Assembly: GCA_965207805.1 (NCBI GenBank) | Contig: OZ242312.1 | Coordinates: 684,748-748,747, forward strand | Length of the DNA: 64,000 nt | Reading direction: 5' to 3' | From: Gemmatimonadota bacterium | GTDB taxonomy: Bacteria; Gemmatimonadota; Gemmatimonadetes; Palauibacterales; Palauibacteraceae | Part shown: piece by piece, positions 1 to 64,000 of the stretch | How positions within the stretch are numbered: the first letter of the stretch is position 1 | Layout of the letters: each line of letters starts with the position of its first letter | Notes under the pieces: generated by a model | What the model was told of the DNA's origin: nothing | The model's input: the letters and a program-made list of their open reading frames with translations, nothing else | Database searches by the model: none | Position numbers and translations under genes: made by a program

Positions 1-888
1 GGCGAGCGGGGCATCGCCTCCGAGGGAGAGATGGTCGCGGGAACGACGGAAGAGGAAGTCTATCGGGCGCTCGATCTCTCCTGGCTGCCGCCGGAGATGC
101 GGCGCGACCGGGGAGAGTTCGCGGCTTCCGACGCCGGGGAACTACCCCGCCTGGTCGAGACGTCCGATCTGCGCGGGGACGTCCACATGCACAGCACCTG
201 GTCCGATGGCCGCGTTTCCCTGGAGACGATGGTCGGGGAGTGCGCGGCGCGGGGCTACGAGTACATGGCGATCACCGACCATTCGAAGGCGCTCGCGATG
301 GTCGAGGGTCTCGATGCCGCCAAGCTTCGACGCCAGTGGGACGAGATCGTGGAGGTGCAGGCCGCGCATCCCGAGATCCGGATCCTGCGCGGGCTGGAAG
401 TCGACATCCTGCGGGACGGGTCGCTGGACCTCGAGGACGAGATGCTCGAACGACTCGACGTCGTGATCATCTCGGTTCATTCCTTCCTCGGGCTGGACCG
501 GGCGCGGCAGACGGCACGCGTGTTGAAGGCCCTCGCGCACCCCCGCTCGATGATCTTCGGACACCCGACGGGACGGCTCATCAACCGGCGCGGTCCGATC
601 GATGTGGACATCGACGATATTCTGCACGCCTGCGCCGAGTTCGGCGTCGCCGTCGAAGTCAACTCGCACCCCCACCGTCTGGACCTGAAGGACAGCCACC
701 TTTGGCGCGCGCGCGAACTCGGCGTATCCGTCGTGGTTGCGACCGACGCGCACCGGCCGGACCACCTGGATCTGGCGCACTACGGCATCGAGCAGGCGCG
801 GCGCGCGTGGCTGACCCCGGAACACGTCCTCAATACGCGCGGCGTGGACGACTTCCTGGCAGCCCTTCGGAGAAAACCGGCGAGTTGA
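1..888 (+). CDS. polX: DNA polymerase X family protein, C-terminal PHP (polymerase/histidinol-phosphatase) domain; 5'-truncated by the window start
   Basis: PHP metal-binding motifs (HMHSTWSDG, ITDHS, VSVVVATDAHRPDHL) and a stop at 886-888. The first in-frame ATG is at 31, but the frame is open to position 1, so the gene probably starts upstream of the window. Confidence 0.7.
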   Translation, partial: GERGIASEGEMVAGTTEEEVYRALDLSWLPPEMRRDRGEFAASDAGELPRLVETSDLRGDVHMHSTWSDGRVSLETMVGECAARGYEYMAITDHSKALAMVEGLDAAKLRRQWDEIVEVQAAHPEIRILRGLEVDILRDGSLDLEDEMLERLDVVIISVHSFLGLDRARQTARVLKALAHPRSMIFGHPTGRLINRRGPIDVDIDDILHACAEFGVAVEVNSHPHRLDLKDSHLWRARELGVSVVVATDAHRPDHLDLAHYGIEQARRAWLTPEHVLNTRGVDDFLAALRRKPAS

Positions 889-1033
889 TCCCCGGTTGAG
901 ACCCCGTCTCCATACTCCCGTCGACAAACAGCCCGTGGTAAAACCCCGCGTCAGCGCCGCTCGAACGCAGCGGGGTCTTGCCACGGGCTGCCAGGGCCGA
1001 CACGTGGACCCCAAGGCAGGGAGACTCGGACAC

Positions 1034-2023
1034 ATGGCGCGTGGATGCGGACTTCCACGGTTCTCGCGGGATCACTACATACCGCTCCGCCGACAACTCG
1101 CGGCCGATCTGGAGGCCGGGATTCGGGATGGACACGTCCGGCCCGGGGCCCCGCTTCCGTCGGCCAGGGACATGGCGCGCCGGCTCGGCGTCGACCGGGG
1201 GACAGTCGGAGCCGCGCTCGCGCGGCTGCGGCGGAGGAACCTCATCGAACGGGGGAAGGGGCAGCGTCTCCGCGTGTGGAAGCGCCCGCGCTCCCTCCGC
1301 CCTCCGCCGGCAGTGGAGATGGCGCCGAGGACCGCGGCGCTCGATCTGCTGAGGTGCGCGCACGCGGGAGGATTCTCACGTTGGCGGCTGCTCAACGAGT
1401 TCGAGCGGATCGTGGATGCGGCGCGGAGCCCGGATCCGCATCCCGTGACCCTGTTCGAACCTCGCGCCGGGTTGCGAGCCGTGCTCGCCGCGGAGCTGGA
1501 AGATGCTTGCGGATTCGTCGTTCACGCCGTCGACTCCGCGCGCCAGATGCCCAAAAACACTCCGGTGGTCCTCCGGCGTGAACTGCTCTCACGCATGCGC
1601 CGATCCGGCACCGTCGAGTGCGTTCCGATTTCACTCGCCGGTGGCACCCGCGAACGTGAACTCGTCCGACGCCGAATACGCCGCGGATACGTCGTGCTTC
1701 TCTCCCGAAGCGAGACCGTGCGCGTGTTCGCGGCGGAACTCGCCGCTCGGGATTCTGCCCTCGGAATCAACTTCAAGGCCCTCGACCCGTACCTCGACGC
1801 ACAGGCCGTACGGCGAGCCGTGACTGCGGCGACGATTGTTTTTTACGACCGACTCGTCCCGATGTCCCGGTATGCGAGCGGGACGGCTCCAGCCGTGCCG
1901 GTCACGCTCCTCCCGCCCGAGGAGGTCGAACGGCTCCGCGCCTATCTGTCCAGGACGGACCGGCCCGCGCACGGCCGCAGCGGATCCGTTTCATATAGCG
2001 CGCCACACCTGGGGCGGGCGTAG
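1034..2023 (+). CDS. GntR-like winged-HTH transcriptional regulator with a large C-terminal effector domain
   Basis: N-terminal HTH resembles GntR (LPSARDMARRLGVDRGTVGAALARLRRRNLIERGKGQRLRV). ATG at 1034 lies in-frame within ORF 896..2023. The start codon is uncertain. Confidence 0.55.
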   Translation: MARGCGLPRFSRDHYIPLRRQLAADLEAGIRDGHVRPGAPLPSARDMARRLGVDRGTVGAALARLRRRNLIERGKGQRLRVWKRPRSLRPPPAVEMAPRTAALDLLRCAHAGGFSRWRLLNEFERIVDAARSPDPHPVTLFEPRAGLRAVLAAELEDACGFVVHAVDSARQMPKNTPVVLRRELLSRMRRSGTVECVPISLAGGTRERELVRRRIRRGYVVLLSRSETVRVFAAELAARDSALGINFKALDPYLDAQAVRRAVTAATIVFYDRLVPMSRYASGTAPAVPVTLLPPEEVERLRAYLSRTDRPAHGRSGSVSYSAPHLGRA

Positions 2024-2183
2024 CCCATGCGCCCATTCGCACCTAGTTTGTGGCGGTTTCTGCTGTCGCCTCACCACGGAGTTGCAGGGATTATGAGGAA
2101 GACGTTCTATCCGTCCGACTATTCCGACAGTGGGCCGCACATTACGACCACTGTCTGCCGCGGTGTACCATTTATGTGGAAGT

Positions 2184-2442
2184 CGTGATCGTGTCTCCAG
2201 CCAAGTTCGACCCCGGCGTGATCGTGAGGGCGCTCCGCTTCCGAGCGAAACTCGATGGATTTCGGCTCGAGCGCGGCCACTACATGGATCGGTCCGACGA
2301 TCGTGCGGACCGCTGGTACGCCGTGCCGCTGGAAGACGGCGACGCCTTGCGCTCCGGAGACGGTTTCCGAACGATCGCGGAGGCTGCCGACGAAGCGGAG
2401 CGCCTCCGCAAGCTCCGCGAAGCCTCCACTCCTGACGACTAA
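2184..2442 (+). CDS. small hypothetical protein
   Basis: Open frame 2050..2442 with no recognisable motifs; a possible GTG start is at 2184. Coding status is doubtful. Confidence 0.2.
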
Positions 2443-2526
2443 CTCCATTGCGACGGCCGCGGCGTACCACCGCTTGAAGCGCCGACCCCCCTCAAGTATT
2501 ATCGACGGCCCGACTCATTGGGGCGT

Positions 2527-2599
2527 TGGCCCGTGGTGGAATTGGCAACACGTCTGGCTCTGGACCAGAAGATTCCAGGTTCGAGTCCTGGCGGGCCAA
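2527..2599 (+). tRNA. tRNA-Gln (anticodon CTG)
   Basis: Acceptor stem TGGCCCG/CGGGCCA, anticodon stem TCTGG/CCAGA with loop CTCTGGA (anticodon CTG), T-arm CCAGG-TTCGAGT-CCTGG, 73 nt. Cloverleaf folded by hand. Confidence 0.8.
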
Positions 2600-2619
2600 T
2601 CAGGACAGGAACATCCTGC

Positions 2620-2705
2620 GGAGGGGTGGCCGAGTGGCTTAAGGCGGCGCCCTGCTAAGGCGTTGACTCGAAAGAGTCTCGTGGGTTCGAATCCCACCCC
2701 CTCCG
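2620..2705 (+). tRNA. tRNA-Ser (anticodon GCT), type II with long variable arm
   Basis: Acceptor GGAGGGG/CCCCTCC, D-region GGCCGAGTGG, anticodon loop CTGCTAA (anticodon GCT), long variable arm, T-arm GTGGG-TTCGAAT-CCCAC, discriminator G; 86 nt. Confidence 0.8.
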
Positions 2706-2739
2706 CCTCCCTACCTCCGGCCTCACCCCGGAGGCTTCC

Positions 2740-2827
2740 GGACGGGTGGCCGAGCGGACTAAGGCGCACGCCTGGAGAGCGTGTGGGCAGCAACCCTGCC
2801 TCGTGGGTTCGAATCCCACCCCGTCCG
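2740..2827 (+). tRNA. tRNA-Ser (anticodon GGA), type II
   Basis: Acceptor GGACGGG/CCCGTCC, anticodon stem CACGC/GCGTG with loop CTGGAGA (anticodon GGA), variable arm GGGCAGCAACCCTGCC, T-arm GTGGG-TTCGAAT-CCCAC; 88 nt. Confidence 0.8.
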
Positions 2828-3180
2828 TTAAGCAGTTTCCCACGAGGCAGTACGCGAACGCCTGCCCGGTGCGGGTTCGAACCGAGCGACCGCAGGGAGC
2901 GAGCTCGGGGAGCGAAGCGACCCAATCCCACCCCGTCCGTTAAAGCAGTTTCCCACGAGGCAGTACGAGACGCCCGCCCGGTGTGGGTTCGAACCGAGCG
3001 AGCGAAGCGAGCGAGCTCGGCGAGCGCCGCGCAGCGGCGGGAAGCCAATCCCACCCCGTCCGTATAGCAGTTTCCCACGAGGCAGGATGAACCTGCCTGC
3101 CCGGCGTGGGTTCGAACCGAGCGACCGCAGGGAGCGAGCTCGGGGAGCCGCGCAGCGGCGACCCAATCCCACCCCGTCCC
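2828..3180 (+). repeat. Three tandem ~115-123 bp direct repeats, each beginning (T)TAAGCAGTTTCCCACGAGGCAG, containing GGGTTCGAACCGAGCGA...GAGCGAGCTCGG, and ending CAATCCCACCCCGTCC(G), a near-copy of the last ~17 nt of tRNA-Ser(GGA)
   Basis: Direct reading of the sequence: units at ~2828-2939, 2940-3062 and 3063-3180. Each terminal CAATCCCACCCCGTCCG matches the tRNA-Ser(GGA) 3' end CGAATCCCACCCCGTCCG. The first unit begins with CCCACGAGGCAG, the perfect reverse complement of CTGCCTCGTGGG inside the tRNA variable/T-arm. Minus-strand ORFs 2515..3282 and 2828..3310 merely translate these repeats. Confidence 0.7.
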
Positions 3181-3284
3181 GCCGCCCCGAAAGTTTGACA
3201 GCAGGAGCCCTCGCGGAGCACCTTCCCCGGCCGCGCATACCGGGCGCCTCGGCAGCTCCGCCCGCGTCCCGGTAGCCGGCACCC

Positions 3285-3366
3285 GGAGAGGTGGCAGAAC
3301 GGCAATGCACCGGTCTCGAAAACCGGCGCCCTCACGGGCTTGGGGGTTCGAATCCCCCCCTCTCCG
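3285..3366 (+). tRNA. tRNA-Ser (anticodon CGA), type II
   Basis: Acceptor GGAGAGG/CCTCTCC, anticodon stem CCGGT/ACCGG with loop CTCGAAA (anticodon CGA), variable arm GCGCCCTCACGGGC, T-arm GGGGG-TTCGAAT-CCCCC, discriminator G; 82 nt. Confidence 0.75.
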
Positions 3367-3421
3367 CTAACCTTCCCCGGCACGCACGGACACCGTACGC
3401 GCCGGGGAAGGAGAGAGAGGC

Positions 3422-3817
3422 CTACCCCACCTCCGCGTGCGCGCTCCAGCGGTCGAATACTTGTCCGCGAGCATCGAGCCGGACGGATATGCTCTCGCCC
3501 GCACTCAGATCCGTGGGAGTCGTCGGGCCCAATTCCGTGCCGTTCGACAGGTGGACCTCAACGCGTACACGGCGGATGACGCTGCTGGTCACGTTCTCGG
3601 CGGTGCCGGCGAACGCCTGTTCCGCCTCGTTCCATCGAAGGATGAGTCGCGCGCCGCCGCGCGTCTGGTCGAAGACATCGGCCTTCGTGAGCGAGACGTT
3701 CGATTCCTCACCTGACTCGTCGTGTCCCCGCTCCCCAGCTTCCATCGGGCTGTTGTCGCAAGCGGCGCCTGCGGTGATGACCAGCAGGGCGGTCACCATC
3801 ATCGGAAATCGTTTCAC
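3422..3817 (-). CDS. small hypothetical lipoprotein
   Basis: N-terminus MKRFPMMVTALLVITAGAAC has a signal peptide plus a lipobox-like AGAAC. The body is hydrophilic and codon composition looks less GC-skewed than neighbouring artefact ORFs. No family recognised. Confidence 0.4.
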   Translation of the reverse strand: MKRFPMMVTALLVITAGAACDNSPMEAGERGHDESGEESNVSLTKADVFDQTRGGARLILRWNEAEQAFAGTAENVTSSVIRRVRVEVHLSNGTELGPTTPTDLSAGESISVRLDARGQVFDRWSAHAEVG

Positions 3818-3965
3818 TTCGTCCTCCCTGGTTGGGTGTGTGAATCGGATGACTACACCGGTAGACCGTCCGACGCGTGGAAATGGTCACACACCCTGCC
3901 CGGCGACCCGCCGCCAACCGTGACGTGGAGCCTCCAGGCCGCAGGCGCCTGCGCCGCGGCACCCG

Positions 3966-4658
3966 CTACGAAGGCTGATACGGGGCCGGATCCCGGGCTC
4001 CCGCCGCAGCGAACCCGGCGAGCCTCAGGCGGCAGGAGTCACACTCTCCACAGGCCGCGCCCGAGTCATCCGGATCGTAGCAACTGCGCGTCATCCCGTA
4101 ATCGACGCCCAGCGCGAGCCCGCGCCGGATGATATCCGCCTTGGTCAGATCGATGAGCGGAGCATGGATCCGGAACGGCCGACCCCCTTCCACTCCGGCC
4201 CTGGTGCCGAGGCCGGCCAGCTTCTCGAACGCAACGAGAAACTCGGGTCGACAGTCGGGATATCCGCTGTAGTCGACTGCATTGACGCCGATGAAGATGT
4301 CGCAAGCCTGGAGAACCTCCGCCCACGCGAGCGCCATCGACAGGAAGATCGTGTTCCGCGCCGGGACGTAGGTGACGGGAATGTCCTCGGAGTCGGTGAC
4401 GATCCGCCCGCCCTTGGGGACTGCCAGGTCCCCGGTGAGAGCCGAACCCCCGAAGGCACGCAGATCGACGGCGGTGATCACATGTCGGACCACCGGCATC
4501 GATTCCGCCAGGAGACAGGCGGCGTCCACCTCGAGTTCGTGTCTCTGTCCATAGCGGAGCGTTAGCGCATGGGGCTCATATCCCTGATCCACCGCGATCG
4601 CCAGCGTGGTTGCCGAGTCGAGTCCACCACTGAGCAGGACCACCGCTCTGCGGCCCAT
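3966..4658 (-). CDS. queC: 7-cyano-7-deazaguanine synthase QueC
   Basis: PP-loop SGGLDS at the N-terminus and a C-terminal zinc-binding Cys cluster (CGECDSC), 230 aa; typical QueC architecture and length. Confidence 0.9.
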
Positions 4659-5031
4659 CCACTACCTCCAGAAAGCGAGTTCACGACCCCGGAGCCCCGC
4701 CGGGAGGCCACTTGTAACACGGTTGCGCACCGCGCGGCAATGCATGATAAAGTGAAGCCGGAAGCGGATGTGGAACCTCGATGCCCTGCGGAGTCGAGCG
4801 GGGATACCCGGAAGGAGAACCGATGCGGATCCGGTCACCCGGCCGGGGCGATACGTGCTCCGAACGGTACTCGACGCCCGGGCGGTCGGTTTGGACGTGA
4901 TCGTACTGGACGACACGGTGAGAGCCGTGGACGTCGAGTCCGGCGATGGGGCTCGCCCCGTCGGCCGCATGCGCGCGGCAGGGGCGATGTTCGCTTCCGC
5001 GCGAACGGCCCTGGCCCAAGAGTAGCGGATC

Positions 5032-6435
5032 ATGGTGGCAGATGGCGTCACCGGAACGCCGAGCCGGGAGCGGGGCGCCCTGCTCACGGACCTCTATCAA
5101 CTCACCATGCTCAAGGGGTACTGGGAATACGGCATGCACGAGACCGCCGTGTTCGAGTTCTTCGTCCGCCGCCTCCCCCGGAATCGCAATTTCCTGTTGG
5201 CCGCGGGCCTGGCTCACGTGCTCGACCATTTGGAAGGCCTGCGATTCGAGTCCGACGAACTCGAGTGGCTCGGCGATCAGCCCGGCTTCCCCCCCGCCTT
5301 CGTCGATTGGCTCGCCGATCTCCGCTTCACGGGGGATGTGGACGCCATGCCCGAGGGTACCGTCTTCTTCCCCGGAGAACCTCTGCTGCGCGTTACCGCG
5401 CCGCTCCCGCAGGCGCAACTCGTCGAGACACGGCTCATCTCGCTGCTCAACTACTCCTCCCTCATCGCCTCGAAAGCGGTCCGCTTCACGCTCGCAGCCC
5501 CGACAGCCCGGCTCGTGGACTTCGGTCTGCGGCGGGCACACGGCTCGGAAGCGGGGCTTCTCGCCGCCCGCGCCGCCTTCATCGCCGGCTTCGACGGCAC
5601 CGCGACCGTACTGGCCGGACAGCGCTGGGGGATCCCGACCTTCGGCACCATGGCCCATTCGTTCATCCAGGCGCACGACAGCGAGGCCGACGCCTTCATT
5701 CGCTTCGCCCGCGCCCATCCCGAGAACGCCGTGTTGCTCGTCGACACCTACGACACCGAGGCGGGGGCGTCGAAGGTCGTCGAGATCGCTCGCGACCTCC
5801 GTGCCGAAGGCATCGAGATCAGCGGCGTGCGGCTGGACTCCGGAGATCTCGCGGACCACGCCCGGCGCGTGCGCCGGATTCTGGATGAAGGGCGCTGCCC
5901 CGGCGTCCGCATCTTCGCGAGCAGCTCGCTCGACGAGCACGGCGTGGCCCGCCTGGCCCACGCCCCGATCGACGGCTTCGGCGTGGGGTCCGCCCTCACC
6001 GTGTCGGCGGACGAGCCGACGCTCGACAGCGTCTACAAGCTCCAGGAGTACGCCGGCCGGCCGCGCCGCAAGCGCTCCGAGGGGAAGGCCACGTGGCCCG
6101 GCCGCAAGCAGGTCTTTCGCACCTGCGAACGCGGCCGGCTCGCGCGCGATGTTGTGGGGCTCGAGGACGAAGCGTTGTCCGGCGAAGCGATGCTCCTGCC
6201 CGTGGCGCGCGCGGGAGCACGGCTTCGGCCGGATCCCTCGCTGGAAGAGATCCGTGACCGTGTCCGAACCGCGCTGGAAACGCTCCCGGAGGAACTGCGG
6301 GCGCTCGAATCGGCGCGCACGCCGTTCCCGGTGGAACCATCGCACGGCGTGCGCGAACTGGCCCGGGAAGTCGACCGCCGGTCTTCGGCAGGCGGCAACG
6401 GGGAGGGCTTCGCGGTGCCCGACGGATGCCGCTAG
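5032..6435 (+). CDS. pncB: nicotinate phosphoribosyltransferase
   Basis: Conserved N-terminus LLTDLYQLTMLKGYW and further motifs (FGLRRAHG, GTMAHSF), 467 aa. The large overlapping ORFs 4681..6345(-) and the 5' part of 4946..7810(+) are artefacts. Confidence 0.9.
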   Translation: MVADGVTGTPSRERGALLTDLYQLTMLKGYWEYGMHETAVFEFFVRRLPRNRNFLLAAGLAHVLDHLEGLRFESDELEWLGDQPGFPPAFVDWLADLRFTGDVDAMPEGTVFFPGEPLLRVTAPLPQAQLVETRLISLLNYSSLIASKAVRFTLAAPTARLVDFGLRRAHGSEAGLLAARAAFIAGFDGTATVLAGQRWGIPTFGTMAHSFIQAHDSEADAFIRFARAHPENAVLLVDTYDTEAGASKVVEIARDLRAEGIEISGVRLDSGDLADHARRVRRILDEGRCPGVRIFASSSLDEHGVARLAHAPIDGFGVGSALTVSADEPTLDSVYKLQEYAGRPRRKRSEGKATWPGRKQVFRTCERGRLARDVVGLEDEALSGEAMLLPVARAGARLRPDPSLEEIRDRVRTALETLPEELRALESARTPFPVEPSHGVRELAREVDRRSSAGGNGEGFAVPDGCR

Positions 6436-6466
6436 GTTTTGCCATGATCGTGTTCGAGGAGGTCAT

Positions 6467-7810
6467 ATGAGGCTCGTCAAGCTGTCCCTGGGGTTCGCCC
6501 TCGCCGTGTGCGCCACGGCTCCTTCCGCCGCCGCCGGCGAGCAGGCGGCGCAGGCCGACGTCACCGCCTTCGTCGACGTGAACGTGATTCCGATGGATTC
6601 CGACCGGATCCTCGCCGGACACACCGTCGTCGTGCGCGGCGACCGGATCGTCGCCGTGGGGCCGGCCGCCGATGTCGACGTGCCGGCCGGCGCCCGCCGC
6701 ATCGACGGCTCCGGGAAGTACCTGATGCCGGGGTTGTCGGAGATGCACGGGCACACGCCGGGCGGCTTCCCGACCGACACGTTCCGCGAGCAGGTGATGT
6801 TCCTCTACGCCGCGAACGGCGTGACGACGGTGCGCGGGATGCTCGGCCTGCCGGGCGACCTCGAGTTGAAGGCGAGGACGAACACCGGCGAGATCTGGGG
6901 GCCGACGCTCTACCTCGCGGGCCCGAGCTTCAACGGCAACTCGGTCACGTCGCCTTCGCAGGCGGCGGATCGCGTGTGGGTGCAGAAGGGGGAAGGGTGG
7001 GATCACCTGAAGATCCACCCCGGGCTCACCGTGCCGGAATACGACGCGCTCGCCGCGGCCGCCGCGCAGGCCGGCATCCGCTTCGGAGGCCACGTCCCGG
7101 CCGACGTCGGGATCCGGCACGCCATCCTCATGGGACAGGAGACTTTCGACCACCTCGACGGCTACATGGAGGAGGCGGGAGGCATCCGCGGCCCCATGGA
7201 CGCGGCGGAGATGGAGGAACTGTTCGCGCTGACGATCGGCGCCCGGGCCTGGGTCGTGCCCACCATGGTCCTCTGGGAAGTGGGCGTCATCGGCCTCGGC
7301 GACCCCGACGCGCTCGCCGCCTATCCGGAGATGCGCTACTGGCCCCCGGAGGGCGTCCAGGGCTGGAAGGACCGGCTCCAGGCGGTCCAGGCGCGCGACG
7401 CATGGGACGTGGAACAGGCTCGGCGGCACGCGAGCAACCGAACGGTGCTTCTAGGCATGATGAACGAGGCCGGCGTGGGTATCCTCATGGGCACCGATTC
7501 GCCGCAGATGTTCAGCGTCCCCGGCTTCTCCCTCCACCGCGAACTCGCGGCGATGGCCGACGCAGGGATGTCGCCGTACGAGATCCTCGTCAGCGGCACC
7601 CGGAACGTCGGCGACTACTTCCAGGCCTACGACACCTTCGGAACGGTGGCCGCGGGCCGACGCGCCGATCTCATCCTCACCAACTCCAACCCCCTCGAGG
7701 ACGTGGCGAACGTGGCGGACCGCGCCGGCGTCATGGTGCGCGGCGTATGGAAGTCCGAGGAAGAGATCCAGCAGGGCCTGGCCGAAATCGCCACCAGCTT
7801 CGGCAACTGA
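6467..7810 (+). CDS. secreted metal-dependent amidohydrolase (COG1228-like)
   Basis: ATG at 6467 with upstream GAGGAGG. Signal peptide MRLVKLSLGFALAVCATAPSAAAG. Amidohydrolase motifs HGHTPGG, HLKIHPG and MGTDSP. Confidence 0.75.
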   Translation: MRLVKLSLGFALAVCATAPSAAAGEQAAQADVTAFVDVNVIPMDSDRILAGHTVVVRGDRIVAVGPAADVDVPAGARRIDGSGKYLMPGLSEMHGHTPGGFPTDTFREQVMFLYAANGVTTVRGMLGLPGDLELKARTNTGEIWGPTLYLAGPSFNGNSVTSPSQAADRVWVQKGEGWDHLKIHPGLTVPEYDALAAAAAQAGIRFGGHVPADVGIRHAILMGQETFDHLDGYMEEAGGIRGPMDAAEMEELFALTIGARAWVVPTMVLWEVGVIGLGDPDALAAYPEMRYWPPEGVQGWKDRLQAVQARDAWDVEQARRHASNRTVLLGMMNEAGVGILMGTDSPQMFSVPGFSLHRELAAMADAGMSPYEILVSGTRNVGDYFQAYDTFGTVAAGRRADLILTNSNPLEDVANVADRAGVMVRGVWKSEEEIQQGLAEIATSFGN

Positions 7811-7830
7811 CGGGCCGGGCCTGACGGATC

Positions 7831-8268
7831 TCAGGCATCGGCCTGAGCGAGACAGTCCGGGCAGTGGCCGAGGAGGTGCACCATCGCGTTGCGGATGGAC
7901 TCGGCCCACGGTCCATCGATCGACAACGCCGCGGCGATCTCCTCCTTCAGACAGGCGACTCGGCCGCAGTCCTCGCACAGGAAGTGCGGGTGGCGATGGG
8001 CGTCTTCGTGGTCTCCCGCGAGCGCGTATCGATCGATGCCGTCCACCCGGCTCACCACGGGAGCGAGGCCGGCCTCACGCAGCTTGACGAGGTTGCGGTA
8101 GATCGTCGCCTGATCCCAGTCCGAGTCGCCGAGCAGGTCGAGCACCTGCGTGAAGGACACCGGACCCTTGGCGTCGGTCAGGATGCGGAGCACCGCAACG
8201 CGCGGCGCGGTTACGCGCAGACCGCGCTCGCGCAGCCTCCGACGGGCGTCGTTCTTCGTGATTCGCAT
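7831..8268 (-). CDS. zur: Fur-family transcriptional regulator, probably the zinc uptake regulator Zur
   Basis: Fur fold motifs HPHFLCEDCGRV and C-terminal HCPDC; 145 aa. Divergently adjacent to a COG0523 GTPase, the classic Zur-regulon arrangement. Confidence 0.8.
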   Translation of the reverse strand: MRITKNDARRRLRERGLRVTAPRVAVLRILTDAKGPVSFTQVLDLLGDSDWDQATIYRNLVKLREAGLAPVVSRVDGIDRYALAGDHEDAHRHPHFLCEDCGRVACLKEEIAAALSIDGPWAESIRNAMVHLLGHCPDCLAQADA

Positions 8269-8313
8269 GAGCCTTCTCCCGCGCGGCGGAACTGACGTCC
8301 GGAGACGCTAGAG

Positions 8314-8342
8314 ACAAGCACTTGCACATGCAAGTCACTTGT
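8314..8342. promoter_or_regulatory. imperfect 29-bp palindrome ACAAGCACTTGCACATGCAAGTCACTTGT in the zur/COG0523 divergent promoter; candidate Zur/Fur-family operator
   Basis: Seen directly in the 8269-8411 intergenic region, with roughly 23/29 positions self-complementary about a central CACATG. The assignment rests on position only. Confidence 0.3.
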
Positions 8343-8411
8343 GTATTTTCTGCGCTCGCAAGCCGCTTGCAGGAGCACTCCGCAGTGAGAAGTGCCGAAA
8401 AGGGAAGTTCG

Positions 8412-9656
8412 ATGAGCAGCGATCCAGGCACCGTTACCCGTGACGAGCGTCTCCCCGTCACGGTGTTGTCCGGCTTCCTCGGAGCCGGGAAGACCACCCT
8501 CCTCAACGAAGTTCTGAACAATCGGGAAGGACGCCGAGTCGCGGTCATCGTGAACGACATGAGCGAGGTCAACATCGACGCGGCCCTCGTGGAGCGCGGG
8601 GGCGCCCAGCTCTCGCGGACCGAAGAGACGCTCGTCGAGATGACGAACGGCTGCATCTGCTGCACGCTGCGGGAGGACCTGCTCGCCGAGGTCTCCCGGT
8701 TGGCCCGGGAGGGGCGTTTCGACTATCTGCTGATCGAGTCCACGGGGATTTCGGAGCCCATCCCGGTCGCCCAGACCTTCACCTTCGAGGACGAGGACGG
8801 TGTGAGCCTCGGCGATATCTCGCGCCTCGACACGATGGTCACCGTCGTGGACGCCGCGAGTTTCCTGAAGGACTACGACGCCGCCGAAGACCTCCAGGAC
8901 CGCGGTGAGTCGCTGGGCGAAGAGGACGAACGGACAGTCACCGACCTGCTGATCGATCAGGTCGAGTTCGCCGACATCATCGTGCTCAACAAGCTCGATC
9001 TCGTCACCGAGGACCATGCGTGTGAGGTCGAGGCCATTCTGCGCGCGCTCAACCCCGGCGCGGAGGTCTACCGGGCGACCCGGGGGCAGGTGCCCCTTGA
9101 GCGCGTGCTCGACACGGGCTTGTTCGACTACGACACCGCGGAAGGCTCCGCCGGCTGGATCCGCGAGCTCGAGGGAGGCCACACGCCCGAGACGGAGGAG
9201 TACGGGATCTCGACCTTCACCTATCGGACTTCGGCCCCGTTCGACGCGGAGAAGCTGTGGGCGTTCCTGAACGACGACGAGAACTGGCGCGGCGTGCTCC
9301 GGTCGAAGGGCTTCTTCTGGGTCGCCGCCGATCACAAGGTCGTATACGAGTGGGCGCAGGCCGGGGGTGTGAGCACCGTCGACCCCATGGGCATGTGGTG
9401 GGCCGCGACACCGAGGGAGTACTGGGACCACCCGGACGGCGAACGGCCGGACCAGCAGCCGAGTTGGCACCCTCGGTACGGGGATCGTCACCAGGCACTC
9501 GTCTTCATCGGTCAGCGGATGGATGAGGCCGCAGTACGCGCGCGACTCGACGCATGCCTGCTCGACGAAGCCCTTGCCGCCGCCGATAGCAGCACCTGGA
9601 CGGGACGTCACAACCCCTTCCCCGAGCTTCAGATGGTCGAGGGGGTGGTCGGATGA
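8412..9656 (+). CDS. COG0523 / CobW-family GTPase, putative zinc metallochaperone (ZigA/YeiR-like)
   Basis: Walker [13 protein letters not shown], metal-binding CICCTLR motif and a CobW C-terminal domain. ATG at 8412 is preceded by AAAGGGAAG. Confidence 0.85.
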
Positions 9657-10780
9657 ACACCAAGGCTGGGGACGACCTGTTGAACGTGGTCATCGTCGGC
9701 GCGGGTGCCGCCGGCGTGGGCGTCTCGGTCGCACTCGCGCACGCGGGGATCGAGGACTTCGTCGTGCTCGAACGCCACTCGGTGGGCGCCTCGTTCGCCC
9801 AGTGGCCGGCCGAGACTCGCTTCATCACACCTTCGTTCCCAACGAATTCGGTCGGCATGCTCGACCTGAATTCCGTCGTGATCGGGACCTCGGCCGCCTG
9901 GTCCCTGGAGGTCGAGCACCCCACGGGGAGGCAGTATGCGGCCTTCCTCAAGGCGATCGCCGACCACTTCGAGTTGCCGATCCAGGAGGGCGTCGACGTG
10001 CTTCGGATCGACCGGAGCGGCGAAGAGTTCGTGGTCGAAACGACAGCGGGACCTGTGCGTGCCCGGCACGTCATCTGGGCTGCAGGCGACTTCCAGTACC
10101 CGCGCTTGAACAGCTTCGAGGGCAGCGAGCTGTGCCTGCACACGGCGCTGCTCCCCAGCTACGCCGAGTTGGATGGGGACGATTTCATCGTCGTCGGCGG
10201 CTACGAAAGCGGCGTCGACGTCGCCAGCCACCTGGCCGAGCGAGGCAAGCGGGTGCGCCTCTTCGACCGGGGGAGTCCCTGGGCGTCCGAGAGCTCCGAT
10301 CCCAGCGTCGCGCTTTCCATCTTCTCGCTCCAGCGGACACGACGCCCTTCGTACGCGGAGCACGTGGAGCTCTTTCCCGACACCGCGGTCACCGCCGTGG
10401 CTACGGCCGATGCCGGATTCGAGGTCGCCACGGATGACGGGCAACTCTTTCGCACGCCCGTGCCGCCCCTCCTCGCGGGTGGGTTCGCGGGAAGCCATCC
10501 GCTCGTGATGGACCTCTTCGAGTCACGGGAAGACGGATTCCCGCTCCTCAACGAGCACGACGGATCGACGATCGTCCCCGGGATCTACCTGTGCGGCGCG
10601 GCCGTGCGGCACGACAGCCACATCTTCTGCTTCATCTTCAAGTACCGGCAACGGTTTGCGGTCGTCGCCAAGGCGATCGCGACCTCGCTGGGCCTGCCCG
10701 CCGAGGGGCTCGAAATGTACAGAATGTGGGGCATGTACCTGGACGATCTCTCCTGCTGCGGACAGGAGTGCGTATGCTGA
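9653..10780 (+). CDS. FAD/NAD(P)-binding oxidoreductase (pyridine nucleotide-disulfide / flavin monooxygenase-like)
   Basis: N-terminal Rossmann motif [18 protein letters not shown] and a second dinucleotide-binding motif [12 protein letters not shown]. Its start overlaps the COG0523 stop (ATGA), indicating an operon. Confidence 0.7.
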
Positions 10781-11109
10781 CCGACCGAGCCGAAGCCCCG
10801 GCGCCCGTGACTCCGAAGCTGACTCCAGAGCCGACTCCGCAGCTGACTCCAGAGCCGACTCCGCAGCTGACCCCAGCGCCGACTCCGCAGCTGACCGCAG
10901 CGCCGACTCCGCAGCGCAGGCGACTGCCGCCGGTCCTGCGTCGGGCGATGCGTATCGAGTGGGCCGGCCAAACGGCCGCCAGCCTGTGCTGGATCGCCAG
11001 CGTGTTCGCGTACGGGATCACCTCCCGCGGCGACTGGCTGCAGCTCTGCGCCGCGTCCGCCTGGCTACTCGCCAACACCGTCGCGCTCGCGAAGGCCAAG
11101 GGCGACTGA
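10777..11109 (+). CDS. small protein with four LTPEPTPQ/LTPAPTPQ-like Pro/Thr-rich tandem repeats and a C-terminal hydrophobic helix
   Basis: ATG at 10777 overlaps the upstream stop (ATGCTGA). Repeats are encoded by 24-bp tandem DNA repeats. C-terminal hydrophobic segment WIASVFAYGI...LLANTVALA. Confidence 0.45.
   Translation: MTDRAEAPAPVTPKLTPEPTPQLTPEPTPQLTPAPTPQLTAAPTPQRRRLPPVLRRAMRIEWAGQTAASLCWIASVFAYGITSRGDWLQLCAASAWLLANTVALAKAKGD
10801..10920 (+). repeat. ~4.5 copies of a 24-bp tandem repeat (CTGACTCCAGAGCCGACTCCGCAG and variants)
   Basis: Direct reading of the sequence. The repeat encodes the TPEPTPQL units of the small protein. Confidence 0.7.
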
Positions 11110-11172
11110 GCCCCCCGCAACGGTCTGGTTTCGTTCGCCCACAACCCCTACTTCTCCTGGCGGAGGTGCGCG

Positions 11173-11604
11173 ATGGACGGAACCAGACAGACGCCGGGGC
11201 ACGTGGAGCGGCACGAGGGGATCATTACGGTGCGGGGTGGGGGGCGGCACCGGGCGTGGAACGGGATCGAGTACAAGACGGGGATGTGGGCGGAGAACGT
11301 CGGCTCGGGCGCGCTCTCCATGAACGTGGCGATGATCCCGCCGGGCGGCGTCGCGAAGGCGCACATCCATGTGGACTTCGAGGTGATGCTCTACATCCTC
11401 CAGGGACGGGTTCGGCACGAGTTCGGGCCGCGGCTGGAGAAGACGCTCGACAACGAAGCGGGCGACTTCATCTTCATCGAACCCGGCGTGCCCCACGAGG
11501 TGTTCAACCTCAGCGATACCGAGCCGGTCGTCGCCGTGGTCGCGCGCTCGGACGCGCGGGAGTGGGAGAACATCGTCGACTTCGAGCGCCCCGCGCGGGA
11601 TTAG
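11173..11604 (+). CDS. cupin-domain protein
   Basis: Cupin motifs (G..AKAHIHVDFEVMLYILQG... and GDFIFIEPGVPHEVFN); 143 aa. Confidence 0.7.
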   Translation: MDGTRQTPGHVERHEGIITVRGGGRHRAWNGIEYKTGMWAENVGSGALSMNVAMIPPGGVAKAHIHVDFEVMLYILQGRVRHEFGPRLEKTLDNEAGDFIFIEPGVPHEVFNLSDTEPVVAVVARSDAREWENIVDFERPARD

Positions 11605-11644
11605 GCCACGCCTCCCGGAGCAGGCTCGGACCTCGGGCGGCCGC

Positions 11645-13593
11645 TCAGAATCCGAGCGACGCGGTCTCCCGCCTCACGTCCCCCGCGGCGGTCATCACCC
11701 CGGTTTCCGGGTCGCGCCAGGTCACCGTCGGAGCGCCGGCACGCCAGTTCCACAGGCCCCAGGAGCGCACATCGTGGCCCATGGCGCGCAACGCCTCGGC
11801 CGTCTCCGCCGGGATCCGGTCCTCCATGTAGAGGACGGCGGGATTCCGGTTCACTTCGCTCCCGGTGGCCGGGAAGTTGTAGCTGCCGAAACGGGGCTGG
11901 TCCAACGCCTGCTCGGGGGACATGCCCCACACCACGACGTTCAGAAAGACCTGCAGGAGGCACTGCATCTGCTGATCGCCGCCCGGAGTCGAGAGGCCCA
12001 TGAACGGCTCGCCATCCTTCACCACCAGGAGGGGCGAGTTCGTGTTCCGCGGGCGCTTGCCGGGCGCCATCACGTTGGCCAGATCGGGGTCCAGGTTGAA
12101 CTGGCCCATGCGGTTGCCGAGTCCGAATCCCCACCCCGGGATCATGGGCGTTAAGGTGTGTCCGTCGCTCTCGGTGAGGGAAAACACGTTGCCCTCGCCG
12201 TCGATGACATTCAGGGAGGAGGTGTCGAAGGAGGGGGTTCCAGCGTCGGCATCGTCCGCCCTTCGAAGGTCCGGCGCGGCGCCAACGGGCCGACCTTCCG
12301 GCACCAGGAAGCTCACGGGCGCGCCGTCCGCAACCGCGGCCATCCGTTCCGGATCGCCCCACGGAGGCATGTCCTGAAACGCGCGACTCTCGTCGATGAG
12401 CCCGATGCGCTCGCGCGCGTACGCCTTCCCGTACAATCCCTCCGGAGCGGGCGCGAAATCCGGATCCCCGACGTACTTGTGGGCGTCCGCCATCGCGAGG
12501 TCGATCACCTGTGAGACGAGGTGGATGTACTCCGGCGTGTTGTAGCCGAGGGCACGCAGATCGTAGTTCTCCAGCATGTTGAGCATCAGGATGATACGCG
12601 GCCCCTGGCTCCACCCGTCACCGGCGTAGACGTCGTAGCCGTTGAAGTCGGTTCCGAGGGGCTCCTCCCAACGACTCTCGTAGCCCGCCATGTCCTCGTA
12701 ACGGACGATGCCGTCATGCTCCCGGAAGAAACGGTCCACGTCGCGCGCCGGGTCGCCCCGGTAGAACGCGTCCCGAGCGGCGCGGATCCCTTCGGAACGG
12801 CTTCCTCCCGCCGCCAGCGCCTGCCGCTCGGCCTCCATCATGTAGCGGATGAGCCGCCCCAGGTCGGCGTTCACCATGAGATCGCCCAGACGCTGCTCGC
12901 CGACCCCGTTGGGGAACCAGAAGTCGCGATTGTAGGGGAAGGCGAGGATCCCTTCCGTCTGATCCCCGATCATCCATTTCTGCATCTTGTAGAGGTGATA
13001 GCCCTCCTCAACGATGCGCAGCGTTGGCTGCGCGGCCTCGCCGAAGCTGACGGTGCCGAAGCGGTCGAGAGCGGCGAGCCACACATCCACGTCGGCCGGA
13101 ATCAGCGCGTTGTTAATGGGCGACTTGCCGTGTTCGAGGAAGTAATCGAGGGTGGCCAGCGCGGGTGAGGTCCCGGCGCCGACCCGAGTGATCACGCGAT
13201 CCTCGGCCGCGCTGTAGAGGATGAGCGGCGCAACTCCGGTCCATCCCGCGTAGTCCATCTTGAGCGCCTTGAGCGCCATCCCCGCGGTCACTCCGGCGTC
13301 GAAGGCGTTGCCTCCGGCCTTGAGCACGTCGTACCCGGCCTGCGTGGCCAGATAGTGCCCGGACGAGATGACTCCGTGCGTGCCCATCACGCGCGGCCGC
13401 ATGGCCTCGACGTTGTCGGCGCCGTGGACGGGGCCGTGACTCCGGAACGGGGCGATGGTGGCGAAGACGCCTTCCTCGGCGGCGGCGGATTCCGCGGGAG
13501 CGTCAATCCGCGGACCGCACGAGGCGGCGAGTGCCAGAGCCGCGACCGCGACCATACATGCCAGGGGCTTCATCGCTTGATCCTCCTGTATCC
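11645..13593 (-). CDS. ggt: gamma-glutamyltranspeptidase, with lipoprotein/Sec signal
   Basis: GGT family motifs including the autoprocessing region (TSSLNVIDGEGN, with the catalytic Thr context ...T-PM) and the GGD motif STPGGDQ. Start ATG at 13593 preceded by AGGAGGA. Signal MKPLACMVAVAALALAASC. Confidence 0.85.
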
Positions 13594-13747
13594 GCCCGGG
13601 ATGGGGGACCCGGACAACTTCCGTCGCTCCCACAACCCTGAAGCTACTTCCGGGGATCGTCCCGGCAACGACGCGACAGAGCGTTCCCGCGGGAACGTTT
13701 CGACGCGCTCTCTGGCCGATATGAGTGCCTGGCGACAGTCTTATTGC

Positions 13748-15022
13748 GTGAAACGTCGAACGCTGATCAAGACCGTGGGGACCGCAGCGCTGGGCTCGAG
13801 CCTCGGCGCGTGTTCCCCCGCGTGGCGTCGCTCTTCGCCGGGCCCCACCGCCCCGAGCCTCCCGCTCATCCGCGTCGCGCCGGATCGCGTCATCCGAACC
13901 ACCGTGGGTCTCAGACCGTTCAGGCCCGCCGGTTTCCGCGTGGCCGCGGAACGGTTGGACGAGAAGACGGTCATCCACAACTACGGCCATGGCGGCGCGG
14001 GGGTCTCCCTTTCGTGGGGAACGGGACTGCTCGTGTCCGAACTGGCGGAACCTCATCCCTCGCGGCAAGCCGCCGTCATCGGAGCCGGCGCCGTCGGCCT
14101 CGCCACCGCGCGGCAGCTCCAGCGCCGCGGGTTCGACGTGACCATCCACGCGCGCGCCCTCCCGCCCGATACGACCTCGAACATGGCCTACGCGGGGTTC
14201 TCGCCGCTCTCCAACCTCGTGTCGGCACCGGAACGGACTCCGGCCTTCGACTCCCAGTTCGACCGGGCCGTCCGCGCCTCCTACGAGCAGATGCAACTGT
14301 TCGCCGGAGCCGGACGCGGCGTGTCGTGGATGACGACGTATACCTGGACGAACCGCCTCTCGAATCGGCGGGCGGAAGATTCCGGACTCGACGAGACCGA
14401 GAGCGGCCTCGATCCGGACGTCGACGTGGGCGCCACCGTGCTGCAGCCGGGGGAACACCCCTTTCCCGGCACCTACGCCCTCCGCAGGCCGACGCTCCGC
14501 ATCGAGCCGTCGATCTATCTCGACCAGTTGATGGAGGAGTTCCTCCTCTTCGGCGGACGCGTGCGGATCCGAAACTTCGCGTCACGCCGCGATCTCATGT
14601 CGCTCGACGAACCGCTCATCGCCAACTGCACCGGTCTCGGCTCCCGCGCCCTGTTCGGCGACGAGACGATGACCCCCATCAAGGGGCAACTCACCTTCCT
14701 CGCCCCTCAGCCCGGGATCGACTACAGCCTCGAAGGCAGCGCGCCGGGCGGCGGCCGCATCGGGCTCCTTCCGCGTTCGGACGGGATCGCGCTCGGGCAC
14801 GTGATGGAGCGCGGCGACTGGAGCCTGGAGCCGATCGAGGAGGAGATCGCGACCCGGCTCGACCGGGCGGGCCGGCTCGTGGCGGCAATGGCGAACCACC
14901 CCTCCGGGCTTGGCAGGATCGCCGCGGCCCCGCGGTCACCCGCGCTGCGTGACGCGCTCGAAGACGATCCCGTTCCGGCGACCCCGCCCCCGGTCGAGAG
15001 CTTCTTCGACATCGAGTCCTAG
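13748..15022 (+). CDS. D-amino-acid-oxidase-like FAD-dependent oxidoreductase with a twin-arginine (Tat) signal
   Basis: DAAO signature HNYGHGGAGVSLSWG and FAD-binding motif VIGAGAVGLATA. N-terminal KRRTLIKTVGTAALGSSLGA is Tat-like. Start could be GTG 13748 or ATG 13721. Confidence 0.7.
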   Translation: MKRRTLIKTVGTAALGSSLGACSPAWRRSSPGPTAPSLPLIRVAPDRVIRTTVGLRPFRPAGFRVAAERLDEKTVIHNYGHGGAGVSLSWGTGLLVSELAEPHPSRQAAVIGAGAVGLATARQLQRRGFDVTIHARALPPDTTSNMAYAGFSPLSNLVSAPERTPAFDSQFDRAVRASYEQMQLFAGAGRGVSWMTTYTWTNRLSNRRAEDSGLDETESGLDPDVDVGATVLQPGEHPFPGTYALRRPTLRIEPSIYLDQLMEEFLLFGGRVRIRNFASRRDLMSLDEPLIANCTGLGSRALFGDETMTPIKGQLTFLAPQPGIDYSLEGSAPGGGRIGLLPRSDGIALGHVMERGDWSLEPIEEEIATRLDRAGRLVAAMANHPSGLGRIAAAPRSPALRDALEDDPVPATPPPVESFFDIES

Positions 15023-15043
15023 CTGCCCGTCGAAAACCCCGCG

Positions 15044-15727
15044 TCAGTCGCCGAACCGGTCCGCCAGCCGTTCCCGAAGCCTGCGCGCGACCGCATCGAG
15101 CACGGCGGCGTCTTCATCCGCGACACCCCGGACCGAGAGCGCGACGCCGGGTGCAATCTCGATCCGCGCCCATCTTTCCACCTCGCCCAGGGGATCGGCG
15201 CCGCAGTCCGCCACCCCCCGGAGCGCGACCAGCAACGCAGCCAGTTCTGAATCATGGGCGGGAGGCGCCGCCGCTTCACGAGGCCAGTCCGGTTCCTGCT
15301 CCCGCACCATCAGCCTGTCTTCGAGCGCGGCATGCCGCGCCCGTGGGGCGGCGAAGGCGACCGGCGCCTCGGCCCGTTCCGCCACGTCCTGCGTTCGTAG
15401 CGGAGACTCCGTTCGGGCGGACCGGGCGGAGAGCAGATCGGCGGTCACGGCGATCCGTCCGTCGGCGACGCCCGTGATCAGCTCCGGCGACGATCCCTCG
15501 AACACGGCGCCGATCTCGCGGAGCGCGGTCGCGGGCACCCTCCCCGCCCCCTCCGCCTCGCGGACCCGTCGAATGAAGAGAAGTCGGTCCCGCACGAGCT
15601 TCGGATAACGGGTCTTCGGACCCCGCCGGCCGACGCGCGGAAGCAGTCCGACCTGCACGTAGTAGGCGATCGTGCGGCGGCTGAACCCCGTCTCCTCTTC
15701 CAACTCCCGGGCCGTGTAGCTGCGCAT
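15044..15727 (-). CDS. MerR-family transcriptional regulator
   Basis: N-terminal MerR HTH YTARELEEETGFSRRTIAYYVQVGLL; 227 aa. Confidence 0.8.
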   Translation of the reverse strand: MRSYTARELEEETGFSRRTIAYYVQVGLLPRVGRRGPKTRYPKLVRDRLLFIRRVREAEGAGRVPATALREIGAVFEGSSPELITGVADGRIAVTADLLSARSARTESPLRTQDVAERAEAPVAFAAPRARHAALEDRLMVREQEPDWPREAAAPPAHDSELAALLVALRGVADCGADPLGEVERWARIEIAPGVALSVRGVADEDAAVLDAVARRLRERLADRFGD

Positions 15728-15856
15728 GCCGTTTCCGCCGTTTCCAATGCGTAAGTGACAAATGCTGTCGTTTACCGATGATAACCGTTGACTTATCTGA
15801 ACCTCTCCGCTACTGTCAACAGCGTATCAACACTGACAATATCAAGGAGGGGAGAG
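15728..15856. promoter_or_regulatory. divergent promoter/operator region between the MerR gene and the downstream unknown gene
   Basis: Locally AT-rich for this genome. Contains TTGACT and TTGACA (minus strand) -35-like hexamers with ~18-19 nt spacers and TTGAC/GTCAA inverted repeats (TTGACttatctgaacctctccgctacTGTCAA ... TGACAA). Strong RBS AAGGAGG at 15845-15851. Confidence 0.3.
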
Positions 15857-16864
15857 ATGAACCAGATCACGACCGCCATCGCCGACCTCGAGATCGGCGA
15901 ACCGACCTTCTGCGGCGGCCTCACGGTGTTCCCCCTGCTTTCGCGGGAGACCTCGGATCTCGATTACGTGCTGCTGGGAGACGGGCTTCGCGAGGACCGC
16001 GTCACCGTGCGCGAGGTGTCCATGGGGGGCAGCGTCCCCGACCTCGAGGTTGAGAACCGGGCCGGCCGTCCCGTGCTCATCGTGGATGGCGAGGAGCTCG
16101 TTGGCGCCAAGCAGAACCGGGTCGCCAACCTCACGCTGCTGCTCCCCGCCGGGAAGACGACGATCATCCCGGTCTCCTGCGTAGAGCAGGGCCGCTGGTC
16201 GTACGACAGCCCGGGGTTCCAGGTGACGGACCGGATGCACTTCGCGAGCGGTCGCGCGGAGCGATACGCGAGTGTGCAGGAGTCGATGCGCAGCGAGGGG
16301 ACCCGGCGCTCCGATCAGAGCCGGGTGTGGAGTTCGATCGACGACAAGGCCGTGGCGATGGACGCCCCATCGGAGACCGGGGCCATGAGCGAGATCTTCG
16401 AGCGGCACGCGGCGGCTCTGGACGACTACGTACGGGAAGTGGAGGCCGCTCCGGATCAGCTCGGCGCCATCTTCGCGGTGGCGGGCGGCAACTACGGACT
16501 GGACCTCTTCGACCGTCACGCCACCCTCGCGGCGTTCCTCCCCAGGCTGGTGCGGAGCTACGGCGTCGACGCGCTGGAACGGCGCTCGGAGGGGGACACG
16601 GTGGCGCCGGCCTCCGCAGCGCGGAAGTTCCTCGACCGCTTGCGAGCGGGATCGTTCGATGACCACCCCGCAGTTGGCCTCGGGCGCGATGTGGGGATCG
16701 TCGCCGAACGCGCCATCGGAGGCGCGCTCATCGTGGACGAAACCACCGTGCACCTGACGGGGTTCTCCAACCCCCGGGCCGGCCGCGGCGAACGCGCCGG
16801 AGAGCAGGTGTATGCGAATTACCACCAGCGGCGCGACACCCTCCGCCGGCGGCACGCGAGCTAG
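15857..16864 (+). CDS. uncharacterised conserved protein (no confident family assignment)
   Basis: ATG at 15857, 6 nt after AAGGAGG. 335 aa. No motif recognised. Adjacent to an MFS pump and divergent from MerR. Confidence 0.55.
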   Translation: MNQITTAIADLEIGEPTFCGGLTVFPLLSRETSDLDYVLLGDGLREDRVTVREVSMGGSVPDLEVENRAGRPVLIVDGEELVGAKQNRVANLTLLLPAGKTTIIPVSCVEQGRWSYDSPGFQVTDRMHFASGRAERYASVQESMRSEGTRRSDQSRVWSSIDDKAVAMDAPSETGAMSEIFERHAAALDDYVREVEAAPDQLGAIFAVAGGNYGLDLFDRHATLAAFLPRLVRSYGVDALERRSEGDTVAPASAARKFLDRLRAGSFDDHPAVGLGRDVGIVAERAIGGALIVDETTVHLTGFSNPRAGRGERAGEQVYANYHQRRDTLRRRHAS

Positions 16865-16959
16865 TAGTTTCATGCGACCCGCCAGCGCGTTGGCGGCGTT
16901 CCGGCTAACGATCGCGTGGAGGACGGGTGAAAGCTCCCGGGCGGGGCCGCGAGGCGGCG

Positions 16960-18156
16960 ATGGTCTTCATCTTCATCACCGTCTTCATCGACGTGCTGGG
17001 GATCGGGATCATCGTCCCCATCCTCCCCGAACTCATCAAGGAGTTCACTGGGGGGAGCACGGCGCGCGCGGGGCGCTGGTTCGGGGTGCTCGCGGCGACC
17101 TACGCCGTCACCCAGTTCTTCTTCGCGCCCATCCTGGGGTCGCTCTCGGACCGGGTCGGGCGCCGGCCCGTCATCCTGATCTCGCTCTTCGGCCTCGGGA
17201 TCGACTACATCATCATGGGGCTCGCGCCCTCCATCGGCTGGCTGTTCGCGGGGCGGCTCATCGCAGGCGTGATGGGCGCGAGCATCACTACGGCCAACGC
17301 CTACATCGCCGACGTGTCCGAACCCGAGAAGCGGGCCCGGAACTTCGGACTCATCGGCGTCGCGTTCGGCCTCGGCTTCATCTTCGGCCCCGCCATCGGG
17401 GGCGTGTTGGGCGGCATCGATCTGCGGCTCCCCTTCTTCGCCGCGGCGGGACTCGCCCTCGTGAACGCGCTATACGGCGTTTTCGTCCTCCCGGAATCGC
17501 TGCCTCCGGAGAAGCGCGACGCCTTCAGCTGGCTGAAGGCCAACCCGATCGGGAGCCTCTTCGTCCTGCGCTCCTATCCCCTGGTGGCCGGGCTCGCGGT
17601 GTCCTTCGTGTTCATGATCCTCGCTCAGCGCGGGCTCGAGACCGTCTGGGTCCTCTACACGGGCCACAAGTTCGGGTGGGACGAACTCGCGAACGGCCTG
17701 TCGCTGGCGCTTGTCGGACTCATGGCGGCGATCGTCCAGGGAGGACTCGTTCAACCCATCATCAAACGCACCGGAGAGCGCCGCGCGATCCTCGGCGGGC
17801 TCGTGCTGGCCGTGATCACCTACCTGGGTTACGGCCTCGCCACGCAGGGGTGGATGCTCATCGCCTTCATCATCTTCGGCTCCATCGGCGGCGTGGCGGG
17901 CCCGGCGCTCCAGAGCCTCGTGGCGGGGGTCGTAGAGCCGCGGGACCAGGGGAAAGTCCAGGGCGGCCTCCAGTCGCTCATGAGCCTGACGAGCATCGCG
18001 AGCCCCCTGATCTTCACCAGCCTCCTGTTCAGCTACTTCACGTCTCCCGCCGCCCCGGTGGAGTTGCCGGGCGCGCCCTTCCTGCTCGGCGCCGTCATGT
18101 ACGCCACAGCCTTCGTGGTCGTGTTCCGGCTCTTCCGCCGCATCCCGGCCGCGTAA
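16960..18156 (+). CDS. MFS transporter, Tet/TCR-like drug:H+ antiporter family
   Basis: Twelve predicted TM segments. MFS motif A (GSLSDRVGRRPVILISLFG). Start chosen at ATG 16960, since the longer ORF adds an Arg-rich leader. Confidence 0.8.
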   Translation: MVFIFITVFIDVLGIGIIVPILPELIKEFTGGSTARAGRWFGVLAATYAVTQFFFAPILGSLSDRVGRRPVILISLFGLGIDYIIMGLAPSIGWLFAGRLIAGVMGASITTANAYIADVSEPEKRARNFGLIGVAFGLGFIFGPAIGGVLGGIDLRLPFFAAAGLALVNALYGVFVLPESLPPEKRDAFSWLKANPIGSLFVLRSYPLVAGLAVSFVFMILAQRGLETVWVLYTGHKFGWDELANGLSLALVGLMAAIVQGGLVQPIIKRTGERRAILGGLVLAVITYLGYGLATQGWMLIAFIIFGSIGGVAGPALQSLVAGVVEPRDQGKVQGGLQSLMSLTSIASPLIFTSLLFSYFTSPAAPVELPGAPFLLGAVMYATAFVVVFRLFRRIPAA

Positions 18157-18228
18157 CCGGTCGACAACCTCTTCGTACGCACACCCTCGGGTCGCCCCGC
18201 GCCGCGCAGGCTCGCGGGCGCGGCACCG

Positions 18229-20385
18229 CTATTCGGACGCGCCGAGTTGCTGAAGGAGGAAGGCGAGTTCCATCGCGGCGTTGCGCACGTTGCGGCTGAA
18301 AGAGCGGCCGCCGGCGTGGCCCGTGCGCGGGTCGTAGTCGAGGATCACCGGTAGCCCGGAACTCGAGGAGGCCTGCAGGCGCGCGGCCATCTTGCGGGCC
18401 TGCAGCGGGGGCACGCGGGTGTCGAGGTCTCCCTGTGTGAGCATGACCGCCGGGTAGGCCACGCCATCGCGCACGTTCTGGTACGGGGAGAAGGTGCGAA
18501 GCACCTCGAACTCCTCGGCCACCGCCGCGTTCCCGTATTCCAGGAGCGCCGGCATGTTGTTCGTGTCGGTGAACTGGTAGAAGCGGACCATGTCGAGGTC
18601 GGGCAGGCCGCAGTAGACGGCGCGGAAGAGGTCCGGCCGCTTCGTGAGGGAGGCGGCGACGAGGAGCCCGCCGTTGCTCCCGCCGCGGATCGCGAGCCGG
18701 TCGGGGTTCGTGTAGCCGTTCTCGACCAGCCACTCCGCCGCGGCGATGAAGTCGGCGAACACGTTCGGCTTGTTCTCGAGCATGCCGGCCCGGTGCCATT
18801 CCTCGCCGAACTCGCCGCCGCCCCTCAGCGTCGCCATCGCGTACACGCCGCCCTGTTCCAGCCACGCCGCGGCGCGGGCGTCGAAACGGGGCAGCAGGTT
18901 CACGTTGAAACCGCCGTACCCGTACAGGAGCGCGGGGCTTCGCCCGTCCAGCGCCAGTCCCCGGCGGTGGGCGACGTACATCGGGGCCCGCGTCCCGTCC
19001 TCCGAGGTATACCAGACCTGCTTCAGCTCGTACTCCGACCCGTCAAAGGGGACGGATGACGGCCGCCACTCCTCCGTCTCCATCGTCTCGAGGTCGAGCT
19101 TGAGGATGGTCGAGGGAGTGAGAAGCGAGGTCAGCGTGAGGAGGGCCTCGGTTCCGTCATCTCCGTGCGAGCGCAGCGTCGCCACATGGTGGTCCAGGAT
19201 CGGGATCTCGCCCTTCACGGCGCCATCTGGCCCGTAGCGCACGATCCGACTGCTCACGTCGCGCAGGTAGTCGGCGTACAGGTCGTCGCCGATGAACCGG
19301 TATCCGGTGAGGAGATCCTCCCCCTCCGGCAGCACCTCCCGCCACCGCGCCGGGTCCGGATCGGGGTCATCGAGATCCACCGCGAGGATGCGGTTCTTCG
19401 GCGCGTCCAGATTCGTGAGCAAATAGAGTTCGTCGTCGACGAAGCGGGTGCTGAAGCGGGCGGGCGCGCCGACGATGAGCGGTGCGGGTGCCGTCCCGGA
19501 ACGGAGGTCGTGCAGGTACACGTCCGTCCGTGCCCAGCCGTGCTGTACGGTGTAGACGTGCCACCGGCCGTCGCCCCCCTGCGAGAAACCCACGAAGCGC
19601 TCGGGACCGTGCCCCTCCCCGAACAGCTCCTCGTCCTCGTCGGGGCCGGTCCCCAGCCGGTGGTAGCGGATCCGTGCCCCCGTCTCCCGCGACCGGCGGC
19701 TGTAGTAGAAGCCGTCCCCCTCCGGATCGAAGGAGACGTTTCCGTACAGGTAGGTCGGCAGGCGGTCGGGCAGGTCCTCGCCGCTCTCCAGGTCGCGGAC
19801 GCGGTACTCGCGCTCGTCCCGTCCCCCGTCCCGGATGGCGTAGATCATGAGACGGCCGTCGGGCGAGAAGTCGATGATGCTCACGCTGGTCGTGGCGTCA
19901 TCGCGGAGATCGAGCGGGTCGATGACGACCTCGAACTCGCCTTCGGGGTCGACCGGGATCTCCTGCGGTTCTTCGGGCGCCGGCCGGCGGTAGATCGCTC
20001 CGACCTCCCGCCCCGGCTTCCGGAGCGAGAAGTACTCGTAATCTCCCGCCCGTCGCGGAAAGATCGCCCCGGGCGCGTCCATCAGCTCGCGCAGCCGTCC
20101 CTCCAGGTCCGCCCGCAGCGGCGTGTCGCCGACGATGCGTTCCGCGTAGGCGTTCTGTTCGGCGATCCAGGCGCGCGTCTCCGGGCTCTCCTGGTCCTCG
20201 AGCCACCGGTAGTCGTCGGTGAACTCGACGCCGTGCAGGGTGTCGACGACGGGAATCCGGGCCGTCTCGGGCGGGGGTGGCCAAGCCTCGCACGCCGCAA
20301 GGCAGACGGCGAGCGCGGCCAGCCGAAGCGGCGGCAGAGCACGGCCGGCGGGCCCGGCGCGGGCGCGGGGTGTCGAGTCCGCCAT
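18229..20385 (-). CDS. prolyl oligopeptidase (S9A family), secreted/lipoprotein
   Basis: Beta-propeller region plus an alpha/beta-hydrolase domain with the catalytic Ser motif GGSNGGLL. N-terminal signal LRLAALAVCLAAC. ATG at 20385. Confidence 0.85.
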   Translation of the reverse strand: MADSTPRARAGPAGRALPPLRLAALAVCLAACEAWPPPPETARIPVVDTLHGVEFTDDYRWLEDQESPETRAWIAEQNAYAERIVGDTPLRADLEGRLRELMDAPGAIFPRRAGDYEYFSLRKPGREVGAIYRRPAPEEPQEIPVDPEGEFEVVIDPLDLRDDATTSVSIIDFSPDGRLMIYAIRDGGRDEREYRVRDLESGEDLPDRLPTYLYGNVSFDPEGDGFYYSRRSRETGARIRYHRLGTGPDEDEELFGEGHGPERFVGFSQGGDGRWHVYTVQHGWARTDVYLHDLRSGTAPAPLIVGAPARFSTRFVDDELYLLTNLDAPKNRILAVDLDDPDPDPARWREVLPEGEDLLTGYRFIGDDLYADYLRDVSSRIVRYGPDGAVKGEIPILDHHVATLRSHGDDGTEALLTLTSLLTPSTILKLDLETMETEEWRPSSVPFDGSEYELKQVWYTSEDGTRAPMYVAHRRGLALDGRSPALLYGYGGFNVNLLPRFDARAAAWLEQGGVYAMATLRGGGEFGEEWHRAGMLENKPNVFADFIAAAEWLVENGYTNPDRLAIRGGSNGGLLVAASLTKRPDLFRAVYCGLPDLDMVRFYQFTDTNNMPALLEYGNAAVAEEFEVLRTFSPYQNVRDGVAYPAVMLTQGDLDTRVPPLQARKMAARLQASSSSGLPVILDYDPRTGHAGGRSFSRNVRNAAMELAFLLQQLGASE

Positions 20386-20404
20386 GGCGCCTCCTGTCAG
20401 GCGG

Positions 20405-21280
20405 TCAGGGGGTGACGGTGACCCGGACGTAGGCGTTGCTCCAGCAGCACTGGTCTCCACCGCTGCTGTCGTTCGCGTCCCAGTTGTCGACGCGCGCGCG
20501 CAGGATGTATTCGCCCGGCTCACTGAACGTCGCCGCGGTCGTCGTCTCGCCGGTCCCGCCCTCGACGGTGATCTGCCACGGTTCGAACTCCACCGGCGCG
20601 GCGGGCCCCTGGTGCTTGAACCAGGTCACCTCCACGTCGACCACCTGGTTCACGAGATCCTCGGGGTCGCGGACCGAGACCTCCTCGGTCCACAGCCGCA
20701 ACGTCAGCGGCTCGCCCACCTGAGCCGTGCGCGGCTCGCCCCACACGCCCTGGACGTGCTGGCCCGCCGGCCCTTCCGGGTCGAATCGCACCAGCGGCGG
20801 CAGCGACCCCATGGCACGCGGTCCGTAGTCAAGTTGCAGCGCGGGGGCAAAAACGCGGGCCGGCACGGGATACGTCACCCCGTTCGAGGTGATGGTCCAC
20901 ACGACGCGCTGCTCGCCATCACCGTACGATGCGGGCACCGTGACCGAGAACACGCCCCGGTCCCGTCGCGGCCGCACCGGAAAGTGCGTCGGCTGTGCCC
21001 CGTCGAACTCGGCCGGCTCGATGAAGTTATCCGGACCGAACGGGATTTCGATGACTTCCTCGGTGTTCAGATTGAAGTAGCCGAACGAGAAGGTGAAGGT
21101 GCCGTCGTCATTCCGGTACCAGCCCTCGAAGAAGGGCGCCACGGGCTCGCCCTTCGGCGGGATAGGCGCGAGCGGAAGGCGCTGCACCTGCTGGGCATGA
21201 ACGGGCGCCGGCCCCCCGATCAGGGCGACCGGCGCCACCTGGGCTGCGACCAGGGCGGCCGCGATATGTACGCTGCGCAT
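20405..21280 (-). CDS. secreted hypothetical protein
   Basis: Signal peptide MRSVHIAAALVAAQVAPVALIGG. No motifs recognised. Lies 8 nt downstream of the cytochrome c fusion gene and 20 nt upstream of the prolyl oligopeptidase, consistent with an operon. Confidence 0.5.
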   Translation of the reverse strand: MRSVHIAAALVAAQVAPVALIGGPAPVHAQQVQRLPLAPIPPKGEPVAPFFEGWYRNDDGTFTFSFGYFNLNTEEVIEIPFGPDNFIEPAEFDGAQPTHFPVRPRRDRGVFSVTVPASYGDGEQRVVWTITSNGVTYPVPARVFAPALQLDYGPRAMGSLPPLVRFDPEGPAGQHVQGVWGEPRTAQVGEPLTLRLWTEEVSVRDPEDLVNQVVDVEVTWFKHQGPAAPVEFEPWQITVEGGTGETTTAATFSEPGEYILRARVDNWDANDSSGGDQCCWSNAYVRVTVTP

Positions 21281-21288
21281 GCCTTGGC

Positions 21289-22674
21289 TCAGTTGTCGTC
21301 GTTGCTGTCGTCGTTATCGTCGTCGGTCGCGAGTTTCGCCTCCCGCTCCTCGACGAGCCGCTGGTAGCCTTCCTCCGTGAGGTGCGTCACGGCGAGCCAC
21401 GCGTGCGACATCTCATCCCCCGTGCGCGCGCCGCGCGCGTACCAGATCTCCGGATCGGGGGTCAGTTCGTTCTCCGCCGTGTTGTCGTACCACCCGGTCA
21501 TGACGAGCACCGTCCCGGGCGGGAGCAGCGGCGCCACGTCATCCTCGTAGATGTAGCTGTGGTGCCAGCGGGCGTCGAAGTCCGTGACCATGCTGATGAG
21601 TTCGAGCCTGCCGTCGGGGTAGAGCGCCTGGATCGACATCGCGTGCAGATGCACGTGTCCGTGCGGCTGGAAGCTGTCGAGTCTCACCGGGTGGTCCCAG
21701 CGATAGAACCCCTGCGTCATCGCGGTCCCTCCCGGCGCCAGCGCGATGTCCCCCCTGAGGGGATAGAGGCGCAGATCCTGCTGGAACTCGGGCTTGTAGC
21801 CCTCCTCGTGGAACCAGATCCCGAGCTCGACCTGGTCGCCGGGCACGTCGTATCCCATGGGATAGTAGTGCGCGTCCCACTCGATCATGTCATTCACCTT
21901 CAGGAGCCGACCCGCGTCCGTCGGCACGATCTCGCCGACCTTGCCCATCGCGTACTCCGACAGGCTCTGGATGCGCTGGTACTCCCCTTCCTCGTTGAGC
22001 CTGAGCAGGCGCGGGATCGCGTGATGCACGACCTGACGCCCGGCGGGGAAGGAGGGGCGCGTTTCGAACGCCATCACCCAGCGGTCCTCCTCGAGTCCCG
22101 TCGGCACCCGCGGCCGCCACCAGGTGTCTCCGCCCTCGGCCGGGACGTCAAAGGGCTTCGACTTGATCACGTGATCGGGCGGGCCGAGGATGTCCTCAAG
22201 CTGCCACTTTTGCTCGTTCGGCCACTCGATGGGGGGCGGCAGGTCGGCCGGATCCCCTTCGGGCGCCCCGGCGTCGGCCCAGGCGACGACCGTCTCGATG
22301 TCCTCCTCGCTCAGCCGCCAGTCATCCTTGATGTCCTGGATGCCGACGCCCGTGTCGAGGTGGAACGGGGGCATGAGCCGCTTCGAGACCAGCTCCTTCA
22401 TGCGAGACGCCCAGCGGCGCGTGTCCCTGTAGTCGAGGAGCGGCATCGGACCCACCGATCCCGGCCGGTGGCAGTTCTGGCAGTTCGCCTGGAGGATGGG
22501 AGCGACGTCTTTCGAGAACGTGACATCCGCCTCGGAACCTCCGGCGCCGTTCGCGGCCGGGCCCTGTCCGGCGAGATCCCGGAACGTGAGACCCAGGGCC
22601 AGGGGCATGATGAAGACGGCGAGGGCCGTTGCATGCGACCAGGCATGGCTCGAGTGACGATGCGATCCACGCAT
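21289..22674 (-). CDS. secreted fusion protein: mono-haem cytochrome c domain + copper type II (PHM/DBH-like) monooxygenase-like domain + acidic tail
   Basis: CQNCHRPGSVGPMP haem-binding CXXCH. Downstream His clusters are spaced like PHM CuH/CuM sites (VVHHAIP ... HGHVHLHAMS). C-terminal DDDNDDSNDDN. The monooxygenase assignment is motif-based inference. Confidence 0.5.
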   Translation of the reverse strand: MRGSHRHSSHAWSHATALAVFIMPLALGLTFRDLAGQGPAANGAGGSEADVTFSKDVAPILQANCQNCHRPGSVGPMPLLDYRDTRRWASRMKELVSKRLMPPFHLDTGVGIQDIKDDWRLSEEDIETVVAWADAGAPEGDPADLPPPIEWPNEQKWQLEDILGPPDHVIKSKPFDVPAEGGDTWWRPRVPTGLEEDRWVMAFETRPSFPAGRQVVHHAIPRLLRLNEEGEYQRIQSLSEYAMGKVGEIVPTDAGRLLKVNDMIEWDAHYYPMGYDVPGDQVELGIWFHEEGYKPEFQQDLRLYPLRGDIALAPGGTAMTQGFYRWDHPVRLDSFQPHGHVHLHAMSIQALYPDGRLELISMVTDFDARWHHSYIYEDDVAPLLPPGTVLVMTGWYDNTAENELTPDPEIWYARGARTGDEMSHAWLAVTHLTEEGYQRLVEEREAKLATDDDNDDSNDDN

Positions 22675-22873
22675 GAGTCCTCCTCCTCCTGATGGAACTA
22701 CTCCGCTGCCGCTGCCGGCGACTCCTTATTTAATCCACGGATACAGTGCGAAGAAACGTCGCCTGCGTGCAAGGAGACGTTGCGTACCGCGAAACGCGCA
22801 TCCACGATGGAGTGTTATCCTTGCCGGACACCGAACGGCGAACTGCGGAAGAGAGAACAGTGAGAGCGGACGG

Positions 22874-24940
22874 ATGATGAAGAACCACTGGAGCTGGCGA
22901 CCGAGCAGCGCCCTTCTTCTCCCCCTTCTCTTCGGAGCCATCGCGAGCGCCCCCGCCGCGGCGCAGGGCCCGGGCGTGGAGGGAGCCGCGTGGACCTACC
23001 TCGGGGGCGACGCCTGGCACACCCGCTACACACCGGCGACGCAGATCGATGCGTCCAATTTCGAGAGCCTCGAGGTCGCGTGGCGCTGGGACGCTTCGAG
23101 CTTCGGGCCGAGCACGGCGCGGGCCACGCCGTCCTACGTCGACGGGAAGATGATTACGGTCACGGGCGAGAACCGGCACGTCATCGCCCTCGACCCCTCC
23201 ACGGGAAGACTCCTGTGGAGCTTCGCCGAACCCATGACGTGGCGGCACGAGTACTCGATGCGAAAGGCGTACGGCAAAGGCGTCGCCTATGCCGAGGTCG
23301 ACGGACGCGGCGTCGTCTACATCCTCAGTCCCGGGTTCTTCCTCTACGCCCTCGACGCCGACACGGGACAGCCGCTCGAGAACTGGGGCGAGGCGGTGCC
23401 GCTGCCGGGATTCCCGTCCTCGGGGACGGTGGACCTGGTGGCCGACCTCATCGAGGGCTGGGGGCCGTGGGAGAACCTGAACCAGGAATACGACCCGGAT
23501 CAGGGAATGCCGCTCGAGATCGGCTACATCACGTCGTCTTCCCCTCCCATCGTCGTGAACGACGTGGTCGTCGTCGGCAACTCCGCGGAGCAGGGCTACA
23601 ACCAGACCCGGAAGGAGATGGTCCCAGGTGATATCCTGGCCTACGATGCCCGCACCGGCGAGTTCAAGTGGAAGTTCCACATCATCCCGCGGCCGGGCGA
23701 GTTCGGGCACGAGACGTGGGAGAACGACGCCTGGCAGTGGACGGGTGACGTGTCCCCCTGGGCGCCGCTCTCGGCGGACCCCGAACTCGGACTCGTCTAT
23801 CTCGTCACGAACGGCGCCACGATCGACTATTACGGCGGCTTCCACCCCGGCGACAACCTGTTCGGCACGAGCATCGTCGCGCTCGACGTGGAGACGGGAG
23901 AGCGCCGCTGGCATTTCCAGTTCGTGCACCACGACATCTGGAACTACGATACGCCGACCGCGCCCCTCCTCATGGACGTGGTCGTGGACGGCCGGCCGAT
24001 CAAGGGCGTCTTCCAGGCGACGAAGCAGTCGTGGCTGTACGCGCTCGACCGCGAGACGGGCGAGCCGATCTGGCCCATCGAGGAGCGGCCGGTTCCGCAG
24101 TCGAAGGTGCCGGGCGAGAAGCTCGCCGAAACCCAGCCGCACCCGACGTGGCCCCTGCCCTACGACCTGCAGGGCCGCACCGAGCAGGACCTCATCGACT
24201 ACACGCCCGAACTGCGCGAGATGGCACTCGAGTACGCACGGGAGAACGACCTCTTCGTGCCGCTCTTCAACCCGCCCACGCACGTCGGGAACCCCGATGG
24301 CGAGGGGGCGGCGCTCATCTGCCCCGGCGGTGGCGGGGGCGCGAACATCACCGGGCCGCCCGCCGCGGACCCCGTGAACGGGATCGTCTTCGTCACGTCG
24401 ACCAGCGGGTGCTCGCCGGTCATGGTGGCGCCGGGGATCGAATCCGACCTCGACGGCCCGGACCAGACGGGCGTCACCCACTCCGAATTCTCTCGCGCGA
24501 TCGGCGTCGTGACGGAGAGCACGGCGGACCAGGCGACGGTCGAGGGGCTGAGGATCTGGAAGGGCCCGGTGGGGCGGATCACGGCGATCGACGTGAACAC
24601 GGGCGAACACCTGTGGATGATCCCGCACGGGGACGCGCCCGAGCGGCAGCAGGCGGTGATCCGCGACCATCCGATGCTGCAGGGAGCGGACGTGAATCCG
24701 AACCAGGGCCGACGCGGCCATTCCGCCATGGTTGCAACTCCGACGCTCCTTCTTGCGTCTGGACAGACGAGCGATGGGACGCCGCACCTGTTCGCGATCG
24801 ACAAGCGGACCGGCGAGCGCGTGGGGCAGGTGGAGTTGCCGGGCAACACGCGCTACGGAATGTCGAGCTGGGTCCACGAGGGCAAGCAGTATGTGATCAT
24901 CCAGCTGACCGACGGACTTGCGGCGCTGGCCCTGCCCTGA
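22874..24940 (+). CDS. PQQ-dependent dehydrogenase (quinoprotein alcohol/sugar dehydrogenase family), secreted
   Basis: Signal peptide MMKNHWSWRPSSALLLPLLFGAIASAPAAA. Repeated W-containing propeller motifs and a DxW...W pattern typical of 8-bladed PQQ propellers; ~688 aa. Confidence 0.7.
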   Translation: MMKNHWSWRPSSALLLPLLFGAIASAPAAAQGPGVEGAAWTYLGGDAWHTRYTPATQIDASNFESLEVAWRWDASSFGPSTARATPSYVDGKMITVTGENRHVIALDPSTGRLLWSFAEPMTWRHEYSMRKAYGKGVAYAEVDGRGVVYILSPGFFLYALDADTGQPLENWGEAVPLPGFPSSGTVDLVADLIEGWGPWENLNQEYDPDQGMPLEIGYITSSSPPIVVNDVVVVGNSAEQGYNQTRKEMVPGDILAYDARTGEFKWKFHIIPRPGEFGHETWENDAWQWTGDVSPWAPLSADPELGLVYLVTNGATIDYYGGFHPGDNLFGTSIVALDVETGERRWHFQFVHHDIWNYDTPTAPLLMDVVVDGRPIKGVFQATKQSWLYALDRETGEPIWPIEERPVPQSKVPGEKLAETQPHPTWPLPYDLQGRTEQDLIDYTPELREMALEYARENDLFVPLFNPPTHVGNPDGEGAALICPGGGGGANITGPPAADPVNGIVFVTSTSGCSPVMVAPGIESDLDGPDQTGVTHSEFSRAIGVVTESTADQATVEGLRIWKGPVGRITAIDVNTGEHLWMIPHGDAPERQQAVIRDHPMLQGADVNPNQGRRGHSAMVATPTLLLASGQTSDGTPHLFAIDKRTGERVGQVELPGNTRYGMSSWVHEGKQYVIIQLTDGLAALALP

Positions 24941-24997
24941 CGGCCACTGGGGCCGGACGGGCTGAACCCTTCTCAAGAGCCTGAGGAAAAAAGAAAA

Positions 24998-25669
24998 ATG
25001 CTGCGTGAACATCTGATTTCGGGACGCGCGGGCGTCTGCGTCGCCGTGGCGTTGTCCGTACTCGTCGCCGGGGCATGCATCGAGAGCGAGGACACGATGG
25101 AGCCCACGCCGGCGAACGAAGCGCCGGTCGCGGTCGGCGTCGTGCCGCCGGTGACCGTGGCGGCCGGCAACCATGTGATCGTGGACGTGTCCGGTTTCTT
25201 TCAGGATCCGGACGGCGACCCGCTCCTGTACGGCGCGGGAACATCTGACGCGCTCGTGGCCGGCGTCTCCGTCTCGGGCAGCATGATGACCGTGGTCGGA
25301 GTCGGGACCGGACGGGCGGCCGGGTTGCTCTTCGCTCGCGATCAGGCCGGAGGGGAAGCCGTGCAGAACTTCCTGATCACGGTGCCGAACCAGCCGCCGG
25401 TCGCGGCACAATCGCTCCCGGCGCTGAGCCTGACCACGGGGCAGGTACGCCAACTGAACCTGTCGCAGTACTTCAGCGATCCTGAGGGCGACGACCTGAC
25501 GTACAGCGTCACGACCGCGAACACGCTTGTTGCGGTGGGGGCCGTGTCAGGCAGCACCCTCACGGTGGTCGGCGTGACGGTGGGGAGTACGACGATCACC
25601 GTCACGGCTCGGGACTCGGACGGCGGCGAGGTCCAGCAACAGACGCCGGTCGTCGTGAGAAGCCGCTAG
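24998..25669 (+). CDS. lipoprotein with two tandem Ig-like/cadherin-like repeats
   Basis: Lipobox LVAGAC. Internal duplication (FFQDPDGDPLLYGAGTSDALVAGVSVSGSMMTVVGVGTG vs YFSDPEGDDLTYSVTTANTLVAVGAVSGSTLTVVGVTVG). Confidence 0.5.
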   Translation: MLREHLISGRAGVCVAVALSVLVAGACIESEDTMEPTPANEAPVAVGVVPPVTVAAGNHVIVDVSGFFQDPDGDPLLYGAGTSDALVAGVSVSGSMMTVVGVGTGRAAGLLFARDQAGGEAVQNFLITVPNQPPVAAQSLPALSLTTGQVRQLNLSQYFSDPEGDDLTYSVTTANTLVAVGAVSGSTLTVVGVTVGSTTITVTARDSDGGEVQQQTPVVVRSR

Positions 25670-25775
25670 CGAGATGTGACCCGTCCGGGGATTGCTTCGT
25701 GTTAGGGGTGGCACACGAAAAACCCGGTTGGCGCGAGCGAATGAAGTTCTGCTCAGGCGCCTTGAAGGAGGCAAC

Positions 25776-26522
25776 GTGAAGTACCGATTCAGACAGTCCT
25801 CGGTGGCGGCCGTCCTCGCCGTCATCGGGGGAGCCTGGGCGGCCCAATCCCTCGCGGCGCAGGACTTTCTCTTCGGGCGTCCAACCACCACGCTCGGCGT
25901 CCGAATCGGGTACGCGATACCCCGCGCGGACAGTGAGATCTTCGATTTAACGCGCAGGGAACTGACGGTCGAGAAGGAGGACTTCAACGCGGTGGCGCTC
26001 GCCGCCGACCTCGGCATCCGGCTCTCCGACCGCATCGATCTCGCGCTGGGCATCGGGTACGAGAACAGTGAGATCGACTCCGAGTCGCGCGAATTCATCG
26101 GCACGGACGACCTGCCGATCCTGCAGACGACGGGTTTTCGCCGCGTCCCGTTCACGGTCGGCCTGAAGGCCTACCTCACGGAGCGGGGACGGCGGATCAG
26201 CGATCTCGCCTGGATTCCGGGCAAGTTCGCTCCCTTCGTTGGAGGCGGCGTCGGCTTCATGTGGTACGAATTCGAGCAGGAAGGCGAGTTCGTCGACTAC
26301 GAAACGCTGGACATCTTCTACGACTACTTCTCGTCCAGAGCCGGATCCTCGCTCGCCTACGTGACGGCCGGATTCGACTACTCGCTCGGGCTGCGGTGGA
26401 TTCTGACCGCCGAAGCGCGTTATTCTTGGGCCAGCGCGGATATGGGTGGGCACTTCATCGGGTTCGACAGGATCGACCTGAACGGACTCCGTGCCGCGTT
26501 CGGCTTCTCGGTACGGCTGTAA
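25776..26522 (+). CDS. putative outer-membrane beta-barrel protein
   Basis: GTG start after AAGGAGG. Signal peptide. Alternating hydrophobic/aromatic beta-strand pattern. Ends ...AAFGFSVRL. Confidence 0.45.
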   Translation: MKYRFRQSSVAAVLAVIGGAWAAQSLAAQDFLFGRPTTTLGVRIGYAIPRADSEIFDLTRRELTVEKEDFNAVALAADLGIRLSDRIDLALGIGYENSEIDSESREFIGTDDLPILQTTGFRRVPFTVGLKAYLTERGRRISDLAWIPGKFAPFVGGGVGFMWYEFEQEGEFVDYETLDIFYDYFSSRAGSSLAYVTAGFDYSLGLRWILTAEARYSWASADMGGHFIGFDRIDLNGLRAAFGFSVRL

Positions 26523-26540
26523 ACCTCGAGGTATGGTCAC

Positions 26541-27722
26541 ATGACGAAACAGCGAACTGCTGGAATCGGCTCCGCACTTTTCGTGGCGGCCGGCATGATG
26601 CTCGCGGCCGGACCGCTGGCGACCGCGGCGGCGCAGGAGATGGACGAACGTTGGCTCGCCTGGATGGGTTGCTGGCAGCCCGTTCGAACCTCGACGAGCG
26701 CGGACGCGCCCGAATCGCTGCTCTGCTTCCAACCGAGCGCGGAAGAAGCCGGCGTCGAGATGATCGCGGTCGAAGACGGCGAGATCGCGTCCCGGGAAGT
26801 CGTGCGGGCGGACGGACAGCCCCGCGAGGCGACCCTGGAGGGATGTAGCGGATCGCGCCGCGCGGTCTTCGCCTCGCGCCCGGGCCGGGTGTTCATGGAT
26901 ATGGACCAGGTCTGCGAGGGCGGCGTCGACCGATCGTCGAGCGGGATGTTCGCGATGATCTCGTCCGACTCCTGGATCGACGCACGGGTCGTCACCGTTG
27001 GCGGCGAGAAGATGACGTGGGTGACGCGATACCGGCTGGCCACGCAGAGCCAGGCCGAGGCCGTCGGCCTGGGTGAGATCGCGGCCGACCGGAGCATGGC
27101 CGTGCGCTCGTTGCGACTCGCGGCATCCGGACGGTATTCGGTCGACGACATCATCGAGGCGCAGTCTCACGTGGATCCCGAGGCCGTGGAGGCCTGGATC
27201 GTCGAACACGAGACGCCTCTCGCGGTCGACGCCGACCGGCTCGTCCAACTCGCCGACGCCGGCGTGTCGGAAGGGGTCATCGACATGATGATCGCGCGGA
27301 GCTATCCGGAGCGCTTCGCGGTGTCCACGGGCGGCGACGGCGGCGAACGGCCCGGGCTCGGCTACGGCGGCTACTACGATCCGTTCTATGGGGGCTACGG
27401 TTGGGGTTATCCATACTACAGCCGTTTCGGCTACCGTTACGGTTACGGCTACTCGCCCTTCGGCTTCGGATACGGCTATCCCTACGGGTACGGCTACGGC
27501 TACGGCTATGGTTACGGGCCGACGATCATCCGCACACAGCCCGCGAACAGCGGCGGCCGGGTGATCAGCGGACGCGGCTACAGCAGCGGAACCTCCAGAA
27601 TCGGAACGCGTCCGACCGGGTCTTCGCGGGGGACGGCGTCGATCGGTACCTCGGGAGGCCGGTCGAGCGGGGGGAGCTCGACGGGACGGACGGCGCGGCG
27701 GCGCGGCGGCGGAGGTCTCTGA
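26541..27722 (+). CDS. secreted protein with a Cys-containing N-terminal domain and a C-terminal Gly/Tyr-rich low-complexity region followed by a Ser/Gly/Arg/Thr-rich tail
   Basis: Signal peptide MTKQRTAGIGSALFVAAGMMLAAGPLATAAA. C-terminal GYGGYYDPFYGGYGWGYPYYSRFGYRYGYGYSPFGFGYGYPYGYGYGYGYGYGP encoded by GGCTAC hexamer-like repeats. Confidence 0.5.
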   Translation: MTKQRTAGIGSALFVAAGMMLAAGPLATAAAQEMDERWLAWMGCWQPVRTSTSADAPESLLCFQPSAEEAGVEMIAVEDGEIASREVVRADGQPREATLEGCSGSRRAVFASRPGRVFMDMDQVCEGGVDRSSSGMFAMISSDSWIDARVVTVGGEKMTWVTRYRLATQSQAEAVGLGEIAADRSMAVRSLRLAASGRYSVDDIIEAQSHVDPEAVEAWIVEHETPLAVDADRLVQLADAGVSEGVIDMMIARSYPERFAVSTGGDGGERPGLGYGGYYDPFYGGYGWGYPYYSRFGYRYGYGYSPFGFGYGYPYGYGYGYGYGYGPTIIRTQPANSGGRVISGRGYSSGTSRIGTRPTGSSRGTASIGTSGGRSSGGSSTGRTARRRGGGGL

Positions 27723-27754
27723 GTCCCACCGTCCGACCCAGTTGACAGCTCCTC

Positions 27755-27782
27755 GAAGGGGCCCGGGCTTCCGGGCCCCTTC
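27755..27782 (+). terminator. strong GC hairpin GAAGGGGCCCGG-GCTT-CCGGGCCCCTTC downstream of the Gly/Tyr-rich protein gene
   Basis: Perfect 12-bp stem with a 4-nt loop seen directly. No clear U-tract follows. Confidence 0.4.
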
Positions 27783-27865
27783 GCGTTCCATGTCTCGCGC
27801 CCGAAGCTCGGGAAACGCAGATTGAACGCGATGCCGATTCCGATGCCGGCACCCGAGGAGGAACG

Positions 27866-28954
27866 ATGAACGTGGACCGACCCGCCGCGCGCCCCCTAAC
27901 CTACGTCGCGATCGGCGTCCTCGGACTCGCTGTTGCCGCCGCGGTACTCCTTCAGCCCGACGCGGCCCGCACGCAGACCACGTCCGGCGACTGGGAGCCC
28001 CCGCTTACCCCGCACGGCCATCCCGATCTGCAGGGAAACTGGACCAACCAGACGCTGACACCCTTCGAGCGCCCCGAAGGCCGGGGACCCGTGCTGAGTC
28101 CGGACGAAGTCGTCGCCATCGAGGGCGGACAGGCGCAGACCGTCGCCGAACGGACGGCTCCGGTCGATCCGGAGCGGCCGCTGCCGCCGGGCGGCGAACA
28201 CCGGGTCTGCATCGATGGGGCTACGACGTGCTACGACGAGTTCTACCGTGAGCCGGGCGAACGCGTGGCGGTCGTGAACGGCGAGCCGCGCAGTTCCCTC
28301 GTCACCGACCCGCCGGATGGACGGATTCCCGATCTCACGCCGGAGGCCCGGCGGCGGCTGGAGGAGGCGGCCGAGTTCCGCGACAGATTCGGCCAGTACG
28401 ACCACCCCGAGCTTCGGCCGCTCGCGGAACGGTGCATCGTATCGTTCGGATCGAGCGCCGGACCGCCGATGCTCCCGAACTACTGGTACAACAACAGCTA
28501 CACGATCGCGCAGAACGAGGATTTCGTCGTGATCATGGCCGAGATGGTGCACGACGCGCGGATCATCCCCATTCGCGACCCGCGGGAGCAGCTCGAGAGC
28601 CGGCCCGAACCGGAGCACGTCACACCGTGGTTCGGAAGTTCGGTCGGCTGGTGGGAGGACGGCACGCTCGTCGTCGAGACGACGAACCTGAACCCCGAGC
28701 ACGCGTTCCGGGGGGTGCCGCCCTCGAAGGATCGGAAGGTCGTCGAGCGCTTCACGCGCGTGGACGAGGAGACGATCCTCTACGAGTTCACGATCGACGA
28801 TCCCGCCGTGTACACGAGCCCCTGGGGCGGACAGGTCCCGTTCAAGCGCTTCGACCATCTGCTCTACGAGTACGCGTGCCACGAGGGCAACTACGCCATG
28901 TTCAACGTGCTGAGCGGCGCGCGCTACCAGGAACGGATGGGGGGGAATCCGTAG
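27866..28954 (+). CDS. secreted hypothetical protein
   Basis: N-terminal TM/signal YVAIGVLGLAVAAAVLL after GAGGAGGAACGATG. 362 aa. No family recognised. Confidence 0.5.
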   Translation: MNVDRPAARPLTYVAIGVLGLAVAAAVLLQPDAARTQTTSGDWEPPLTPHGHPDLQGNWTNQTLTPFERPEGRGPVLSPDEVVAIEGGQAQTVAERTAPVDPERPLPPGGEHRVCIDGATTCYDEFYREPGERVAVVNGEPRSSLVTDPPDGRIPDLTPEARRRLEEAAEFRDRFGQYDHPELRPLAERCIVSFGSSAGPPMLPNYWYNNSYTIAQNEDFVVIMAEMVHDARIIPIRDPREQLESRPEPEHVTPWFGSSVGWWEDGTLVVETTNLNPEHAFRGVPPSKDRKVVERFTRVDEETILYEFTIDDPAVYTSPWGGQVPFKRFDHLLYEYACHEGNYAMFNVLSGARYQERMGGNP

Positions 28955-29124
28955 CCCGCTCGCCGGGTCGCCTGTGCTCGCTGCTCGCCGCGCTGGCGGT
29001 CGCGGGCTGCGCCGCCGATCGTCCGCCGGAGAGCACGGCCGAAGCGGAGCGCACCCCGGCCGGGCTGCTCGGCCTGCGTCCGGGCCCTTCGCCCGATCGA
29101 TCCTCTCCTGACTGGGAGCCGCCC

Positions 29125-30105
29125 GTGAAAGTCGTCGTCGCCGATTTGTGGCCCGGCCGCACGGCCGAACTCGCGGAGGTCGCCCCGGGCGTGGACCTCG
29201 TCGTCGTCGGAGACGGCCAGGCCGCGGCGGCCGAAGCGCACGACGCCGACGCGGTCCTCGGCGTGCTGAACGCGGACATCCTCGCCGCCGGCGACCGGCT
29301 CCGCTGGGTGCAGCTCGCCTCGGCGGGGGTCGAACGCTACCTCGCGTTGCCCGGGCTTTCCGAGGCCGAGGACCTCGTCATCACCAACGCCCAGCGGATC
29401 TTTGCCCCCGGCGGCGCGGAGCACGCGCTCGGCATGGCGCTCATGCTCGCGCGACGGTTCCACACGGCGCTCGACCTGCAGCGCGAACGCCGGTGGGACA
29501 TCCGGCCGCTGACCGGGCCCTCCCCCTACCGGGGCGAGGGGAGCCAACTGCTCGAACTCCGGGGCCGCACCATGCTCGTCATCGGCCTCGGCGGGATCGG
29601 GACGGAAACCGCCCGCATCGCGCACGGGATCGGCATGCGGGTCATCGCCACGCGGAACAGCAGCCGTGAGGGCCCGGACTTCGTGGAGCGCGTCGGGCTG
29701 GCGTCGGAACTCCTTGATCTCGTTCCCGAGGCGGACGTCATCGTGAACGCCCTGCCGCTCACTCCGGAAACGGAAGGCCTCGTCGACGACGCTTTCTTCG
29801 AGCTGACGCGGCCGACCGCGCTCTACATCACGCTGGGACGCGGACGGACAACGAACACGGGGGCGCTCGTCCGCGCGCTGCGGGAGGGCCGGATCGCGGG
29901 CGCGGGTCTGGACGTGGTGGACCCCGAGCCGCTCCCGCCGGACCACGTCCTCTGGTCGCTACCGAACGTGATCATCACGCCGCACCTCGGTGGCGACTCC
30001 GATGAACACATGGAGCGGATGTGGATCCTCTTCCGCGAGAATCTGCGCCGTTTCGCGGCCGGCGAGCCGCTCCTGGCCGTCGTCAACCGGGAGCGCGGCT
30101 ACTAG
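29125..30105 (+). CDS. D-isomer-specific 2-hydroxyacid dehydrogenase family protein (NAD-binding)
   Basis: NAD-binding motif LVIGLGGIGTETARIAHGIGMRV and catalytic region ITPHLGG. GTG 29125 is the first canonical in-frame start. The in-frame upstream sequence encodes a lipoprotein-signal-like peptide without a start codon. Confidence 0.75.
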   Translation: MKVVVADLWPGRTAELAEVAPGVDLVVVGDGQAAAAEAHDADAVLGVLNADILAAGDRLRWVQLASAGVERYLALPGLSEAEDLVITNAQRIFAPGGAEHALGMALMLARRFHTALDLQRERRWDIRPLTGPSPYRGEGSQLLELRGRTMLVIGLGGIGTETARIAHGIGMRVIATRNSSREGPDFVERVGLASELLDLVPEADVIVNALPLTPETEGLVDDAFFELTRPTALYITLGRGRTTNTGALVRALREGRIAGAGLDVVDPEPLPPDHVLWSLPNVIITPHLGGDSDEHMERMWILFRENLRRFAAGEPLLAVVNRERGY

Positions 30106-30147
30106 CCGGCGGTCTCCCCGAAGCCGGATCCCAAGTGCGGCTTCCGG

Positions 30148-31019
30148 CTAGCCGCCCCGGATCTGGAACGTGAGCGTGGCCCAGTTGGACTCGTAGTCGA
30201 GGTCGGGCTCCGATGGCGTCTCGACCATGTGAATCGTCCGGATGTACCACCGACCTCCGCCGACGAGCGGGATCGTCGCGACGCCGTCCTCGTTCGTGCG
30301 AGCCTCGACCGCCTCGTTGTGTGCACCGGTATCGTCGTGCGAGTGGGGGTTGAATTCGTAGTTCGCGTAGAGAAGCGCGTTCTCGACCGGCTTGCCCGCG
30401 CGGAGGAAGCGCACCTGGAGTTCGTCGCCTACGACGAGATCATACGGGTTCTGCAGCGGGATGATCTCCACCGGATAGCCAAGCTCCTCCGCCCACTCGC
30501 CGCTTCGGTCGTCTCCCACCTGGACGATCGCCTTCACGTGTTTGCTGTAGCGCTCGACCGCGTCGTCGTCCGTCTTGCCGGCCGCTTCGCGCTGCGCGAT
30601 CTCGTCGACCAGGCCTTCGTGAACCAGGTATTCGTAGAACGCCGTCGCATCGAGCGGGATCACGCGCGCCGCCGTCGACACGCCGATCGTGTAGGTCCCG
30701 GCCGAGCCCGTCTCGAAGGTCAGCAGCGCCGTGTCCACGCTGTCCGCATGCCAGTGGAACATCGCCGTGTCGCGCCACGCCTCCGGCGGCGGGTTCACGA
30801 CCCCATCCGGTCCCACGATGCTCACGTCGAGCATGCGGTCACGCGTGATGTGGTTCTCGCTCTCGTCGAAATCTCCATTGAAGAGCGCCACGACGTTCGT
30901 CGAATTCGGCTCCAGGAAGAAACTCTCGAGCTTCAGGAACATCGTGTGCGCCCGCGCCGTCGCGACGATGGCAACGGTCAACAGGCCGGCGGTCAACAGG
31001 ACACGGCGTCCGATCTTCA
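30148..31019 (-). CDS. periplasmic DUF4198-like protein (family often associated with Ni/Co uptake)
   Basis: ATG 31019 preceded by GGAGGA. Signal MKIGRRVLLTAGLLTVAIVATARA. Family assignment is from memory of the fold pattern. Confidence 0.45.
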
Positions 31020-31196
31020 TCAGGGATCCTCCGGAGTCTCCGGCTTCGCGGGTTCGTTGGCGCAGCGCCGAGCAACATGCGCCGACCCAGGCGGGTTGGG
31101 CCATAGTCGGCGGCGGGCCGGCGTTGTCCCCATAGCCGAAAGTGCCGATCATTGCCCCCCGCTTGCGACGGTGACGGTTCAACTCCGGGGGAACGA

Positions 31197-31862
31197 ATGA
31201 CGCTTCGCATCAACGACACGGCGCCGGACTTCACGGCGGACACGACGCACGGCAGAATCCGCTTCCACGACTGGATCGGGGACGGGTGGGTCCTCCTCTT
31301 CTCCCATCCAAAGGACTTCACGCCCGTGTGTACGACGGAACTGGGGGCGGTGGCCGCCCTGGAGGACGCGTTCGCGGCGCGCAACTGCAAGATCATCGGG
31401 ATCAGCGTCGACGGCGTGAGCGACCACGAGGCCTGGTCGAAGGACATCGAGGCCTCGCAGGGACACGCCGTCGGCTACCCGCTGATCGGCGATCCGAGAC
31501 TCGAGATCGTCAAGGCGTACGACATGCTGCCGGCCGACGCCGGAGACACGTCCGAGGGCCGCACACCCATGGACAATGCCACGGCGCGTTCGGTGTTCGT
31601 CATCGGCCCCGACAAGAAGATCAAGGCCACGCTCACGTATCCGATGAGCACGGGCCGGAACTTCGCCGAGATCCTCCGGCTCCTGGATTCGTGCCAGCTC
31701 ACGGCCGAGAAGCAGCTCGCCACGCCGGCGAACTGGGAGCAGGGCGACGACGTGATCATCGTGCCGGCGGTCACCGACGAGGAGGCGCGGCAGCGGTTCC
31801 CGGAGGGCTGGGAGCAGCCGCTGCCCTACATCCGGATCGTCCCGCAGCCGCAGGACGGCTAG
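31197..31862 (+). CDS. 1-Cys peroxiredoxin (Prx6 family)
   Basis: Peroxidatic Cys motif FTPVCTTE and the Prx6-type C-terminus; 221 aa. Confidence 0.9.
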   Translation: MTLRINDTAPDFTADTTHGRIRFHDWIGDGWVLLFSHPKDFTPVCTTELGAVAALEDAFAARNCKIIGISVDGVSDHEAWSKDIEASQGHAVGYPLIGDPRLEIVKAYDMLPADAGDTSEGRTPMDNATARSVFVIGPDKKIKATLTYPMSTGRNFAEILRLLDSCQLTAEKQLATPANWEQGDDVIIVPAVTDEEARQRFPEGWEQPLPYIRIVPQPQDG

Positions 31863-31865
31863 CTG

Positions 31866-33314
31866 TTGTCACACGTTGTGACACAAACCACTGCTCGAGC
31901 CGGCGGGGGGCTGCTCCTCGGCGGCGTACTCCTGTGGGCGTGCTCGGCCGGTTCTGGTGCCGGCGGTACGGCCTCGGAGGACGGCCGGCTCCTGATCGAA
32001 GGCGGTACGGTCGTCGTGATGGACGCCGCCGGCACCGTCCTCGAGGGGGGCGCGGTACTCGTGGAGAGGGACAGGATCTCCGCCATCCTCGACGGTGAAG
32101 CTCCCCGCCCCGCCGGCGTGCCGGTGCTCGACGCGACGGGGCACCTCGTGATCCCCGGACTCGTCAACACGCATGGCCACGCCGCGATGTCGCTCCTGCG
32201 GGGACTCGCCGACGACATGCCGCTGATGACCTGGCTGAACGAGCACATCTTCCCCGCCGAAGCCGAACTGGTCGATTCCGAGTTCGTCTATTGGGGCACG
32301 CTGCTCTCGTCCATCGAGATGTTGAAAAGCGGGACGACGACGTTCGCGGACATGTACTACTTCCGGGATGACGCGGCGCGGGCGGTCATCGACGCGGGCA
32401 TCCGCGCCGTCATGGGCCCGCATGTCATCGGCTTCCCCGCCCCCGACTTCGCCTCACCGGCGGCGACGCTGGCCGACGCGGCCGGGTTCATGGAGACGTA
32501 TCGCGACCATCCCACGCTGGTTCCGGGAACCGCCGCACACTCGCTGTACACGACGTCCCTCGACGATGTGCGCGGCGCGCTGCGGTTGGCCATCGACCAC
32601 GGTGCCCCGTTTCAGATCCACACGGCCGAAGACGCGAGCGAGTTCGCGACGGCGACGGAACGGACCGGGATGGGGGTGGTGGAGGCCCTCGAGTCCCTCG
32701 GCGCGCTCCGCCCAGGCACTGTGCTCGCCCACTCCATCTACCTCTCGGACGAGGACATCGAACGCATCGCGGCCGGGGGCGCCGGGGTCTCACACAACCC
32801 GCAGAGCAACCTCAAGCTGGGAATCCCGCGGGCGGCGCCGGTCGTGAAGCTGCTCGCCGCCGGCATCCCCGTGGGGCTGGGGACGGACGGCGCGGCGAGC
32901 AACAACGACCTCGACCTGTTCGACGAGATGGACTCGGCCGCCAAGCTCCACAAGTTCACGAACGCCGACCCGACGGCGCTCCCCGCCGAGACCGTCTTTC
33001 GCATGGCCACGATGGGCGGCGCCCGCGTGCTCAATCTCCACGACCGCATCGGGTCGCTCGAGCCGGGCAAGCGGGCGGACATCGTGCTGCTCGATACGCG
33101 GCGCGCCGGGCTCACGCCCCTCTACAACGTCTATTCCCACCTCGTGTACGCGGCGCGGGGGAGCGACGTCTCCACGGTCCTCGTGAACGGCCGCGTCGTC
33201 GTCAGGGACGGCCAGGTGCTCACGGTCGACGAGGCGGAGGTCATGGAGCGGGCGTACACCTTCCGCGACCGGGTGCGGGAGGTCATCGCCCGGGTGGCCG
33301 AGGAGGCGCGCTAG
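31866..33314 (+). CDS. amidohydrolase, MtaD/SsnA/chlorohydrolase (ATZ/TRZ) family deaminase-like
   Basis: HxH motif VNTHGHAAMSLLRG, HTAE, GLGTDGAASNNDLDLF and a C-terminal Asp region. The gene is 4 nt downstream of the peroxiredoxin. Confidence 0.75.
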   Translation: MSHVVTQTTARAGGGLLLGGVLLWACSAGSGAGGTASEDGRLLIEGGTVVVMDAAGTVLEGGAVLVERDRISAILDGEAPRPAGVPVLDATGHLVIPGLVNTHGHAAMSLLRGLADDMPLMTWLNEHIFPAEAELVDSEFVYWGTLLSSIEMLKSGTTTFADMYYFRDDAARAVIDAGIRAVMGPHVIGFPAPDFASPAATLADAAGFMETYRDHPTLVPGTAAHSLYTTSLDDVRGALRLAIDHGAPFQIHTAEDASEFATATERTGMGVVEALESLGALRPGTVLAHSIYLSDEDIERIAAGGAGVSHNPQSNLKLGIPRAAPVVKLLAAGIPVGLGTDGAASNNDLDLFDEMDSAAKLHKFTNADPTALPAETVFRMATMGGARVLNLHDRIGSLEPGKRADIVLLDTRRAGLTPLYNVYSHLVYAARGSDVSTVLVNGRVVVRDGQVLTVDEAEVMERAYTFRDRVREVIARVAEEAR

Positions 33315-33351
33315 TCGCTCCGGGCCGAGTAGGGCTACCGGGTGTGGAAGG

Positions 33352-33972
33352 CTATGCGCCGCTCGCGTGTCCCGGCGCGGCAGGCGGCGTCCAGCCCGTC
33401 GCGGCCCGGCGTTCCTGCACGCAGCGCTTGAAGCGGAAGGCATTCTCGGGCAGGGCGAAGTCCATCCCGTAGTTGTCGGGACCCACGGCGTCGACGCGCG
33501 CCACGATCACGCCGAGGTCATCCCGCTCCATCGCCTCGACGAACACTTCCCCGAACGCCATCGGCGAGTCCACGGCCACCGCGTGCTCGATCCCGGCCCC
33601 GCGCGCGATCGCGGCGAGATCCGTGACGCCCGAGGTGGTGTGCGACTCGAACCCTCCCGTCGAGAGGAGGCTCCCGTTGTCGAAGATGATGTGGAGGAGG
33701 TTCCGGGGCCGGTAGCGTGCGAGGGTGGTGAAGGTGCCGAGGTTCATCAGCGCCGATCCGTCCCCGTCCAGCACGACCACCCTCTCGTGCGGCAGATGGT
33801 TCGCGAGGCCGAGGCCGATCGACGAGGCGAGCCCCATCGCGTGCTGCAGGTAGAAGAAGTTCTCGCGGTGGCCGAGGTCGTACAGTTCCTGGGCGCAGGC
33901 CCCCATGATCGTGACGACCAGCTTGTCCTCGATCTCGGGGTAGATCAGTTCCAGGCAGTCCTCCCGCCGCAT
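33352..33972 (-). CDS. TPP-dependent decarboxylase beta subunit (sulfopyruvate/phosphonopyruvate decarboxylase ComE-like; TPP/Mg-binding)
   Basis: TPP-binding motif VLDGDGSALMNLGTFTT...N; ~206 aa. Confidence 0.7.
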   Translation of the reverse strand: MRREDCLELIYPEIEDKLVVTIMGACAQELYDLGHRENFFYLQHAMGLASSIGLGLANHLPHERVVVLDGDGSALMNLGTFTTLARYRPRNLLHIIFDNGSLLSTGGFESHTTSGVTDLAAIARGAGIEHAVAVDSPMAFGEVFVEAMERDDLGVIVARVDAVGPDNYGMDFALPENAFRFKRCVQERRAATGWTPPAAPGHASGA

Positions 33973-34009
33973 CAGGCCTCCTTCCCCCGCCTGGATCCGC
34001 TATGCCGCA

Positions 34010-34519
34010 TCACACTTCCATGAGGTCGCGCGTCAGCAGCAGCGCGACGGGCGAGAGCGAACTCTGCGACAGCGTGTACGCCTCGGCGATCTCCTTCGCG
34101 ACGAGCGCCGGATCTCTCGCGTGGTGGTAGGGGATGTTGAGCGCCTGAAGCAAACCCTCCGTCACGATCCCGCCACGAGTGTGCCACGGATACGGCTCGC
34201 CCCAGTGACCCCGGACCGCGATGAGCATGCAGAGCGGGACGGAATAGAGCTGGGCGAGGGAGATGATCCCGTTCATCGCGGCGAAGAAGCCGTGGTTCTG
34301 CATGAGCAGGATGTGCGGCTCGCCGGCGAAGTAGGCCCCGGCCGCGATTCCGACCGCCTCCTCCTCCTTGGCGACCTGGATGAGGTCGACCTCGGGATCG
34401 TCCTCGGCGCGCTGCAGGAGGAGACCGAGCCAGGTCTCCGGCAGGGCGGAGATGCTCCGGATGCCGGCGGCCTTGATCCCGTCGAAGATGGCCTTCGAGT
34501 TCTCGTAGGAGACGGTCAT
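34010..34519 (-). CDS. TPP-dependent decarboxylase alpha subunit (ComD-like, pyrimidine-binding domain)
   Basis: ATG at 34519. ~169 aa. Conserved ComD-like N-terminus ([20 protein letters not shown]). Confidence 0.7.
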
Positions 34520-34650
34520 GGGCCGAAGGGTGCGCGGACGGCTCGGGCGGCGCAATCCCGCCGGCGCGGCGGCCCGTCGCGCCAAAACGGCGCACAGGTT
34601 GCGCCACGCGGCGACCCGTGAACACCATGAACACCCAGCAAGGAGTGCGT

Positions 34651-35418
34651 ATGGACGAATCGGAAGGGCGGCCGGTCGACCGGCGCGGGTTCATCAGGGA
34701 CGCGGCGGTGGGTGCGGCCGCATTCGCCGCCCCGGGGAAGCTGATGGCCGACCAGACGGAGTCTCACGATCACGGCCATGATCACGGCCACGACCACGAT
34801 CACGACCACCAGGACGTGCCGCCGGACATCGCGCTCCGGGTGCGGGCGCTGGAGTCCGTCCTCGTGGAGAAGGGGATGGTGGACTCGGCGGCGCTGGACG
34901 AGATCGTCGACACGTACGAGAACCGGATCGGCCCGCGGAACGGAGCCGAGGTCGTCGCGCGCGCGTGGGTCGATCCCGCGTACCGGGAGCGCCTCCTCGC
35001 GGATGGGACCGCGGCGATCGGCGAACTCGGCTATCTCGGCGGCCAGGGCGAACACATGAAGGTGGTGGCGAACACTCCGGAGGTGCATAACCTCGTCGTG
35101 TGTACCCTCTGCTCGTGCTACCCGTGGCCGACGCTGGGGCTCCCACCCGTGTGGTACAAGTCCGCCCCCTTCCGGGCGCGGGCGGTGATCGAACCGCGCG
35201 CCGTGCTGAGCGAGTTCGGCCTCGACGTGCCCGAGGATGTCGAGGTCCGCGTCTGGGACAGCACGGCGGAGATCCGCTATCTCGTGCTCCCCGAGCGGCC
35301 CGACGGCACCGAGGACATGACGGAGGAGGAGTTGGCGGGGATCGTCAGCCGTGACTCGATGATCGGCGTGGCGCGGGTCGAGGTGCCGTCCGGCGGCCCG
35401 TCGGGAGGCGACCAGTGA
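34651..35418 (+). CDS. nthA: cobalt-type nitrile hydratase alpha subunit with an N-terminal twin-arginine signal and a His-rich tract
   Basis: Active-site [10 protein letters not shown] (Thr indicates Co-type) and strong similarity of the body to NHase alpha. The N-terminal extension [33 protein letters not shown] is Tat-like, followed by [22 protein letters not shown] 34651 is preceded by AAGGAG. Alternative starts are GTG 34618 and ATG 34627. Confidence 0.85.
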
Positions 35419-36071
35419 ACACGATCCACGACATGGGCGGCATGGACGGCTTCGGCCCGATCGGGCCCGAGGAGAACGAACCCGTCTTCCACCACCGCTG
35501 GGAAGGGCGTGTGTACGCGCTCACCAGGGCGGTCGGTCCGTGGGGCCGGGGGCGCGAATGGCCGTCCTTCCGCTACACGCTCGAGAGCATCCCCCCCGTC
35601 GAATACCTCAGCATGTCCTACTACGAGCGCTGGTTTCGGATGATGACGACCCGGCTGCTCGTAAGCGGTCTCATCTCCGAGACCGAACTGGAGACGGGTT
35701 ATCCGGATCCGGGGGCGCCGCGGCCGGAGCTGCTCCCGCCTTCGAACACCGGGGCGCCGGGGGCCGGGCTCCTCGACATGGACGTGCCGGCACGCTTCGG
35801 ACCGGACGACCGGGTGCGCGCGCGTAACCTGCACCCGCGCGGCCACACGCGGCAGCCGCGCTACGTCCGCGGGCGGCAGGGAACCGTGGTCCAGGACTAC
35901 GGCGTCTACGCGCTGCAGGACACGGACGAGGACGGACGGCGTCCCGTCGACCGCCGCCCGCAACACGTCTACTCGGTGCGCTTCGAGTCGGAGGAACTGT
36001 GGGGCGAGCGGGGCGGCGCGAGCGACGCGGTGTACGTGGACCTGTGGGAAGACTACCTGGAGCCGGCGTGA
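35415..36071 (+). CDS. nthB: nitrile hydratase beta subunit
   Basis: Canonical N-terminus [15 protein letters not shown]. 218 aa. Start overlaps the alpha stop. Confidence 0.85.
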
Positions 36072-36448
36072 TGTCCGGGGCCGAGCGCGTCGACGCCGAG
36101 CGTCTCGCGGCGCTCCCTCCCCTGCCCGCCGACGAGGAGGGCCCGGTGTTCGAGGCGCCGTGGCAGGCGCAGGCCTTCGCGCTTGCCGTCAAGCTCTCCG
36201 AGGAGGGGCACTTCACCTGGAAGGAGTGGGCCGGGACGCTCGCCGACGAACTCGCCGAGGCGGAGGCGCGCGGCGAGCCGGACGACGGCTCCCGGTACTA
36301 CCACCACTGGGTCGCCGCCCTCGAACGGCTCGTCGTCGACCGCCGGCTGAGTTCCTCCGCGGCTCTCGACGATTGCAAGGAGGCGTGGGCGGACGCCTAC
36401 CGCCACACCCCCCACGGCCAGCCCGTGGAACTGCACCGCACCGACTGA
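36071..36448 (+). CDS. nitrile hydratase accessory/activator protein (beta-homologue, P14K-like)
   Basis: 125 aa. ATG overlaps the beta stop (GTGATG). Similar to the NHase beta N-terminal helices (PVFEAPWQAQAFALAV). Confidence 0.65.
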   Translation: MSGAERVDAERLAALPPLPADEEGPVFEAPWQAQAFALAVKLSEEGHFTWKEWAGTLADELAEAEARGEPDDGSRYYHHWVAALERLVVDRRLSSSAALDDCKEAWADAYRHTPHGQPVELHRTD

Positions 36449-36459
36449 ACATAGCCACG

Positions 36460-36483
36460 CGTTCCCGCGGGAACGTCTTTCTC
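36460..36483 (+). terminator. Rho-independent terminator candidate: palindrome CGTTCCCGCGGGAACG followed by TCTTTCTC
   Basis: Perfect 16-bp palindrome with a T-rich tail immediately after the NHase operon stop. The same palindrome recurs at 13682-13697. Confidence 0.5.
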
Positions 36484-36500
36484 GAAGCTGGGAGGCGACG

Positions 36501-39500
36501 ATGCGCCATCACGATCACTCGCCGTCGCTCGGGATCCTCTTCTCGATCTTGCTAATTCCCGCCCTGGCCTGTGCGGATCCGGAAGACGTACCGGATCGGG
36601 ACGCGGCGGGCGGGGTGCCAGGCGGCTCGGTCGACGCGTCGGTGCTCGAGGTGCTGGAGTGGCGGCCCATCGGCCCGTGGCGGGGCGGGAAGTCCATCGC
36701 CGGGGCCGGGCACCCAACGGAACCCGGCGTGTTCTACATGGGGAGCACGAACGGAGGCGGCGTCTGGAAGACGGACGACGCCGGGGTGAGCTGGCACAAC
36801 CTGTCGGACGGGTACTTCGGGACGACAACGGTCTCTTCGCTGGCAATCTCGGAGTCGGATCCCGACATCCTCTACGTCGGCACGGGAGACGTCTCGTTCC
36901 GCACCAACATCTCGCGCGGCGACGGACTCTACCGTTCGGATGACGCCGGACGCACGTGGCGGAACATGGGACTCGCGGACACCCGGAACCTCTCGGCCAT
37001 CGAGGTCCACCCGCGCGACCCGGACCTCGTCTACGCCGCCTCTCACGGGCACGGGTTCATCCCGGACGAGAACCGGGGCGTGTACCGCTCCCGCGACGGC
37101 GGCGAGACGTGGGAGCGCGTCCTGTACGTAGACGACGAAACCGGGGTCATCGACCTCGTCATGGACCGGAGCGCGCCCGGCACACTCTACGCGGCGACAT
37201 GGAACGGTCGGCGCTTTCCGTGGACGATCAAGGACGCCGGGCCTGGCAACGGGGTGTGGAAGACGACGGACGGGGGCGACACCTGGGAGGACATCTCGGC
37301 GGCCCCTGGACTCCCCGCCGGCCTGAAGGGGCGGATCTCGCTCGACATCTCCCGGTCGCGGCCGAATCGCGTGTGGGCGCTGATGACCGCCGAAGGGGAC
37401 GGCACGGGTGGCCTCTACACCGCCGACGCGCCCGGACAGGCGGACTGGCTCCCGTGCCGCGACTACTACTGCTCCGGCAACGGGCTCTACCGCTCCGAGG
37501 ACGGCGGCCGCAGCTGGGAGCGGGTGGCCGACAACCCCAACTTCTTCCAGCGCCCGTGGTACTACACGCACGTCGCGGCCGACCCCACCGACCCGGATGT
37601 CGTGCACGTGCTCAACACGTCGATCTGGAAGTCTACGGATGGGGGCGAGAGCTTCACCGCCCTCACGACCCTCCCGCACGGCGACCACCACGCGCTCTGG
37701 ATCGACCCCGCTGATTCACGCCGCATGCTGGGCGGGGGCGACGGCGGCGCGACCGTGACGCTCAACGGGGGGCGCACCTGGTCGTCGGTCGAGAACCAGC
37801 CCACGGGCCAGATGTACAACGCCTCGGTCGACGACGACTTCCCCTACAACGTGTGCGCGCCGCAGCAGGACAACACGAGCATCTGCGTGCCCAGCCGCTC
37901 CGACGAGGGCGCGATCTGGGACTACCAGCGCTGGACGACGGCCGCGGCCGAGAACGGGGGGATCGCGGTCCACCCCGACCGGCTCGACGTGAGCTACGGG
38001 GGCGACCACCACTGGATCGCGCGCGTGGACCGCTCGACGGGAGAGCGCCGCTGGATCTCCGTCTGGGGGGAGAACTACTACGGCACGGGCGAGGACCAGC
38101 TCCGGTATCGGCAGGTGTGGGACGTAAAGCTCTTCCTCTCGCCGCACGACCCGGACGTGATGTACACGGCGACCCAGTACGTGCACCGTTCGACGGACGA
38201 GGGCGAGAGCTGGGCGGACATCTCCCCCGACCTCACGCGCGCCGACGAGACCCGCTTCGAAGCGACGCCCCCCTCCGATCGCGGCGAGTTCTGGGGCCTC
38301 ACGCGCGAGAATGTGGGAATCGAGTGGTATGCCGCGATCGCAAGCATCGCCGAGTCGCCCCTGCGGGAAGGGGTGCTGTGGACGGGCTCGAACGACGGCC
38401 TCGTGTACATCTCGACGGACGGAGGAGGAAGCTGGGAGAACGTCACGCCGCCCGACATGGAGCCCGACACCTGGGTGAGCGTGGTCGAGCCGTCGCGTCA
38501 CGATCCGGCGGCGGCCTACGTCTCCGCCAACCGGCACATGATGGGGGACGACGCGCCGTCCGTGTGGGCGACCTCGGACTACGGCGCCACCTGGCGCCGC
38601 ATCGACGCGGACTTCCCCGCGGACGACTTCGTGTGGGTCGTGCGGGAGGACGACGAGCAGCCGGGACTCCTCTACGCCGGCGCGGAGTGGAGCGGCGTGT
38701 GGGTGAGCCTGGACGACGGGGAGAACTGGCACTCGCTGCGACTCAACCTGCCGGTCACGCCGGTGCGCGACATCAAGGTGAAGGAGGGCGACATCGTCGC
38801 GGCCACGCACGGGCGCGCACACTGGGTCCTCGACGACATTTCGCCGCTGCGGCAGCTCGCGGCGGCGGGAGTGGCGGTGCGCGGCGACGGCGGCGGACCG
38901 GACGCGGACGACGGCGTGCGCCTGTTCACGCCACGGCCCACGATCCGGTTCCGCGAAATGGTCACCCGGGCCACCTTCGGCGGCCTCTGGATGCCGAACC
39001 CGCCGAGCGGCGTCGTCCTCCGCTACTACCTGCCCCGCGCCCCCGAGGGCGAGGTCCGCCTGTCGATTCACGAGGCGGGCGACGACGGGGCCGAGGGGGC
39101 GGAAATCCGCACCTTCTCGAGCCTGGGGGCCGCCCCCGAGCCGGGGCCGGATCTCATCGACCCGGCGGACCTGGTGGAGCCGGGGCTCCCCGCCGAGGCC
39201 GGGGCGAACGCCTTCGAGTGGGACATGCGGTATCCGGAGCCCGTGGACTGGGTCCCGAAGACGCTCTACCGCCATCGCGATCCGTACGGGCCGCTGGCGC
39301 CCCCAGGCCACTACGAGGCGCGGCTGACAGTGGACGGCGAGACGTTCGCGGCCCCGTTCGAGATCGTGCCGGACCCGCGCGTGGCGACGCCGCAGACCGA
39401 GTTCGACGAACAGTTCGGCTTCCTGATCGCGATCCGGGAGAAGATCGGCGAGAACCACCGGGCCGTGTCCCGCATCCATAATCTGCGGCGGCGGATCGTG

Positions 39501-39848
39501 GAGGCGATCGAGGCCGCGGCGGGGACGGAGGGCGCGGCCGACATCGCGCGCGCCGGAGCCGAACTCGACGCCCGGCTGTGGGAGATCGAGGACCAGTTGC
39601 GGCAGTTCCGGCCCTCGCGAGAGCATCGCGCCAAGCAGGAACTCATCAACTGGCCGGTCCGTCTCGACGACAAGTTCGCGAAGCTGCTCGAACACGCGGA
39701 GGCATCGGACGCGGCGCCCACATCGCGCGACCGCATGCTGTTCGACGACCTGTCGGAACGTCAGGAGGAACAGATCGAGGAACTCGGCTTCATCGAGGAA
39801 GGCGAGGCGGCCCGCTTCTTCGACGCCGCCAGAGGCGGAGGTCCCTGA
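36501..39848 (+). CDS. BNR/Asp-box repeat protein (sortilin/VPS10-like or GH74-like beta-propeller), secreted
   Basis: Multiple S-x-D-x-G-x-T-W Asp-box motifs (SDDAGRTW, SRDGGETW, TTDGGDTW, SEDGGRSW, STDGGESF, STDGGGSW, SLDDGENW). Signal peptide. 1115 aa. Confidence 0.7.
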   Translation: MRHHDHSPSLGILFSILLIPALACADPEDVPDRDAAGGVPGGSVDASVLEVLEWRPIGPWRGGKSIAGAGHPTEPGVFYMGSTNGGGVWKTDDAGVSWHNLSDGYFGTTTVSSLAISESDPDILYVGTGDVSFRTNISRGDGLYRSDDAGRTWRNMGLADTRNLSAIEVHPRDPDLVYAASHGHGFIPDENRGVYRSRDGGETWERVLYVDDETGVIDLVMDRSAPGTLYAATWNGRRFPWTIKDAGPGNGVWKTTDGGDTWEDISAAPGLPAGLKGRISLDISRSRPNRVWALMTAEGDGTGGLYTADAPGQADWLPCRDYYCSGNGLYRSEDGGRSWERVADNPNFFQRPWYYTHVAADPTDPDVVHVLNTSIWKSTDGGESFTALTTLPHGDHHALWIDPADSRRMLGGGDGGATVTLNGGRTWSSVENQPTGQMYNASVDDDFPYNVCAPQQDNTSICVPSRSDEGAIWDYQRWTTAAAENGGIAVHPDRLDVSYGGDHHWIARVDRSTGERRWISVWGENYYGTGEDQLRYRQVWDVKLFLSPHDPDVMYTATQYVHRSTDEGESWADISPDLTRADETRFEATPPSDRGEFWGLTRENVGIEWYAAIASIAESPLREGVLWTGSNDGLVYISTDGGGSWENVTPPDMEPDTWVSVVEPSRHDPAAAYVSANRHMMGDDAPSVWATSDYGATWRRIDADFPADDFVWVVREDDEQPGLLYAGAEWSGVWVSLDDGENWHSLRLNLPVTPVRDIKVKEGDIVAATHGRAHWVLDDISPLRQLAAAGVAVRGDGGGPDADDGVRLFTPRPTIRFREMVTRATFGGLWMPNPPSGVVLRYYLPRAPEGEVRLSIHEAGDDGAEGAEIRTFSSLGAAPEPGPDLIDPADLVEPGLPAEAGANAFEWDMRYPEPVDWVPKTLYRHRDPYGPLAPPGHYEARLTVDGETFAAPFEIVPDPRVATPQTEFDEQFGFLIAIREKIGENHRAVSRIHNLRRRIVEAIEAAAGTEGAADIARAGAELDARLWEIEDQLRQFRPSREHRAKQELINWPVRLDDKFAKLLEHAEASDAAPTSRDRMLFDDLSERQEEQIEELGFIEEGEAARFFDAARGGGP

Positions 39849-39876
39849 ACCGCCCGGCGTCCGGGGTCGGCGGCCG

Positions 39877-41274
39877 CTAGCGCCGCCAGACCCCGACGCC
39901 GTTCTCGTACGTGATCTCCGTCCCGTACGGGCGCGACAGTTCGGCGAGGTGCTCGATGATCCTGCGGCCCAGTTCCTCGGGCGCGATCCGCGGCGTGCCG
40001 CGCCGTCCGCGCGGCGCCTTCCAGCTGAGTTCGATCGGGTGGAAGATGATCTCGACCACCTCTTCGCCCTCGAAGGTCGCGACCGGGACCACGCTCTCGT
40101 ACCACTCGGACCCGATGGGGAAGCCCGTGGTGGGGTTGCCGTCCTCGTCCACCTGGAAGCGCGTGTCGTAGATCTCCGACGCGAGCCGGTCGAGCGGGAT
40201 CCCGTAGCGGTCGCGCTGATCGGAGGGCATGGGGTCGATCGTCTCGTTCTGGAAGATGAAGTTCGCGAGCGAGTAGAAGATCGGCCGGCCCTTGTAGATC
40301 TCGACGCCGCGGAGTTGATGCGGCCCGTGGATGATGAACGTGTTCGCCCCCGCGTCGATCGTCTGCCGCGCGAACTCCTCCATCCACGCCGGCGCCGTCA
40401 CGAACGCGTTGCCCGGCTCGTGCGAGTGGCTGTTCACGACGACGTAGTCGGCCTGGTCCGTCGCGTTCCGCACCTCGTGCAGAACCCTTTCTCGGTCCTC
40501 GTCGCTGAGCGACACGGTCGCGCGGTCCTCGTCGCCCGGAAACACGGTGGAACCGAACACGCGGACGGGCGCGTCCGGGTCGTCCGACACGTTTTCACCC
40601 TGCCGGCGCGCCACCTCCCGCAGCGCGGCCATCGTCTCCGGCGATCCCTCGTAGCGCGTGCTCAGCCGCAGCGGGTTCAGCCCCGGGCGACCCTGGACGG
40701 TGGGCCCGGCCTTTCCGGCGCGCGACATCGGCGTGAAGGTCGACGCCATCCCGATGAGCGCGATCCGGCCCTTCGGCGTCTCCAGATACCCGGGGCGACT
40801 CGCCCAGCCCAGATTCTCACCGGTCCCCGAGTGGATGAGCCCCCACTCGTCCATCAGCCGGTTCGTGAGGCGCATGCCCTCGACCCCGTAGTCCGTCGAG
40901 TGGTTGTTCGCCCGGTTGTAGAGGTTGAACCCCATGTCCACGAGGTCCTTCAGCGTCTCGGGCGAGCCCACCTCGTAGTTGCCGCCGTTCTCCGCCGCCG
41001 GCCAGCCCGTGAACTCCTGCAGGCGGAACACGGACTGCTCGAGGTTCAGGAAGGCGGCATCCGTCGCCCGGATGATGTTGGCGAGGTCGTGGAAGCCCGG
41101 GTCGCCGGGGTGATCGAACGGCGCCGTGCGGCGGTTCATGATCACATCCCCCACCGCGGACAGCGTCCAGCGCGTCTCGGCGTCGATCGGCGAACGGCTC
41201 TGCGCCGCCGCTTCGGACCAGCCGGCGGGCGCGAGCGCGGCGAAGCACAGGGCCAGGAGAGCGGGGCGGCGCAT
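39877..41274 (-). CDS. CapA/PgsA-family metallophosphatase-like protein (poly-gamma-glutamate capsule synthesis/anchoring family), secreted
   Basis: PGA_cap-like motifs (VGDVIMNR, NLYNRANNHSTDYG, VVVNSHSHEPGN, YSLANFIF). ATG 41274 preceded by AAGGAGGA. Signal peptide. Confidence 0.7.
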   Translation of the reverse strand: MRRPALLALCFAALAPAGWSEAAAQSRSPIDAETRWTLSAVGDVIMNRRTAPFDHPGDPGFHDLANIIRATDAAFLNLEQSVFRLQEFTGWPAAENGGNYEVGSPETLKDLVDMGFNLYNRANNHSTDYGVEGMRLTNRLMDEWGLIHSGTGENLGWASRPGYLETPKGRIALIGMASTFTPMSRAGKAGPTVQGRPGLNPLRLSTRYEGSPETMAALREVARRQGENVSDDPDAPVRVFGSTVFPGDEDRATVSLSDEDRERVLHEVRNATDQADYVVVNSHSHEPGNAFVTAPAWMEEFARQTIDAGANTFIIHGPHQLRGVEIYKGRPIFYSLANFIFQNETIDPMPSDQRDRYGIPLDRLASEIYDTRFQVDEDGNPTTGFPIGSEWYESVVPVATFEGEEVVEIIFHPIELSWKAPRGRRGTPRIAPEELGRRIIEHLAELSRPYGTEITYENGVGVWRR

Positions 41275-41300
41275 GGAGTCCTCCTTGTGACGGGATCCTG

Positions 41301-43424
41301 TCATTCGGGAAGTGTGGCGTTCGTGGCGCGGTCGAGGAGGGCCTGGTATCGGGCGTCCGCCTCCTGTACGCGCGGCTCGAGGCGGAGGCGCTGCTGCTCC
41401 CATTCCTCCTCCAGGAGGCGGGTGGTCTCCCAGTATTCGAGATCGCCCGCGGGCCGGATGGGCTCGGTGAGCAGTTCCCGGAGCTTGGCCCGGTGGCGGG
41501 CGACAAGTTCGGGCACGGCCTCCAGCTTCCACCACGGATCGTCCTCCACGACCACGAACACGGGGGCGCTGTGCGCGACCGTCATGTCCCGCTCCCCGTC
41601 GCGGTCGCCGAAGGCGCGGACGGCGACCCACAGGCTTTCGTCGGCCTCGATCTGCGTTCTGAGCCGCAGCCGGTCGCCGTCGCCGGATGTCTGGGTCGCG
41701 GTCGCGACGACCTCGCCGTGGACGACGAGTTCGAGCCGGTTCAGACGGTCGATGTCGGGGTTGAGGGAGGCCCTGGCCACGATCTCGAGGCTCTCTCCGC
41801 GCCCGACGCGAAGCTCGGAGCCCATCTCCCGCCCGTTCACGCGGAACTCGAGGAATGGCCCGTTGCTCACGTAGGTGTGGCCTGAGCGGTAGGCGTTGTA
41901 CCACTCGTTGGGGGCGAACGGCCCGTCGAGCTTCACGTACGTGCGCTCAACCCCCGGCAGCGTCGGGCCGAAGTACGGATAATCGGCGCCCGCGATCGGA
42001 CGGACGTTGAAGCCGAGGTTCAGGAAGCTGTACCAGATGTCGTCGTACAGGCGCCCGCCCTGCAGGACTTCGATGAAGTCGACGAGGTCGAACGGCACGT
42101 CGAGCGCCAGCCCCCGCTCGCCGTTGAAGAGTTGGCCCATGTGCGCGTAGCCGGAGATTCCGCCCTGAGCGCGCGATTCCTCGAACACCCGGTGATAGAG
42201 GAAGTAGGACTCCGGATCCGGGCGGATGGGACGCTGCAGGTTGTGGTGGATCGTATGTCCGCGCTGGACGGTGCGCGGATCCTCCTGCCCGGACACGAGC
42301 GCGTGACCCTCGCGGACGTACTGTCCGGCTTCCCCCCACGCCGGCTGCTTGAAGTGGGTGACGGCGATGTTCCCCATCTCGAGCAGGTTCGCGACGTGGA
42401 TGTCCTCGGCCGCGATCTGGGCCCACACGGCGTCGTCCTCCGTGTGCTCGCGCGCGATGTGCACGTGGGAATCGCCGGAGTACCAGCCTTCGGCGGGGAG
42501 GTTTGCGTAGCGCTCCAGGGAGACGGTGAGATCGGTCGTCTCATCGGCGCGCACCTCGACGGTCCGCTGATACCCTCGGTATTCGGGGCCCCGCGTCGCG
42601 ACGAGTTCGTAGCTCCCGACGGGGAGGCGGGCCTCGTACTCCCCATCGACATAGAAGGCGAGGCGGTGTTCGGAGGGCCACCACGTGCGCGGGTTCACCC
42701 ACAGGAGCCGGACCTCGTCGACGAAGCGGTGCACGAGCACGGAGCGCTCGGAGGGGAGCGGAGCGCGGCCGGTCTCGTCGTAGAGGCCGAAGCGGGCGGG
42801 GACCGGACGCCCGCTCGCCGCATCCTCGACCGCGAGGCGCAGCGTGCCGTGGCCGGCCGGGACGGGCGTAGCGTGGCTGCGCACGACTTCGATGTCGCAC
42901 AGGGCGATCCCCTCGGGGCCGCCGATGGCGAGGTCCGTGTCGCGGATGCCGTGCGCGGCGAAGCGGGCGCGGTCGAGCGTCACCTGGGCGGTGGCGAGCG
43001 TCGATCCGGACTCGGGTTCGATGGTGGCCGACTCGCCGATCCCGTCGCCGCCGTTGTCGTTGAACCCGACGCTGAACGGCCCCGTGAGTTCCGGCGCGTA
43101 GGTGACTACGAGGTCGACGGGCTCATCGATGTCGAACGCGAACCCGTCCTCGATGTCGAGCGCGAAGAGGGGGCCGACGACGCACGTCAGGTCGCCGATG
43201 TCGCGCGTCTGGAACGGGTTGCCGCGGCCGTACATGCCGAGTTCCGTGCGGGCGACGCCGAGCGTGCGGGCGATGTTCTCGCGCGGCCACTCGAGTTCGA
43301 CCACGAAGCGGGCATCGCTGTCGTGCGGCGGGGAAGGCGCGCCCTCCCCCGCCGGGCCCGCGGCTCCCGACACGAGGAGGCCGGCCCCGGCCAGAAGGCA
43401 GACCCGGCGGACGCGGGCGATCAC
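41301..43424 (-). CDS. secreted CehA/McbA-family (PHP-like) metallohydrolase with an N-terminal beta-rich domain
   Basis: Motif GWYSGDSHVHI shared with the paralogue at 46985..49570. GTG start at 43424 overlaps the upstream stop (GTGA). Signal-like N-terminus. Confidence 0.55.
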   Translation of the reverse strand: MIARVRRVCLLAGAGLLVSGAAGPAGEGAPSPPHDSDARFVVELEWPRENIARTLGVARTELGMYGRGNPFQTRDIGDLTCVVGPLFALDIEDGFAFDIDEPVDLVVTYAPELTGPFSVGFNDNGGDGIGESATIEPESGSTLATAQVTLDRARFAAHGIRDTDLAIGGPEGIALCDIEVVRSHATPVPAGHGTLRLAVEDAASGRPVPARFGLYDETGRAPLPSERSVLVHRFVDEVRLLWVNPRTWWPSEHRLAFYVDGEYEARLPVGSYELVATRGPEYRGYQRTVEVRADETTDLTVSLERYANLPAEGWYSGDSHVHIAREHTEDDAVWAQIAAEDIHVANLLEMGNIAVTHFKQPAWGEAGQYVREGHALVSGQEDPRTVQRGHTIHHNLQRPIRPDPESYFLYHRVFEESRAQGGISGYAHMGQLFNGERGLALDVPFDLVDFIEVLQGGRLYDDIWYSFLNLGFNVRPIAGADYPYFGPTLPGVERTYVKLDGPFAPNEWYNAYRSGHTYVSNGPFLEFRVNGREMGSELRVGRGESLEIVARASLNPDIDRLNRLELVVHGEVVATATQTSGDGDRLRLRTQIEADESLWVAVRAFGDRDGERDMTVAHSAPVFVVVEDDPWWKLEAVPELVARHRAKLRELLTEPIRPAGDLEYWETTRLLEEEWEQQRLRLEPRVQEADARYQALLDRATNATLPE

Positions 43425-45127
43425 CGCTCGTACACGACCCGGCCGCCCACCACGGTCAGATCGACCTCCATCGATTCCAGGCATGGGTCCTCGCACTCCA
43501 GCACATGGTCCGCCGTCACGACGAGGTCGGCGGCCATCCCGACCTCGAGCGTCCCCTTCTCTTCCTCTTCAAACGTGAGGTGCGCGTACGCGCTTGTCGC
43601 CGCGCGCAGCGCCTCCTCGCGGCTGATCGCCTGGGTCGGATCGAGCACTCCGGCGCTGATCGTGCCGCGCGTCGTGAAATGGTGCAGCATCCACCACGGG
43701 TCCCACGGGACGACGGGGGAATCCGTCCCCAGCGACACCGGGATCCCGGCGTCGAGGTAGGCGCGCACGGGCGTGGTCCAGGCGGCGCGCCACGCGCCCC
43801 AGTACTTCACGAGACTCGGCGCCGCCACGTAGAGGTGGTTTTGCGCCGTCACGGAGAGTCCGAGCGCCCGCATGCGCGGAAAGTGGTCGTCGCGCGGGAT
43901 GAATCCGTGCTCGATGACCCAGCGCCGGCCGTCGATCGGCGCATCGGCGTGCGCGGCCTCGTAGCCGTCGAGGACGAGGTCGATGGCCGCGTCGCCCACG
44001 GCGTGCGTCGCCACCCGCCAGCCCTGCCGGTGGAGTTCGCGGACGGTCTCAATGAAGCGCTCGGTCGGCACGGTCTGCAGGCCGTGGAAGGTGCCGCCCT
44101 CGCCCCAGGGTTCCTCGTACGGCTCGCGCATTAGGCCGCCCTCGAAACCGCCGTCCACGCCGACCTTCACGCCGCCGACGCGGAGCCAGTCGTCGCCCTC
44201 GCCCATGGCGGGCCACGTGGCAAGCGCGTCGGCGAGCGGCGGCGCCCCGGCGCCGCGGGGGGCGCGGAGGACGTAGTTCACGCGCAGGGTGAGCCGGCCC
44301 TCGTCCCGGAGGCGCTCGATGGCCCGGTACTGCTCGGGGGGGCCGCCCGGGTAGCGGATGCTGGTCAGGCCGCGGGAGTTGAGCGCGGCGTACTCCTCGG
44401 CCAGCGCGTCGAGGACGGCCGCCGGGTCGGGCGGCGCGGCCGCCGGCAACGTCACGAGATCCTTGGCGCGGTCGACGAGTTCGCCGTTCAGCCGCCCGTC
44501 CGGGTAGCGGCCGATGCGGCCGCCCGGCACCTCCGGCGTCGATTCGTCGATGCCCCAGTGAACGAGCGCCGCGCTGTTCAGCACGTACTCGTGCCCGCCG
44601 CGGACGACGACGACGGGCTGCCCGGGCGCCGCGCCGTCGAGATCGTCACGGTAGGGGAGGCGGTGCTCGGCGAGCTGCCCCTCGTGCCAGTCGCGATTCG
44701 TGACGATGAGTTCGCCGGGGGCGGTCTCCAGCGCGAAAGCGGCGATCGCGTCCTCTACGTCCTGCAGGGAGCGCGCGGCCGTCAGGTCGACCCCCGGACC
44801 GCCCCCGATGCCATGGTAGTGGTTGTCGGCGAGTCCGGGGATCACGGTTCGCCCGTTCAACTCCACGACGCGCGTGCCGGGCCCGGCCAGCCCGCGAATC
44901 TCCTCCGAGGTCCCGACCGCCAGCACCCGGCCGTCGCGCATTGCCAGCGCATCCACGGTCCCCGGCGCTCCCATCGTGAGGATCTCCCCATCGACGAGGA
45001 TGAGGTCGGCCGGCTCGCGCGGCGGGGCCGCGCAGGCGGCGAGTCCCAGCAGCGCCATCAGCCCCGGCGCGGCCAGCCCGAGCGCCGGCAGCGCGGAGAC
45101 GGCCCGCGAACGCCCGCTCTTCCTCAT
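43421..45127 (-). CDS. amidohydrolase 3 family protein (YtcJ-like), lipoprotein
   Basis: Lipobox LLGLAAC. Motifs NHYHG, HAVGD and GTDSPV. Start ATGA-overlaps the upstream stop. Confidence 0.75.
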   Translation of the reverse strand: MRKSGRSRAVSALPALGLAAPGLMALLGLAACAAPPREPADLILVDGEILTMGAPGTVDALAMRDGRVLAVGTSEEIRGLAGPGTRVVELNGRTVIPGLADNHYHGIGGGPGVDLTAARSLQDVEDAIAAFALETAPGELIVTNRDWHEGQLAEHRLPYRDDLDGAAPGQPVVVVRGGHEYVLNSAALVHWGIDESTPEVPGGRIGRYPDGRLNGELVDRAKDLVTLPAAAPPDPAAVLDALAEEYAALNSRGLTSIRYPGGPPEQYRAIERLRDEGRLTLRVNYVLRAPRGAGAPPLADALATWPAMGEGDDWLRVGGVKVGVDGGFEGGLMREPYEEPWGEGGTFHGLQTVPTERFIETVRELHRQGWRVATHAVGDAAIDLVLDGYEAAHADAPIDGRRWVIEHGFIPRDDHFPRMRALGLSVTAQNHLYVAAPSLVKYWGAWRAAWTTPVRAYLDAGIPVSLGTDSPVVPWDPWWMLHHFTTRGTISAGVLDPTQAISREEALRAATSAYAHLTFEEEEKGTLEVGMAADLVVTADHVLECEDPCLESMEVDLTVVGGRVVYER

Positions 45128-46857
45128 CGCGGACCGGCCCCGGTCTCGCGGCGCAGGAGCCTGCCGGGCTGTGCCGCCGTCAGCGCGCCGTCATCGATCA
45201 CCGGTACGCCGTTCACGAACACATAGTCCATCCCCTCGGCATAACGCATGGCGTCCCCGAACCGGGCCCGGTCCCGCACTTCGTCCGGATGGAAGATGAC
45301 GAGGTCCGCCGCCATTCCCGGCGCGACCAGGCCCCTGTCCGCGAGCCCCAGCCGGCGGGCGGCGAGCGAGGTCATGCGGCGCACAGCGTCCTCCAGACTC
45401 AGGATCCCGTCCTCTCTCACGTACTTCGCGATCACGCGCGGGAAGGCCCCGAACGCCCGCGGATGGGAACTCGCCGTGGTCGCCGGATTCACCGGGGAGG
45501 CGTCGGTGTCGATCATCACGAACTCGGCCCGGAGCGCCTGCCACTTCTGCTCCTCGTTCATGCTCTCCGGGTTCACGCTCACGCCGCCGGCCTGCACGAG
45601 ATCGAAGAACGCGTCCCAGGGATCGGTCTCGAGGATGTCCGCCGCCTGGGCGATCGAGAGGTTGATCACCCGCTCGTCCACCTCGTCGGAGGCGGAGACG
45701 ATGAGGACCTTGTCCCAGTCCATCCCCACGTGGCGGTACCAGTTCTCCCAGTCCGACGTGGTCTCCACCTCGCGGCGGAGCTCGGCCCGCACCGCGGGGT
45801 CGGAAAGGGTCTCCAGGAAGGGATCCCTGCCGCCCGCGTAGTGCCGCGGGTGGAGGAAGGACCCGAGGCCGATCCCGTTCCGGATGTAGGGATAGATGTC
45901 CGCCGTCACGTCGATCCCGGCCACGCGCGCCGAATCGATCAGGGCGAGGGCTTCGGCCATCAGCGGCCAGTTCTCCTGCCCCGCCGCCTTGAGGTGGTAG
46001 ATGTGGACGGGGGTGCCGGCGCGGACACCGATCTCGATCGCTTCGCGGATCGCCTCCAGCACCGAGTGCGATTCGTTCCGCATGTGCGTGAAGTAGGTGC
46101 CGCCGTACTCGCCGGCGACGCGCGTGAGTTCGACGAGTTCCTCCGTCGTCGCGTACACGGCGGGCGGATAGATGAGCGATGTGGAGGTCCCAACGGCGCC
46201 GTCCTCCATCGCCTGTCGCACGAGCGCCTTCATCTCCTCGAGTTGCTCGGGCGTCGGCTGCACGTCCTCCTCGCCCAGAACCACGCGGCGCACCTGGGTG
46301 AGTCCGACGTCGTGCACGACGTTGATGGGGATCCCGATGCGCTCGACGTGCGCGAAGTACTCGGCGTACGTCCGCCAGTGCAGTTCCTCGCCGTTCACGA
46401 CCAGCCCCCAGGGCTGCGTGGCGTCGCTCTGGGGCGCGGCCGACCCGCCCTCGCCGGAGAGGTAGGTCGTGATCCCCTGCCGGAGCTTGCTCTCGGCACT
46501 GGGCGGATCCGTGATGAGGACGACGCTCGACTGGCCCATCATGTCGATGAAGCCGGGGCTCACCACGCGGTCCGCCGCATCGATCGTGCGCGCCGCCGGG
46601 TGGCCCGCGAGGTTCCCGACGGCCGCGATCCGGTCGCCGCGGAGGCCGACATCGCCCCGCACCCAGGGATTCCCCGCCCCGTCCACGATCCGCGCCCCCG
46701 TGATGAGCACGTCGAACGGACCCTCCGACGTTGATTCCTGCCCCATCCCGCATCCGGGCAGTCCGGCTGCGAGGAGACAGACTCCCACCACAGCGGGCCG
46801 CGGAGCCCTCCTCGGAGTCCTCCACGGCCTGTCGTGTCTCGCGTTCACCGATTTCAT
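45124..46857 (-). CDS. N-acyl-D-amino-acid deacylase (D-aminoacylase) family amidohydrolase, lipoprotein
   Basis: D-aminoacylase-like motifs (PGFIDMMGQS, HIYHLKAAG, ADLVIF). Lipobox LAAGLPGC. Confidence 0.75.
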   Translation of the reverse strand: MKSVNARHDRPWRTPRRAPRPAVVGVCLLAAGLPGCGMGQESTSEGPFDVLITGARIVDGAGNPWVRGDVGLRGDRIAAVGNLAGHPAARTIDAADRVVSPGFIDMMGQSSVVLITDPPSAESKLRQGITTYLSGEGGSAAPQSDATQPWGLVVNGEELHWRTYAEYFAHVERIGIPINVVHDVGLTQVRRVVLGEEDVQPTPEQLEEMKALVRQAMEDGAVGTSTSLIYPPAVYATTEELVELTRVAGEYGGTYFTHMRNESHSVLEAIREAIEIGVRAGTPVHIYHLKAAGQENWPLMAEALALIDSARVAGIDVTADIYPYIRNGIGLGSFLHPRHYAGGRDPFLETLSDPAVRAELRREVETTSDWENWYRHVGMDWDKVLIVSASDEVDERVINLSIAQAADILETDPWDAFFDLVQAGGVSVNPESMNEEQKWQALRAEFVMIDTDASPVNPATTASSHPRAFGAFPRVIAKYVREDGILSLEDAVRRMTSLAARRLGLADRGLVAPGMAADLVIFHPDEVRDRARFGDAMRYAEGMDYVFVNGVPVIDDGALTAAQPGRLLRRETGAGPR

Positions 46858-46984
46858 TGGCCAGTCCCGGGAATGGGCGGGTTGGGTGTCCCCTCAAGGA
46901 TCGACCGGGCGTCGTCTGGCGGCAACCGCACACGTCGGCCAGTGTTGGGGACCGATTCCTGGCTCTACCGTTCCGGAGGCTGAC

Positions 46985-49570
46985 ATGACGCCGACGCCGC
47001 GCGCCCTTCGACTGTTCGGATTCCTCCTGATCGCCGGCGGCGGGTTCGCTGCGCTGCCGCTCGCGGGGCAGGACGACGTGGTCAAGTATCCGGGGCCGTT
47101 CCCCGGCGGGTATCCGGCCATGAGCGGGATCGGCGGGTCGGGGAAGATGTACATGGAGAGCTACTTTCCACCCCCGGTCACAGCGTCGCCCACCTATCCC
47201 GCGTTCTCGCCCGATGGCGCGTCGATCGCCTTCGCCTACCAGGGGCGGATCTGGGCGGTCCCGGCCGAAGGGGGCGTGGCTCGGCAACTCACGTCCGGGG
47301 CGGGATACCACTCGCAGCCGAGCTGGTCTTCCGACGGTCGCCACATCGCCTACGCCGCGGACACCGACCTCAATCTCGACATCTTCCTGCTCGACCTCGA
47401 GAACGGGGAATCGCGCCGGCTGACGGAAGATCCCGCCATCGACATGCGGCCACGGTTCTCTCCCGATGGTTCCAGGATCCTGTTCACGACCGGACGGGAC
47501 GGGACGTTCGACCTCTGGGCATACGATCTCGGGACGGAGGCGCTGGAGTCCGTCATCGCCCACCCGGGGGCGAACGACATGGCCGGCGACTGGATCGGCG
47601 ACACGGGCGACATCGTCTTCGTCTCCAAGCGCGGCGAGGCGGCGCTAGGCTCGGGCTCTCTGTGGCGCTGGAGCGCGGACACCGGCGAGGCCGAACTCCT
47701 CATCCGCATCGAGACGAACTACCAGGCTTCGCCCGTCGTCGCCCCGCACGGCGGCTCGGTGGCTTACGTCACCGACGCATCCGGGAACAACGACATCTAC
47801 CAGGTCCCGACCTACCGCGCGGCCGCGGCGCAGGACCGTTCCAGTCCCGGGATCCAGCAGGTCCGACTCACCCACACCCGCACGGACGAGTACTTCCCCT
47901 CCTGGTCTCCGGACGGGGAGCGCCTCGTCTACGCGCGGAACGGAGGCCTCCACGGCGAGGAACGGACGATCGACGGCGGGATGGGCTTCGGACTCTACAC
48001 GACGGGGCGCGGGGGCGGCGAGCCGGTCCCGGTGCGAATCGAGGATTACGCGTGGTCCGAACCCACGGGCCAGGTGCAGGTCCGCGTCACCGACCCGAGG
48101 GGGCGGCGGGTCCCCTCCCGCATCTACCTGGAGGCGTCGGACGGGCGGAGCTACTTCCCGGACGGGAGCTTCCCGCGCGTCCTGAGCGGGCCCGAGGACT
48201 ACTACTTTCACACGGACGGGAGCTTCTCCGTCACTCTCCCGGTCGGGACGGCGGACCTGGAGGTGTGGCGCGGATTCGAGTACGAGCCCGCCATGCACAC
48301 GGTCGACGTGCGCGCCGGCGAGTGGACGAACGTGGACGTCACGCTGGAACGCTGGATCGACATGGCCGCGGACGGCTGGTATTCCGGGGACAATCATATT
48401 CATCCGAACTATGGCGGCCACTATTTTGTCACCCCGCTCGACCTCGGGAACAAGGCGCTGGCGGAAGATCTCAATGTGGCGAACGGGATGATCGCCAACT
48501 ATTGGGCGAACAGTCGCGTGGAGGACCTCGAACACTTCCTCGGCCACCCGCACCCGCACCCGGACCCGCGCACGATCGTCTACTACAACGAGGAGTACCG
48601 GCCGAACTTCTTCGCCCACATGTCGCTGCTGAACCTCGTGGAACTCATCACGCCGTTCTACATCGGCTACGAGGGAACGGCATTCCGCGAGCTCTATCCC
48701 GACAACGCGGCGGTGCTCAGGCGCGTGCACGAACAGGGCGGGATCGGCGGCTACGTGCACCCGTTCGGGCTCAGCCACCGCGGGGCCGCGGACCCGGTGC
48801 CGAGCGGCGCGCGCGAACTGCCCGTCGACGCGATCCTCGGGCTGGCCGACTTCGTGGACGTCTCCTGCATCTGGAGCGATGAACTGGGGACGGCCGCGAT
48901 CTGGTATCGCCTCCTCAACACCGGCTCCCGGATCCCGGCCACGGCGGGGACGGACGCGATGACCGACATGTGGCGGCATCCGGCCGTGGGGACGACGCGT
49001 GTTTACGTCTACACGGGCGAGGAGGACCTCGACTACGACGAGTGGGCGGACGCCATGGCCGCGGGCCACGCCTTCGTGACGAGCGGACCCATCCTCACGC
49101 TCGACGTGGATGGCATGGGGATGGGCGAGGAACTCGCGGTGTCGCGCGGCGAGAGTTTGAGAGTCGCGGTCACCGCGCGTTCGCTGTTCGAGATGGAGCG
49201 GCTCGACATCATCCGGAACGGCGAAATCATCCACACCGTCGAGGCGACGGGCGACGGCCGGACGCTCGAAGCGGAGATCGACGTCGCCATGGACGGGAGC
49301 GGCTGGATCGCCGCTCGGATCCTCGGGCCGGCGCAGCACGGCGCGATGGACAGCTACCTGTTCGCGCACACGAACCCGGTGTTCGTCATCGCCGACGGGG
49401 AGCCGATCCGGTCGCCGGAAGACGCCGCGTTCTTCGTGCGCTGGATCGAACGGACGCTCGACGACATCCACTCGATGGACCGCTGGGACGACCCGGCCCA
49501 CAAAGCCGAGGTCGTCGCGACGTTCGAGGAGGGCCTCCGCCTGTACCAGGCCCAGGCCGGCAGTCGCTGA
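46985..49570 (+). CDS. TolB-like (PD40 beta-propeller) + CehA/McbA-family metallohydrolase fusion, secreted
   Basis: Signal peptide. PD40-like repeats (SPDGASIAFAY, SWSSDGRHIAYAAD, FSPDGSRILFTT, SWSPDGERLVYAR). C-terminal GWYSGDNHIHPNYGGHY motif. Confidence 0.65.
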   Translation: MTPTPRALRLFGFLLIAGGGFAALPLAGQDDVVKYPGPFPGGYPAMSGIGGSGKMYMESYFPPPVTASPTYPAFSPDGASIAFAYQGRIWAVPAEGGVARQLTSGAGYHSQPSWSSDGRHIAYAADTDLNLDIFLLDLENGESRRLTEDPAIDMRPRFSPDGSRILFTTGRDGTFDLWAYDLGTEALESVIAHPGANDMAGDWIGDTGDIVFVSKRGEAALGSGSLWRWSADTGEAELLIRIETNYQASPVVAPHGGSVAYVTDASGNNDIYQVPTYRAAAAQDRSSPGIQQVRLTHTRTDEYFPSWSPDGERLVYARNGGLHGEERTIDGGMGFGLYTTGRGGGEPVPVRIEDYAWSEPTGQVQVRVTDPRGRRVPSRIYLEASDGRSYFPDGSFPRVLSGPEDYYFHTDGSFSVTLPVGTADLEVWRGFEYEPAMHTVDVRAGEWTNVDVTLERWIDMAADGWYSGDNHIHPNYGGHYFVTPLDLGNKALAEDLNVANGMIANYWANSRVEDLEHFLGHPHPHPDPRTIVYYNEEYRPNFFAHMSLLNLVELITPFYIGYEGTAFRELYPDNAAVLRRVHEQGGIGGYVHPFGLSHRGAADPVPSGARELPVDAILGLADFVDVSCIWSDELGTAAIWYRLLNTGSRIPATAGTDAMTDMWRHPAVGTTRVYVYTGEEDLDYDEWADAMAAGHAFVTSGPILTLDVDGMGMGEELAVSRGESLRVAVTARSLFEMERLDIIRNGEIIHTVEATGDGRTLEAEIDVAMDGSGWIAARILGPAQHGAMDSYLFAHTNPVFVIADGEPIRSPEDAAFFVRWIERTLDDIHSMDRWDDPAHKAEVVATFEEGLRLYQAQAGSR

Positions 49571-49596
49571 CGTCGCCGCGCTGAGACCGGCGCCGG

Positions 49597-50382
49597 CTAG
49601 CGGCCCTTGAAGTTCGGTTCGCGCTTTTCCGTGAAGGCGCGGGGGCCTTCGGCGTGGTCCTCGGAGACGAGCATGCGCTCGTAGGCAGGGAACAGGCCCT
49701 CCTGGACGGCCTCGAAGGCGTCCCGCACCGACGAACCTTCGATTCCGCGTACGATTTCCTTGATCGCCCGCATCGAGAGGGGGGCGTTCCGGGCCAGACC
49801 CTCGGCGACTTCACGAGCTTTCGGGAGCACCCGCTCTGAAGGGACAACCCAGTTCACGAGGCCCCATTCGTGCGCCTCCTCCGCCCTCATCCGGCGGCCC
49901 GTGAGCAGCATTTCCATCGCGACGTTCCGCGGCAGCCGCCTCGGAAGCCGCTGGACGCCGCCCGCGTCGGGCACGTTCCCCAGACGGCCCTCGGGGAACC
50001 AGAACTCGGCGCCCTCGCTCGCGACGATGAGGTCGGCGGCGAGCATGATCTCGCACCCTCCGCCCACCGCCAGACCGTTCACGGCGGCGATCACGGGCTT
50101 CGTCAGGTCCCACAGCTCCGTGATCCCGCCGAAACCGCCCGCCCCGTAGTCCATCCGCTCGTGCTCGCCCCCGGCGGCGGCCTTGAGGTCCCAGCCGGCC
50201 GAGAAGATGCGGTCGCCGGCCGAGGCGAGGATCGCCACGCGGAGTTCATCGTCGTCGCGAAAGTCGCAGAAGACCTCGCCCATGCGGATGCTCGTCGCCG
50301 CGTCGATCGCGTTCGCCGGCGGCCGGTCCAGCGTGACTTCGAGGACGTGCCCGCGGCGTCGGGCTCTCACCGGATCGGACAT
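49597..50382 (-). CDS. enoyl-CoA hydratase/isomerase (crotonase) family protein
   Basis: Crotonase motifs (AAVNGLAVGGGCEIMLAADL, FPEGRLG). ATG 50382 preceded by AAGGAG. Confidence 0.8.
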   Translation of the reverse strand: MSDPVRARRRGHVLEVTLDRPPANAIDAATSIRMGEVFCDFRDDDELRVAILASAGDRIFSAGWDLKAAAGGEHERMDYGAGGFGGITELWDLTKPVIAAVNGLAVGGGCEIMLAADLIVASEGAEFWFPEGRLGNVPDAGGVQRLPRRLPRNVAMEMLLTGRRMRAEEAHEWGLVNWVVPSERVLPKAREVAEGLARNAPLSMRAIKEIVRGIEGSSVRDAFEAVQEGLFPAYERMLVSEDHAEGPRAFTEKREPNFKGR

Positions 50383-50384
50383 GT

Positions 50385-51245
50385 TCAGCGACTCCTTTCG
50401 CGGTAGCCCCGCAGGCGGGCGAGGTTCCGGATGTCGGCGTCGGCGCCGTCCTCCCCCTTCGGGGTCTCCAGGATCTTGGGGACGTGACGCAGGCTGGCAT
50501 CCCGCATCAGCCACCGGAAGGGGCTCTCGCCGAGGCTGCCTTCGCCGATCTCCTCGTGGCGGTCCTTTCGCGAGTCGAAGGGGTGCTGCGAGTCGTTCAC
50601 GTGGATGAGACCCAGGCGTTCGAGTCCCAGCACGCGGTCGAACGCCTCCCAGACGCCATCGTAGTCGCCGACCAGATCGTAACCGGCCGAGTAGGCGTGG
50701 CACGTATCGAAGCAGATGCCCACGCGCCCCCGCTGGGGGTCCGGGATCCGGTCCAGAATGCTGCGCAGATTCTCGAAGCTCGCCCCGACGGTCGTCCCGG
50801 CGCCGGCCGTGAGTTCGAGGAGGACGCGGGTCGGACCCTCCACGGCCTCCAGCGATTCGGTCACGCCCCGCGCGTTGCGGGCGAGCCCCTCCTCGATGTC
50901 CCCGTCCGTCGCGTTCCCGGGATGGGTCACGAGGAAATCGAGGCCGAGACGCACGCAGCGCTGGAGTTCGCTCTCGAAGCTGCGTTGCGACATCCGCCAC
51001 AGCCGCCGGTCGGGGGACGAGAGGTTGATGAGATAGGAGTCGTGGGCCCCGGCGACCGCGATTCCGTGCTCGGCGCGCGCCGCCTTGAACGCTTCCGCCG
51101 TCTCGTCGTCGATACGCGGCTCGGCCCACCGGTTGGGCTGCTTGGTGAAGAGCTGGAAGTTCGCCGCCCCGATCTCCGCCGCCCGCCGTGGCGCGGTCTG
51201 CACGCCCCCCGCCACCGAGACGTGGGCGCCGAGTTCGTCGGTCAC
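50385..51245 (-). CDS. nfo: endonuclease IV (AP endonuclease, Nfo)
   Basis: Xylose-isomerase-like TIM barrel motifs (HDSYLINL, ICFDTCHAYSAGYD, LIHVNDS). 286 aa. Confidence 0.85.
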   Translation of the reverse strand: MTDELGAHVSVAGGVQTAPRRAAEIGAANFQLFTKQPNRWAEPRIDDETAEAFKAARAEHGIAVAGAHDSYLINLSSPDRRLWRMSQRSFESELQRCVRLGLDFLVTHPGNATDGDIEEGLARNARGVTESLEAVEGPTRVLLELTAGAGTTVGASFENLRSILDRIPDPQRGRVGICFDTCHAYSAGYDLVGDYDGVWEAFDRVLGLERLGLIHVNDSQHPFDSRKDRHEEIGEGSLGESPFRWLMRDASLRHVPKILETPKGEDGADADIRNLARLRGYRERSR

Positions 51246-51961
51246 GCCTTCCGGGGTGGCTGCGACGGACGCAGTTCGACCCGGCTCACGTGGGCTTCCT
51301 TCGGATAGGAGAGCAGTTGCATGACCGCCACCGCGCAGTCATCCACGTGCAGGCGCCAGGTCCGCTCCGGCACCTGCTCCCGGCCGTTGAAGTACGTGTC
51401 CACGCTCCCGGGCATCACGATGCTCACCCGCACGTCGTCGTAGCGCACGTCGAGCAGCATCGCCTCGGTGAGTCCGAGCAGGCCGTACTTGCTCGCGTTG
51501 TACCCGGTGCCGCCGGGGAAGGGATGGCGGCTGGCGAGCGACGCGATGTTCACGATGAAGCCGTCGCCGCTCGCGCTCAGGTGTGGGAGTGCAGCCCTGG
51601 AGCAGTAGAAGACGCCGCCGAGGTTCACGTCGATCTGGAGTTGCCACTCCTCGACGCTCATCTCCCGCAGCGGTTTGAAGATCCCGAGTCCGGCGTTGTT
51701 CACGAGGATGTCGAGCCGGCCGAAGCGGGCCATGGTCTCCTCGACCATGCGCTCGCAGGCACCCGCATCCGCCACGTCGCACACGATGCCCAGCGCCCGA
51801 TCGCCGAGTTCGGCCTCGGCCGCCCGCACATCCGCCCCGGTCCTCGCACAGACCGCGACGGAGGCCCCCGCCGCGAGCAGGTGCTCCGCGATCGCGCGCC
51901 CGATCCCCTTCGTCCCGCCCGTCACGAGCGCGACTTTCCCCGTCAAGTTCGTCGTTCCCAT
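51242..51961 (-). CDS. SDR-family short-chain dehydrogenase/reductase
   Basis: TGGTKGIG Rossmann motif, NNAG, and catalytic YNASK. 239 aa. Confidence 0.85.
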   Translation of the reverse strand: MGTTNLTGKVALVTGGTKGIGRAIAEHLLAAGASVAVCARTGADVRAAEAELGDRALGIVCDVADAGACERMVEETMARFGRLDILVNNAGLGIFKPLREMSVEEWQLQIDVNLGGVFYCSRAALPHLSASGDGFIVNIASLASRHPFPGGTGYNASKYGLLGLTEAMLLDVRYDDVRVSIVMPGSVDTYFNGREQVPERTWRLHVDDCAVAVMQLLSYPKEAHVSRVELRPSQPPRKA

Positions 51962-52015
51962 TCCACCCTTCTTGTTGCCTTCTCACGTTTCGATTCGAGA
52001 CGCCCTCCCGGGTCC

Positions 52016-54661
52016 TCAGATCGGGAGCCAGTAGGCGATCTTGAGCAGGAAGACGTGTTGCCCTCGCGCGCGCAGGCTGTCGACGAGACGGCCGGGGTCC
52101 ACGAGTTCGCCCGAAGTCCGCATGTCGGAGCGGTCCTGCTGCCACACGAGGAAGAGCGTGCTGCCCGGCTGCCACTCCCAGCGGAGGACGACGTTGCTCC
52201 GGAGAGAGAGGATGTTGAAGTCCCCGTCGGGGAGCGTAAACGACCGGCCGCCCTCGGTCACGTCCCACGAACCATCCACCCGACGATTGATCCTCGATCC
52301 CATTTCGCCGTACAGGAGCAGGTGTCGCTGGCCAGGTTCCAGGAGTTCGCCCAGCCCGTGGCGGCGTCCGCTCGCCGCGAACGGCTCGAAGTACGCCTCG
52401 AGCGTGAGGTCCGGGCCGAAGGCGTAGGCGCCGCGTAGGCGGAGGGCGACGGTGCTGCGGTCGATGGCGGAGAAGATGTAGCGCCGGTCGAACGTGGCCC
52501 GCCGGCCACCGGCCAGCGCCGTGAGGTACTGGCGCGATTCCGCTTCGCGCCGGTAGCTGGGTTCGACCTCGAGTTGCAGGGCCGACCCCGGGCGGAGCGT
52601 GAGCGAGCCGGCCACGTCGTACGCCCATCCGCCGATCTCGTCGCGCCCGTAGGATCCTCTGAGCCGGAAGCCAGTCCTGAAGGAGCGGTCGGTGGCGAGC
52701 GCAAGGCCGGCCTGCCAACGCGCGAGCGTCTCCATGAGGGGGCCGCCGCGCGTGAGGTGGTCGCTGAGCGCGCGCGGGTGGTATCCGCCCTCGAGCGTCG
52801 TGCGCAGGTAGTTGTGCCAGGTGGCAGTCGCGCGGCCCCCGATCGTCGTCTCGGTGCGCACGCCGTCGAAGTTCCACGAACTCGCTGACGTGAGGCCGAC
52901 CTGCCAGGCGCGGGCAAACGCGGTCGGGATCGTCTCGCGGATCGCGATGTCGGCTTCGGCCGTGAGCCGGTCCGCGTTGAACATCTGGCCCACGTCGTTG
53001 ATCTCGAAGCCGGGCGAAATGGCTTCGCCTCGCACGCGCCACAGGAAGCGCCGACCGCCCACCTTCTCCATCCCGAGGGCCGCGGTATACCCGGACAGCG
53101 TGGAGCGCGAGGGGTCCAGCCACGCGGTTTCGCGGTCCGGACGCTGGAAGAAACGCGCGCTCGAGCGCTGCACCCGCAGGATCGCGTCGGAGTTGCCGCT
53201 GAGGTGCGAGAACCCCGCATGTCCCGTGAGTTCGTATTCGCCCCCGGCGAAGCGCAGGTTCCAGTCAGTGCCGCCGGCGTAGGCGCGCCACGGGAGGAGC
53301 GCGGCGAGTTCGGGACGGCCCTCGCGGCTGAGCGTGGTCCCCGTGAAGCCGAGCGTGGAACCCTCCTCCCCGAACTCTTGCTCCAGTCTCGCCACCGCGA
53401 AGGCGCTCAGGGGGGCGACCGGGACGGCGCTCTCGACGGCGTCCGTCCCGGTCGCTCCGTGCGCGAAGTCGAACGCCCGGGCATCCTCGCGACCGGTGAC
53501 GGCGAAGAGCGCGCCCACGGAGGTCCCCCCCGGGAGCCGGCCCGTGACCTTCCCCGCTCCGAGAATCGTGGTCTGATCGGGCGCGACGACGCTGTCGGCC
53601 TCTGCCCGCCCCGCGGGGGGAGCCCCGATGCGGCGCGAGTAGAAGTAGCGCGGACCCAGCCCCTCCATGAGTTGGCGACCCTCGGTGAAGAAGGGTCGGC
53701 GCTCCTCGAAGACTTCCTCGAACGCGGTCAGGTTCACGACCGCGGGGTCCGCTTCGACCTGTCCGAAGTCCGGGTTGACGGCGGCATCGAGCGTCAGACT
53801 CGAACCGAGACCGACCTTGAAGTCCGCCCCCACGCGTGACTCGCTCCGCGTCACGACCCCCGCCATCGGGCCACCCGTGGGCGTTCGCAGATCGCCCGCC
53901 ACGTAGGGCAGAAACTCGATCCCGCGGCTCCCCCGCACGCCCTCGAGTCCGGTGAGGTCGCCGAGGCGCGAGGCCCACCCGGGCTCGCTCCGAACGACGA
54001 GTTCCCACAGGAGGTTCTCCTGGATATCGGGCATGTAGCGGTTGATGTTCACGCCCCAAGCCGACTCGTCGCCGTTGAAGCGCAATTGCGAGAACGGCAT
54101 GCGCATCTCGGCCGTCCACCCGAGCGAGTCGCGCTGCACGCGCGCCGACCACACGGGATCCCACGTGTAGTCGCGGTTCGTCACATTGTCCTCGGGGTGG
54201 TACCAGTCCGTACGGCTTCCCGCCGCGTTCACCCCGAAGGAGACGGCCGTGCGCCGGTTCAGGTAGGGGTCGAGCGAGACCAGCAGGCGCTCCGACCCGG
54301 TGTTCTGGTCGCGGCGGGTACGATAGGCCTGGATGCCGTCGGGATCGTCCGTGTACATGCGCCCGGCGATCCACAGCGCGTCGTCGTCGAACGCGAACGC
54401 GACTTCGGTCCGCCGCGTGGCCGGGTCGCCCTCGTCCGGCTCGCGCTGCCAGAACGTCGTCGCGAATTCCGCCGCCGCCCACACCGCGTCGTCCAACCGG
54501 CCATCCAGTTGGAGCGTCCGATCCGTGTCGCGCGTGGCCCTGAGCTGCTGCCGGTCCTCCGGGCCCAGGCCCTGCGCGCTGAGCGCCGTGCCCGCGGGGA
54601 AGAGGAACAGGATGACGGCGGCGACAGCCGGCGAGATGCGGCCCGAACCGTCAGCGCTCAA
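52016..54661 (-). CDS. large secreted DUF5916-like protein (CBM9-like N-terminal domain + beta-rich C-terminal domain)
   Basis: Signal peptide. Length ~880 aa. Family assignment is from memory and is low-confidence. Confidence 0.45.
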   Translation of the reverse strand: MSADGSGRISPAVAAVILFLFPAGTALSAQGLGPEDRQQLRATRDTDRTLQLDGRLDDAVWAAAEFATTFWQREPDEGDPATRRTEVAFAFDDDALWIAGRMYTDDPDGIQAYRTRRDQNTGSERLLVSLDPYLNRRTAVSFGVNAAGSRTDWYHPEDNVTNRDYTWDPVWSARVQRDSLGWTAEMRMPFSQLRFNGDESAWGVNINRYMPDIQENLLWELVVRSEPGWASRLGDLTGLEGVRGSRGIEFLPYVAGDLRTPTGGPMAGVVTRSESRVGADFKVGLGSSLTLDAAVNPDFGQVEADPAVVNLTAFEEVFEERRPFFTEGRQLMEGLGPRYFYSRRIGAPPAGRAEADSVVAPDQTTILGAGKVTGRLPGGTSVGALFAVTGREDARAFDFAHGATGTDAVESAVPVAPLSAFAVARLEQEFGEEGSTLGFTGTTLSREGRPELAALLPWRAYAGGTDWNLRFAGGEYELTGHAGFSHLSGNSDAILRVQRSSARFFQRPDRETAWLDPSRSTLSGYTAALGMEKVGGRRFLWRVRGEAISPGFEINDVGQMFNADRLTAEADIAIRETIPTAFARAWQVGLTSASSWNFDGVRTETTIGGRATATWHNYLRTTLEGGYHPRALSDHLTRGGPLMETLARWQAGLALATDRSFRTGFRLRGSYGRDEIGGWAYDVAGSLTLRPGSALQLEVEPSYRREAESRQYLTALAGGRRATFDRRYIFSAIDRSTVALRLRGAYAFGPDLTLEAYFEPFAASGRRHGLGELLEPGQRHLLLYGEMGSRINRRVDGSWDVTEGGRSFTLPDGDFNILSLRSNVVLRWEWQPGSTLFLVWQQDRSDMRTSGELVDPGRLVDSLRARGQHVFLLKIAYWLPI

Positions 54662-55808
54662 GGAAGATTTCCTTCGGGATGAAACCCGTGACGACCTGGG
54701 TCAGGTCGACGACCTCGCTCACCCGGAAATCGACGGCGATGCTGGCGAGGGAAAGCGCCCTGTCGGGCGCCAGTCCCTTCTCCTCGACGAGGAACTCCAC
54801 CACGAGCCGGGTCGCCTCGCGCGCGGCGCGGTCGAGGTCGAGATCGATGCCCATGATCAGGTAGTGGGTCGGGGTCTCGGCGCGCGGGGCGGGGATCGTC
54901 ACCCCCTTGTGCACCACGAACTGGAACACACCCGTGAGCGACTGCTCGATCGCGGTGCCGCTCACCTCCCCGTCCCCCTGCGCGCCGTGCCCATCGCCCG
55001 CGTAGAAGAGCGCCCCCGGATGGAAGACGGGGAGGTACAACGTCGTCCCGGCCGTGAGGTCCTTCACGTCGAGGTTGCCGCCGAAGGCACCCGGCGGGCG
55101 CGACCCCTGGACGCCCGGCACCGTCACGCCCGGCTCGCCCACGACCGGATCGGGGGCGACGGCGAGGATGCCCATGAACGGCGCCAGCGGCACCTGGATG
55201 TCGGGCGAGAAGAAGGCGACTTCCCGCCCGTCCGCCTCACCCGTCCGAATCAGGTGCCGGCCGGCCGGGATGTCGAGCGGTTCGTCCTCATCGCGCGCGC
55301 CGGGATAGCTCGGGGAGAAGACCCCGCCCCGGCCGCTCGTGGAGTTCACGCCCCACGGTACGCGCGTCTCAATGTCCAGGATCCGGATCTCGAGCATGTC
55401 GCCGGGCTCGGCCCCCTCGATGTGGACCGGACCCGTGATGACGTGCCCGCTTCGCCCCTCGCGTGGACGGCCTTCGCGCGAGGCCCAGAAGTCGATGACG
55501 TCGTCGAGGACCTCCTCCCGCGGCACACCGAGTCCCGTCAGAAACTCGCCTGGGTGCTCGTCCTGCGTGGCCCCCACGTGGGTCAACGTCTCGATCCGCA
55601 CGGTCTCACCTGACGCGATTCGCAGCACCGGCTCCTTGTCGATCGGGAACCAGCCCCAGTTGAGCGTTTCCGGCCGCGACGGGAGGAAGTGGTCGGCTTC
55701 GACCTCCCCGGCTTCAGCGACATTCATCTCTTCGCTCACGGGCGGAGCACACCCCAGCGCGAGCGCACAGCCCATGGTCACCAGGCCCGGCCTCATTTGA
55801 CGCGACAT
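54651..55808 (-). CDS. acetamidase/formamidase (FmdA/AmdA) family protein, lipoprotein
   Basis: FmdA_AmdA-like motifs (GPVHIEGAEPGDMLEIRILDI, LYLPVFHPGALFYAGDGHGAQGDGEVSGTAIE). Lipobox LALGCA. Confidence 0.75.
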   Translation of the reverse strand: MSRQMRPGLVTMGCALALGCAPPVSEEMNVAEAGEVEADHFLPSRPETLNWGWFPIDKEPVLRIASGETVRIETLTHVGATQDEHPGEFLTGLGVPREEVLDDVIDFWASREGRPREGRSGHVITGPVHIEGAEPGDMLEIRILDIETRVPWGVNSTSGRGGVFSPSYPGARDEDEPLDIPAGRHLIRTGEADGREVAFFSPDIQVPLAPFMGILAVAPDPVVGEPGVTVPGVQGSRPPGAFGGNLDVKDLTAGTTLYLPVFHPGALFYAGDGHGAQGDGEVSGTAIEQSLTGVFQFVVHKGVTIPAPRAETPTHYLIMGIDLDLDRAAREATRLVVEFLVEEKGLAPDRALSLASIAVDFRVSEVVDLTQVVTGFIPKEIFLER

Positions 55809-55898
55809 GGAACGCTCTCCCACGCTGAGGGTGAGCGTTTACAGTGGATCTTCCCGTTCCGGGAGGCAACGATCCCGGACAGAACGCAGAGGGCGGCC

Positions 55899-57026
55899 AT
55901 GAGAGACGGCATCCGGCGCGTGATCTTCCTCTTTCCGATCGTTCTTTCGGCGTGTTCGAACCCGGGGGCGGGCGCCCCCGCCGAGGGTGGCCCCCGGGAG
56001 GGTGGCGTGCCGACGTTCGCGGTGGATCCGGGCTGGCCGCGCGAGATGCCGAACCTGTGGATCATGGGATCCATCACGGGCGTGTTCGTCGACGCGCGCG
56101 ATCACGTCTGGGTCACGCACATCCCGGAATCGCTGACGCCGGAGGAGACGTCCGCCGTGCAGGACCCGCCTATCGGCACCTGCTGCGTCCCGGCCCCGGT
56201 CGTGACCGAGTTCGATCCCGAGGGGAATCTCGTCCAGGGGTGGGGCGACCCCGCGACGCAGGACGTGTCCGAATTCCCGCGCAACGCGCACGGCATCTTC
56301 GTCGACCACAACGACTACGTGTGGGTGGGCACCTACCGGCACCACCGCGTGATGAAGTTCACGCGCTCCGGCGACCTCGTGATGACGATCGGCCGCTACG
56401 ACGAAAACGCCGGCAGCGACGACACCGAGCTTCTCGGCGGCCCCGCCGGCATCTGGGTGGACCCGGAGGACAACGAGGTTTTCGTCGCCGACGGCTATCA
56501 GAATCGCCGCGTCGTGGTCTTCGATGGCGAGACCGGAGCCTACCTCCGCCATTGGGGCGCCTACGGCGAGCCGCCGGACGACGCCTACGAGTACGACTAT
56601 GCGGGGCGGACGCCGGACTCGGAGCCGCCGCGCCAGTTCTCCACTGTCCACGACCTCACGGGATCGAACGACGGTCTCATCTACGTCGCCGACCGCCGCG
56701 GGAACCGGATCCAGGTGTTCGATCAGGCGGGCGCGTTCCACGCCGAGAAGATCGTGGCGCCGGCCACGCGCGCCTCGGGCTCGGCGTTCGTCGTCGCCTT
56801 CTCACCCGACGCCGAGCAGCGCTGGCTCTACCTCGCCGACGGCACCAACCACAAGGTGTGGATCCTGCGCCGAAGCGACCTCGAGATCGTGGGCGAGTTC
56901 GGCCGCGGCGGCCGCCAGTTAGGTCAGTTCCTGCGCCCGCACGGGATGAGCGTCGATTCCCACGGCAATATCTACGTCGGCGAAGCCTCCACCGGCCGCC
57001 GGATGCAGCGTTTCACGCCCCGTTGA
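55899..57026 (+). CDS. NHL-repeat beta-propeller protein (peptidyl-alpha-hydroxyglycine alpha-amidating lyase-like), lipoprotein
   Basis: Lipobox VLSAC. NHL-type repeats (HGIFVDHNDYVWVGT, PAGIWVDPEDNEVFVADGYQNRRVVVFD, DGLIYVADRRGNRIQVFD, HGMSVDSHGNIYVGE). Confidence 0.65.
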   Translation: MRDGIRRVIFLFPIVLSACSNPGAGAPAEGGPREGGVPTFAVDPGWPREMPNLWIMGSITGVFVDARDHVWVTHIPESLTPEETSAVQDPPIGTCCVPAPVVTEFDPEGNLVQGWGDPATQDVSEFPRNAHGIFVDHNDYVWVGTYRHHRVMKFTRSGDLVMTIGRYDENAGSDDTELLGGPAGIWVDPEDNEVFVADGYQNRRVVVFDGETGAYLRHWGAYGEPPDDAYEYDYAGRTPDSEPPRQFSTVHDLTGSNDGLIYVADRRGNRIQVFDQAGAFHAEKIVAPATRASGSAFVVAFSPDAEQRWLYLADGTNHKVWILRRSDLEIVGEFGRGGRQLGQFLRPHGMSVDSHGNIYVGEASTGRRMQRFTPR

Positions 57027-57389
57027 TACGCGACAAGATTGCGACACGCCGGTTCCGGAGGCTCAGGCACGACCATGTGAGCAGCGAGCCCGGCGCGTGG
57101 CGGATTCACCGGGTGGCACCGTTCCACGCGCCGGGAGACCCGGTAAACCTCTTTCGTCGCCTCCGGGCGGTCGTCGCCGCCATGCCGCGTACTCACATTG
57201 TCACGGCGACGGACGATTACCTGCACGCCGTCTGCCGAACCCGGCTCGGGTTCCGCGACGATCTTGAGTTCCGATGGTGTTCGTCGGAGGGCGTCGCCCA
57301 TGTAGCATCGGCGTCTCGCATCGGTCTGTTCGATTTTTGGGTAAACCGGCGGAGGGTAGAGCGGGTGCGCGGGAAGCTTGAAGCCGAAG

Positions 57390-58568
57390 TCAGCCGCGGT
57401 TGCCCTCGCCCCAGGCGGAGGTGAGTGGCTTCCCGTCGATGAAGCGGCCCGGGCGGAAGGGTGAGAGGTCGATCTCCGGCGCCTCCCCGCAGATGACATC
57501 GGCAAGGGCTTCGCCGATCGGGGGGCCGAGCTTGAACCCGTGGCCGCTGCCGCCGAAGAAGGCGTAGTAGCCCTCGAGGCCGGGCTCCGGGCCGACGATC
57601 GGGTGCCAGTCGTCCGTGATCGTGTAGAGCGAGGCGTAGCCGCCCAGGTGCCGGGCGCGGGCCAGCGCCGGGATCCTCCGGAAGAGCGGGCGCTCGATGC
57701 GTTCGCGCATCTCCGGATCGAGGGCCGGATCGCAGTCGTCCGGATCCACCGGCTCGATGTCCTTGGGCGCCCCCAGCCCGGCGATGATCCGGTCTTCGCC
57801 GTAGGGCCGCAGATAGACGCGCAGACCCGGGTCCGAGACCACCGGAAGGGCGTCGAAGCCGGCCGGTCGCTCCACGAACAGATCGCTCTCGCGGCTCCAG
57901 CGCAGCGAGTACCTGAGGCCGAACCAGGAGCCGACCTGCCCCGCCCAGGGACCCGCGGCGTTCACGACGACGTTCGTCGCGATCGTTCCGTCCTCGGTCT
58001 CCACCGCGACCACCCGGTCTCCATGCAGGCGGACGCCCGTGGCGGCGACGCCGGCGCGGGGCTCGAGTCCCCACGGGCGGGCCGCGGCCACGAGGTTCTC
58101 CGTCGTGCGCGTCGGGTCGGCGTAGCCCGAGCGGGGCTCGAGGATGCCGTACGACACGCCGTCCAGGGAGAGGGGCGGCGCCAGTTCGGCCACTTCTTCC
58201 ACGGTCAGCCGGTCGACCTGGAGTCCGTGCCGCTGCTCCGACTCGAGGATGTGTTCCCCGGCGGCGCGAAGGCGCTCGTCGATCAGGAGCAGGAAGCCGA
58301 TGGGCCGGAACCCGCAGTCGCCGCCGAGCAGGTCCCGATCGTTGTCGAACATGTGAAGGGCGCGCTTCGCGAGTTCGAGCGTAATCGGGTTCGAGTAGTA
58401 CGTGCGGACGATCGCGGCGGAATGTCCCGTGCTCACGCCCGCCAGGCGCCCCTTCTCGAGCAGCACGACGCGTCCGAACCCTCGCTTGGCGAGGAAGTGC
58501 GCCGCGCTGGCGCCCATGATCCCGCCACCGATGACCACGGCATCGGCGGTCTTCGCTCCCGCAGTCAT
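57390..58568 (-). CDS. FAD-dependent oxidoreductase (DAO family; sarcosine oxidase beta / glycine oxidase-like)
   Basis: N-terminal ADAVVIGGGIMGASAAHFLAKRG. C-terminal HGFKLGP-like motif. Start ATGA-overlaps the hyuB stop. Confidence 0.8.
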   Translation of the reverse strand: MTAGAKTADAVVIGGGIMGASAAHFLAKRGFGRVVLLEKGRLAGVSTGHSAAIVRTYYSNPITLELAKRALHMFDNDRDLLGGDCGFRPIGFLLLIDERLRAAGEHILESEQRHGLQVDRLTVEEVAELAPPLSLDGVSYGILEPRSGYADPTRTTENLVAAARPWGLEPRAGVAATGVRLHGDRVVAVETEDGTIATNVVVNAAGPWAGQVGSWFGLRYSLRWSRESDLFVERPAGFDALPVVSDPGLRVYLRPYGEDRIIAGLGAPKDIEPVDPDDCDPALDPEMRERIERPLFRRIPALARARHLGGYASLYTITDDWHPIVGPEPGLEGYYAFFGGSGHGFKLGPPIGEALADVICGEAPEIDLSPFRPGRFIDGKPLTSAWGEGNRG

Positions 58569-60325
58569 CGTCCCGGCGCTTGGCGCAGTCTTCTCGTCTC
58601 GGCGAGGTCGACAACCCATTCGCCCGGCTTGACGACCACGCCGTAGGCCTCCCGCGCCCGGTCGCGCGAGACCTTGCCCTCCCGCACGTCCCGGAGCACC
58701 GCCTCCGGATCCCGTTGGTGCGCCGGTCCGAACCCGCCCCCACCGGCCGTCTCGATCCGCACCCGGTCTCCCGTACTGAGCTGCACCGTCGCCTTCGAGC
58801 CCAGATCCCGCGCCTCGCCGCCCGAGATCAGCCGGTAGCTCGCGACCTTTCCGTCGTCGCCCCCGTGCAGGCCGTGGGCCGGGAACCGCGCCCGGTCGGC
58901 CAGCGTCGTGAACGTCGGTTCGTGGCCCACGAACTCGTACTCGCGGCACAGCGCGAGGCCGCCCCGCCGCCGGCCCGCCCCCTCGGAATCCGGGACGAGG
59001 CTGTACTCGTGGATCCGCACCGGATAGTTGAGTTCGGTCTCCTCGATCGGCGCATTCTGCGTGTTCTGGATGTGGGTCTGGACCGCGTCCGGGCCGTCGG
59101 CGTCGTGCCGCCCGCCGTACCCCCCCGCGAGCGTCTCGAGGAAGCAGTAGTACTCCCCGGTCGCCGGATCCTCGCCGCCGAACCCCACGTGACAGATCAT
59201 CCCCTTCGTTCCCGCGGGAACGCGCTCCGGCATGGGGTCCGCGAGCGCCCGGAACATGATGTCGCACAGCCGCATCGCGACTTCCCAGCCGCCGACGACT
59301 CCCGCCGGTGGCCGGACGTTCACCGCGGATCCCTCGGGCGCCACGACTTCGATCGGGCGGTAGAAGCCCTCGTTCAGCGGGATGTCCGGGTCGACCAGAC
59401 ACTTGAGCACGTAGACGCAGGCGGTAAAGCACTGCGTCAGGTTGCAGTTCATGGGCGCCGCGCGCTGCGCGTCGGTCCCCGTGAAGTCGAAGCGCACCGT
59501 CGAACCGTCGAAGCGGATCCGGACCTTCAGGTGGACCGGCTCCCCGGTGATCCCGTCGTCGTCGAGACACCCCTCCGCCGCGAACTCGCCATGCGGGAGA
59601 TCCGCCAGTTCCGTCCGCAGCCGCCGCTCGCTGTACTCGATCATGCGGTCCATGTAGGAACCCAGCATCTCCGCCCCGTAGCGTTCCCACAGCGCGGACA
59701 GCCGCCGCAGCCCGATCTCGTTCGCCGCGTGCTGCGCGCGCAGGTCGCCCGCCACCTCCTTCTTCGCGCGCACGTTGGCGAGCATGAGCTTCAGCACGTC
59801 GTCCACGAGGTCGCCGCCGTCGAAGAGCTTCACCACGGGGAGGATGATCCCCTCCTGGTAGATCTCGCGGAACGCGCCGATGCTCGCCGGCGCCCCGCCT
59901 CCCACGTCCACGTGGTGGCAGCAGTTGGCGACGTATCCCACGCGTTCCCCCTCGTGGAAGAAGGGCGTGATGAGAAAGACGTCGTTGAGGTGGCTCGCCT
60001 GCCGGTGCGGATCGTTGACCAGCAGCCCGTCCCCCGGCCCCAGCGTCCCCTCGCCGTGCTCCGCCTCGTACTCGGCCACCGCGCGCGGGACGAGCCGCCC
60101 GATCGTCACCAGGTGCGCGGGCTGGCAGAACGCCTGCGCGATCATCCGCCCGTCCGCGTCCACGAAGGCACACGAATAGTCGAGCCGCGTCTTGATGTTC
60201 GTCGAATAGGCGGTGCGCTGGAGCGTGACGGACATCTCCTCCGTCGCCTCGACGAGCGCGTTCCGGATCACCTCGAACAGGACCGGATCCACGGCACCCC
60301 CAGTGGGGGTTTCAGGCTGCGGCAT
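58565..60325 (-). CDS. hyuB: hydantoinase B / N-methylhydantoinase B / oxoprolinase subunit
   Basis: Hydantoinase_B family motifs (DPVLFEVIRNAL, ITPFFHEGERVGYVANCCHHVDVGG). ~586 aa. Confidence 0.85.
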   Translation of the reverse strand: MPQPETPTGGAVDPVLFEVIRNALVEATEEMSVTLQRTAYSTNIKTRLDYSCAFVDADGRMIAQAFCQPAHLVTIGRLVPRAVAEYEAEHGEGTLGPGDGLLVNDPHRQASHLNDVFLITPFFHEGERVGYVANCCHHVDVGGGAPASIGAFREIYQEGIILPVVKLFDGGDLVDDVLKLMLANVRAKKEVAGDLRAQHAANEIGLRRLSALWERYGAEMLGSYMDRMIEYSERRLRTELADLPHGEFAAEGCLDDDGITGEPVHLKVRIRFDGSTVRFDFTGTDAQRAAPMNCNLTQCFTACVYVLKCLVDPDIPLNEGFYRPIEVVAPEGSAVNVRPPAGVVGGWEVAMRLCDIMFRALADPMPERVPAGTKGMICHVGFGGEDPATGEYYCFLETLAGGYGGRHDADGPDAVQTHIQNTQNAPIEETELNYPVRIHEYSLVPDSEGAGRRRGGLALCREYEFVGHEPTFTTLADRARFPAHGLHGGDDGKVASYRLISGGEARDLGSKATVQLSTGDRVRIETAGGGGFGPAHQRDPEAVLRDVREGKVSRDRAREAYGVVVKPGEWVVDLAETRRLRQAPGR

Positions 60326-61751
60326 TTCGGCCCCCGGTTCGAGTTTCGAGACGCGCACCGATCCACAGAATCAGGATCGTCAGCGGCAGTCCGACCAGGA
60401 TCGGATCCAGTTCCCAGATGATGACGACGGCCCCCACCTCGCGAATCGCCCCGAACGTCTGCCATACCGCCTGCACGGCGGCGCCGATGAGCATCGCCGC
60501 CATCACCGTCCGCGGCGCCTGCCGAAGCGAGGGGAAGAGGACGATCCCGATGAGCGCGGGGGCGACGGAGGCCCCCATGATCCGTCCCCCGATCCAGAAC
60601 AGTTCGATGAGGAGGGGGAGCACCAGGTAGAGGGCGGCCGCGAGCGCCCCGACGAGGAGGACGTTGAGGCGGTAGACCCAGAGCTGCCGGACGGCGCTCG
60701 CCGTGGGCGCGATGAAGCGCGCATATAAATCAAGCGTGAAGTTGGAGGCGATCGTGTTGATCGTGCTGGAGAGCGTCGACATGCTCGCCGCGAGCACGCA
60801 CACGACGACGAGGCTCGCGAGTTCGTTCCCCGCCGCCCCGAAGGCGAGCGTGACGAAGGCGTCCTCCGCCGCGAGGTCCGGCCCGTAGACCGTGCGGGCG
60901 ACGATCCCGATCAGGGGCGGCGTCATGTACCAGATCGAGGCGATGACCCCGCCGTAAAGGAATCCCCGCCGCGCCACCTCCGCGCTCTTCGCCGCGAAAC
61001 CGCGCTGGATGAGCCCCTGGTACGCACCCGTGATCGCGAGTCCGATGACGATCCAGGCCAGCACCTGGGTGACGCCGGCCCGGCCGAAGATGTCGACCAA
61101 CGCCGGATCGAGGCTGGCGCTCAGCCCGCCGAGTCCTCCGGCCGCGGCCAGCCCCGCCACGAGCACCGCGATCGAACCGGCCAGGATGATGAAGAACTGG
61201 ATCGCGTCGGTCGCCATCACCGCCCACATGCCGCCCAGGAACACATAGACGGACGTGACGCCGAGCCACAGGAGGAGCGATTCGGCCACCGAGATGCCGA
61301 GCACCGCGGTGGTAACGAGCGTCAGCGCGCCGATCGTCCCCGCCGTCACGCCCATGTCCCGCAGGATGACGAGGAGGAGGGAGACGATCCGGTGCCGCGG
61401 ACCGAAGCAGCGGCCGAAGAGTTCCGGGATCGTGATGACGCCGGTCTCCCACAGCCGCGGGATGATGAAGTACGCGATCCAGATCGTCCCGAGCATGAAG
61501 GAGCCGCCGCTCCAGTAGGCGTCGAGGCCGAAGTCCGCGCCGAGCGCCGAGATCCCGATCAGGGTGGTGCCGTTGATCCAGGTGGCGGCAACGGAAAAGG
61601 CGATGAGCCACACGCCCGAGTGGCGCCCCGCCACCGCCATGTCCTCGACGGAGCGCACCCGCCGCCGGAACCACACGCCGACCCCCAGCATGAGCGCGAG
61701 GTAAGCCCCGATGAGCCACCACGACAGCTGAGCCCCCTGCGCCCCGTCCAT
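60312..61751 (-). CDS. sodium:solute symporter family (SSF) transporter
   Basis: 13-14 predicted TM segments. SSF signatures (GRHSGVWLIAFSVAATWING, MSTLSS). Confidence 0.8.
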   Translation of the reverse strand: MDGAQGAQLSWWLIGAYLALMLGVGVWFRRRVRSVEDMAVAGRHSGVWLIAFSVAATWINGTTLIGISALGADFGLDAYWSGGSFMLGTIWIAYFIIPRLWETGVITIPELFGRCFGPRHRIVSLLLVILRDMGVTAGTIGALTLVTTAVLGISVAESLLLWLGVTSVYVFLGGMWAVMATDAIQFFIILAGSIAVLVAGLAAAGGLGGLSASLDPALVDIFGRAGVTQVLAWIVIGLAITGAYQGLIQRGFAAKSAEVARRGFLYGGVIASIWYMTPPLIGIVARTVYGPDLAAEDAFVTLAFGAAGNELASLVVVCVLAASMSTLSSTINTIASNFTLDLYARFIAPTASAVRQLWVYRLNVLLVGALAAALYLVLPLLIELFWIGGRIMGASVAPALIGIVLFPSLRQAPRTVMAAMLIGAAVQAVWQTFGAIREVGAVVIIWELDPILVGLPLTILILWIGARLETRTGGRNAAA

Positions 61752-61757
61752 CTCCAG

Positions 61758-61865
61758 CTACCCTCGCAGCAGCCAGCCCCAGAGCCCGATGTAGCCGAAG
61801 CCCAGGAGCACGAGGATGAGGAGCGCGAGCCACGGAGTGAGGCGCGGGAGCACGATCCGGTCCAT
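61758..61865 (-). CDS. putative small single-TM membrane protein immediately upstream of the SSF symporter (DUF4212/DUF3311-like small subunit?)
   Basis: MDRIVLPRLTPWLALLILVLLGFGYIGLWGWLLRG lies at the C-terminal end of artefact ORF 61758..63593. Its position matches small accessory proteins often seen upstream of SSF transporters. Start uncertain. Confidence 0.3.
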   Translation of the reverse strand: MDRIVLPRLTPWLALLILVLLGFGYIGLWGWLLRG

Positions 61866-61945
61866 CCGGGCCGGGTCCGGGTGGTCTCCGGCCGTCGAGT
61901 TTTTCCCGCCGCCATCGGGTCGCCCCCCGCTCGGGTCCCGCCCGT

Positions 61946-64000
61946 TCACGCGGCGCCTCCCGGGGCGATCAGCAGGTTGCCGAACTCGTCCACGGTGGCG
62001 CGATAGGCGGCATGGACGAGCGTGGTGGAATCGACTTCCTCGATGACCGCGGGGCCGACCACCACGTGGCCCGCCCTGAGCCGCGACCGGGCGTAAAGCG
62101 CGGTTTCGACGAAGCCGCCGGCGTCGGCGAAGAACACCCGCCTCGTCCCCCGCTGGGCGTCCGAGATGTCCTTTCCGTTCGAGCCGATCCTCGGGAGCCG
62201 GGGCCGCGCGATCCTGCCGATGGCCGTGACCGTGAAGTTCACGAGTTCGACGGGCTGCTCGGGGTATCCGTGTCCGTAGGCCCGCTCGTGCTCCACGTGG
62301 AAGCGGCGCACGGCATCGGCCAGCGTCGCGGTGTCCATCTTCCGATCCGGCCCGTCGTCCACCCCGTCCCGCGGCAACGCGACGGGCACCTCCGAGGACT
62401 GGCCGGCATACCGCATCTCGATTCCCCTCCGGAACTCCATGTCCTCCGGCGCCACGCCTTCGCGCCGGAGCGTGCGCCGACCCTCCCCCTCCATCGTCTC
62501 GAAGAGCGACCGGATCCGCGACGCGTTCGCCTCGGCGGCGGCCGTGACGCGCGTGCGCGAGAACTCGTGCCGCAGGTCCGTGACGAGGAGACCCAGGGCG
62601 GACGCCGTCCCCGGACTCGGCGGGATCACGAGGGTTGGAATCTGCATCTCCATGCAGAGTCGGTTCGCGTGCAGCGGCCCGGCCCCGCCGAACGCGACCA
62701 TCGTCAACTCGCGCGGATCGTTGCCCCGCCGCACCGTCACGAGCCGCAGCGCGTTGATCATCGTCGCGTTCGCGATCTCGATGATCCCGTTCGCCGCCTC
62801 GGTCGGGTCGAGGCCGAGCGGCTCGGCGCAGCGCTCGCGGATGCCCGCGGCGGCCGCGTCCACGTCGAGCGCCATCTCGCCGCCCAGGAAGTAGTCGGGG
62901 TTCAGGCGGCCGAGCACGAGGTTGGCGTCCGTGATCGTGGGCTCGGTCCCGCCCTTCCCGTAACAGATCGGCCCCGGGTCGGCGCCCGCGCTCCGGGGTC
63001 CCACGCGGAGCCCCCCTCCCGCGTCCACCCACGCGAGGCTTCCTCCGCCCGCGCCCACCTCCACGAGGTCGATGACCGGCGTCCGGATCGGGTAACCGGC
63101 GGCCCGCGTCATCCCCTGCCCCGGCTGGGCCTGCGCTCCGACCTCGTACTCCTTCGTGACGCGCGGTCGGCCGTCGAGGACCAGCCCGGCCTTGGCCGTC
63201 GTCCCTCCCATGTCGAAGGAAATCAGATCCGCGTGGCCGAGTTGGCCCGCGATGAAGTTGGCGGAGACCACGCCCGCGGCGGGTCCGGACTCGACCATGA
63301 ACACGGGCTTGCTCGCCGCCTGTTCCGCCGTCAGCACCCCGCCGTTGGACTGCATGACGAGAAGCTCCGCCTGGAGACCGGCGCGCCCGAGCCCTTCCTC
63401 GATCCCGGCGAGATAGCGCGCCACTACCGGAACGATGCAGGCGTTGATCACGCACGTGCTGGCCCGGAAATACTCCCGGAACTCGGGGCACACGCTGGAT
63501 GAGAGCGAGATGAGAAGATCGGGATCCTCCTCCCCCAGGATCTCGGCCACCTGCTCTTCGTGCGCCGGGTTCGCGTAGCCGTGCAGGAGGCACACGGCGA
63601 CGGACCGGACGTCCCGCGCCCGCAGCGCCGCCGCGATCTCCCGGACGGCGTCCTCATCGAGCGGCCGAAGCACGCCGCCCGCCGGGTCCAGCCGCTCCGG
63701 CACCTCGTAGCACAGGTCGCGCGGGACGAGCGGGCGCAGCTTCTCGAAGTGGACGTCGTACAGAGAGGGCCTGACCTGGCGGGCGATCTCGAGCATGTCG
63801 CCGAAGCCCTCCGTGGTCACGAAGGCCGTCCGCGGCGTCGTCCCCTCGATGAGCGAGTTCGTCGCGACCGTCGTCCCGTGGACGAGATGGGAGACGGCGC
63901 GGGGGTCGACTTCACCCCCATCGAGGGCACGCCCCACCGCCGCCATGAAGCCGATGGAGGGATCCGCCGGCGTGGACGGGACCTTGGCGGTGTCGATGCG
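61946..64000 (-). CDS. hyuA: hydantoinase A / N-methylhydantoinase A / oxoprolinase subunit; N-terminus lies beyond the window end
   Basis: Hydantoinase_A motifs (LVHGTTVATNSLIEG, ISFDMGGTTAKAGLV). The frame remains open upstream of the internal Met at 63946 to position 64000 (..RIDTAKVPSTPADPSIGF-MAAV..). Confidence 0.85.
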   Translation of the reverse strand, partial: RIDTAKVPSTPADPSIGFMAAVGRALDGGEVDPRAVSHLVHGTTVATNSLIEGTTPRTAFVTTEGFGDMLEIARQVRPSLYDVHFEKLRPLVPRDLCYEVPERLDPAGGVLRPLDEDAVREIAAALRARDVRSVAVCLLHGYANPAHEEQVAEILGEEDPDLLISLSSSVCPEFREYFRASTCVINACIVPVVARYLAGIEEGLGRAGLQAELLVMQSNGGVLTAEQAASKPVFMVESGPAAGVVSANFIAGQLGHADLISFDMGGTTAKAGLVLDGRPRVTKEYEVGAQAQPGQGMTRAAGYPIRTPVIDLVEVGAGGGSLAWVDAGGGLRVGPRSAGADPGPICYGKGGTEPTITDANLVLGRLNPDYFLGGEMALDVDAAAAGIRERCAEPLGLDPTEAANGIIEIANATMINALRLVTVRRGNDPRELTMVAFGGAGPLHANRLCMEMQIPTLVIPPSPGTASALGLLVTDLRHEFSRTRVTAAAEANASRIRSLFETMEGEGRRTLRREGVAPEDMEFRRGIEMRYAGQSSEVPVALPRDGVDDGPDRKMDTATLADAVRRFHVEHERAYGHGYPEQPVELVNFTVTAIGRIARPRLPRIGSNGKDISDAQRGTRRVFFADAGGFVETALYARSRLRAGHVVVGPAVIEEVDSTTLVHAAYRATVDEFGNLLIAPGGAA

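Follow-up and report, generated by a model that had tools for sequence, protein, structure and literature searches.

T-loop hairpin cassettes in tandem, 5′-truncated copies of a tRNA-Ser gene in a Gemmatimonadota bacterium

The window, which is the whole 64-kb stretch of DNA analysed here (64,000 nt), carries a cluster of four tRNA genes, Gln, Ser-GCT, Ser-GGA and Ser-CGA, all of them called by ARAGORN and by the Rfam tRNA model. Three tandem units follow tRNA-Ser(GGA), as originally predicted, and ARAGORN, the Rfam tRNA model and TRF confirmed this arrangement; the unit lengths, given earlier as 115–123 bp, are revised here to 112, 123 and 118 nt (Table 1). The tRNA-Ser(CGA) gene, described as closing the array, does lie downstream, but it does not abut the last unit, being separated from it by a spacer of 104 nt. 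This TTGACA spacer upstream of tRNA-Ser(CGA) is kept in the relatives L002, L003, L060 and L062 (L numbers denote loci of other genomes). A consensus scan revealed no terminator-like site between the promoter-like site upstream of the cluster and the units, including the interval that separates tRNA-Ser(GGA) from the units.

Table 1. Features of the tRNA cluster and of the repeat array in the window.
Feature	Position	Strand	Description	Evidence
Promoter-like site	2474–2502	+	TTGAAG-17-TATTAT, upstream of the tRNA cluster	Consensus match only; 1 found, 0.2 expected
tRNA-Gln(CTG)	2527–2599	+		ARAGORN; Rfam tRNA model, 66.3 bits
tRNA-Ser(GCT)	2620–2705	+		ARAGORN, Rfam tRNA model
tRNA-Ser(GGA)	2740–2827	+	Intact parent gene of the units	ARAGORN; Rfam tRNA model, 55.1 bits
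Unit 1	2828–2939	+	112 nt: spacer, hairpin 2839–2875, GGGTTCGAA 2873–2881, cassette, AATCCCACCCCGTCCG 2924–2939	
Cassette 1	2882–2923	+	42 nt: hairpin 1 CCGAGCGA-CCGCAGG-GAGCGAGCTCG, then hairpin 2 GGGAGCGAAGCGACCC, allele 'a'	
Unit 2	2940–3062	+	123 nt, plan as unit 1: hairpin 2952–2987, GGGTTCGAA 2985–2993, 3′-end copy 3047–3062	
Cassette 2	2994–3046	+	53 nt: hairpin 1 loop region GCGAAGC; hairpin 2 GCGAGCGCCGCGCAGCGGCGGGAAGCC, allele 'c'	
Unit 3	3063–3180	+	118 nt: hairpin 3074–3110, GGGTTCGAA 3108–3116, 3′-end copy 3165–3180	
Cassette 3	3117–3164	+	48 nt: hairpin 2 GGGAGCCGCGCAGCGGCGACCC, allele 'b'	
Spacer	3181–3284	+	104 nt, with TTGACA at 3195–3200; outside the repeat	
tRNA-Ser(CGA)	3285–3366	+	Unoccupied in the window	ARAGORN, Rfam tRNA model
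Inverted repeat	3371–3411	+	3′ of tRNA-Ser(CGA); 19-nt arms, 89% complementary; terminator-like hairpin without a U tract	

The array was recovered by TRF with a period of 112 nt (3.1 copies, 82% matches), and a repeat search returned a 102-nt block present three times at 74–89% identity. Each unit does end in a copy of the tRNA 3′ end, with AATCCCACCCCGTCC occurring three times downstream of tRNA-Ser(GGA). The sequence CAATCCCACCCCGTCC is found at 2923, 3046 and 3164, and the tRNA itself matches it at 2811 with one mismatch; in unit 3 the 3′-end copy has a final C in place of the discriminator G. The internal blocks reported as shared by the units each occur exactly three times in the 64-kb window, against 0.00–0.06 expected from shuffles. 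The key to the anatomy, missed in the original prediction, is the shared block GGGTTCGAACCGAGCGA, in which the 5′ half of the T arm is fused to an inserted cassette. In alignment, the units cover the tRNA from its variable arm through its 3′ end, and each one is a 5′-truncated copy made of the variable-arm 3′ strand, the T arm and the acceptor 3′ strand. The cassette, of 42–53 nt in the window, is located between TTCGAA and AATCC, so that the T loop is split, at about tRNA position 59/60 (between TTCGAA and (A)ATCC). What has been tandemly amplified in the array is a 5′-truncated pseudo-copy of the 3′ part of tRNA-Ser(GGA).

A reverse complement of the tRNA had been noticed at the start of the first unit. 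In fact CCCACGAGGCAG is present in all three units, at 2839, 2952 and 3074, and matches the reverse complement of tRNA positions 2796–2807 at 100%. The long hairpin proposed with the tRNA 3′ end is possible, but every unit has its own partner strand for CCCACGAGGCAG.

Neither ARAGORN nor the Rfam tRNA model made a tRNA-like call on either strand of 2828–3284. There is no cloverleaf in the units, whose whole 5′ half is missing and in which an acceptor stem is impossible, and removal of the cassettes in silico still gave no tRNA call. In a search of the window against Rfam 15 only the four tRNAs passed; over the units all matches had E > 0.1, far below the threshold, and eleven related loci returned tRNAs only, with no intron or other family. 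The cassette pattern, with three mismatches allowed, was observed three times in the window against 0.34 expected from shuffles, and no further cassette copies were found elsewhere in the 64 kb.

The cassette consists of two imperfect hairpins with tandem G·A mismatches and mostly GNA triloops. The sequence of hairpin 1 is almost invariant between Gemmatimonadota and Bacteroidota, an invariance partly imposed by the exact search patterns. Its pair 9–15 is realised as four standard pair types; its G·A positions 7–17 and 8–16 are mismatched in 36 of 45 variants and form Watson–Crick or G-U pairs in the rest; and its covariation score is 0.169, against 0.053 for shuffles and at most 0.029 for slid controls. 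The stems of hairpin 2 differ in sequence between cassettes and their pairing is almost complete, with tandem G·A in 50 and a GNA loop in 65 of the 85 variants. Hairpin 2 is also asymmetric between strands (31 G·T against 3 A·C pairs), and all mismatches are 5′-GA/5′-GA on the tRNA-sense strand. Covariation and the G·T bias support the two hairpins, which are on one strand and in a fixed orientation, always that of the tRNA.

The tips of hairpin 2 mostly, and those of hairpin 1 often, read C-GNA-G, and are often exactly GCGAAGC, GCGCAGC, GCGTAGC or GCGGAGC. Such C-GNA-G triloops are hyperstable DNA mini-hairpins, d(GCGNAGC) (PMC13037366, PMC3201870). The same tips in the cassette suggest that its single-stranded DNA form may matter, although d(GCGNAGC) is a structural motif and no genetic element. 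The tRNA-sense strand folds better than the antisense strand in 61 of the 85 cassettes with RNA parameters. With DNA parameters the two strands did not differ in stability, and this second comparison does not help in choosing between DNA and RNA. When the units were folded one by one on either strand, the z-scores ranged from −2.4 to +0.5 and no fold was common to them. The RNAalifold consensus for 14 Ser(GGA) units was poor, as tandem G·A pairs are not modelled, and pairs were therefore counted explicitly. A K-turn in hairpin 1 (outer helix CCGAGC/GCTCGG plus a bulge) was rejected, since changes at positions 7, 8, 16 and 17 restore Watson–Crick pairs in the simple hairpin register; the outer helix, whose columns were fixed by the search pattern, may be an alternative conformer. 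By eye, integron attC-like R boxes, a sarcin-ricin-like ACGAGA block and serine-recombinase or rolling-circle origins were unsupported.

In all, 126 cassettes were collected in 65 loci, with a family-wide size of 42–62 nt. In the genome scan, 37 of 62 loci had a T-loop or cassette context and the remaining 25 were clearly chance matches. The left flank is TTCGAA in 108 of the 126 cassettes and another cassette in 16; one each has TTCAA and TCGAA, and the TTCAA-flanked copy adjoins a tRNA-Leu whose own T loop is TTCAAAT. The tRNA genes that ARAGORN called near genuine cassettes, which are of Ser, Arg, Cys, Thr and Leu type where they adjoin cassettes, are all on the cassette strand. The hosts are Ca. 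Palauibacter, other Gemmatimonadota, Bacteroidales MAGs and untyped low-GC metagenome contigs. L007, nominally from Acidimicrobiia, is probably a Palauibacter contig assigned to the wrong bin and was therefore not counted as a third phylum. Among Ca. Palauibacter relatives, each of the four tRNA-Ser genes is a site of the unit architecture. Every copy seen is tRNA-linked and the copies per genome look few; the family has been found only within T loops, and only in those of extra tRNA copies or fragments that neighbour genuine tRNA genes.

The exact T-loop-anchored pattern returned no cassette in IMG/VR, a loose 14-nt pattern returned at least 120 viral loci, none in a cassette context, and a viral scan with GGGTTCGAACCGAGCGA gave one match, by chance, on a tRNA-Glu T arm. 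BLAST against PLSDB plasmids and INPHARED phages gave no cassette match. A literature search that included the literal sequences retrieved no description of the cassette or of a tRNA-derived repeat family. With the architecture recurring beside other tRNAs and no match in Rfam or in the literature searched, the second reading offered in the original prediction, a previously undescribed tRNA-derived repeat family, is supported.

Removal of the cassette in silico restores ARAGORN-callable tRNAs at L017, L012 and L026 (Ser-TGA) and at L071 and L089 (Cys), and L017 and L071 are near-identical paralogue pairs in which one member has the cassette and the other lacks it. Removal of the cassette plus one AA leaves a perfect T loop; a 2-nt target duplication would account equally well for the AA..AA at its flanks. 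Degenerate and truncated cassette copies also occur. Each tRNA context has its own unit layout, which is conserved between species. The Bacteroidota units contain the tRNA's own downstream terminator, and their left junction GTTCGAA goes with the cassette even beside a tRNA that reads TTCGAG; no large integrase-like ORF was seen by eye within 4.5 kb of these copies.

Comparison of the tRNA-Ser loci of relatives revealed that the array length varies between strains. Copy number differs among strains 97–99% identical to the window, and relatives have from zero to five units: L002 (97–98% identical) has one unit with two cassettes, against three units in the window. A cassette-bearing pseudo-tRNA unit follows tRNA-Ser(GCT) in many relatives (L006, L011, L024, L033, L041, L050 and L062) and is absent in the window, and tRNA-Ser(CGA), without units in the window, carries an integrase island and 1.3 cassette units in strain L001.

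The three units of the window carry three different cassette alleles. Allele 'a' of cassette 1 is also found in L013 and L030. Cassette 2 has an identical copy in L002, and its hairpin 2 also adjoins tRNA-Ser(CGA) in L001. L009 and L059 share hairpin 2 of cassette 3, and L007 and L057 have it with GTA in place of GCA in the loop; these copies are in Ser(CGA) and Ser(TGA) contexts. Hairpin-2 alleles are common to different genomes, with a recombinant allele in L101, and the hairpin-1 loop is often uniform within one genome across clustered tRNA contexts. The sporadic presence of units, their changing number and the truncated and degenerate copies are typical of non-essential repeats.

Our leading explanation, which we hold tentatively, is that the cassette is a small insertion element with hairpins on the sense strand, which lives in spare tRNA copies and is amplified and shuffled by recombination. 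It would be non-autonomous and would act via the tRNA-sense single strand, and we infer both its mobility and its route of spread. It could enter, or move between, T loops through a putative single-strand-specific enzyme, or else by recombination or template switching over the near-universal GGTTCGAA/AATCC flanks. It would persist only in redundant tRNA copies, because a tRNA with a single working copy would lose its function on insertion. The array would grow and shrink by unequal recombination among the units, and gene conversion would mix cassette halves across tRNA-Ser loci. The units have no known cellular function and probably form the transcribed 3′ trailer of a Gln-Ser-Ser operon. No autonomous parent element was seen among the copies found, and no insertion at an otherwise unduplicated site was caught among the loci found.

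In REP/BIME sequences and in palindrome-associated elements derived from IS200/IS605, Y1 HUH transposases act on single-stranded hairpins (PMC3333891, PMC4690160). The cassette shares with them short, imperfect, strand-specific hairpins, conserved mismatches, a fixed orientation and tandem or doublet occurrence. Its removal in silico together with one AA restores the target, as peel-and-paste transposition would if the AA..AA at the flanks is no target duplication. AA ends the sequence at each boundary, CGAA to the left and either CCAA or TCAA to the right, recalling the paired cleavage tetranucleotides of IS608. Unlike these elements, however, it is too short, at 42–62 nt, for separated guide sequences, has apparently few copies per genome, all of them in tRNA-derived T loops, shows no GTAG/CTAC foot, and is so far linked to no transposase. 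Some observations sit less easily with an insertion element. The apparently low copy number and exclusive tRNA linkage are unlike REP or MITE families; a conserved binding partner, which might just as well be a protein that binds RNA, would fit the invariance of hairpin 1; the intact cloverleaf potential kept by some hosts (L012, L026 and L071) could mean selection at the RNA level; and the conserved inverted T-arm copies in several unit types are unexplained by the model.

Alternatively, and in our view with a rather low probability, the cassette is a functional RNA domain, i.e. a two-hairpin expansion of the T loop at a permissive 59/60 site that is transcribed with the tRNA operon. Its hosts, as tRNA-like RNAs or intron-like precursors, would then serve to bind a conserved factor or to control how tRNAs are processed, and the units of the window would be truncated relatives. 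The cassettes are tRNA-sense and inside tRNA operons, no terminator separates tRNA-Ser(GGA) from the units in the window, and the insertion point spares TTCGA, the five-nucleotide T-loop motif of tRNA structure. Full-length hosts with intact cloverleaf potential, hairpin 1 kept in primary sequence across phyla, the better sense folding with RNA parameters and the covariation, G·U bias and 5′-GA/5′-GA tandem mismatches (the mismatches being a classic RNA motif) are also consistent with such a domain. It is opposed by the sporadic occurrence even between strains, the truncated and decaying copies, the window units without a 5′ half and thus without a possible acceptor stem, and the loss of T-stem pairing across the cassette in several lineages. 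Moreover, the dominant C-GNA-G triloops, hyperstable as DNA, have no special stability in RNA tables, there is no Rfam family, and to our knowledge bacteria have no tRNA splicing endonuclease.

Insertions in tRNA-type T loops do have precedents. Non-canonical introns of archaeal tRNAs lie near 59/60 (PMC3241643), and group I introns are found in the T-psi-C loop of tmRNA (PMC11915505). Like them, the cassette is inserted at a defined T-loop position of a tRNA-type gene and its removal restores the host; but its hosts are bacterial and mostly truncated pseudo-copies beside an intact gene, the window units are not restored by removal, and at about 50 nt (42–62 nt) it is far too small for a group I intron. 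Another parallel is offered by the intervening sequences of bacterial 23S rRNA, which are extensions of helices 25 and 45 removed by RNase III. These, too, are hairpin insertions that occur sporadically, vary between strains, always use the same loop of a stable RNA gene and reach paralogues by conversion, whereas the cassette is hosted by tRNAs that appear non-functional.

The absence of an integrase near the array was borne out, since tblastn with the L001 integrase found none in the 64-kb window. The proposed tRNA-Ser hot spot also stood: relatives carry P4-type integrase islands in tRNA-Ser(GGA), (GCT), (CGA) and (TGA), including a strain 98.9% identical to the window. These islands are nevertheless distinct from the units. 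At their junctions the identity to the tRNA starts from CACCCC(C/G)TCCG (11 nt), outside the T loop, whereas the unit repeats start within the T loop, from AATCCC; the island ends in L001, L012, L013, L049 and L062 are unrelated to the unit interiors; and the islands lie upstream of units that are also present in genomes without an island at that tRNA. The units are independent of island ends.

It is improbable that whole units are cargo-less miniature integrative elements, inserted in trans by tRNA-Ser tyrosine integrases and accreted serially in tandem, with the cassette as part of an attP arm. The hot spots in the genus, the regeneration of the tRNA 3′ end by each unit, which would permit the next insertion, and three adjacent units with alleles found in other genomes, which fits independent arrivals, speak for such elements, as does the GTTCGAA junction that moves with the cassette in Bacteroidota. 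But the direct repeats adjacent to the integrases, which resemble arm-type sites, read GTGATA where the cassette reads GAGCGA, the island junctions lie elsewhere in the tRNA, and no large element with the cassette was found among viruses (none in IMG/VR), plasmids or phages. Local duplication is indicated, instead, by the tRNA terminator within the Bacteroidota units and the lack of an integrase-like ORF by eye, and the unit layout is specific to the tRNA context and conserved between species.

Partial-tRNA direct repeats are known to flank islands and prophages as att sites of tyrosine integrases, and islands can form tandem arrays, as in the tycheposons of marine picocyanobacteria. The original prediction had offered, as one of two readings, serial integration/excision scars of this kind; the three 3′-end copies would then be attL/attR cores left by serial integration and imprecise loss of islands or prophages at tRNA-Ser(GGA). 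Duplicated tRNA 3′ ends are reportedly the usual footprint of integration, as Williams is said to have described in 2002, and the array resembles att repeats in that the tRNA 3′ segment is directly repeated after an intact tRNA gene, that the copy number varies between strains and that the locus is a proven integration hot spot in relatives. However, no foreign or island-derived DNA lies between the copies, whose interiors are tRNA-derived plus a cross-phylum cassette, and the real junctions of relatives use a different, shorter core than the AATCCCACCCCGTCC of the units, in which the identity has its boundary in the T loop and continues beyond the conserved cassette as GGGTTCGAA. Units at island-free loci, Bacteroidota copies with no integrase-like ORF nearby, the lack of an integrase homologue in the window and of the cassette in viral, plasmid and phage collections point the same way. 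The units as simple scars of island integration are mostly not supported, and this reading, largely refuted by the anatomy, is very improbable. Finally, that the units, which do derive from a tRNA, are plain degenerate duplicates with chance or low-complexity GC-rich similarity in their internal blocks is almost certainly wrong and already refuted by recurrence in other genomes, since they have no cloverleaf (ARAGORN, Rfam tRNA model), the blocks recur exactly in dozens of genomes at the same T-loop position, and the shuffle expectations (at most 0.06 for the blocks, 0.34 for the cassette pattern) compare with three observed each.

A bolder and doubtful proposal is that the cassette represents a new class of element specific for tRNA-type T loops in bacteria of the FCB group (Gemmatimonadota and Bacteroidota), either a single-strand hairpin mobile element that would recognise the T arm as its target or a structured RNA domain grafted on the tRNA elbow at 59/60. 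The RNA side of this doubtful proposal would include the full-length tRNA-Ser and tRNA-Cys genes with a cassette, as a bacterial T-loop intervening sequence that would need a putative processing or binding factor. Genes for tRNAs are classic landing sites of mobile DNA, and partial tRNA repeats are routinely taken as island borders; since the repeats here come from a conserved T-loop hairpin cassette of spare tRNA copies, automated island mapping would be misled at such loci. A mobile cassette would be exceptional both in its small size and in its target specificity, and would point to some enzyme, or some pathway of recombination, able to recognise T-arm DNA. A cassette that acts as RNA would be the first of its kind, a small intervening domain in the T loop of bacterial tRNA-type genes, and would bear on the role of bacterial RNA-repair and ligation systems. 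Either reading explains the assembly breaks and the strain variation at the tRNA-Ser loci of this sponge- and coral-associated genus.

The four tRNA genes of the original prediction are called in the window as Gln(CTG), Ser(GCT), Ser(GGA) and Ser(CGA). The predicted repeats after tRNA-Ser(GGA) are real: each shared block has three exact occurrences in the 64-kb window, against 0.00-0.06 in shuffles. Three tandem units wholly take up positions 2828-3180 (period 112, 3.1 copies, 82% matches in TRF), and the repeat search of the window returned a 102-nt block three times. The count of three stood, with unit lengths corrected to those in the table; tRNA-Ser(CGA), said to close the array, lies downstream but does not abut it, a 104-nt spacer intervening. 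Every unit ends in CAATCCCACCCCGTCC, one base different from the tRNA's own end. Tests for cryptic tRNAs gave no call by the tRNA finders in the units, and no Rfam family accounts for them down to E = 10. A TTGACA upstream of tRNA-Ser(CGA), kept in relatives, suggests that this gene may have a promoter of its own; an inverted repeat with 19-nt arms and without a U tract lies directly 3' of it. The neighbours of the locus are PolX/PHP, a GntR regulator, two small unknown proteins and QueC. Elsewhere in the window, ORF translations contain short tandem peptide repeats (TPEPTPQLTPEPTPQL on one strand, QLRSRLWSQLRS on the other), which indicate a short tandem DNA repeat.

Comparison against the tRNA showed that each unit starts with a short spacer, TTAAGCAGTTT, followed by a hairpin, CCCACGAGGCAG ... 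CTGCCCGGTGYGGG, in which the variable-arm 3' strand and the T-stem 5' strand together make up the 3' side. TTCGAA comes next, then a cassette of two hairpins (42, 53 and 48 nt in the three units), and AATCCCACCCCGTCCG closes the unit as the remaining T loop, T-stem 3' strand, acceptor 3' strand and discriminator. A unit thus reproduces the 3' part of the tRNA, truncated on its 5' side and with the cassette interrupting the T loop near position 59/60. One block of the original prediction, GGGTTCGAACCGAGCGA, is the junction of T arm and cassette. Ser(GGA), Arg and Thr units also contain conserved inverted copies of T-arm sequence, for which none of the models considered accounts. In Arg- and Thr-type units they lie 5' of GTTCGAA, as in GGAGCGAC-GAGAAC-GCTC and GATTCGAACCGCCGAC, and a GACGAGAAC block is kept in most Arg units.

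Hairpin 1 is laid out as C-GA-GC-GA-NN-loop-NN-GA-GC-GA-G. Four standard pair types are found at 9-15. Of 45 variants, 36 have G.A and A.G at 7-17 and 8-16, and the others have G-C, G-U, A-U or C-G there. The covariation score was 0.169, against 0.053 shuffled (reached in 0 of 500) and at most 0.029 with partners slid, the columns of an alternative outer helix being held constant by the search pattern. The stem sequence of hairpin 2 varies and its pairing stays almost complete, with a tandem G.A in 50 and a GNA triloop in 65 of 85 unique variants; G.T pairs number 31 and A.C pairs 3, under scoring slightly in favour of G.T. Every cassette mismatch is of the 5'-GA/5'-GA type on the tRNA-sense strand, which makes the sense single strand the constrained form. 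C-GNA-G forms the tip of most hairpins 2 and of many hairpins 1, often exactly as GCGNAGC, a hyperstable DNA mini-hairpin motif (PMC13037366, PMC3201870), which tilts the analysis towards a cassette that may act in a DNA-level form; folding energies give no decision between DNA and RNA.

A scan with the hairpin-1 pattern over one genome per species (185,579 species) yielded 62 loci, 37 in T-loop/cassette context and 25 plain chance matches. By MAG label, the true matches are mostly Ca. Palauibacter (Gemmatimonadota), whose loci are syntenic with the window flanks at 84-92% identity. In these loci cassettes lie after each of the four tRNA-Ser isoacceptors, in a unit layout specific to each and kept across species: an almost whole pseudo-tRNA for Ser(GCT), hairpin and T arm for Ser(GGA), variable arm and T arm for Ser(TGA), and T arm only for Ser(CGA). 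Other Gemmatimonadota carry cassettes next to tRNA-Leu and tRNA-Arg, and Bacteroidales/Rikenellaceae MAGs next to tRNA-Arg. Another 26 true loci came from a scan of metagenomes with a pattern anchored on GTTCGAA. Among them are low-GC contigs with one or two cassette-bearing tRNA-Cys copies placed between a promoter of Bacteroidota type and the genuine tRNA-Cys, and contigs of about 65-68% GC that link the cassette to tRNA-Thr (called alongside in L081). Seven further metagenome matches (L077, L079, L087, L090, L093-L095) were rejected as chance; their conserved sequence, GTTCGAACCGAGCGCAT...GAGCTGC, is apparently coding and unrelated to the cassette. In total, 126 cassettes at 65 loci were collected. 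TTCGAA immediately precedes 108 of them and another cassette 16, and the tRNA genes called nearby all share the strand of the cassette. Every search relied on exact patterns, which means that the family is broader than counted here and that hairpin 1 owes part of its invariance to the patterns.

Some side observations concern single loci. In several low-GC bacteria the cassette-bearing tRNA-Cys pseudo-genes show a second small palindromic change, the anticodon arm being swapped for a CCCGA...TCGGG hairpin. In a Rikenella MAG (L067), three 172-nt cassette units, each with its own intrinsic terminator, are immediately followed by a cas9-like ORF (1178 aa, N-terminus MRKVLGLDIGVNSVGYALIG) and a cas1-like ORF. 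L007, labelled as an Acidimicrobiia MAG, has the tRNA-Ser(TGA) leader CCTCGATGGATTCxCGACTCCGAGGG of Ca. Palauibacter loci and an essentially identical cassette allele, and is probably a mis-binned contig.

Positions of the features in the window and in related loci
Feature	Locus	Positions	Remark
tRNA-Gln(CTG)	window	2527-2599	tRNA gene call
tRNA-Ser(GCT)	window	2620-2705	tRNA gene call
tRNA-Ser(GGA)	window	2740-2827	tRNA gene call
Unit 1	window	2828-2939	112 nt
Unit 2	window	2940-3062	123 nt
Unit 3	window	3063-3180	118 nt
TTGACA	window	3195-3200	
tRNA-Ser(CGA)	window	3285-3366	tRNA gene call
Inverted repeat	window	3371-3411	
Peptide repeats	window	~10650-10800	
Genomic island	L001	7270-12693	at tRNA-Ser(CGA) position
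P4-type integrase	L001	7547-8707	in island
SIR2_2-domain gene	L001	8774-9928	in island
Full-length tRNA-Ser(TGA) copy, T-loop cassette	L012	~5200-5350	
Full-length tRNA-Ser(TGA) copy, T-loop cassette	L017	~3610-3760	
Full-length tRNA-Ser(TGA) copy, T-loop cassette	L026	~6320-6470	
Full-length tRNA-Cys copy, T-loop cassette	L071	~1480-1620	
Full-length tRNA-Cys copy, T-loop cassette	L089	~6750-6900	
CCCGA...TCGGG anticodon-arm replacement	L100	1470-2160	
CCCGA...TCGGG anticodon-arm replacement	L076	1-320	
CCCGA...TCGGG anticodon-arm replacement	L084	1-330	
CCCGA...TCGGG anticodon-arm replacement	L070	800-1180	
Inverted T-arm copy	L042	5850-6330	Arg-/Thr-type units
Inverted T-arm copy	L021	1560-1900	Arg-/Thr-type units
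Inverted T-arm copy	L073	1-330	Arg-/Thr-type units
Inverted T-arm copy	L081	3780-4300	Arg-/Thr-type units
Cassette units with cas9-like and cas1-like ORFs	L067	584-5013	

Look-up of the neighbouring QueC protein located four same-species contigs with flanks 97.4-99.4% identical to the window. In L002 the four tRNAs recur, with only one unit after Ser(GGA), which holds two back-to-back cassettes; L003 stops within a cassette of the array and gives no unit count. In L001 (flanks 98.9% identical) a P4-type integrase island occupies the position held by Ser(CGA) in the window, and the whole locus is free of tRNA gene calls. Its integrase has Arm-DNA-bind_3, Phage_int_M and Phage_integrase domains and is followed by the SIR2_2 gene; the island also has a 1155-aa gene, and this content suggests a defence island. 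After its right junction, gcggaCCCCCTCTCCG, come TTAAGGGGTTCGAA-cassette-AATCCCCCCCTCTCCG and a truncated second unit, so that the cassette is found fused to the T arm of Ser(CGA) as well. At Ser(CGA) the window strain carries neither a unit nor an island.

Array length varies among relatives, as had been proposed for checking, with 0-5 units between Ser(GGA) and Ser(CGA), and decayed cassettes and truncated terminal units are common. Tabulated by genome, the hairpin-1 loop is often uniform among clustered GCT, GGA and CGA contexts of one genome, and hairpin-2 alleles are common to different genomes and contexts; recombinant alleles are present (L101). In the window each of the three units has a different allele that is also seen elsewhere, so the array did not arise by recent triplication. 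In-silico removal of the cassette restored a callable tRNA in all five full-length copies listed in the table and in none of the window's units. An intact copy of the interrupted tRNA is also called in four of these loci; in the fifth, L012, none is called and an island junction is found instead.

The reading that we tentatively favour, at somewhat less than even confidence, is that the cassette is a small non-autonomous hairpin insertion element, because its distribution is sporadic, strain-variable and decaying, its in-silico removal is clean, and paralogue pairs exist with and without it. The main rival, a putative functional RNA domain at a permissive 59/60 site, appears distinctly less probable; in its favour are the sequence of hairpin 1, kept across two FCB-group phyla (an invariance partly imposed by the search pattern), the intact full-length hosts and the position in the operon.

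Eight loci (L011, L012, L013, L024, L033, L049, L051 and L062) have a P4-type integrase next to tRNA-Ser, with 36-71% identity to the L001 enzyme. The right junctions of the islands read ...ggaCACCCC(C/G)TCCG, and GTGATA repeats near the integrase genes resemble arm-type sites. The units found after these junctions are also present in other genomes without any island. The cassette was absent from 2.9 million IMG/VR contigs in an exact-pattern scan, PLSDB and INPHARED gave no match to the window segment containing it, and no integrase-like product was seen by eye from the N-termini of large ORFs listed within 4.5 kb of Bacteroidota units. A cargo-less integrative element fits less well and is improbable. 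The original prediction of a tRNA-Ser integration hot spot is borne out by these integrases; its serial integration and excision scars, which as classical att repeats fit less well still, are very improbable, since units occur without islands and the searches of IMG/VR, PLSDB and INPHARED gave no match.

No Rfam family or paper describing the cassette or the units was found. The nearest known systems are island att repeats, REP and IS200/IS605-derived hairpin elements, T-loop introns of archaeal tRNAs and of tmRNA, and rRNA intervening sequences, from all of which the cassette family differs in defining features. As a hairpin insertion element, the cassette would sit in the T loops of redundant tRNA copies and work via the sense single strand. 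A putative enzyme may spread it, or else template switching or recombination over the near-universal T-loop flanks, and unequal recombination would amplify it.

Follow-up and report, generated by a model that had tools for sequence, protein, structure and literature searches.

The best explanation of this locus as a whole, and one that we consider rather probable, is a two-subunit periplasmic haem-copper monooxygenase fed by a PQQ-dependent dehydrogenase. A fusion protein and a 291-aa partner would form the two subunits of an O2-dependent enzyme of the PHM/DBH class (non-coupled binuclear copper monooxygenases). In the large subunit, a Sec signal would precede a mono-haem cytochrome c domain of class-I type, and this would be followed by a PHM-like core. 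One copper, at H217/H218/H269, would serve electron transfer, and the other, at H338/H340/M422, would be the site of O2 and substrate. The probable source of electrons would be a haem-less PQQ dehydrogenase whose gene is transcribed divergently from these two, and the fused haem c would most likely pass them singly to the CuH-type site. Haem-less PQQ dehydrogenases require a cytochrome c acceptor. In animals, both PHM coppers are reduced by ascorbate, which is lacking in the periplasm. The partner would be stoichiometric, perhaps serving as a cap or for substrate binding. Within the PHM/DBH class, the fusion protein would be a haem-driven variant, one for which no description was found.

Arrangement of the genes

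The window, the whole stretch of DNA analysed, is 64,000 nucleotides long and comes from a sponge-associated bacterium. Three genes lie on its minus strand. The fusion gene (21289..22674) codes for a putative exported enzyme of 461 aa that joins cytochrome c to a PHM-like copper monooxygenase. The partner gene (20405..21280) codes for 291 aa with a signal peptide. The two genes are referred to here as the cassette. The last gene of the operon (18229..20385) codes for a prolyl oligopeptidase (S9A) that is a lipoprotein; its start is taken as the ATG at 20385, inside a longer 764-aa ORF. The first-pass annotation had given these three genes with gaps of 8 and 20 nucleotides; all three are present and the first gap is correct, while the second measures 19 nucleotides.

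A Shine-Dalgarno-like AGGAGGAGG is found ahead of the fusion-gene ATG, and an AAGG precedes the partner gene. The peptidase ATG is 19 nucleotides past the partner stop codon and has an AGGAGG 6 nucleotides before it. Neither gene junction of 18229-22674 contains a terminator-like site on the minus strand. Upstream of the cassette is a 199-bp intergenic region (22675..22873) common to it and to the PQQ dehydrogenase gene, which is on the plus strand (22874..24940). No match to the sigma-70 consensus was found in this region. Also on the plus strand, 33 kb from the cassette, is the gene of a 375-aa PAL-like NHL β-propeller lipoprotein (55899..57026). Export signals are present on all five proteins.

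Haem domain and PHM/DBH-like core

The fusion protein begins with a Sec signal peptide. The mono-haem cytochrome c domain follows at aa ~49-140 (22255..22530, minus strand). Its CxxCH motif (22468-22482) reads CQNCH in the translation, at aa 65-69, with C65, C68, and H69 found in 175 of 175 and M101 in 177 of 177 non-gap relatives. Met101 is the probable axial haem ligand. The Pfam Cytochrome_CBB3 model scores the window protein at 21.4 bits, under the cut-off of 27. A cytochrome c Pfam model is matched at E≤0.01 by 29 of 38 close relatives, and distant relatives exceed the cut-off with 34-37 bits. The region is helical in the predicted model.

The PHM/DBH-like core, of two β-sandwich domains, spans aa 165-432 (21379..22182, minus strand) and was recognized by Foldseek, hhalign, and ligand conservation. 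The AF2 model of the fusion protein is of moderate confidence (pLDDT 73.6). When it was searched against the PDB with Foldseek, the top 31 matches were all PHM or DBH (E~1e-11), covering both β-sandwich domains in alignments of ~300 columns. Normalised to the target, the TM score reached 0.51-0.61 with PHM and 0.36 with the longer chains of DBH. A family profile of 182 sequences aligned by hhalign with rat PHM, whose query sequence was checked against PDB 5wm0, at a local probability of 89.9% and an E of 1.7e-6. The global alignment has 284 columns and co-aligns all six copper ligands. The score to PHM was 49.3, against 14.1 ± 3.3 (maximum 22.2) for 30 shuffled PHM sequences; in global mode, real PHM scored 37.45 and reversed PHM 3.0.

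The putative CuH-type site consists of H217, H218, and H269, and the putative CuM-type site of H338, H340, and M422. These six positions are kept in 179-182 of the 182 relatives (≥98%), down to 28% identity, and the haem motif and the six positions together in 175-182. This retention and the profile score are far beyond chance. The roles of the PHM copper ligands are described in PMC9064607, where the Met ligand of the CuM site is catalytically essential, and in mutant entries in the PDB.

The first-pass annotation had read a CXXCH haem domain joined to a PHM-like region, with copper ligands in an HH pair and an H.H.H cluster followed by Met. One protein does carry both CQNCH and a PHM-type core with its two sites, on the agreement of fold, profile, and ligands, and HH (217-218) and HGHVHLH (338-344) are found in the translation. 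The third CuH histidine is H269, conservation within the cluster is limited to H338 and H340, and the Met ligand is not the one after the cluster but M422 in DEMSHAW. The annotation had looked to structural modelling of 21289..22674 and to profile searches for the two copper sites. The model matches PHM/DBH only, and not the unrelated fold without PHM ligands that had been named as contrary evidence; the profile alignment places the six PHM ligands on conserved residues. The profiles were less helpful: Cu2_monooxygen and Cu2_monoox_C have no match in the window protein, whose core is undetected by Pfam and NCBIfam models, and the cytochrome match is the sub-threshold one given above. Sub-threshold Cu2_monoox_C matches occur only in distant relatives.

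Two known enzymes, DBH and the catalytic PAM core PHM (Pfam PF01082/PF03712), share with the window core the two-β-sandwich fold, the order and spacing of the six ligands (HH…H in domain one, HxH…M in domain two), and a DEM motif that includes the Met ligand. At the sequence level the resemblance to PHM is low, at only ~12-15% identity. The window protein differs in being bacterial and periplasmic, in having an obligate partner, separate or fused, and in its N-terminal c-type haem domain, which stands in place of ascorbate or of the DOMON domain of DBH. Intramolecular electron supply replacing ascorbate, as first proposed, is the natural reading of such a fusion. Pocket positions vary among the 182 relatives while the ligands stay, and judging by the alignment the residues around the putative CuM-type site are subfamily-specific. 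The PHM anchors of the peptide carboxylate and backbone are substituted (R240 by Q336, N316 by H424, and Y318 by W426), which gives no indication of a glycine-extended peptide as substrate. The protein ends, as had been noted, in an acidic low-complexity tail, ATDDDNDDSNDDN (21292..21330, minus strand), which is lineage-specific and is variable or missing in most relatives.

Neighbouring genes and the candidate pathway

The product of 22874-24940 matches the Pfam PQQ β-propeller at 7.4e-152 and TIGR03074 and TIGR04528 partially. Its closest PDB relatives are quinohaemoprotein alcohol dehydrogenases, and it does not itself carry a haem domain. This gene, overlooked in the first-pass annotation, is the most frequent third neighbour of the cassette. 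In 13 of 28 lineages (raw count) a PQQ dehydrogenase gene is no more than 10 kb away, and six of these have it at ~1.1 kb or less. About half of the lineages, including a large sponge-associated Longimicrobiales group, have none within 10 kb. Its orthologues (51-59% identity) were seen in four arrangements, among them divergent (the window and L046), directly downstream (L055 and L057), and in one operon with GGT and M24 genes (L086). The dehydrogenase is likely the electron donor to the haem domain.

A like order of dehydrogenase, cytochrome, and copper monooxygenase is found outside the cytoplasm of fungi, where a PQQ-dependent pyranose dehydrogenase with a cytochrome domain (AA12-AA8) activates an AA9 LPMO, as does cellobiose dehydrogenase. 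The copper folds are unrelated (a histidine brace in LPMO, PHM-type sites here), and in the window system a haem c cytochrome is joined to the monooxygenase instead of to the dehydrogenase.

Recurrent neighbours of the cassette are a PAL-like lyase, S9 peptidases, creatininase-family proteins, amidase, amidohydrolase, GGT, and M24, which suggests peptides or other amides as the substrate class. One cassette is located in a SusC/SusD-type uptake locus. The prolyl oligopeptidase of the window is what the first-pass annotation called it, matching Pfam Peptidase_S9_N (6.8e-74), Peptidase_S9 (7.2e-53), and PDB 2bkl over its full length (E 7.5e-130). It is, however, a lineage-specific passenger and not a conserved member: its orthologue occurs in 11 loci, all from close Palauibacter relatives, adjacent to the cassette in 10 and ~7 kb away in L039.

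The NHL lipoprotein had been described as resembling PAL, and this resemblance is borne out. It has an LSAC lipobox and NHL repeats (Pfam, 4.8e-16), and matches PDB PAL 3fvz at E 5e-12 and rat PAL by BLASTP at 27% identity over 244 aa (E 2e-15). The family profile, aligned to PAL with hhalign, gave a probability of 98.5% (E 1.5e-15). This alignment covers blades 2-6, with the N-terminal ~125 aa unaligned, so that the comparison does not extend to PAL R533 and the Ca site. H131, Y200, H251, R266, and H348 correspond to PAL H585, Y654, H690, R706, and H786, the putative Zn-binding His triad with Tyr and Arg, and are kept in 121 of 121 relatives. On these alignments and residues, the protein is a genuine homologue of PAL. 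It differs from PAL in being a stand-alone bacterial lipoprotein separate from the PHM-like enzyme.

The NHL lipoprotein is possibly a second pathway enzyme, and a bacterial counterpart of the PAM pathway, in essence the peptide-processing system first proposed, is a tentative alternative that we hold to be less probable. The PHM-like enzyme would act on glycine-extended peptides or N-acylglycines and hydroxylate the carbon beside the amide nitrogen, the PAL-like protein would cleave the carbinolamide to a primary amide and glyoxylate or another aldehyde, and peptidases such as prolyl oligopeptidase would supply or consume peptides. Besides the PAL active-site set, the C-N bond hydrolases that repeatedly adjoin the cassette favour it, as does the neighbourhood of the NHL gene. 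In L082, the fusion enzyme, partner, and NHL protein are contiguous on one strand; in L161, a cassette paralogue divergently adjoins a window-type NHL gene (69% identity); and in L149, L152, and L153, the NHL, partner, fusion enzyme, and PQQ dehydrogenase genes fall within 11 kb. One PQQ dehydrogenase orthologue is a neighbour of the PAL-like gene in L099, L106, L107, L114, L053, and L069, and of the cassette in other genomes. In six of 28 lineages the cassette has an NHL gene no farther than 10 kb away, and the cassette is present in six of 80 loci picked for a PAL-like gene. Together with the shared dehydrogenase this is a moderate linkage; the co-occurrence first proposed holds in part for the NHL gene and, for the peptidase, only in close Palauibacter relatives. 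Against the PAM counterpart are the substituted peptide anchors, the 33 kb between cassette and NHL gene in the window, the 22 of 28 lineages that lack an NHL gene within 10 kb, the restriction of the peptidase adjacency to one genus, and a His at the Tyr654 position in the NHL genes of L082 and L053. The NHL family is also 72-81% identical across many taxa, far above the conservation of the cassette, suggesting a wider role. The PAM analogy is plausible but unproven.

Hydroxylation followed by a lyase is known from bacterial N-dealkylation: MdgH/MdgL demethylate methylguanidine with a 2-OG dioxygenase and a dedicated lyase, and PHM/PAL was the only comparable case known to the authors (PMC12508155). 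That system is cytoplasmic, with an iron/2-oxoglutarate hydroxylase and an unrelated lyase.

An unlikely reading makes the fusion protein above all a dedicated cytochrome c acceptor for the PQQ dehydrogenase. It would then work as a redox relay or a small oxidase and pass electrons to O2 at copper without hydroxylation, and the NHL protein would be a lactonase for a sugar lactone made by the dehydrogenase. The frequency of the haem-less dehydrogenase beside the cassette would fit, as would the direct adjacency of dehydrogenase and NHL genes in L053, L069, L099, L106, and L107. A further Pfam match of the NHL protein is to SGL/gluconolactonase (4.6e-13), and its relatives carry the public names 'sugar lactone lactonase YvrE' (JGI), 'hypothetical', and YncE-like. 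However, the strictly kept, complete CuM-type site with its Met and the subfamily-specific pocket point to substrate chemistry, half of the cassettes have no PQQ dehydrogenase nearby, and we know of no oxidase action in PHM-class enzymes. SMP30-type lactonases have acidic and amide metal ligands, whereas the NHL protein retains the His3/Tyr/Arg set of PAL.

The partner protein and distant relatives

The 291-aa protein, treated as incidental in the first-pass annotation, is the sole invariant neighbour and an obligate partner of the fusion enzyme. Of 80 genome loci, 78 have it beside the fusion gene; counted by dereplicated lineage, this holds for 27 of 28. In some bacteria the two are fused (P0127, P0131, P0136, and P0140, with the P0127 ORF confirmed on its own contig), in both gene orders, and one arrangement is split. 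The partner has two β-sandwich domains and the invariant motifs APFFEGW, THFPxxPRRDRG, ALQLDY, and ANDSxGGDQCCW. It matches no known family in Pfam or NCBIfam, and its more than 4,000 homologues are all named 'hypothetical'. The AF2 model (pLDDT 62) is confident in the C-terminal Ig-like half only, and Foldseek returned only generic Ig/PapD-like matches. That the partner is instead a substrate on which the haem-copper enzyme installs a hydroxylation or cross-link of a conserved residue, in a two-gene system like MbnH/MbnP, is very improbable: the strict pairing, the vicinal CC in GGDQCCW and the THFP motif, and an N-terminal half not confidently folded alone would suit it, but fusions in both orders and the split arrangement fit a stable complex better, no modification site is identifiable, and the dehydrogenase, PAL-like, and hydrolase links suggest metabolite turnover.

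The fusion enzyme is a member of a bacterial family that is very large and unstudied. It has more than 4,500 homologues, named no more specifically than 'c-type cytochrome'. Among clusters of 50% identity, 12,544 match at E≤1e-3, compared with 995 at the stricter E≤1e-30. Distant relatives have a redoxin/AhpC-TSA domain, another electron-donor module, either fused at the N-terminus or encoded directly upstream. Fusions of redoxin, cytochrome c, and a PHM-like region occur in Bacteroidota, Planctomycetota, and others. These are uncharacterised, labelled 'redoxin domain-containing protein' or 'hypothetical', and homologous to the window protein over the haem and PHM-like region (32-36% identity), with the same invariant ligands and a sub-threshold Cu2_monoox_C match. 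They differ in the added N-terminal thioredoxin-fold domain, in a C-terminal α/β-hydrolase, SGNH, ankyrin, TPR, or CBM domain, and in their pocket residues. The window subfamily, unlike them, is without the redoxin domain and is paired with the 291-aa partner.

The fusion enzyme and its operon

From its sequence and modelled fold, the fusion enzyme (a cytochrome c domain joined to a copper-monooxygenase-like core) and its partner protein are predicted to make up a periplasmic enzyme of two subunits, driven by haem, in the copper monooxygenase class that contains peptidylglycine alpha-hydroxylating monooxygenase (PHM) and dopamine beta-hydroxylase (DBH). This is the core finding. The fusion enzyme is encoded at 21289-22674 on the minus strand and is 461 amino acids in length. 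The partner gene (20405-21280, minus strand) encodes 291 amino acids, and the prolyl oligopeptidase gene (18229-20385, minus strand) encodes 718 amino acids from the ATG at 20385, within a longer ORF. The first-pass annotation had described three minus-strand genes with gaps of 8 and 20 nucleotides; the genes and the 8-nucleotide gap stand, and the second gap is 19 nucleotides. Shine-Dalgarno-like sequences lie upstream of the operon genes, and neither junction between the three contains a terminator-like hairpin. Divergent from the fusion-enzyme gene, with 199 bp between them, is a PQQ dehydrogenase gene on the plus strand (22874-24940). The fusion enzyme, partner, prolyl oligopeptidase, and PQQ dehydrogenase all have a signal peptide or lipobox at the N-terminus. 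The fusion-enzyme homologue in the closest genome locus is 96% identical. The source bacterium belongs to the genus Candidatus Palauibacter or is close to it, and the related MAGs are Palauibacter species with sponge-derived names.

The haem motif of the fusion enzyme is CQNCH at residues 65-69. Within the alignment of 182 relatives, CxxCH is present in 175 of 175 and Met101 in 177 of 177 non-gap sequences. The region is helical in the AlphaFold2 model, giving the class I c-type cytochrome hallmark of CxxCH and a distal Met in an alpha-helical domain, with Met101 as the likely sixth haem ligand. Pfam returned Cytochrome_CBB3 alone, whose 21.4 bits fall short of the cut-off of 27, and NCBIfam gave no match to the protein. 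A cytochrome c Pfam match at E≤0.01 was found in 29 of 38 relatives, and in distant relatives the homologous haem domain reaches 34-37 bits with Cytochrome_CBB3. PHM and DBH are generally regarded as ascorbate-dependent enzymes of animals and algae. Here, the fused haem c would stand in for ascorbate as the reductant.

The AlphaFold2 model, built with 38 relatives (pLDDT 73.6), is composed of the helical N-terminal domain followed by two beta-sandwiches. Searched against the PDB with Foldseek, it has rat PHM or human DBH as each of its best 31 matches (E~1e-11, ~300 aligned columns). Normalised to the target, the TM-scores are 0.51-0.61 for PHM and 0.36 for DBH, whose chains are longer; generic jelly rolls come next (E>7e-6). 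A profile of 182 family sequences covering fusion-enzyme residues 150-461 was aligned with hhalign to rat PHM, the sequence of which was confirmed against PDB 5wm0. In local mode, the alignment has a probability of 89.9%, an E value of 1.7e-6, and a score of 49.3, against 14.1 ± 3.3 (maximum 22.2) for 30 shuffled PHM controls. In global mode, the score is 37.45 for real PHM and 3.0 for reversed PHM. The deep profile was required: the PHM alignment was not obtained with hhalign from the 38-sequence alignment, and PDB sequence searches with a single sequence or shallow profile of the fusion enzyme recovered no PHM.

All six predicted copper ligands co-align. At the CuH-type site, H217 and H218 correspond to PHM H107 and H108 (each present in 181 of 182 relatives), and H269 corresponds to H172 (182 of 182). 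At the CuM-type site, H338 and H340 correspond to H242 and H244 (182 and 181 of 182, respectively), and M422 of the DEMSHAW motif corresponds to M314 of DEMCNLY (179 of 182). This conservation set reaches down to 28% identity. PHM H242, H244, and M314 bind CuM, and CuH supplies electrons (PMC9064607). The CuH ligand set is confirmed by PDB entries for the PHM mutants H107A, H108A, and H172A, which are described as lacking CuH. The first-pass annotation had suggested a PHM-like C-terminal region and feared an unrelated fold without the PHM ligands; it is the PHM/DBH fold with its ligands that emerged. Its proposed profile match did not materialise, as neither PF01082 nor PF03712 (Cu2_monooxygen, Cu2_monoox_C) scores above the gathering threshold in the window protein or any of 38 close relatives. 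A few distant relatives have sub-threshold Cu2_monoox_C matches (E 6.5e-4 to 9e-3); these tie the family to PHM at the sequence level too.

The residues that anchor peptidylglycine in PHM are not conserved. PHM R240, which forms a salt bridge to the peptide carboxylate (PMC9064607), aligns with Q336 of the fusion enzyme, and the anchors N316 and Y318 align with H424 and W426. Around the CuM-type site, Q336, H371, H424, W426, M319, and R414 are fixed only within the window subfamily; the three that replace the anchors differ among distant relatives. Constancy of the catalytic scaffold beside a changing pocket is what one would expect of an enzyme family whose substrates have diversified.

The partner protein and neighbouring hydrolases

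The partner was first listed as an unknown operon member, and is instead strictly paired with the fusion enzyme. Using the fusion enzyme as query, 80 genome loci were recovered. A partner homologue adjoins the fusion-enzyme gene in 78 of them, and in the other two the contig ends there. After dereplication at 85% identity, adjacency is found in 27 of 28 lineages. Four natural fusions of the two proteins were also identified. The partner is N-terminal to the enzyme in P0127 (its ORF confirmed on the contig) and C-terminal in P0131 and P0136, and in P0140 the enzyme is flanked by two halves of the partner. We take the partner to be a subunit of the fusion enzyme.

More than 4,000 relatives of the partner exist, all named "hypothetical". 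The motifs APFFEGW, THFPxxPRRDRG, ALQLDY, and ANDSxGGDQCCW are invariant. Neither the family libraries Pfam and NCBIfam nor structure prediction and Foldseek pointed to a functional relative of the partner; the Foldseek matches are generic Ig/PapD-like domains, and the confident part of the partner model is the C-terminal Ig-like half only. A YtkA-like match (E 0.14) was dismissed as weak.

The third operon gene was correctly named a prolyl oligopeptidase. Its product has an N-terminal beta-propeller and an alpha/beta-hydrolase domain (Pfam 6.8e-74 and 7.2e-53), the S9A features, and a full-length match to PDB 2bkl (E 7.5e-130); its GxSxGG serine motif reads GGSNGG. As a core member of the cassette (the fusion-enzyme and partner genes) it can be set aside. 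Orthologues occur in 11 of the 80 loci, all from close Palauibacter relatives, and are adjacent to the cassette in 10 and ~7 kb away in L039. The peptidase is a lineage-specific addition to the operon.

Hydrolases of C-N bonds nevertheless recur by the cassette across lineages. An S9 peptidase gene lies beside it in L089 and L055, and P0208, a fusion-enzyme relative, has a fused hydrolase. An amidase-signature enzyme is encoded ~700 nucleotides upstream of the cassette in a large Longimicrobiales group, and Amidohydro_3, GGT, and M24 genes also recur beside the cassette in other lineages. Other neighbours in that group (ABC transporter, epimerase, PGA_cap, phosphoribosyltransferase, and DUF1800/DUF1501 genes) form no coherent pathway.

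The richest operon context found for the cassette is a marine Tara locus (L086/L087, 10001-19782). It carries on one strand the genes for the fusion enzyme, a creatininase-family protein between the two cassette genes, the partner, two small ORFs, a gamma-glutamyltranspeptidase, a PQQ dehydrogenase, and an M24 peptidase. In L089, the run at 4388-9001 (minus strand) is divergent from the cassette. Its operon combines the S9 peptidase gene with genes for a Rieske protein and a PQQ dehydrogenase, and epoxide hydrolase and glyoxalase genes come after it. The system may have a further electron carrier in this Rieske protein. The locus of relative P0107 (JGI 3300043331) has genes for an ECF sigma factor, FecR, a pair of TonB-dependent receptors, and a SusD-like protein immediately ahead of the cassette, which is the architecture of a nutrient-uptake locus.

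The PQQ dehydrogenase and the PAL-like lipoprotein

The product of 22874-24940 has the full eight-bladed PQQ beta-propeller, with a match that spans the entire PF01011 profile (7.4e-152). Its PDB relatives are quinohaemoprotein alcohol dehydrogenases, with E values down to 5e-34. There is no CxxCH in its sequence, and it has no haem domain of its own. A PQQ dehydrogenase of this kind needs a cytochrome c acceptor, and the haem domain of the fusion enzyme is the candidate that suggests itself; the fusion enzyme is probably fed by the PQQ dehydrogenase. This gene is the commonest third neighbour of the cassette and lies within 10 kb of it in 13 of 28 lineages, six of which have it within about 1.1 kb. 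Orthologues are 51-59% identical and occupy different positions: divergent from the cassette (the window, L046), immediately downstream of the partner gene (L055, L057), or further along the strand (L086).

The NHL-repeat lipoprotein encoded at 55899-57026 on the plus strand was first noted for its resemblance to PAL, the lyase partner of PHM, and the resemblance holds up well. The NHL repeats, of a six-bladed beta-propeller, match Pfam at 4.8e-16 and PDB 3fvz (PAL) at E 5e-12. BLASTP against rat PAL gave 27% identity over 244 residues (E 2e-15), and hhalign of the NHL-family profile against PAL gave a probability of 98.5% (E 1.5e-15, 223 columns). The PAL sequence used was verified against PDB 3fvz and 5wm0. 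Five active-site residues of PAL, H585, Y654, H690, R706, and H786, correspond to H131, Y200, H251, R266, and H348, each present in 121 of 121 relatives. In PAL, H585, H690, and H786 are the zinc ligands, and Y654 and R706 are catalytic. The N-terminal ~125 amino acids of the lipoprotein do not align to PAL, and the region with R533 and the blade-1 Ca site is outside the comparison. Judged by these alignments, the lipoprotein is a true PAL homologue. In the NHL genes of L082 and L053, His replaces PAL Tyr654. Public names for the family are hypothetical, "sugar lactone lactonase YvrE", and "YncE".

In the window, 33 kb separate the PAL-like gene from the cassette. Of the 28 lineages, 6 have an NHL gene no more than 10 kb from the cassette, among them L082, where the NHL gene and the cassette form a contiguous same-strand trio; near most cassettes there is no such gene. 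Conversely, the fusion enzyme or a paralogue is present in 6 of 80 loci retrieved with the PAL-like protein. In L161, it and the PAL-like gene are divergent neighbours. In L149, L152, and L153, it is about 5 kb from the PAL-like gene and a PQQ dehydrogenase gene is beside the cassette. The PQQ-dehydrogenase orthologue that elsewhere goes with the cassette also occurs by these genes: it adjoins the PAL-like gene divergently in L099, L106, L107, and L114, and lies directly upstream of an NHL gene in L053 and L069. Taken together, these adjacencies indicate a three-way association of the cassette, the PQQ dehydrogenase, and the PAL-like gene. Of the two links to the cassette proposed at first pass, the one to the PAL-like gene is moderate, and the one to the prolyl oligopeptidase is weak and confined to close Palauibacter relatives.

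Two other genes lie near the PAL-like gene in the window. An acetamidase/formamidase (FmdA_AmdA, 8.8e-34) is encoded divergently at 54651-55823 on the minus strand. To find an enzyme that hydrolyses primary amides next to a putative amide-forming lyase is suggestive, but the pair recurs only in L053 (70% identity) and in none of 80 metagenome NHL loci, and it was rejected as a conserved one. A DUF5916 protein (8.5e-54) is encoded at 52016-54661 (minus strand), and relatives of it occur near cassette and PAL-like genes elsewhere (the P0107 locus, L059, L073, L103, L154, and L165). Our guess is that it may be an outer-membrane component for the same substrate.

Proposed chemistry and extent of the family

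The analogy to the combined PHM and PAL pathway (PAM) is favoured by the PAL homologue and the PHM-like core, and is weakened by the replaced PHM anchors and by the distance between the genes in the window. We regard it as a live hypothesis, though a doubtful one. A more specific and distinctly less probable proposal is that the cassette, PAL-like lyase, and PQQ dehydrogenase form a self-sustaining periplasmic cycle of oxidative N-dealkylation. The haem-copper enzyme would hydroxylate the carbon adjoining an amide or amine nitrogen. The PAL-like lyase would then split the carbinolamide into an amide or amine and an aldehyde, such as glyoxylate or formaldehyde. Finally, the PQQ dehydrogenase would oxidise the aldehyde and hand its two electrons back to the haem c of the fusion enzyme. 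Overall, the cycle would need O2 alone and no reductant from outside, for example N-acylglycine + O2 to primary amide + oxalate. If this cycle is real, PAM-type chemistry would be an ancient, widespread bacterial catabolic route and not a eukaryotic peptide-hormone invention.

Clustered at 50% identity, the family has 12,544 clusters at E≤1e-3, of which 995 are at E≤1e-30. The analysis points to a very large family in bacteria that shares both predicted copper sites, with each member covalently joined to haem. Standard annotation pipelines have missed it; public names for relatives of the fusion enzyme are "c-type cytochrome", "mono/diheme cytochrome c family protein", and "hypothetical". A full-text literature search found no description of bacterial cytochrome c-PHM proteins. 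The authors of a 2025 bacterial hydroxylase-lyase pair (MdgH/MdgL) knew of eukaryotic PHM/PAL as the only comparable case (PMC12508155). Beyond being very large and unannotated, the family is mechanistically informative. Its built-in, spectroscopically visible donor would make it a natural test bed for the debated CuH-to-CuM electron transfer. The analysis also defines a new obligate partner protein family. PHM-plus-PAL-type chemistry may operate in bacterial periplasmic catabolism. Candidate functions are also suggested for the PAL homologue, widespread and highly conserved in bacteria, and for an orphan PQQ-dehydrogenase subfamily.

Many distant members (32-36% identity) have an extra N-terminal AhpC/TSA-redoxin domain and assorted C-terminal domains. 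In P0132, P0133, P0208, P0223, P0247, P0209, and P0265, the haem and PHM-like module is joined to redoxin/AhpC-TSA domains, and the module is present twice in P0133. Other domains fused in these relatives are alpha/beta-hydrolase (S9-like), SGNH lipase, ankyrin, TPR, EF-hand, and a glycogen-binding CBM. A Chondrinema plasmid encodes the redoxin separately, upstream of the PHM-like gene, which RefSeq names "hypothetical protein". No PHM-like protein fused to an NHL or PQQ domain was found among 20 long relatives scanned.

Several other genes surround the operon. A MerR-like regulator (15044-15727, minus strand) is divergent from an ARPP-1 domain protein (15788-16864, plus strand; Pfam 7e-96), which is followed by an MFS transporter (16927-18156, plus strand) convergent with the prolyl oligopeptidase gene. 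A secreted 393-amino-acid protein at 26541-27722 (plus strand) has no Pfam match and contains a long C-terminal Gly/Tyr-rich repeat (…YGYGYGYGYGYG…). Nitrile hydratase alpha (Pfam 1e-89) and beta subunits are encoded at 34618-36071 on the plus strand. The alpha subunit begins with a twin-arginine-like signal, which suggests that this nitrile hydratase is exported, as would be unusual.

Follow-up and report, generated by a model that had tools for sequence, protein, structure and literature searches.

A conserved predicted twin-arginine signal peptide on the alpha subunit of a cobalt-type nitrile hydratase from an uncultured Gemmatimonadota bacterium

Nitrile hydratases (NHases) are industrial biocatalysts (for example, for acrylamide and nicotinamide) and have been studied as cytoplasmic enzymes. 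An NHase operon of an uncultured marine Gemmatimonadota bacterium (Candidatus Palauibacter) raises the question of whether this location holds for the whole family: an earlier, sequence-only reading of the surrounding 64,000 nucleotides (hereafter the window, that is, the whole stretch of DNA analysed) proposed that the alpha subunit carries a twin-arginine (Tat) export signal. We ask here what the operon encodes, whether the N-terminal extension of alpha is translated, whether it resembles a Tat signal in this and related sequences, and which explanation accounts for it best.

The operon (34651–36448; + strand, as for the parts and flanking elements of the operon given below) encodes NHase alpha, NHase beta and a P14K-type accessory protein, all three of which exceed their NCBIfam equivalog cut-offs in profile searches. 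The alpha gene extends from an ATG at 34651 to 35418 (255 amino acids) and contains a catalytic core at residues 55–255 plus stop codon (34813–35418; PF02979 and TIGR01323), with alpha scoring 315 bits against TIGR01323 (314.9–315.1; cut-off 249.85) and 299 bits against PF02979. Its metal site, V-C-T-L-C-S-C (residues 150–156; 35098–35118), has the Thr of the cobalt type; the full motif is invariant in alignment A1, and CTLCSC is present in 119 of the 120 listed homologues. The beta gene (35415–36071; 218 amino acids; TIGR03888, 192 bits, cut-off 152.2) starts at a GTG that overlaps the alpha stop codon (GTGA), and the gene of the P14K/NhlE-type accessory protein (36071–36448; 125 amino acids) starts at an ATG that overlaps the beta stop codon (TGATG). 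The accessory protein scores 95.1 bits against TIGR03889 (cut-off 46) and 38.6 bits against PF21006 (NHase_beta_N). The tightly coupled operon of cobalt-type alpha, beta and activator genes that had been read from the sequence is borne out by these scores and overlaps.

The closest solved structure to both structural subunits is the Co-type NHase of Pseudomonas putida NRRL-18668 (5B), which is accompanied by P14K: 3QXE_A is the best PDB match of alpha (E = 1e-94), and beta residues 1–218 align with residues 1–219 of 3QXE_B, an alignment that takes in the arginine motifs FR.. and GHTRxPRY. The two systems share VCTLCSC, the alpha–beta–P14K gene order (PMC3680314) and a His/Asp-rich alpha N-terminus, whereas an RR signal is lacking in the P. 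putida alpha, which belongs to a cytoplasmic enzyme, and the alpha described here is longer at its N-terminus by about 40 residues and has a more extended His tract. The gene order had been regarded as more typical of Fe-type enzymes, a view that does not hold, as Co-type enzymes of the P. putida lineage are documented to have it too (PMC3680314); the accessory gene also lies 3′ of beta in relatives. The L- and H-NHases of Rhodococcus rhodochrous J1, with their self-subunit-swapping chaperones NhlE and NhhG, likewise have a Co-type site and a small accessory protein homologous to the beta N-terminal domain (compare the PF21006 match), but differ in their beta–alpha–chaperone order and in having neither signal peptide nor His tract. 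By sequence criteria, the operon encodes a P. putida-type Co-type NHase (EC 4.2.1.84, alpha2beta2 class), and a non-corrin Co(III), oxidised Cys ligands and nitrile-to-amide activity are predicted from membership in the Co-type class. Two other assignments were rejected, namely an NHLP RiPP precursor (TIGR03793 matches a sub-region of alpha at 63 bits, but alpha is full length, retains the Cys cluster and scores above the cut-off of the NHase equivalog model) and the gamma subunit of thiocyanate hydrolase (TIGR03887, 183.9 bits against a cut-off of 291.45; the structural enzyme here has two subunits, not three).

Where alpha starts decides whether it has a signal, as RefSeq (PGAP) models of the same cluster are 221–224 amino acids long and start at Met32 (ATG 34744), with the signal removed. 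Five nucleotides 5′ of ATG 34651 lies a ribosome-binding site, AAGGAG (34640–34645), whose duplex energies with a generic anti-Shine–Dalgarno (SD) sequence are −6.6 to −11.0 kcal/mol in six genomes, compared with −2.5 to −8.0 kcal/mol before Met32 and an in-CDS background of −4.8 ± 3.0 kcal/mol. The earlier proposal of an RBS-supported ATG is therefore upheld by a site that is conserved and stronger than the one before Met32. Further upstream, a promoter-like element (TTGCGC, 34599–34604; 18-nt spacer; CACCAT, 34623–34628) is kept as TTGCG[CT] and CACCAT, CACGAT or CAAGAT 5′ of the orthologue in five relatives while the sequence around it diverges; a sigma-70 consensus scan did not detect the element at 34599–34628, and we infer its promoter function from conservation. 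The GTG at 34618, from which an open-reading-frame list starts alpha (34618–35418), was rejected: the element spans it, and in relatives the gene begins at the ATG. Among relatives, SD sequence, ATG and promoter-like element are conserved and divergence begins immediately 5′ of the SD sequence, and changes in codons 1–33 across six Palauibacter-clade genomes are mostly synonymous (four synonymous and no non-synonymous differences between the window and L081; seven and one between L081 and L084), with pN/pS of 0–0.4 in most pairs of these relatives compared with 0.14–0.20 in the core. Because change is mostly synonymous and the ATG, SD sequence and promoter-like element are conserved, we conclude from this comparison that the extension is translated from ATG 34651 and is under purifying selection among relatives.

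Residues 1–33 of alpha (34651–34749) are predicted to be a Tat signal peptide on the basis of TIGR01409, motif and conservation. They comprise an n-region of 10 residues, D-RR-GFIR at residues 10–16 (RR at 34681–34686), an Ala-rich h-region of 12 uncharged residues (Kyte–Doolittle (KD) mean 1.43) that has Pro and Gly at its end, and a c-region, K-LMA, which contains a Lys. D-R-R-G-F-I-R was taken as a match to the Tat consensus (S/T)-R-R-x-F-L-K. The match to TIGR01409 (TAT_signal_seq) is a marginal pass by 0.2 bits (16.9 bits, cut-off 16.7), but the same model is matched at E ≤ 0.1 by 24 of 24 diverse homologues (best, 7.4e-5), 20 of which also match a formate-dehydrogenase Tat-region model. 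Across 74 distinct homologous N-termini, the motif [GD]-R-R-x-F-[IL]-[KR] has RR at about residue 11 in all 74, F at +2 in 73 and K or R at +5 in 72, followed by an uncharged h-region with a median length of 15 residues and a mean KD of about 1.0; RR is also invariant in alignment A1. The h-region of one large clade is very Gly/Ala-rich and weakly hydrophobic (KD about 0.5–0.9). In 101 of 102 distinct N-termini, n-, h- and c-regions are all kept and a small-x-small site precedes the His tract, although small-x-small sites are nearly guaranteed in Ala/Gly-rich sequence and their count says little.

The RR-x-F-x-R signal and hydrophobic stretch that had been noted on alpha are thus present. As to the AxA-like cleavage region also proposed, cleavage after A33 (L-M-A|D) is possible and acceptable though not textbook A-x-A, with acidic residues directly after it; in many homologues, the His tract is immediately preceded by A-x-A|Q (AHA|Q and ARA|Q, for instance). 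An extension of about 65 residues absent from characterised NHases had been claimed; the extension is there, but it precedes the Pfam/TIGR core by about 58 residues counted from the ATG and exceeds the 3QXE alpha by only the 40 or so residues given above. An AlphaFold model of alpha, poor overall (mean pLDDT 61), shows only that residues 1–53 lie outside the fold. A regular-expression scan of the 64-kb window found no other convincing Tat leader or canonical Tat substrate, and a molybdopterin oxidoreductase at locus L083 that was examined as a Tat substrate has no RR leader and is uninformative about Tat in the lineage.

The survey of alpha homologues for RR signals that the sequence-only reading had called for recovered the [GD]-RR-x-F-[IL]-[KR] signal from more than 100 different alpha N-termini (Gemmatimonadota, Acidobacteriota, Chloroflexota and Proteobacteria), every one of them a MAG or metagenome sequence. 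Among the 80 best NHase-alpha matches in a one-genome-per-species collection, it occurs at ten loci (Acidobacteriota, Chloroflexota, Steroidobacteraceae and Alphaproteobacteria), and several representatives of 50%-identity clusters carry it as well. Its tripartite architecture is kept across phyla while the sequence drifts. In a core-only neighbour-joining tree, Tat and non-Tat alphas interleave (at least about 15 parsimony changes), and signal-less Gemmatimonadota sisters are 82–86% identical in the core. Judged from these comparisons, the Tat signal on NHase alpha has been gained or lost repeatedly, and the Tat type recurs as a minority form among the Co-type NHases that uncultured bacteria from several phyla encode. 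Because RefSeq start calls remove the signal, searches of RefSeq models will not show this class.

After the signal region, alpha carries a His/Asp tract of 15 residues (H39–H53; 34765–34809), which had been read as part of an extension that sets alpha apart from characterised NHases. The tract is peculiar neither to this protein nor to export, as it also occurs in signal-less sisters and as the beta–alpha linker of fused NHases (PMC7193024), and the P. putida alpha (3QXE) begins MGQSHTHDHHHD, a homologous, shorter His tract. Shared in this way with cytoplasmic sisters and with P. putida NHase, the tract is, on homology, an older lineage trait and not an export adaptation. The fused beta-(His)17-alpha NHase of Monosiga brevicollis similarly has a His-rich tract right before the alpha core, though it is eukaryotic, has fused subunits and lacks a signal peptide; similar beta–alpha fusions are found among cluster representatives, and the M. 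brevicollis tract was reported not to be required for metal incorporation (PMC7193024). The likeness to Ni/Co metallochaperones that had been pointed out is real to the extent of weak matches to the His-rich loops of RcnA, UreE and HypB, but it belongs to a lineage trait; its role is possibly cobalt capture.

As previously read, beta has no signal of its own: it aligns residue 1 to residue 1 with P. putida beta, and in all 18 Tat-type loci examined (the window and 17 others) beta lacks a signal and starts at the family's residue 1 with M/V-N-x-[IV]-H-D-M-G-G, directly after alpha or, in L087, after the accessory gene. Alpha bears a signal and beta none, which is the arrangement of Tat hitch-hiker hetero-oligomers, with a signal on one subunit only. 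In E. coli hydrogenase-2 (HybO/HybC) and DMSO reductase (DmsA/DmsB), for example, one subunit has the RR signal, and the partner and cofactor are assembled in the cytoplasm and co-exported, although these are redox enzymes with dedicated signal-binding chaperones. A further parallel is MncA, a Tat-exported Mn-cupin of Synechocystis for which the metal is selected in the cytoplasm before export; the proposed NHase export would follow the same logic (a metal that competes weakly is inserted in the controlled setting of the cytoplasm, and Tat export follows once the holo-protein has folded), but MncA has an unrelated fold and metal and a single subunit. To our knowledge, no NHase and no non-corrin cobalt enzyme has been established as a Tat substrate.

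We suggest that Tat export of a pre-assembled, cobalt-loaded alpha–beta complex is the best explanation of the alpha signal, and probably the correct one. After translation of alpha from ATG 34651, which the conservation described above demonstrates, the accessory protein would load cobalt in the cytoplasm and mature the alpha Cys ligands, and alpha would assemble with the signal-less beta. This step is modelled on the documented self-subunit swapping of the homologous enzymes, which is the maturation route of P. putida NHase and takes place in R. rhodochrous J1 in the cytoplasm before final assembly (PMC3680314). The folded, metal-loaded alpha–beta complex may then be exported by Tat, beta being carried along by the signal of alpha, and a signal peptidase cut near LMA|D would leave a mature alpha with the His/Asp tract at its N-terminus, as in the cytoplasmic sisters. 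Nitrile hydration would consequently occur in the periplasm. When pelB (that is, the Sec route) was fused to P. putida alpha and P14K, it was left unprocessed, and the activity remained with the enzyme in the cell extract (PMC3680314), which fits an enzyme that folds first and depends on Tat.

The divergently oriented pair of genes for a split TPP decarboxylase, described as ComD/ComE-like, is present, but its matches to ComD/ComE-type models fall below the cut-offs (104 against 148 bits and 129 against 221 bits); it adjoins the NHase in L081, L082, L084 and L085 and is absent in L083, L086, L087 and L088, and a functional link was rejected as synteny within the genus only. No conserved exported partner (an amidase or similar) was found beside Tat-type cassettes in the window and relatives, which speaks against export; the genes that flank them are unrelated (PMT, pro-kumamolisin, GGDEF, tannase, eCIS core, aminotransferase IV, AceK and PQQ dehydrogenase), and a lipoprotein-like amidohydrolase at 31866–33314 was discarded as an amidase partner, being a TRZ/ATZ-type deaminase or hydrolase with scores below cut-offs. 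At the Tat-type locus L088, a gene 3′ of the accessory gene weakly resembles NicO/HoxN-type Ni/Co transporters, far below the cut-off, and would fit cobalt import into the cytoplasm. The clean terminator said to end the operon is not supported: the palindrome GTTCCCGCGGGAAC (36461–36474), followed by GTCTTTCTC (together 36461–36483), is a weak terminator at best, none was called there by a terminator scan, and 36440–36500 folds with the same energy as shuffled sequence (z = −0.07).

Export is not the only reading of a translated RR peptide. It could act in the cytoplasm as a docking or proof-reading peptide, as the vestigial Tat leader of NarG does in binding NarJ, or in variant form bind the accessory protein or serve as a regulatory or metal-handling tail of a cytoplasmic enzyme. 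The absence of conserved exported partners and the weakly hydrophobic Gly/Ala h-regions of one clade would suit such a role. Vestigial Tat leaders, however, typically lose the RR pair or the h-region, whereas here both arginines are invariant and the n/h/c architecture with its small-x-small site persists in 101 of 102 distinct N-termini. Although the NHase accessory protein does associate with alpha while the enzyme matures (PMC3680314), Tat-type and non-Tat operons have accessory proteins of one family and signal-less sisters mature without any RR peptide, and we regard docking as unlikely. The enzyme could also be exported with its signal uncleaved, the signal anchoring it on the periplasmic face of the membrane as in Rieske proteins; the c-region here, with no textbook A-x-A and with acidic residues right behind it, would allow for this, but an h-region of 12 uncharged residues ending in Pro and Gly is too short and too mild for an anchor and many homologues have A-x-A|Q before the His tract, which makes permanent anchoring very unlikely.

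Two further readings turn on Met32. Under dual targeting, ATG 34651 would yield the exported form and Met32 (ATG 34744) a cytoplasmic isoform that starts just before the His tract, with an N-terminus like that of the signal-less sisters. Met32 is present in every Palauibacter-clade sequence (KLMA, KVMG, EIMA and KTMT) and is the start that PGAP picks, but the SD-like signal before it is at background strength, only about 9 of the 24 diverse Tat-type alphas have any Met in the region, and Met32 may simply be what is left of an ancestral start once the gene was extended 5′; we hold two forms to be quite unlikely. The other reading, in which the 221–224-residue PGAP models are right, Met32 is the sole start and the RR sequence upstream is an untranslated artefact of annotation, is essentially refuted by the purifying selection on codons 1–33, by the conserved ATG with its strong SD sequence and divergence right 5′ of it, and by a peptide architecture that the proteins of different phyla still share although their DNA has long lost any identity. 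Tat export with beta hitch-hiking on alpha, as originally proposed, keeps its central support (that is, a signal that is translated, conserved and confined to alpha), whereas three arguments once offered alongside it (the His tract, the gene order and the TPP link) are wrong or overstated.

Full-text literature searches returned no description of a Tat-type or periplasmic NHase, and the co-mentions of ‘twin-arginine’ and ‘nitrile hydratase’ that were checked are unrelated; secretion goes unmentioned in a 2020 review of NHase gene types. In its widest form, the proposal would be that Tat-type NHases are an unrecognised class of exported cobalt enzymes, the first NHases outside the cytoplasm and the first Tat-carried non-corrin cobalt enzymes with a hitch-hiking partner, which in sponge-associated lineages such as Palauibacter would act on nitriles of the host matrix. 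For the soluble aeroplysinin-1 nitrile hydratase activity of Aplysina sponges, neither the gene nor the producer was ever traced (PMC3766881), and these enzymes would be candidates; we consider this whole extension speculative and improbable as it stands. If Tat-type NHases are indeed exported, the Tat repertoire would gain a new class of cofactor, non-corrin cobalt bound by oxidised Cys ligands, and one more hitch-hiker pair, as well as a further example of a weakly competitive metal that is loaded in the cytoplasm before export. Such export would also offer a natural model for whole-cell catalysts with NHase in the periplasm, where substrates reach the enzyme more easily and toxicity to the cytoplasm is avoided, and models of nitrile turnover in the environment by Acidobacteriota, Chloroflexota, Gemmatimonadota and sponge symbionts would have to change.

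The nitrile hydratase (NHase) operon is a compact set of three genes (34599–36483, forward strand), and its sequence-only reading as an alpha-beta-activator operon of the cobalt type holds. The alpha gene (34651–35418, +; 255 aa) opens with an ATG 5 nt after AAGGAG, the beta gene (35415–36071, +) with a GTG inside the GTGA overlap of the alpha stop, and the accessory gene, of the ordinary P14K/NhlE type (36071–36448, +), with an ATG inside the TGATG overlap of the beta stop. All three products exceed their NCBIfam equivalog cut-offs (TIGR01323, 315 bits, cut-off 250; TIGR03888, 192 bits, cut-off 152; TIGR03889, 95 bits, cut-off 46, respectively), the Pfam domains agree and the alpha metal site is VCTLCSC, that is, cobalt type. 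The nearest solved structure is 3QXE, the Co-type NHase of Pseudomonas putida NRRL-18668 (alpha, E = 1e-94; beta, 1–218 aligned to 1–219); the predicted structure model of alpha is poor. As the thiocyanate hydrolase model matches alpha only below cut-off and the NHLP RiPP-leader model only in a sub-region, alpha was placed in neither family. The 90% cluster of alpha bears the name Candidatus Palauibacter (Gemmatimonadota), and the Palauibacter order is uncultured and salt-associated, reaching its highest abundance in sponges and marine sediments (PMC10469786).

The alpha family core begins at approximately residue 59, and sequence comparison indicates that the extension preceding it is translated, given the conserved ATG and Shine–Dalgarno (SD) sequence, the synonymous bias of codons 1–33 and an SD stronger than that before the internal Met32. 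The ribosome-binding site and start proposed for the extension are retained in 6 Palauibacter-clade genomes amid divergent neighbouring sequence, together with a promoter-like element (TTGCGC-N17/18-CACCAT) approximately 25 nt further upstream; the GTG at 34618 (the start in the ORF listing) falls inside this element and was rejected as the alpha start. Changes in codons 1–33 are mostly synonymous (4 synonymous and 0 non-synonymous between the window and the clade locus L081; 7 and 1 between L081 and L084, also of this clade), with a pN/pS of 0–0.4 in most pairs (core, 0.14–0.20). Duplex energies with a generic anti-SD are −6.6 to −11.0 kcal/mol at the first ATG and −2.5 to −8.0 kcal/mol before Met32, against an in-gene background of −4.8 ± 3.0 kcal/mol. 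RefSeq/PGAP models of the same cluster (P0121–P0125 and P0139–P0141; 221–224 aa) start at Met32 (window 34744) and drop the twin-arginine (RR) region, and unnamed 249–271-aa models (ENA, JGI/IMG, Logan and non-RefSeq NCBI records) retain it, so that most of the Tat-type class goes unseen among RefSeq protein models. Met32 as the sole start is essentially refuted. A second, signal-less isoform initiated there is conceivable, because every Palauibacter-clade alpha keeps a Met where the signal meets the mature protein (window 34741–34749; L081–L086; contexts KLMA, KVMG, EIMA and KTMT), but the SD before Met32 does not rise above background and most other Tat-type clades lack this Met. Met32 may be the relic of an ancestral start codon after 5′ extension.

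The proposed RR-type Tat signal at the alpha N-terminus passes the TAT_signal_seq model only narrowly (TIGR01409; 16.9 bits, cut-off 16.7), and the comparative evidence is stronger than this marginal score. In an alignment of 24 sequences (68–81% identity), neither arginine varies and the Phe at +2 is almost invariant; TIGR01409 is matched at E ≤ 0.1 by 24 of 24 and a formate-dehydrogenase Tat-region model by 20 of 24. The survey of alpha homologues envisaged at the outset found the same architecture in approximately 75 of the best 120. Across 74 distinct N-termini, the RR pair lies at approximately residue 11 in the motif [GD]-R-R-x-F-[IL]-[KR], close to the textbook S/T-R-R-x-F-L-K, and is followed by an uncharged Ala/Gly-rich stretch (median 15 residues; mean hydropathy approximately 1.0), with the His tract setting in approximately 29 residues past RR. 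Many homologues carry A-x-A↓Q immediately before this tract (for example, AHA↓Q or ARA↓Q), where the window alpha has L-M-A↓D. The h-region drifts freely in sequence while retaining its composition, as signal peptides do.

Other features initially singled out proved less distinctive. The His-rich tract is not special to this alpha: P. putida alpha starts MGQSHTHDHHHD, most signal-less relatives begin with a His-rich run, and fused beta-alpha NHases have a His-rich linker at the equivalent position. Six 50% cluster representatives (P0198, P0213, P0238, P0243, P0259 and P0268) are such fusions with long His/Asp-rich linkers, homologous in position to the window tract, as in the Monosiga (His)17 enzyme, in which the linker was reported to be dispensable for metal insertion (PMC7193024). 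The alpha-beta-activator order, taken for an Fe-type trait, is that published for the P. putida Co-type lineage (PMC3680314), and a clean terminator after the operon is not supported.

Among the 80 best-matching NHase-alpha loci of a collection with one genome per species, 10 carry the RR leader, all in MAGs (Anaerolineales, Chloroflexota, Bryobacterales and other Acidobacteriota, Steroidobacteraceae and one alphaproteobacterium), and it recurs in several 50%-identity cluster representatives (P0154, P0179, P0194, P0196, P0246 and P0278). Across 183 NHase alpha genes on plasmids of cultured strains, no alignment covered the extension, which is probably why the variant escaped experimental notice. 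On a neighbour-joining tree built from core regions alone, Tat-type alphas are interleaved with signal-less ones, and at least approximately 15 parsimony changes are needed; the tree is rough and this count only indicative. Signal-less Gemmatimonadota sisters (for example, the Longimicrobiales locus L006) share 82–86% core identity. Given this interleaving and such close sisters, the signal behaves as a module repeatedly gained or lost on an otherwise unchanged enzyme.

We consider it reasonably likely that the RR signal drives Tat export of alpha. Beta was correctly described as signal-less: in the window, as in 17 further Tat-type loci, it begins at the first residue of its family, directly after the alpha stop, the exception being the Tat-type locus L087 (order alpha-accessory-beta), in which it begins after the accessory gene. 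Cobalt enters the P. putida enzyme by self-subunit swapping via an alpha–P14K complex, and a pelB (Sec) leader on alpha and P14K was not processed, with active enzyme remaining in the cell extract (PMC3680314). Taken with the dependence of the enzyme on inserted cobalt and oxidised Cys residues, these observations agree with a holo-complex that would fold first and then leave through Tat, with beta hitch-hiking on alpha. A purely cytoplasmic role of the leader in chaperone docking, as in NarG, is possible, but the RR pair is intact and the n/h/c architecture complete, and retention of an uncleaved signal as a membrane anchor is unlikely because the h-region spans only 12 residues. At the Tat-type locus L088, the end of the accessory gene overlaps a NicO/HoxN-like Ni/Co transporter gene (5359–6087), matched only weakly and with scores far below the cut-offs; this gene recalls the NhlF cobalt transporter of Rhodococcus NHase clusters and is consistent with cobalt import into the cytoplasm for loading. 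A DUF4198 protein with an N-terminal signal (30148–31182, −; Pfam, 114 bits), encoded 3.4 kb upstream of the window operon and with a homologue in the clade locus L085, belongs to a family corresponding to periplasmic Co/Ni-binding components (COG5266); a link to cobalt supply is possible.

Among the genes neighbouring the Tat-type cassettes of the loci examined, we found none that encodes a conserved exported partner enzyme. The divergent, split TPP-enzyme pair is present (33352–34585, −) and resembles sulfopyruvate/phosphonopyruvate decarboxylases, but it scores below the ComD/ComE and all other equivalog cut-offs. The pair accompanies the operon within Palauibacter only, being absent from other Tat-type loci, and in L085 (4691–5860) its C-terminal-domain gene is apparently split into 132- and 75-aa pieces. 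The gene at 31866–33314 (+) encodes a TRZ/ATZ-family amidohydrolase (419 bits, cut-off 540) whose N-terminus is lipoprotein-like (…LLWAC…), and L084 and L085 show the same synteny with the NHase region; as the protein does not belong to the amidase-signature enzymes, it is no obvious partner for the amide product. A gene for a PQQ-dependent dehydrogenase, a periplasmic enzyme class, ends 19 nt before the Tat-type alpha in L087 (5907–7982), and the window has another approximately 10 kb upstream of its operon (22673–24940). Directly downstream of the window operon (36501–39848, +), and at the same position in L085, is a secreted 1115-aa BNR/Sortilin-Vps10 repeat protein. A class IV aminotransferase gene precedes the Tat-type cassette in L003 (3234–4175) and L088 (1129–2106), otherwise different loci, which may reflect lineage synteny or be a functional hint.

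In the titles, abstracts and excerpts from a full-text search of 8 million papers, we found no report of a Tat-type or periplasmic NHase, and we regard the present NHase as a real localisation variant of a familiar enzyme, conserved and apparently not described before. Aplysina sponges contain a soluble aeroplysinin-1-specific NHase activity, which is suspected to be bacterial in origin (PMC3766881). If they are exported, the NHases of sponge-associated Palauibacter would, speculatively, be candidates for this activity.
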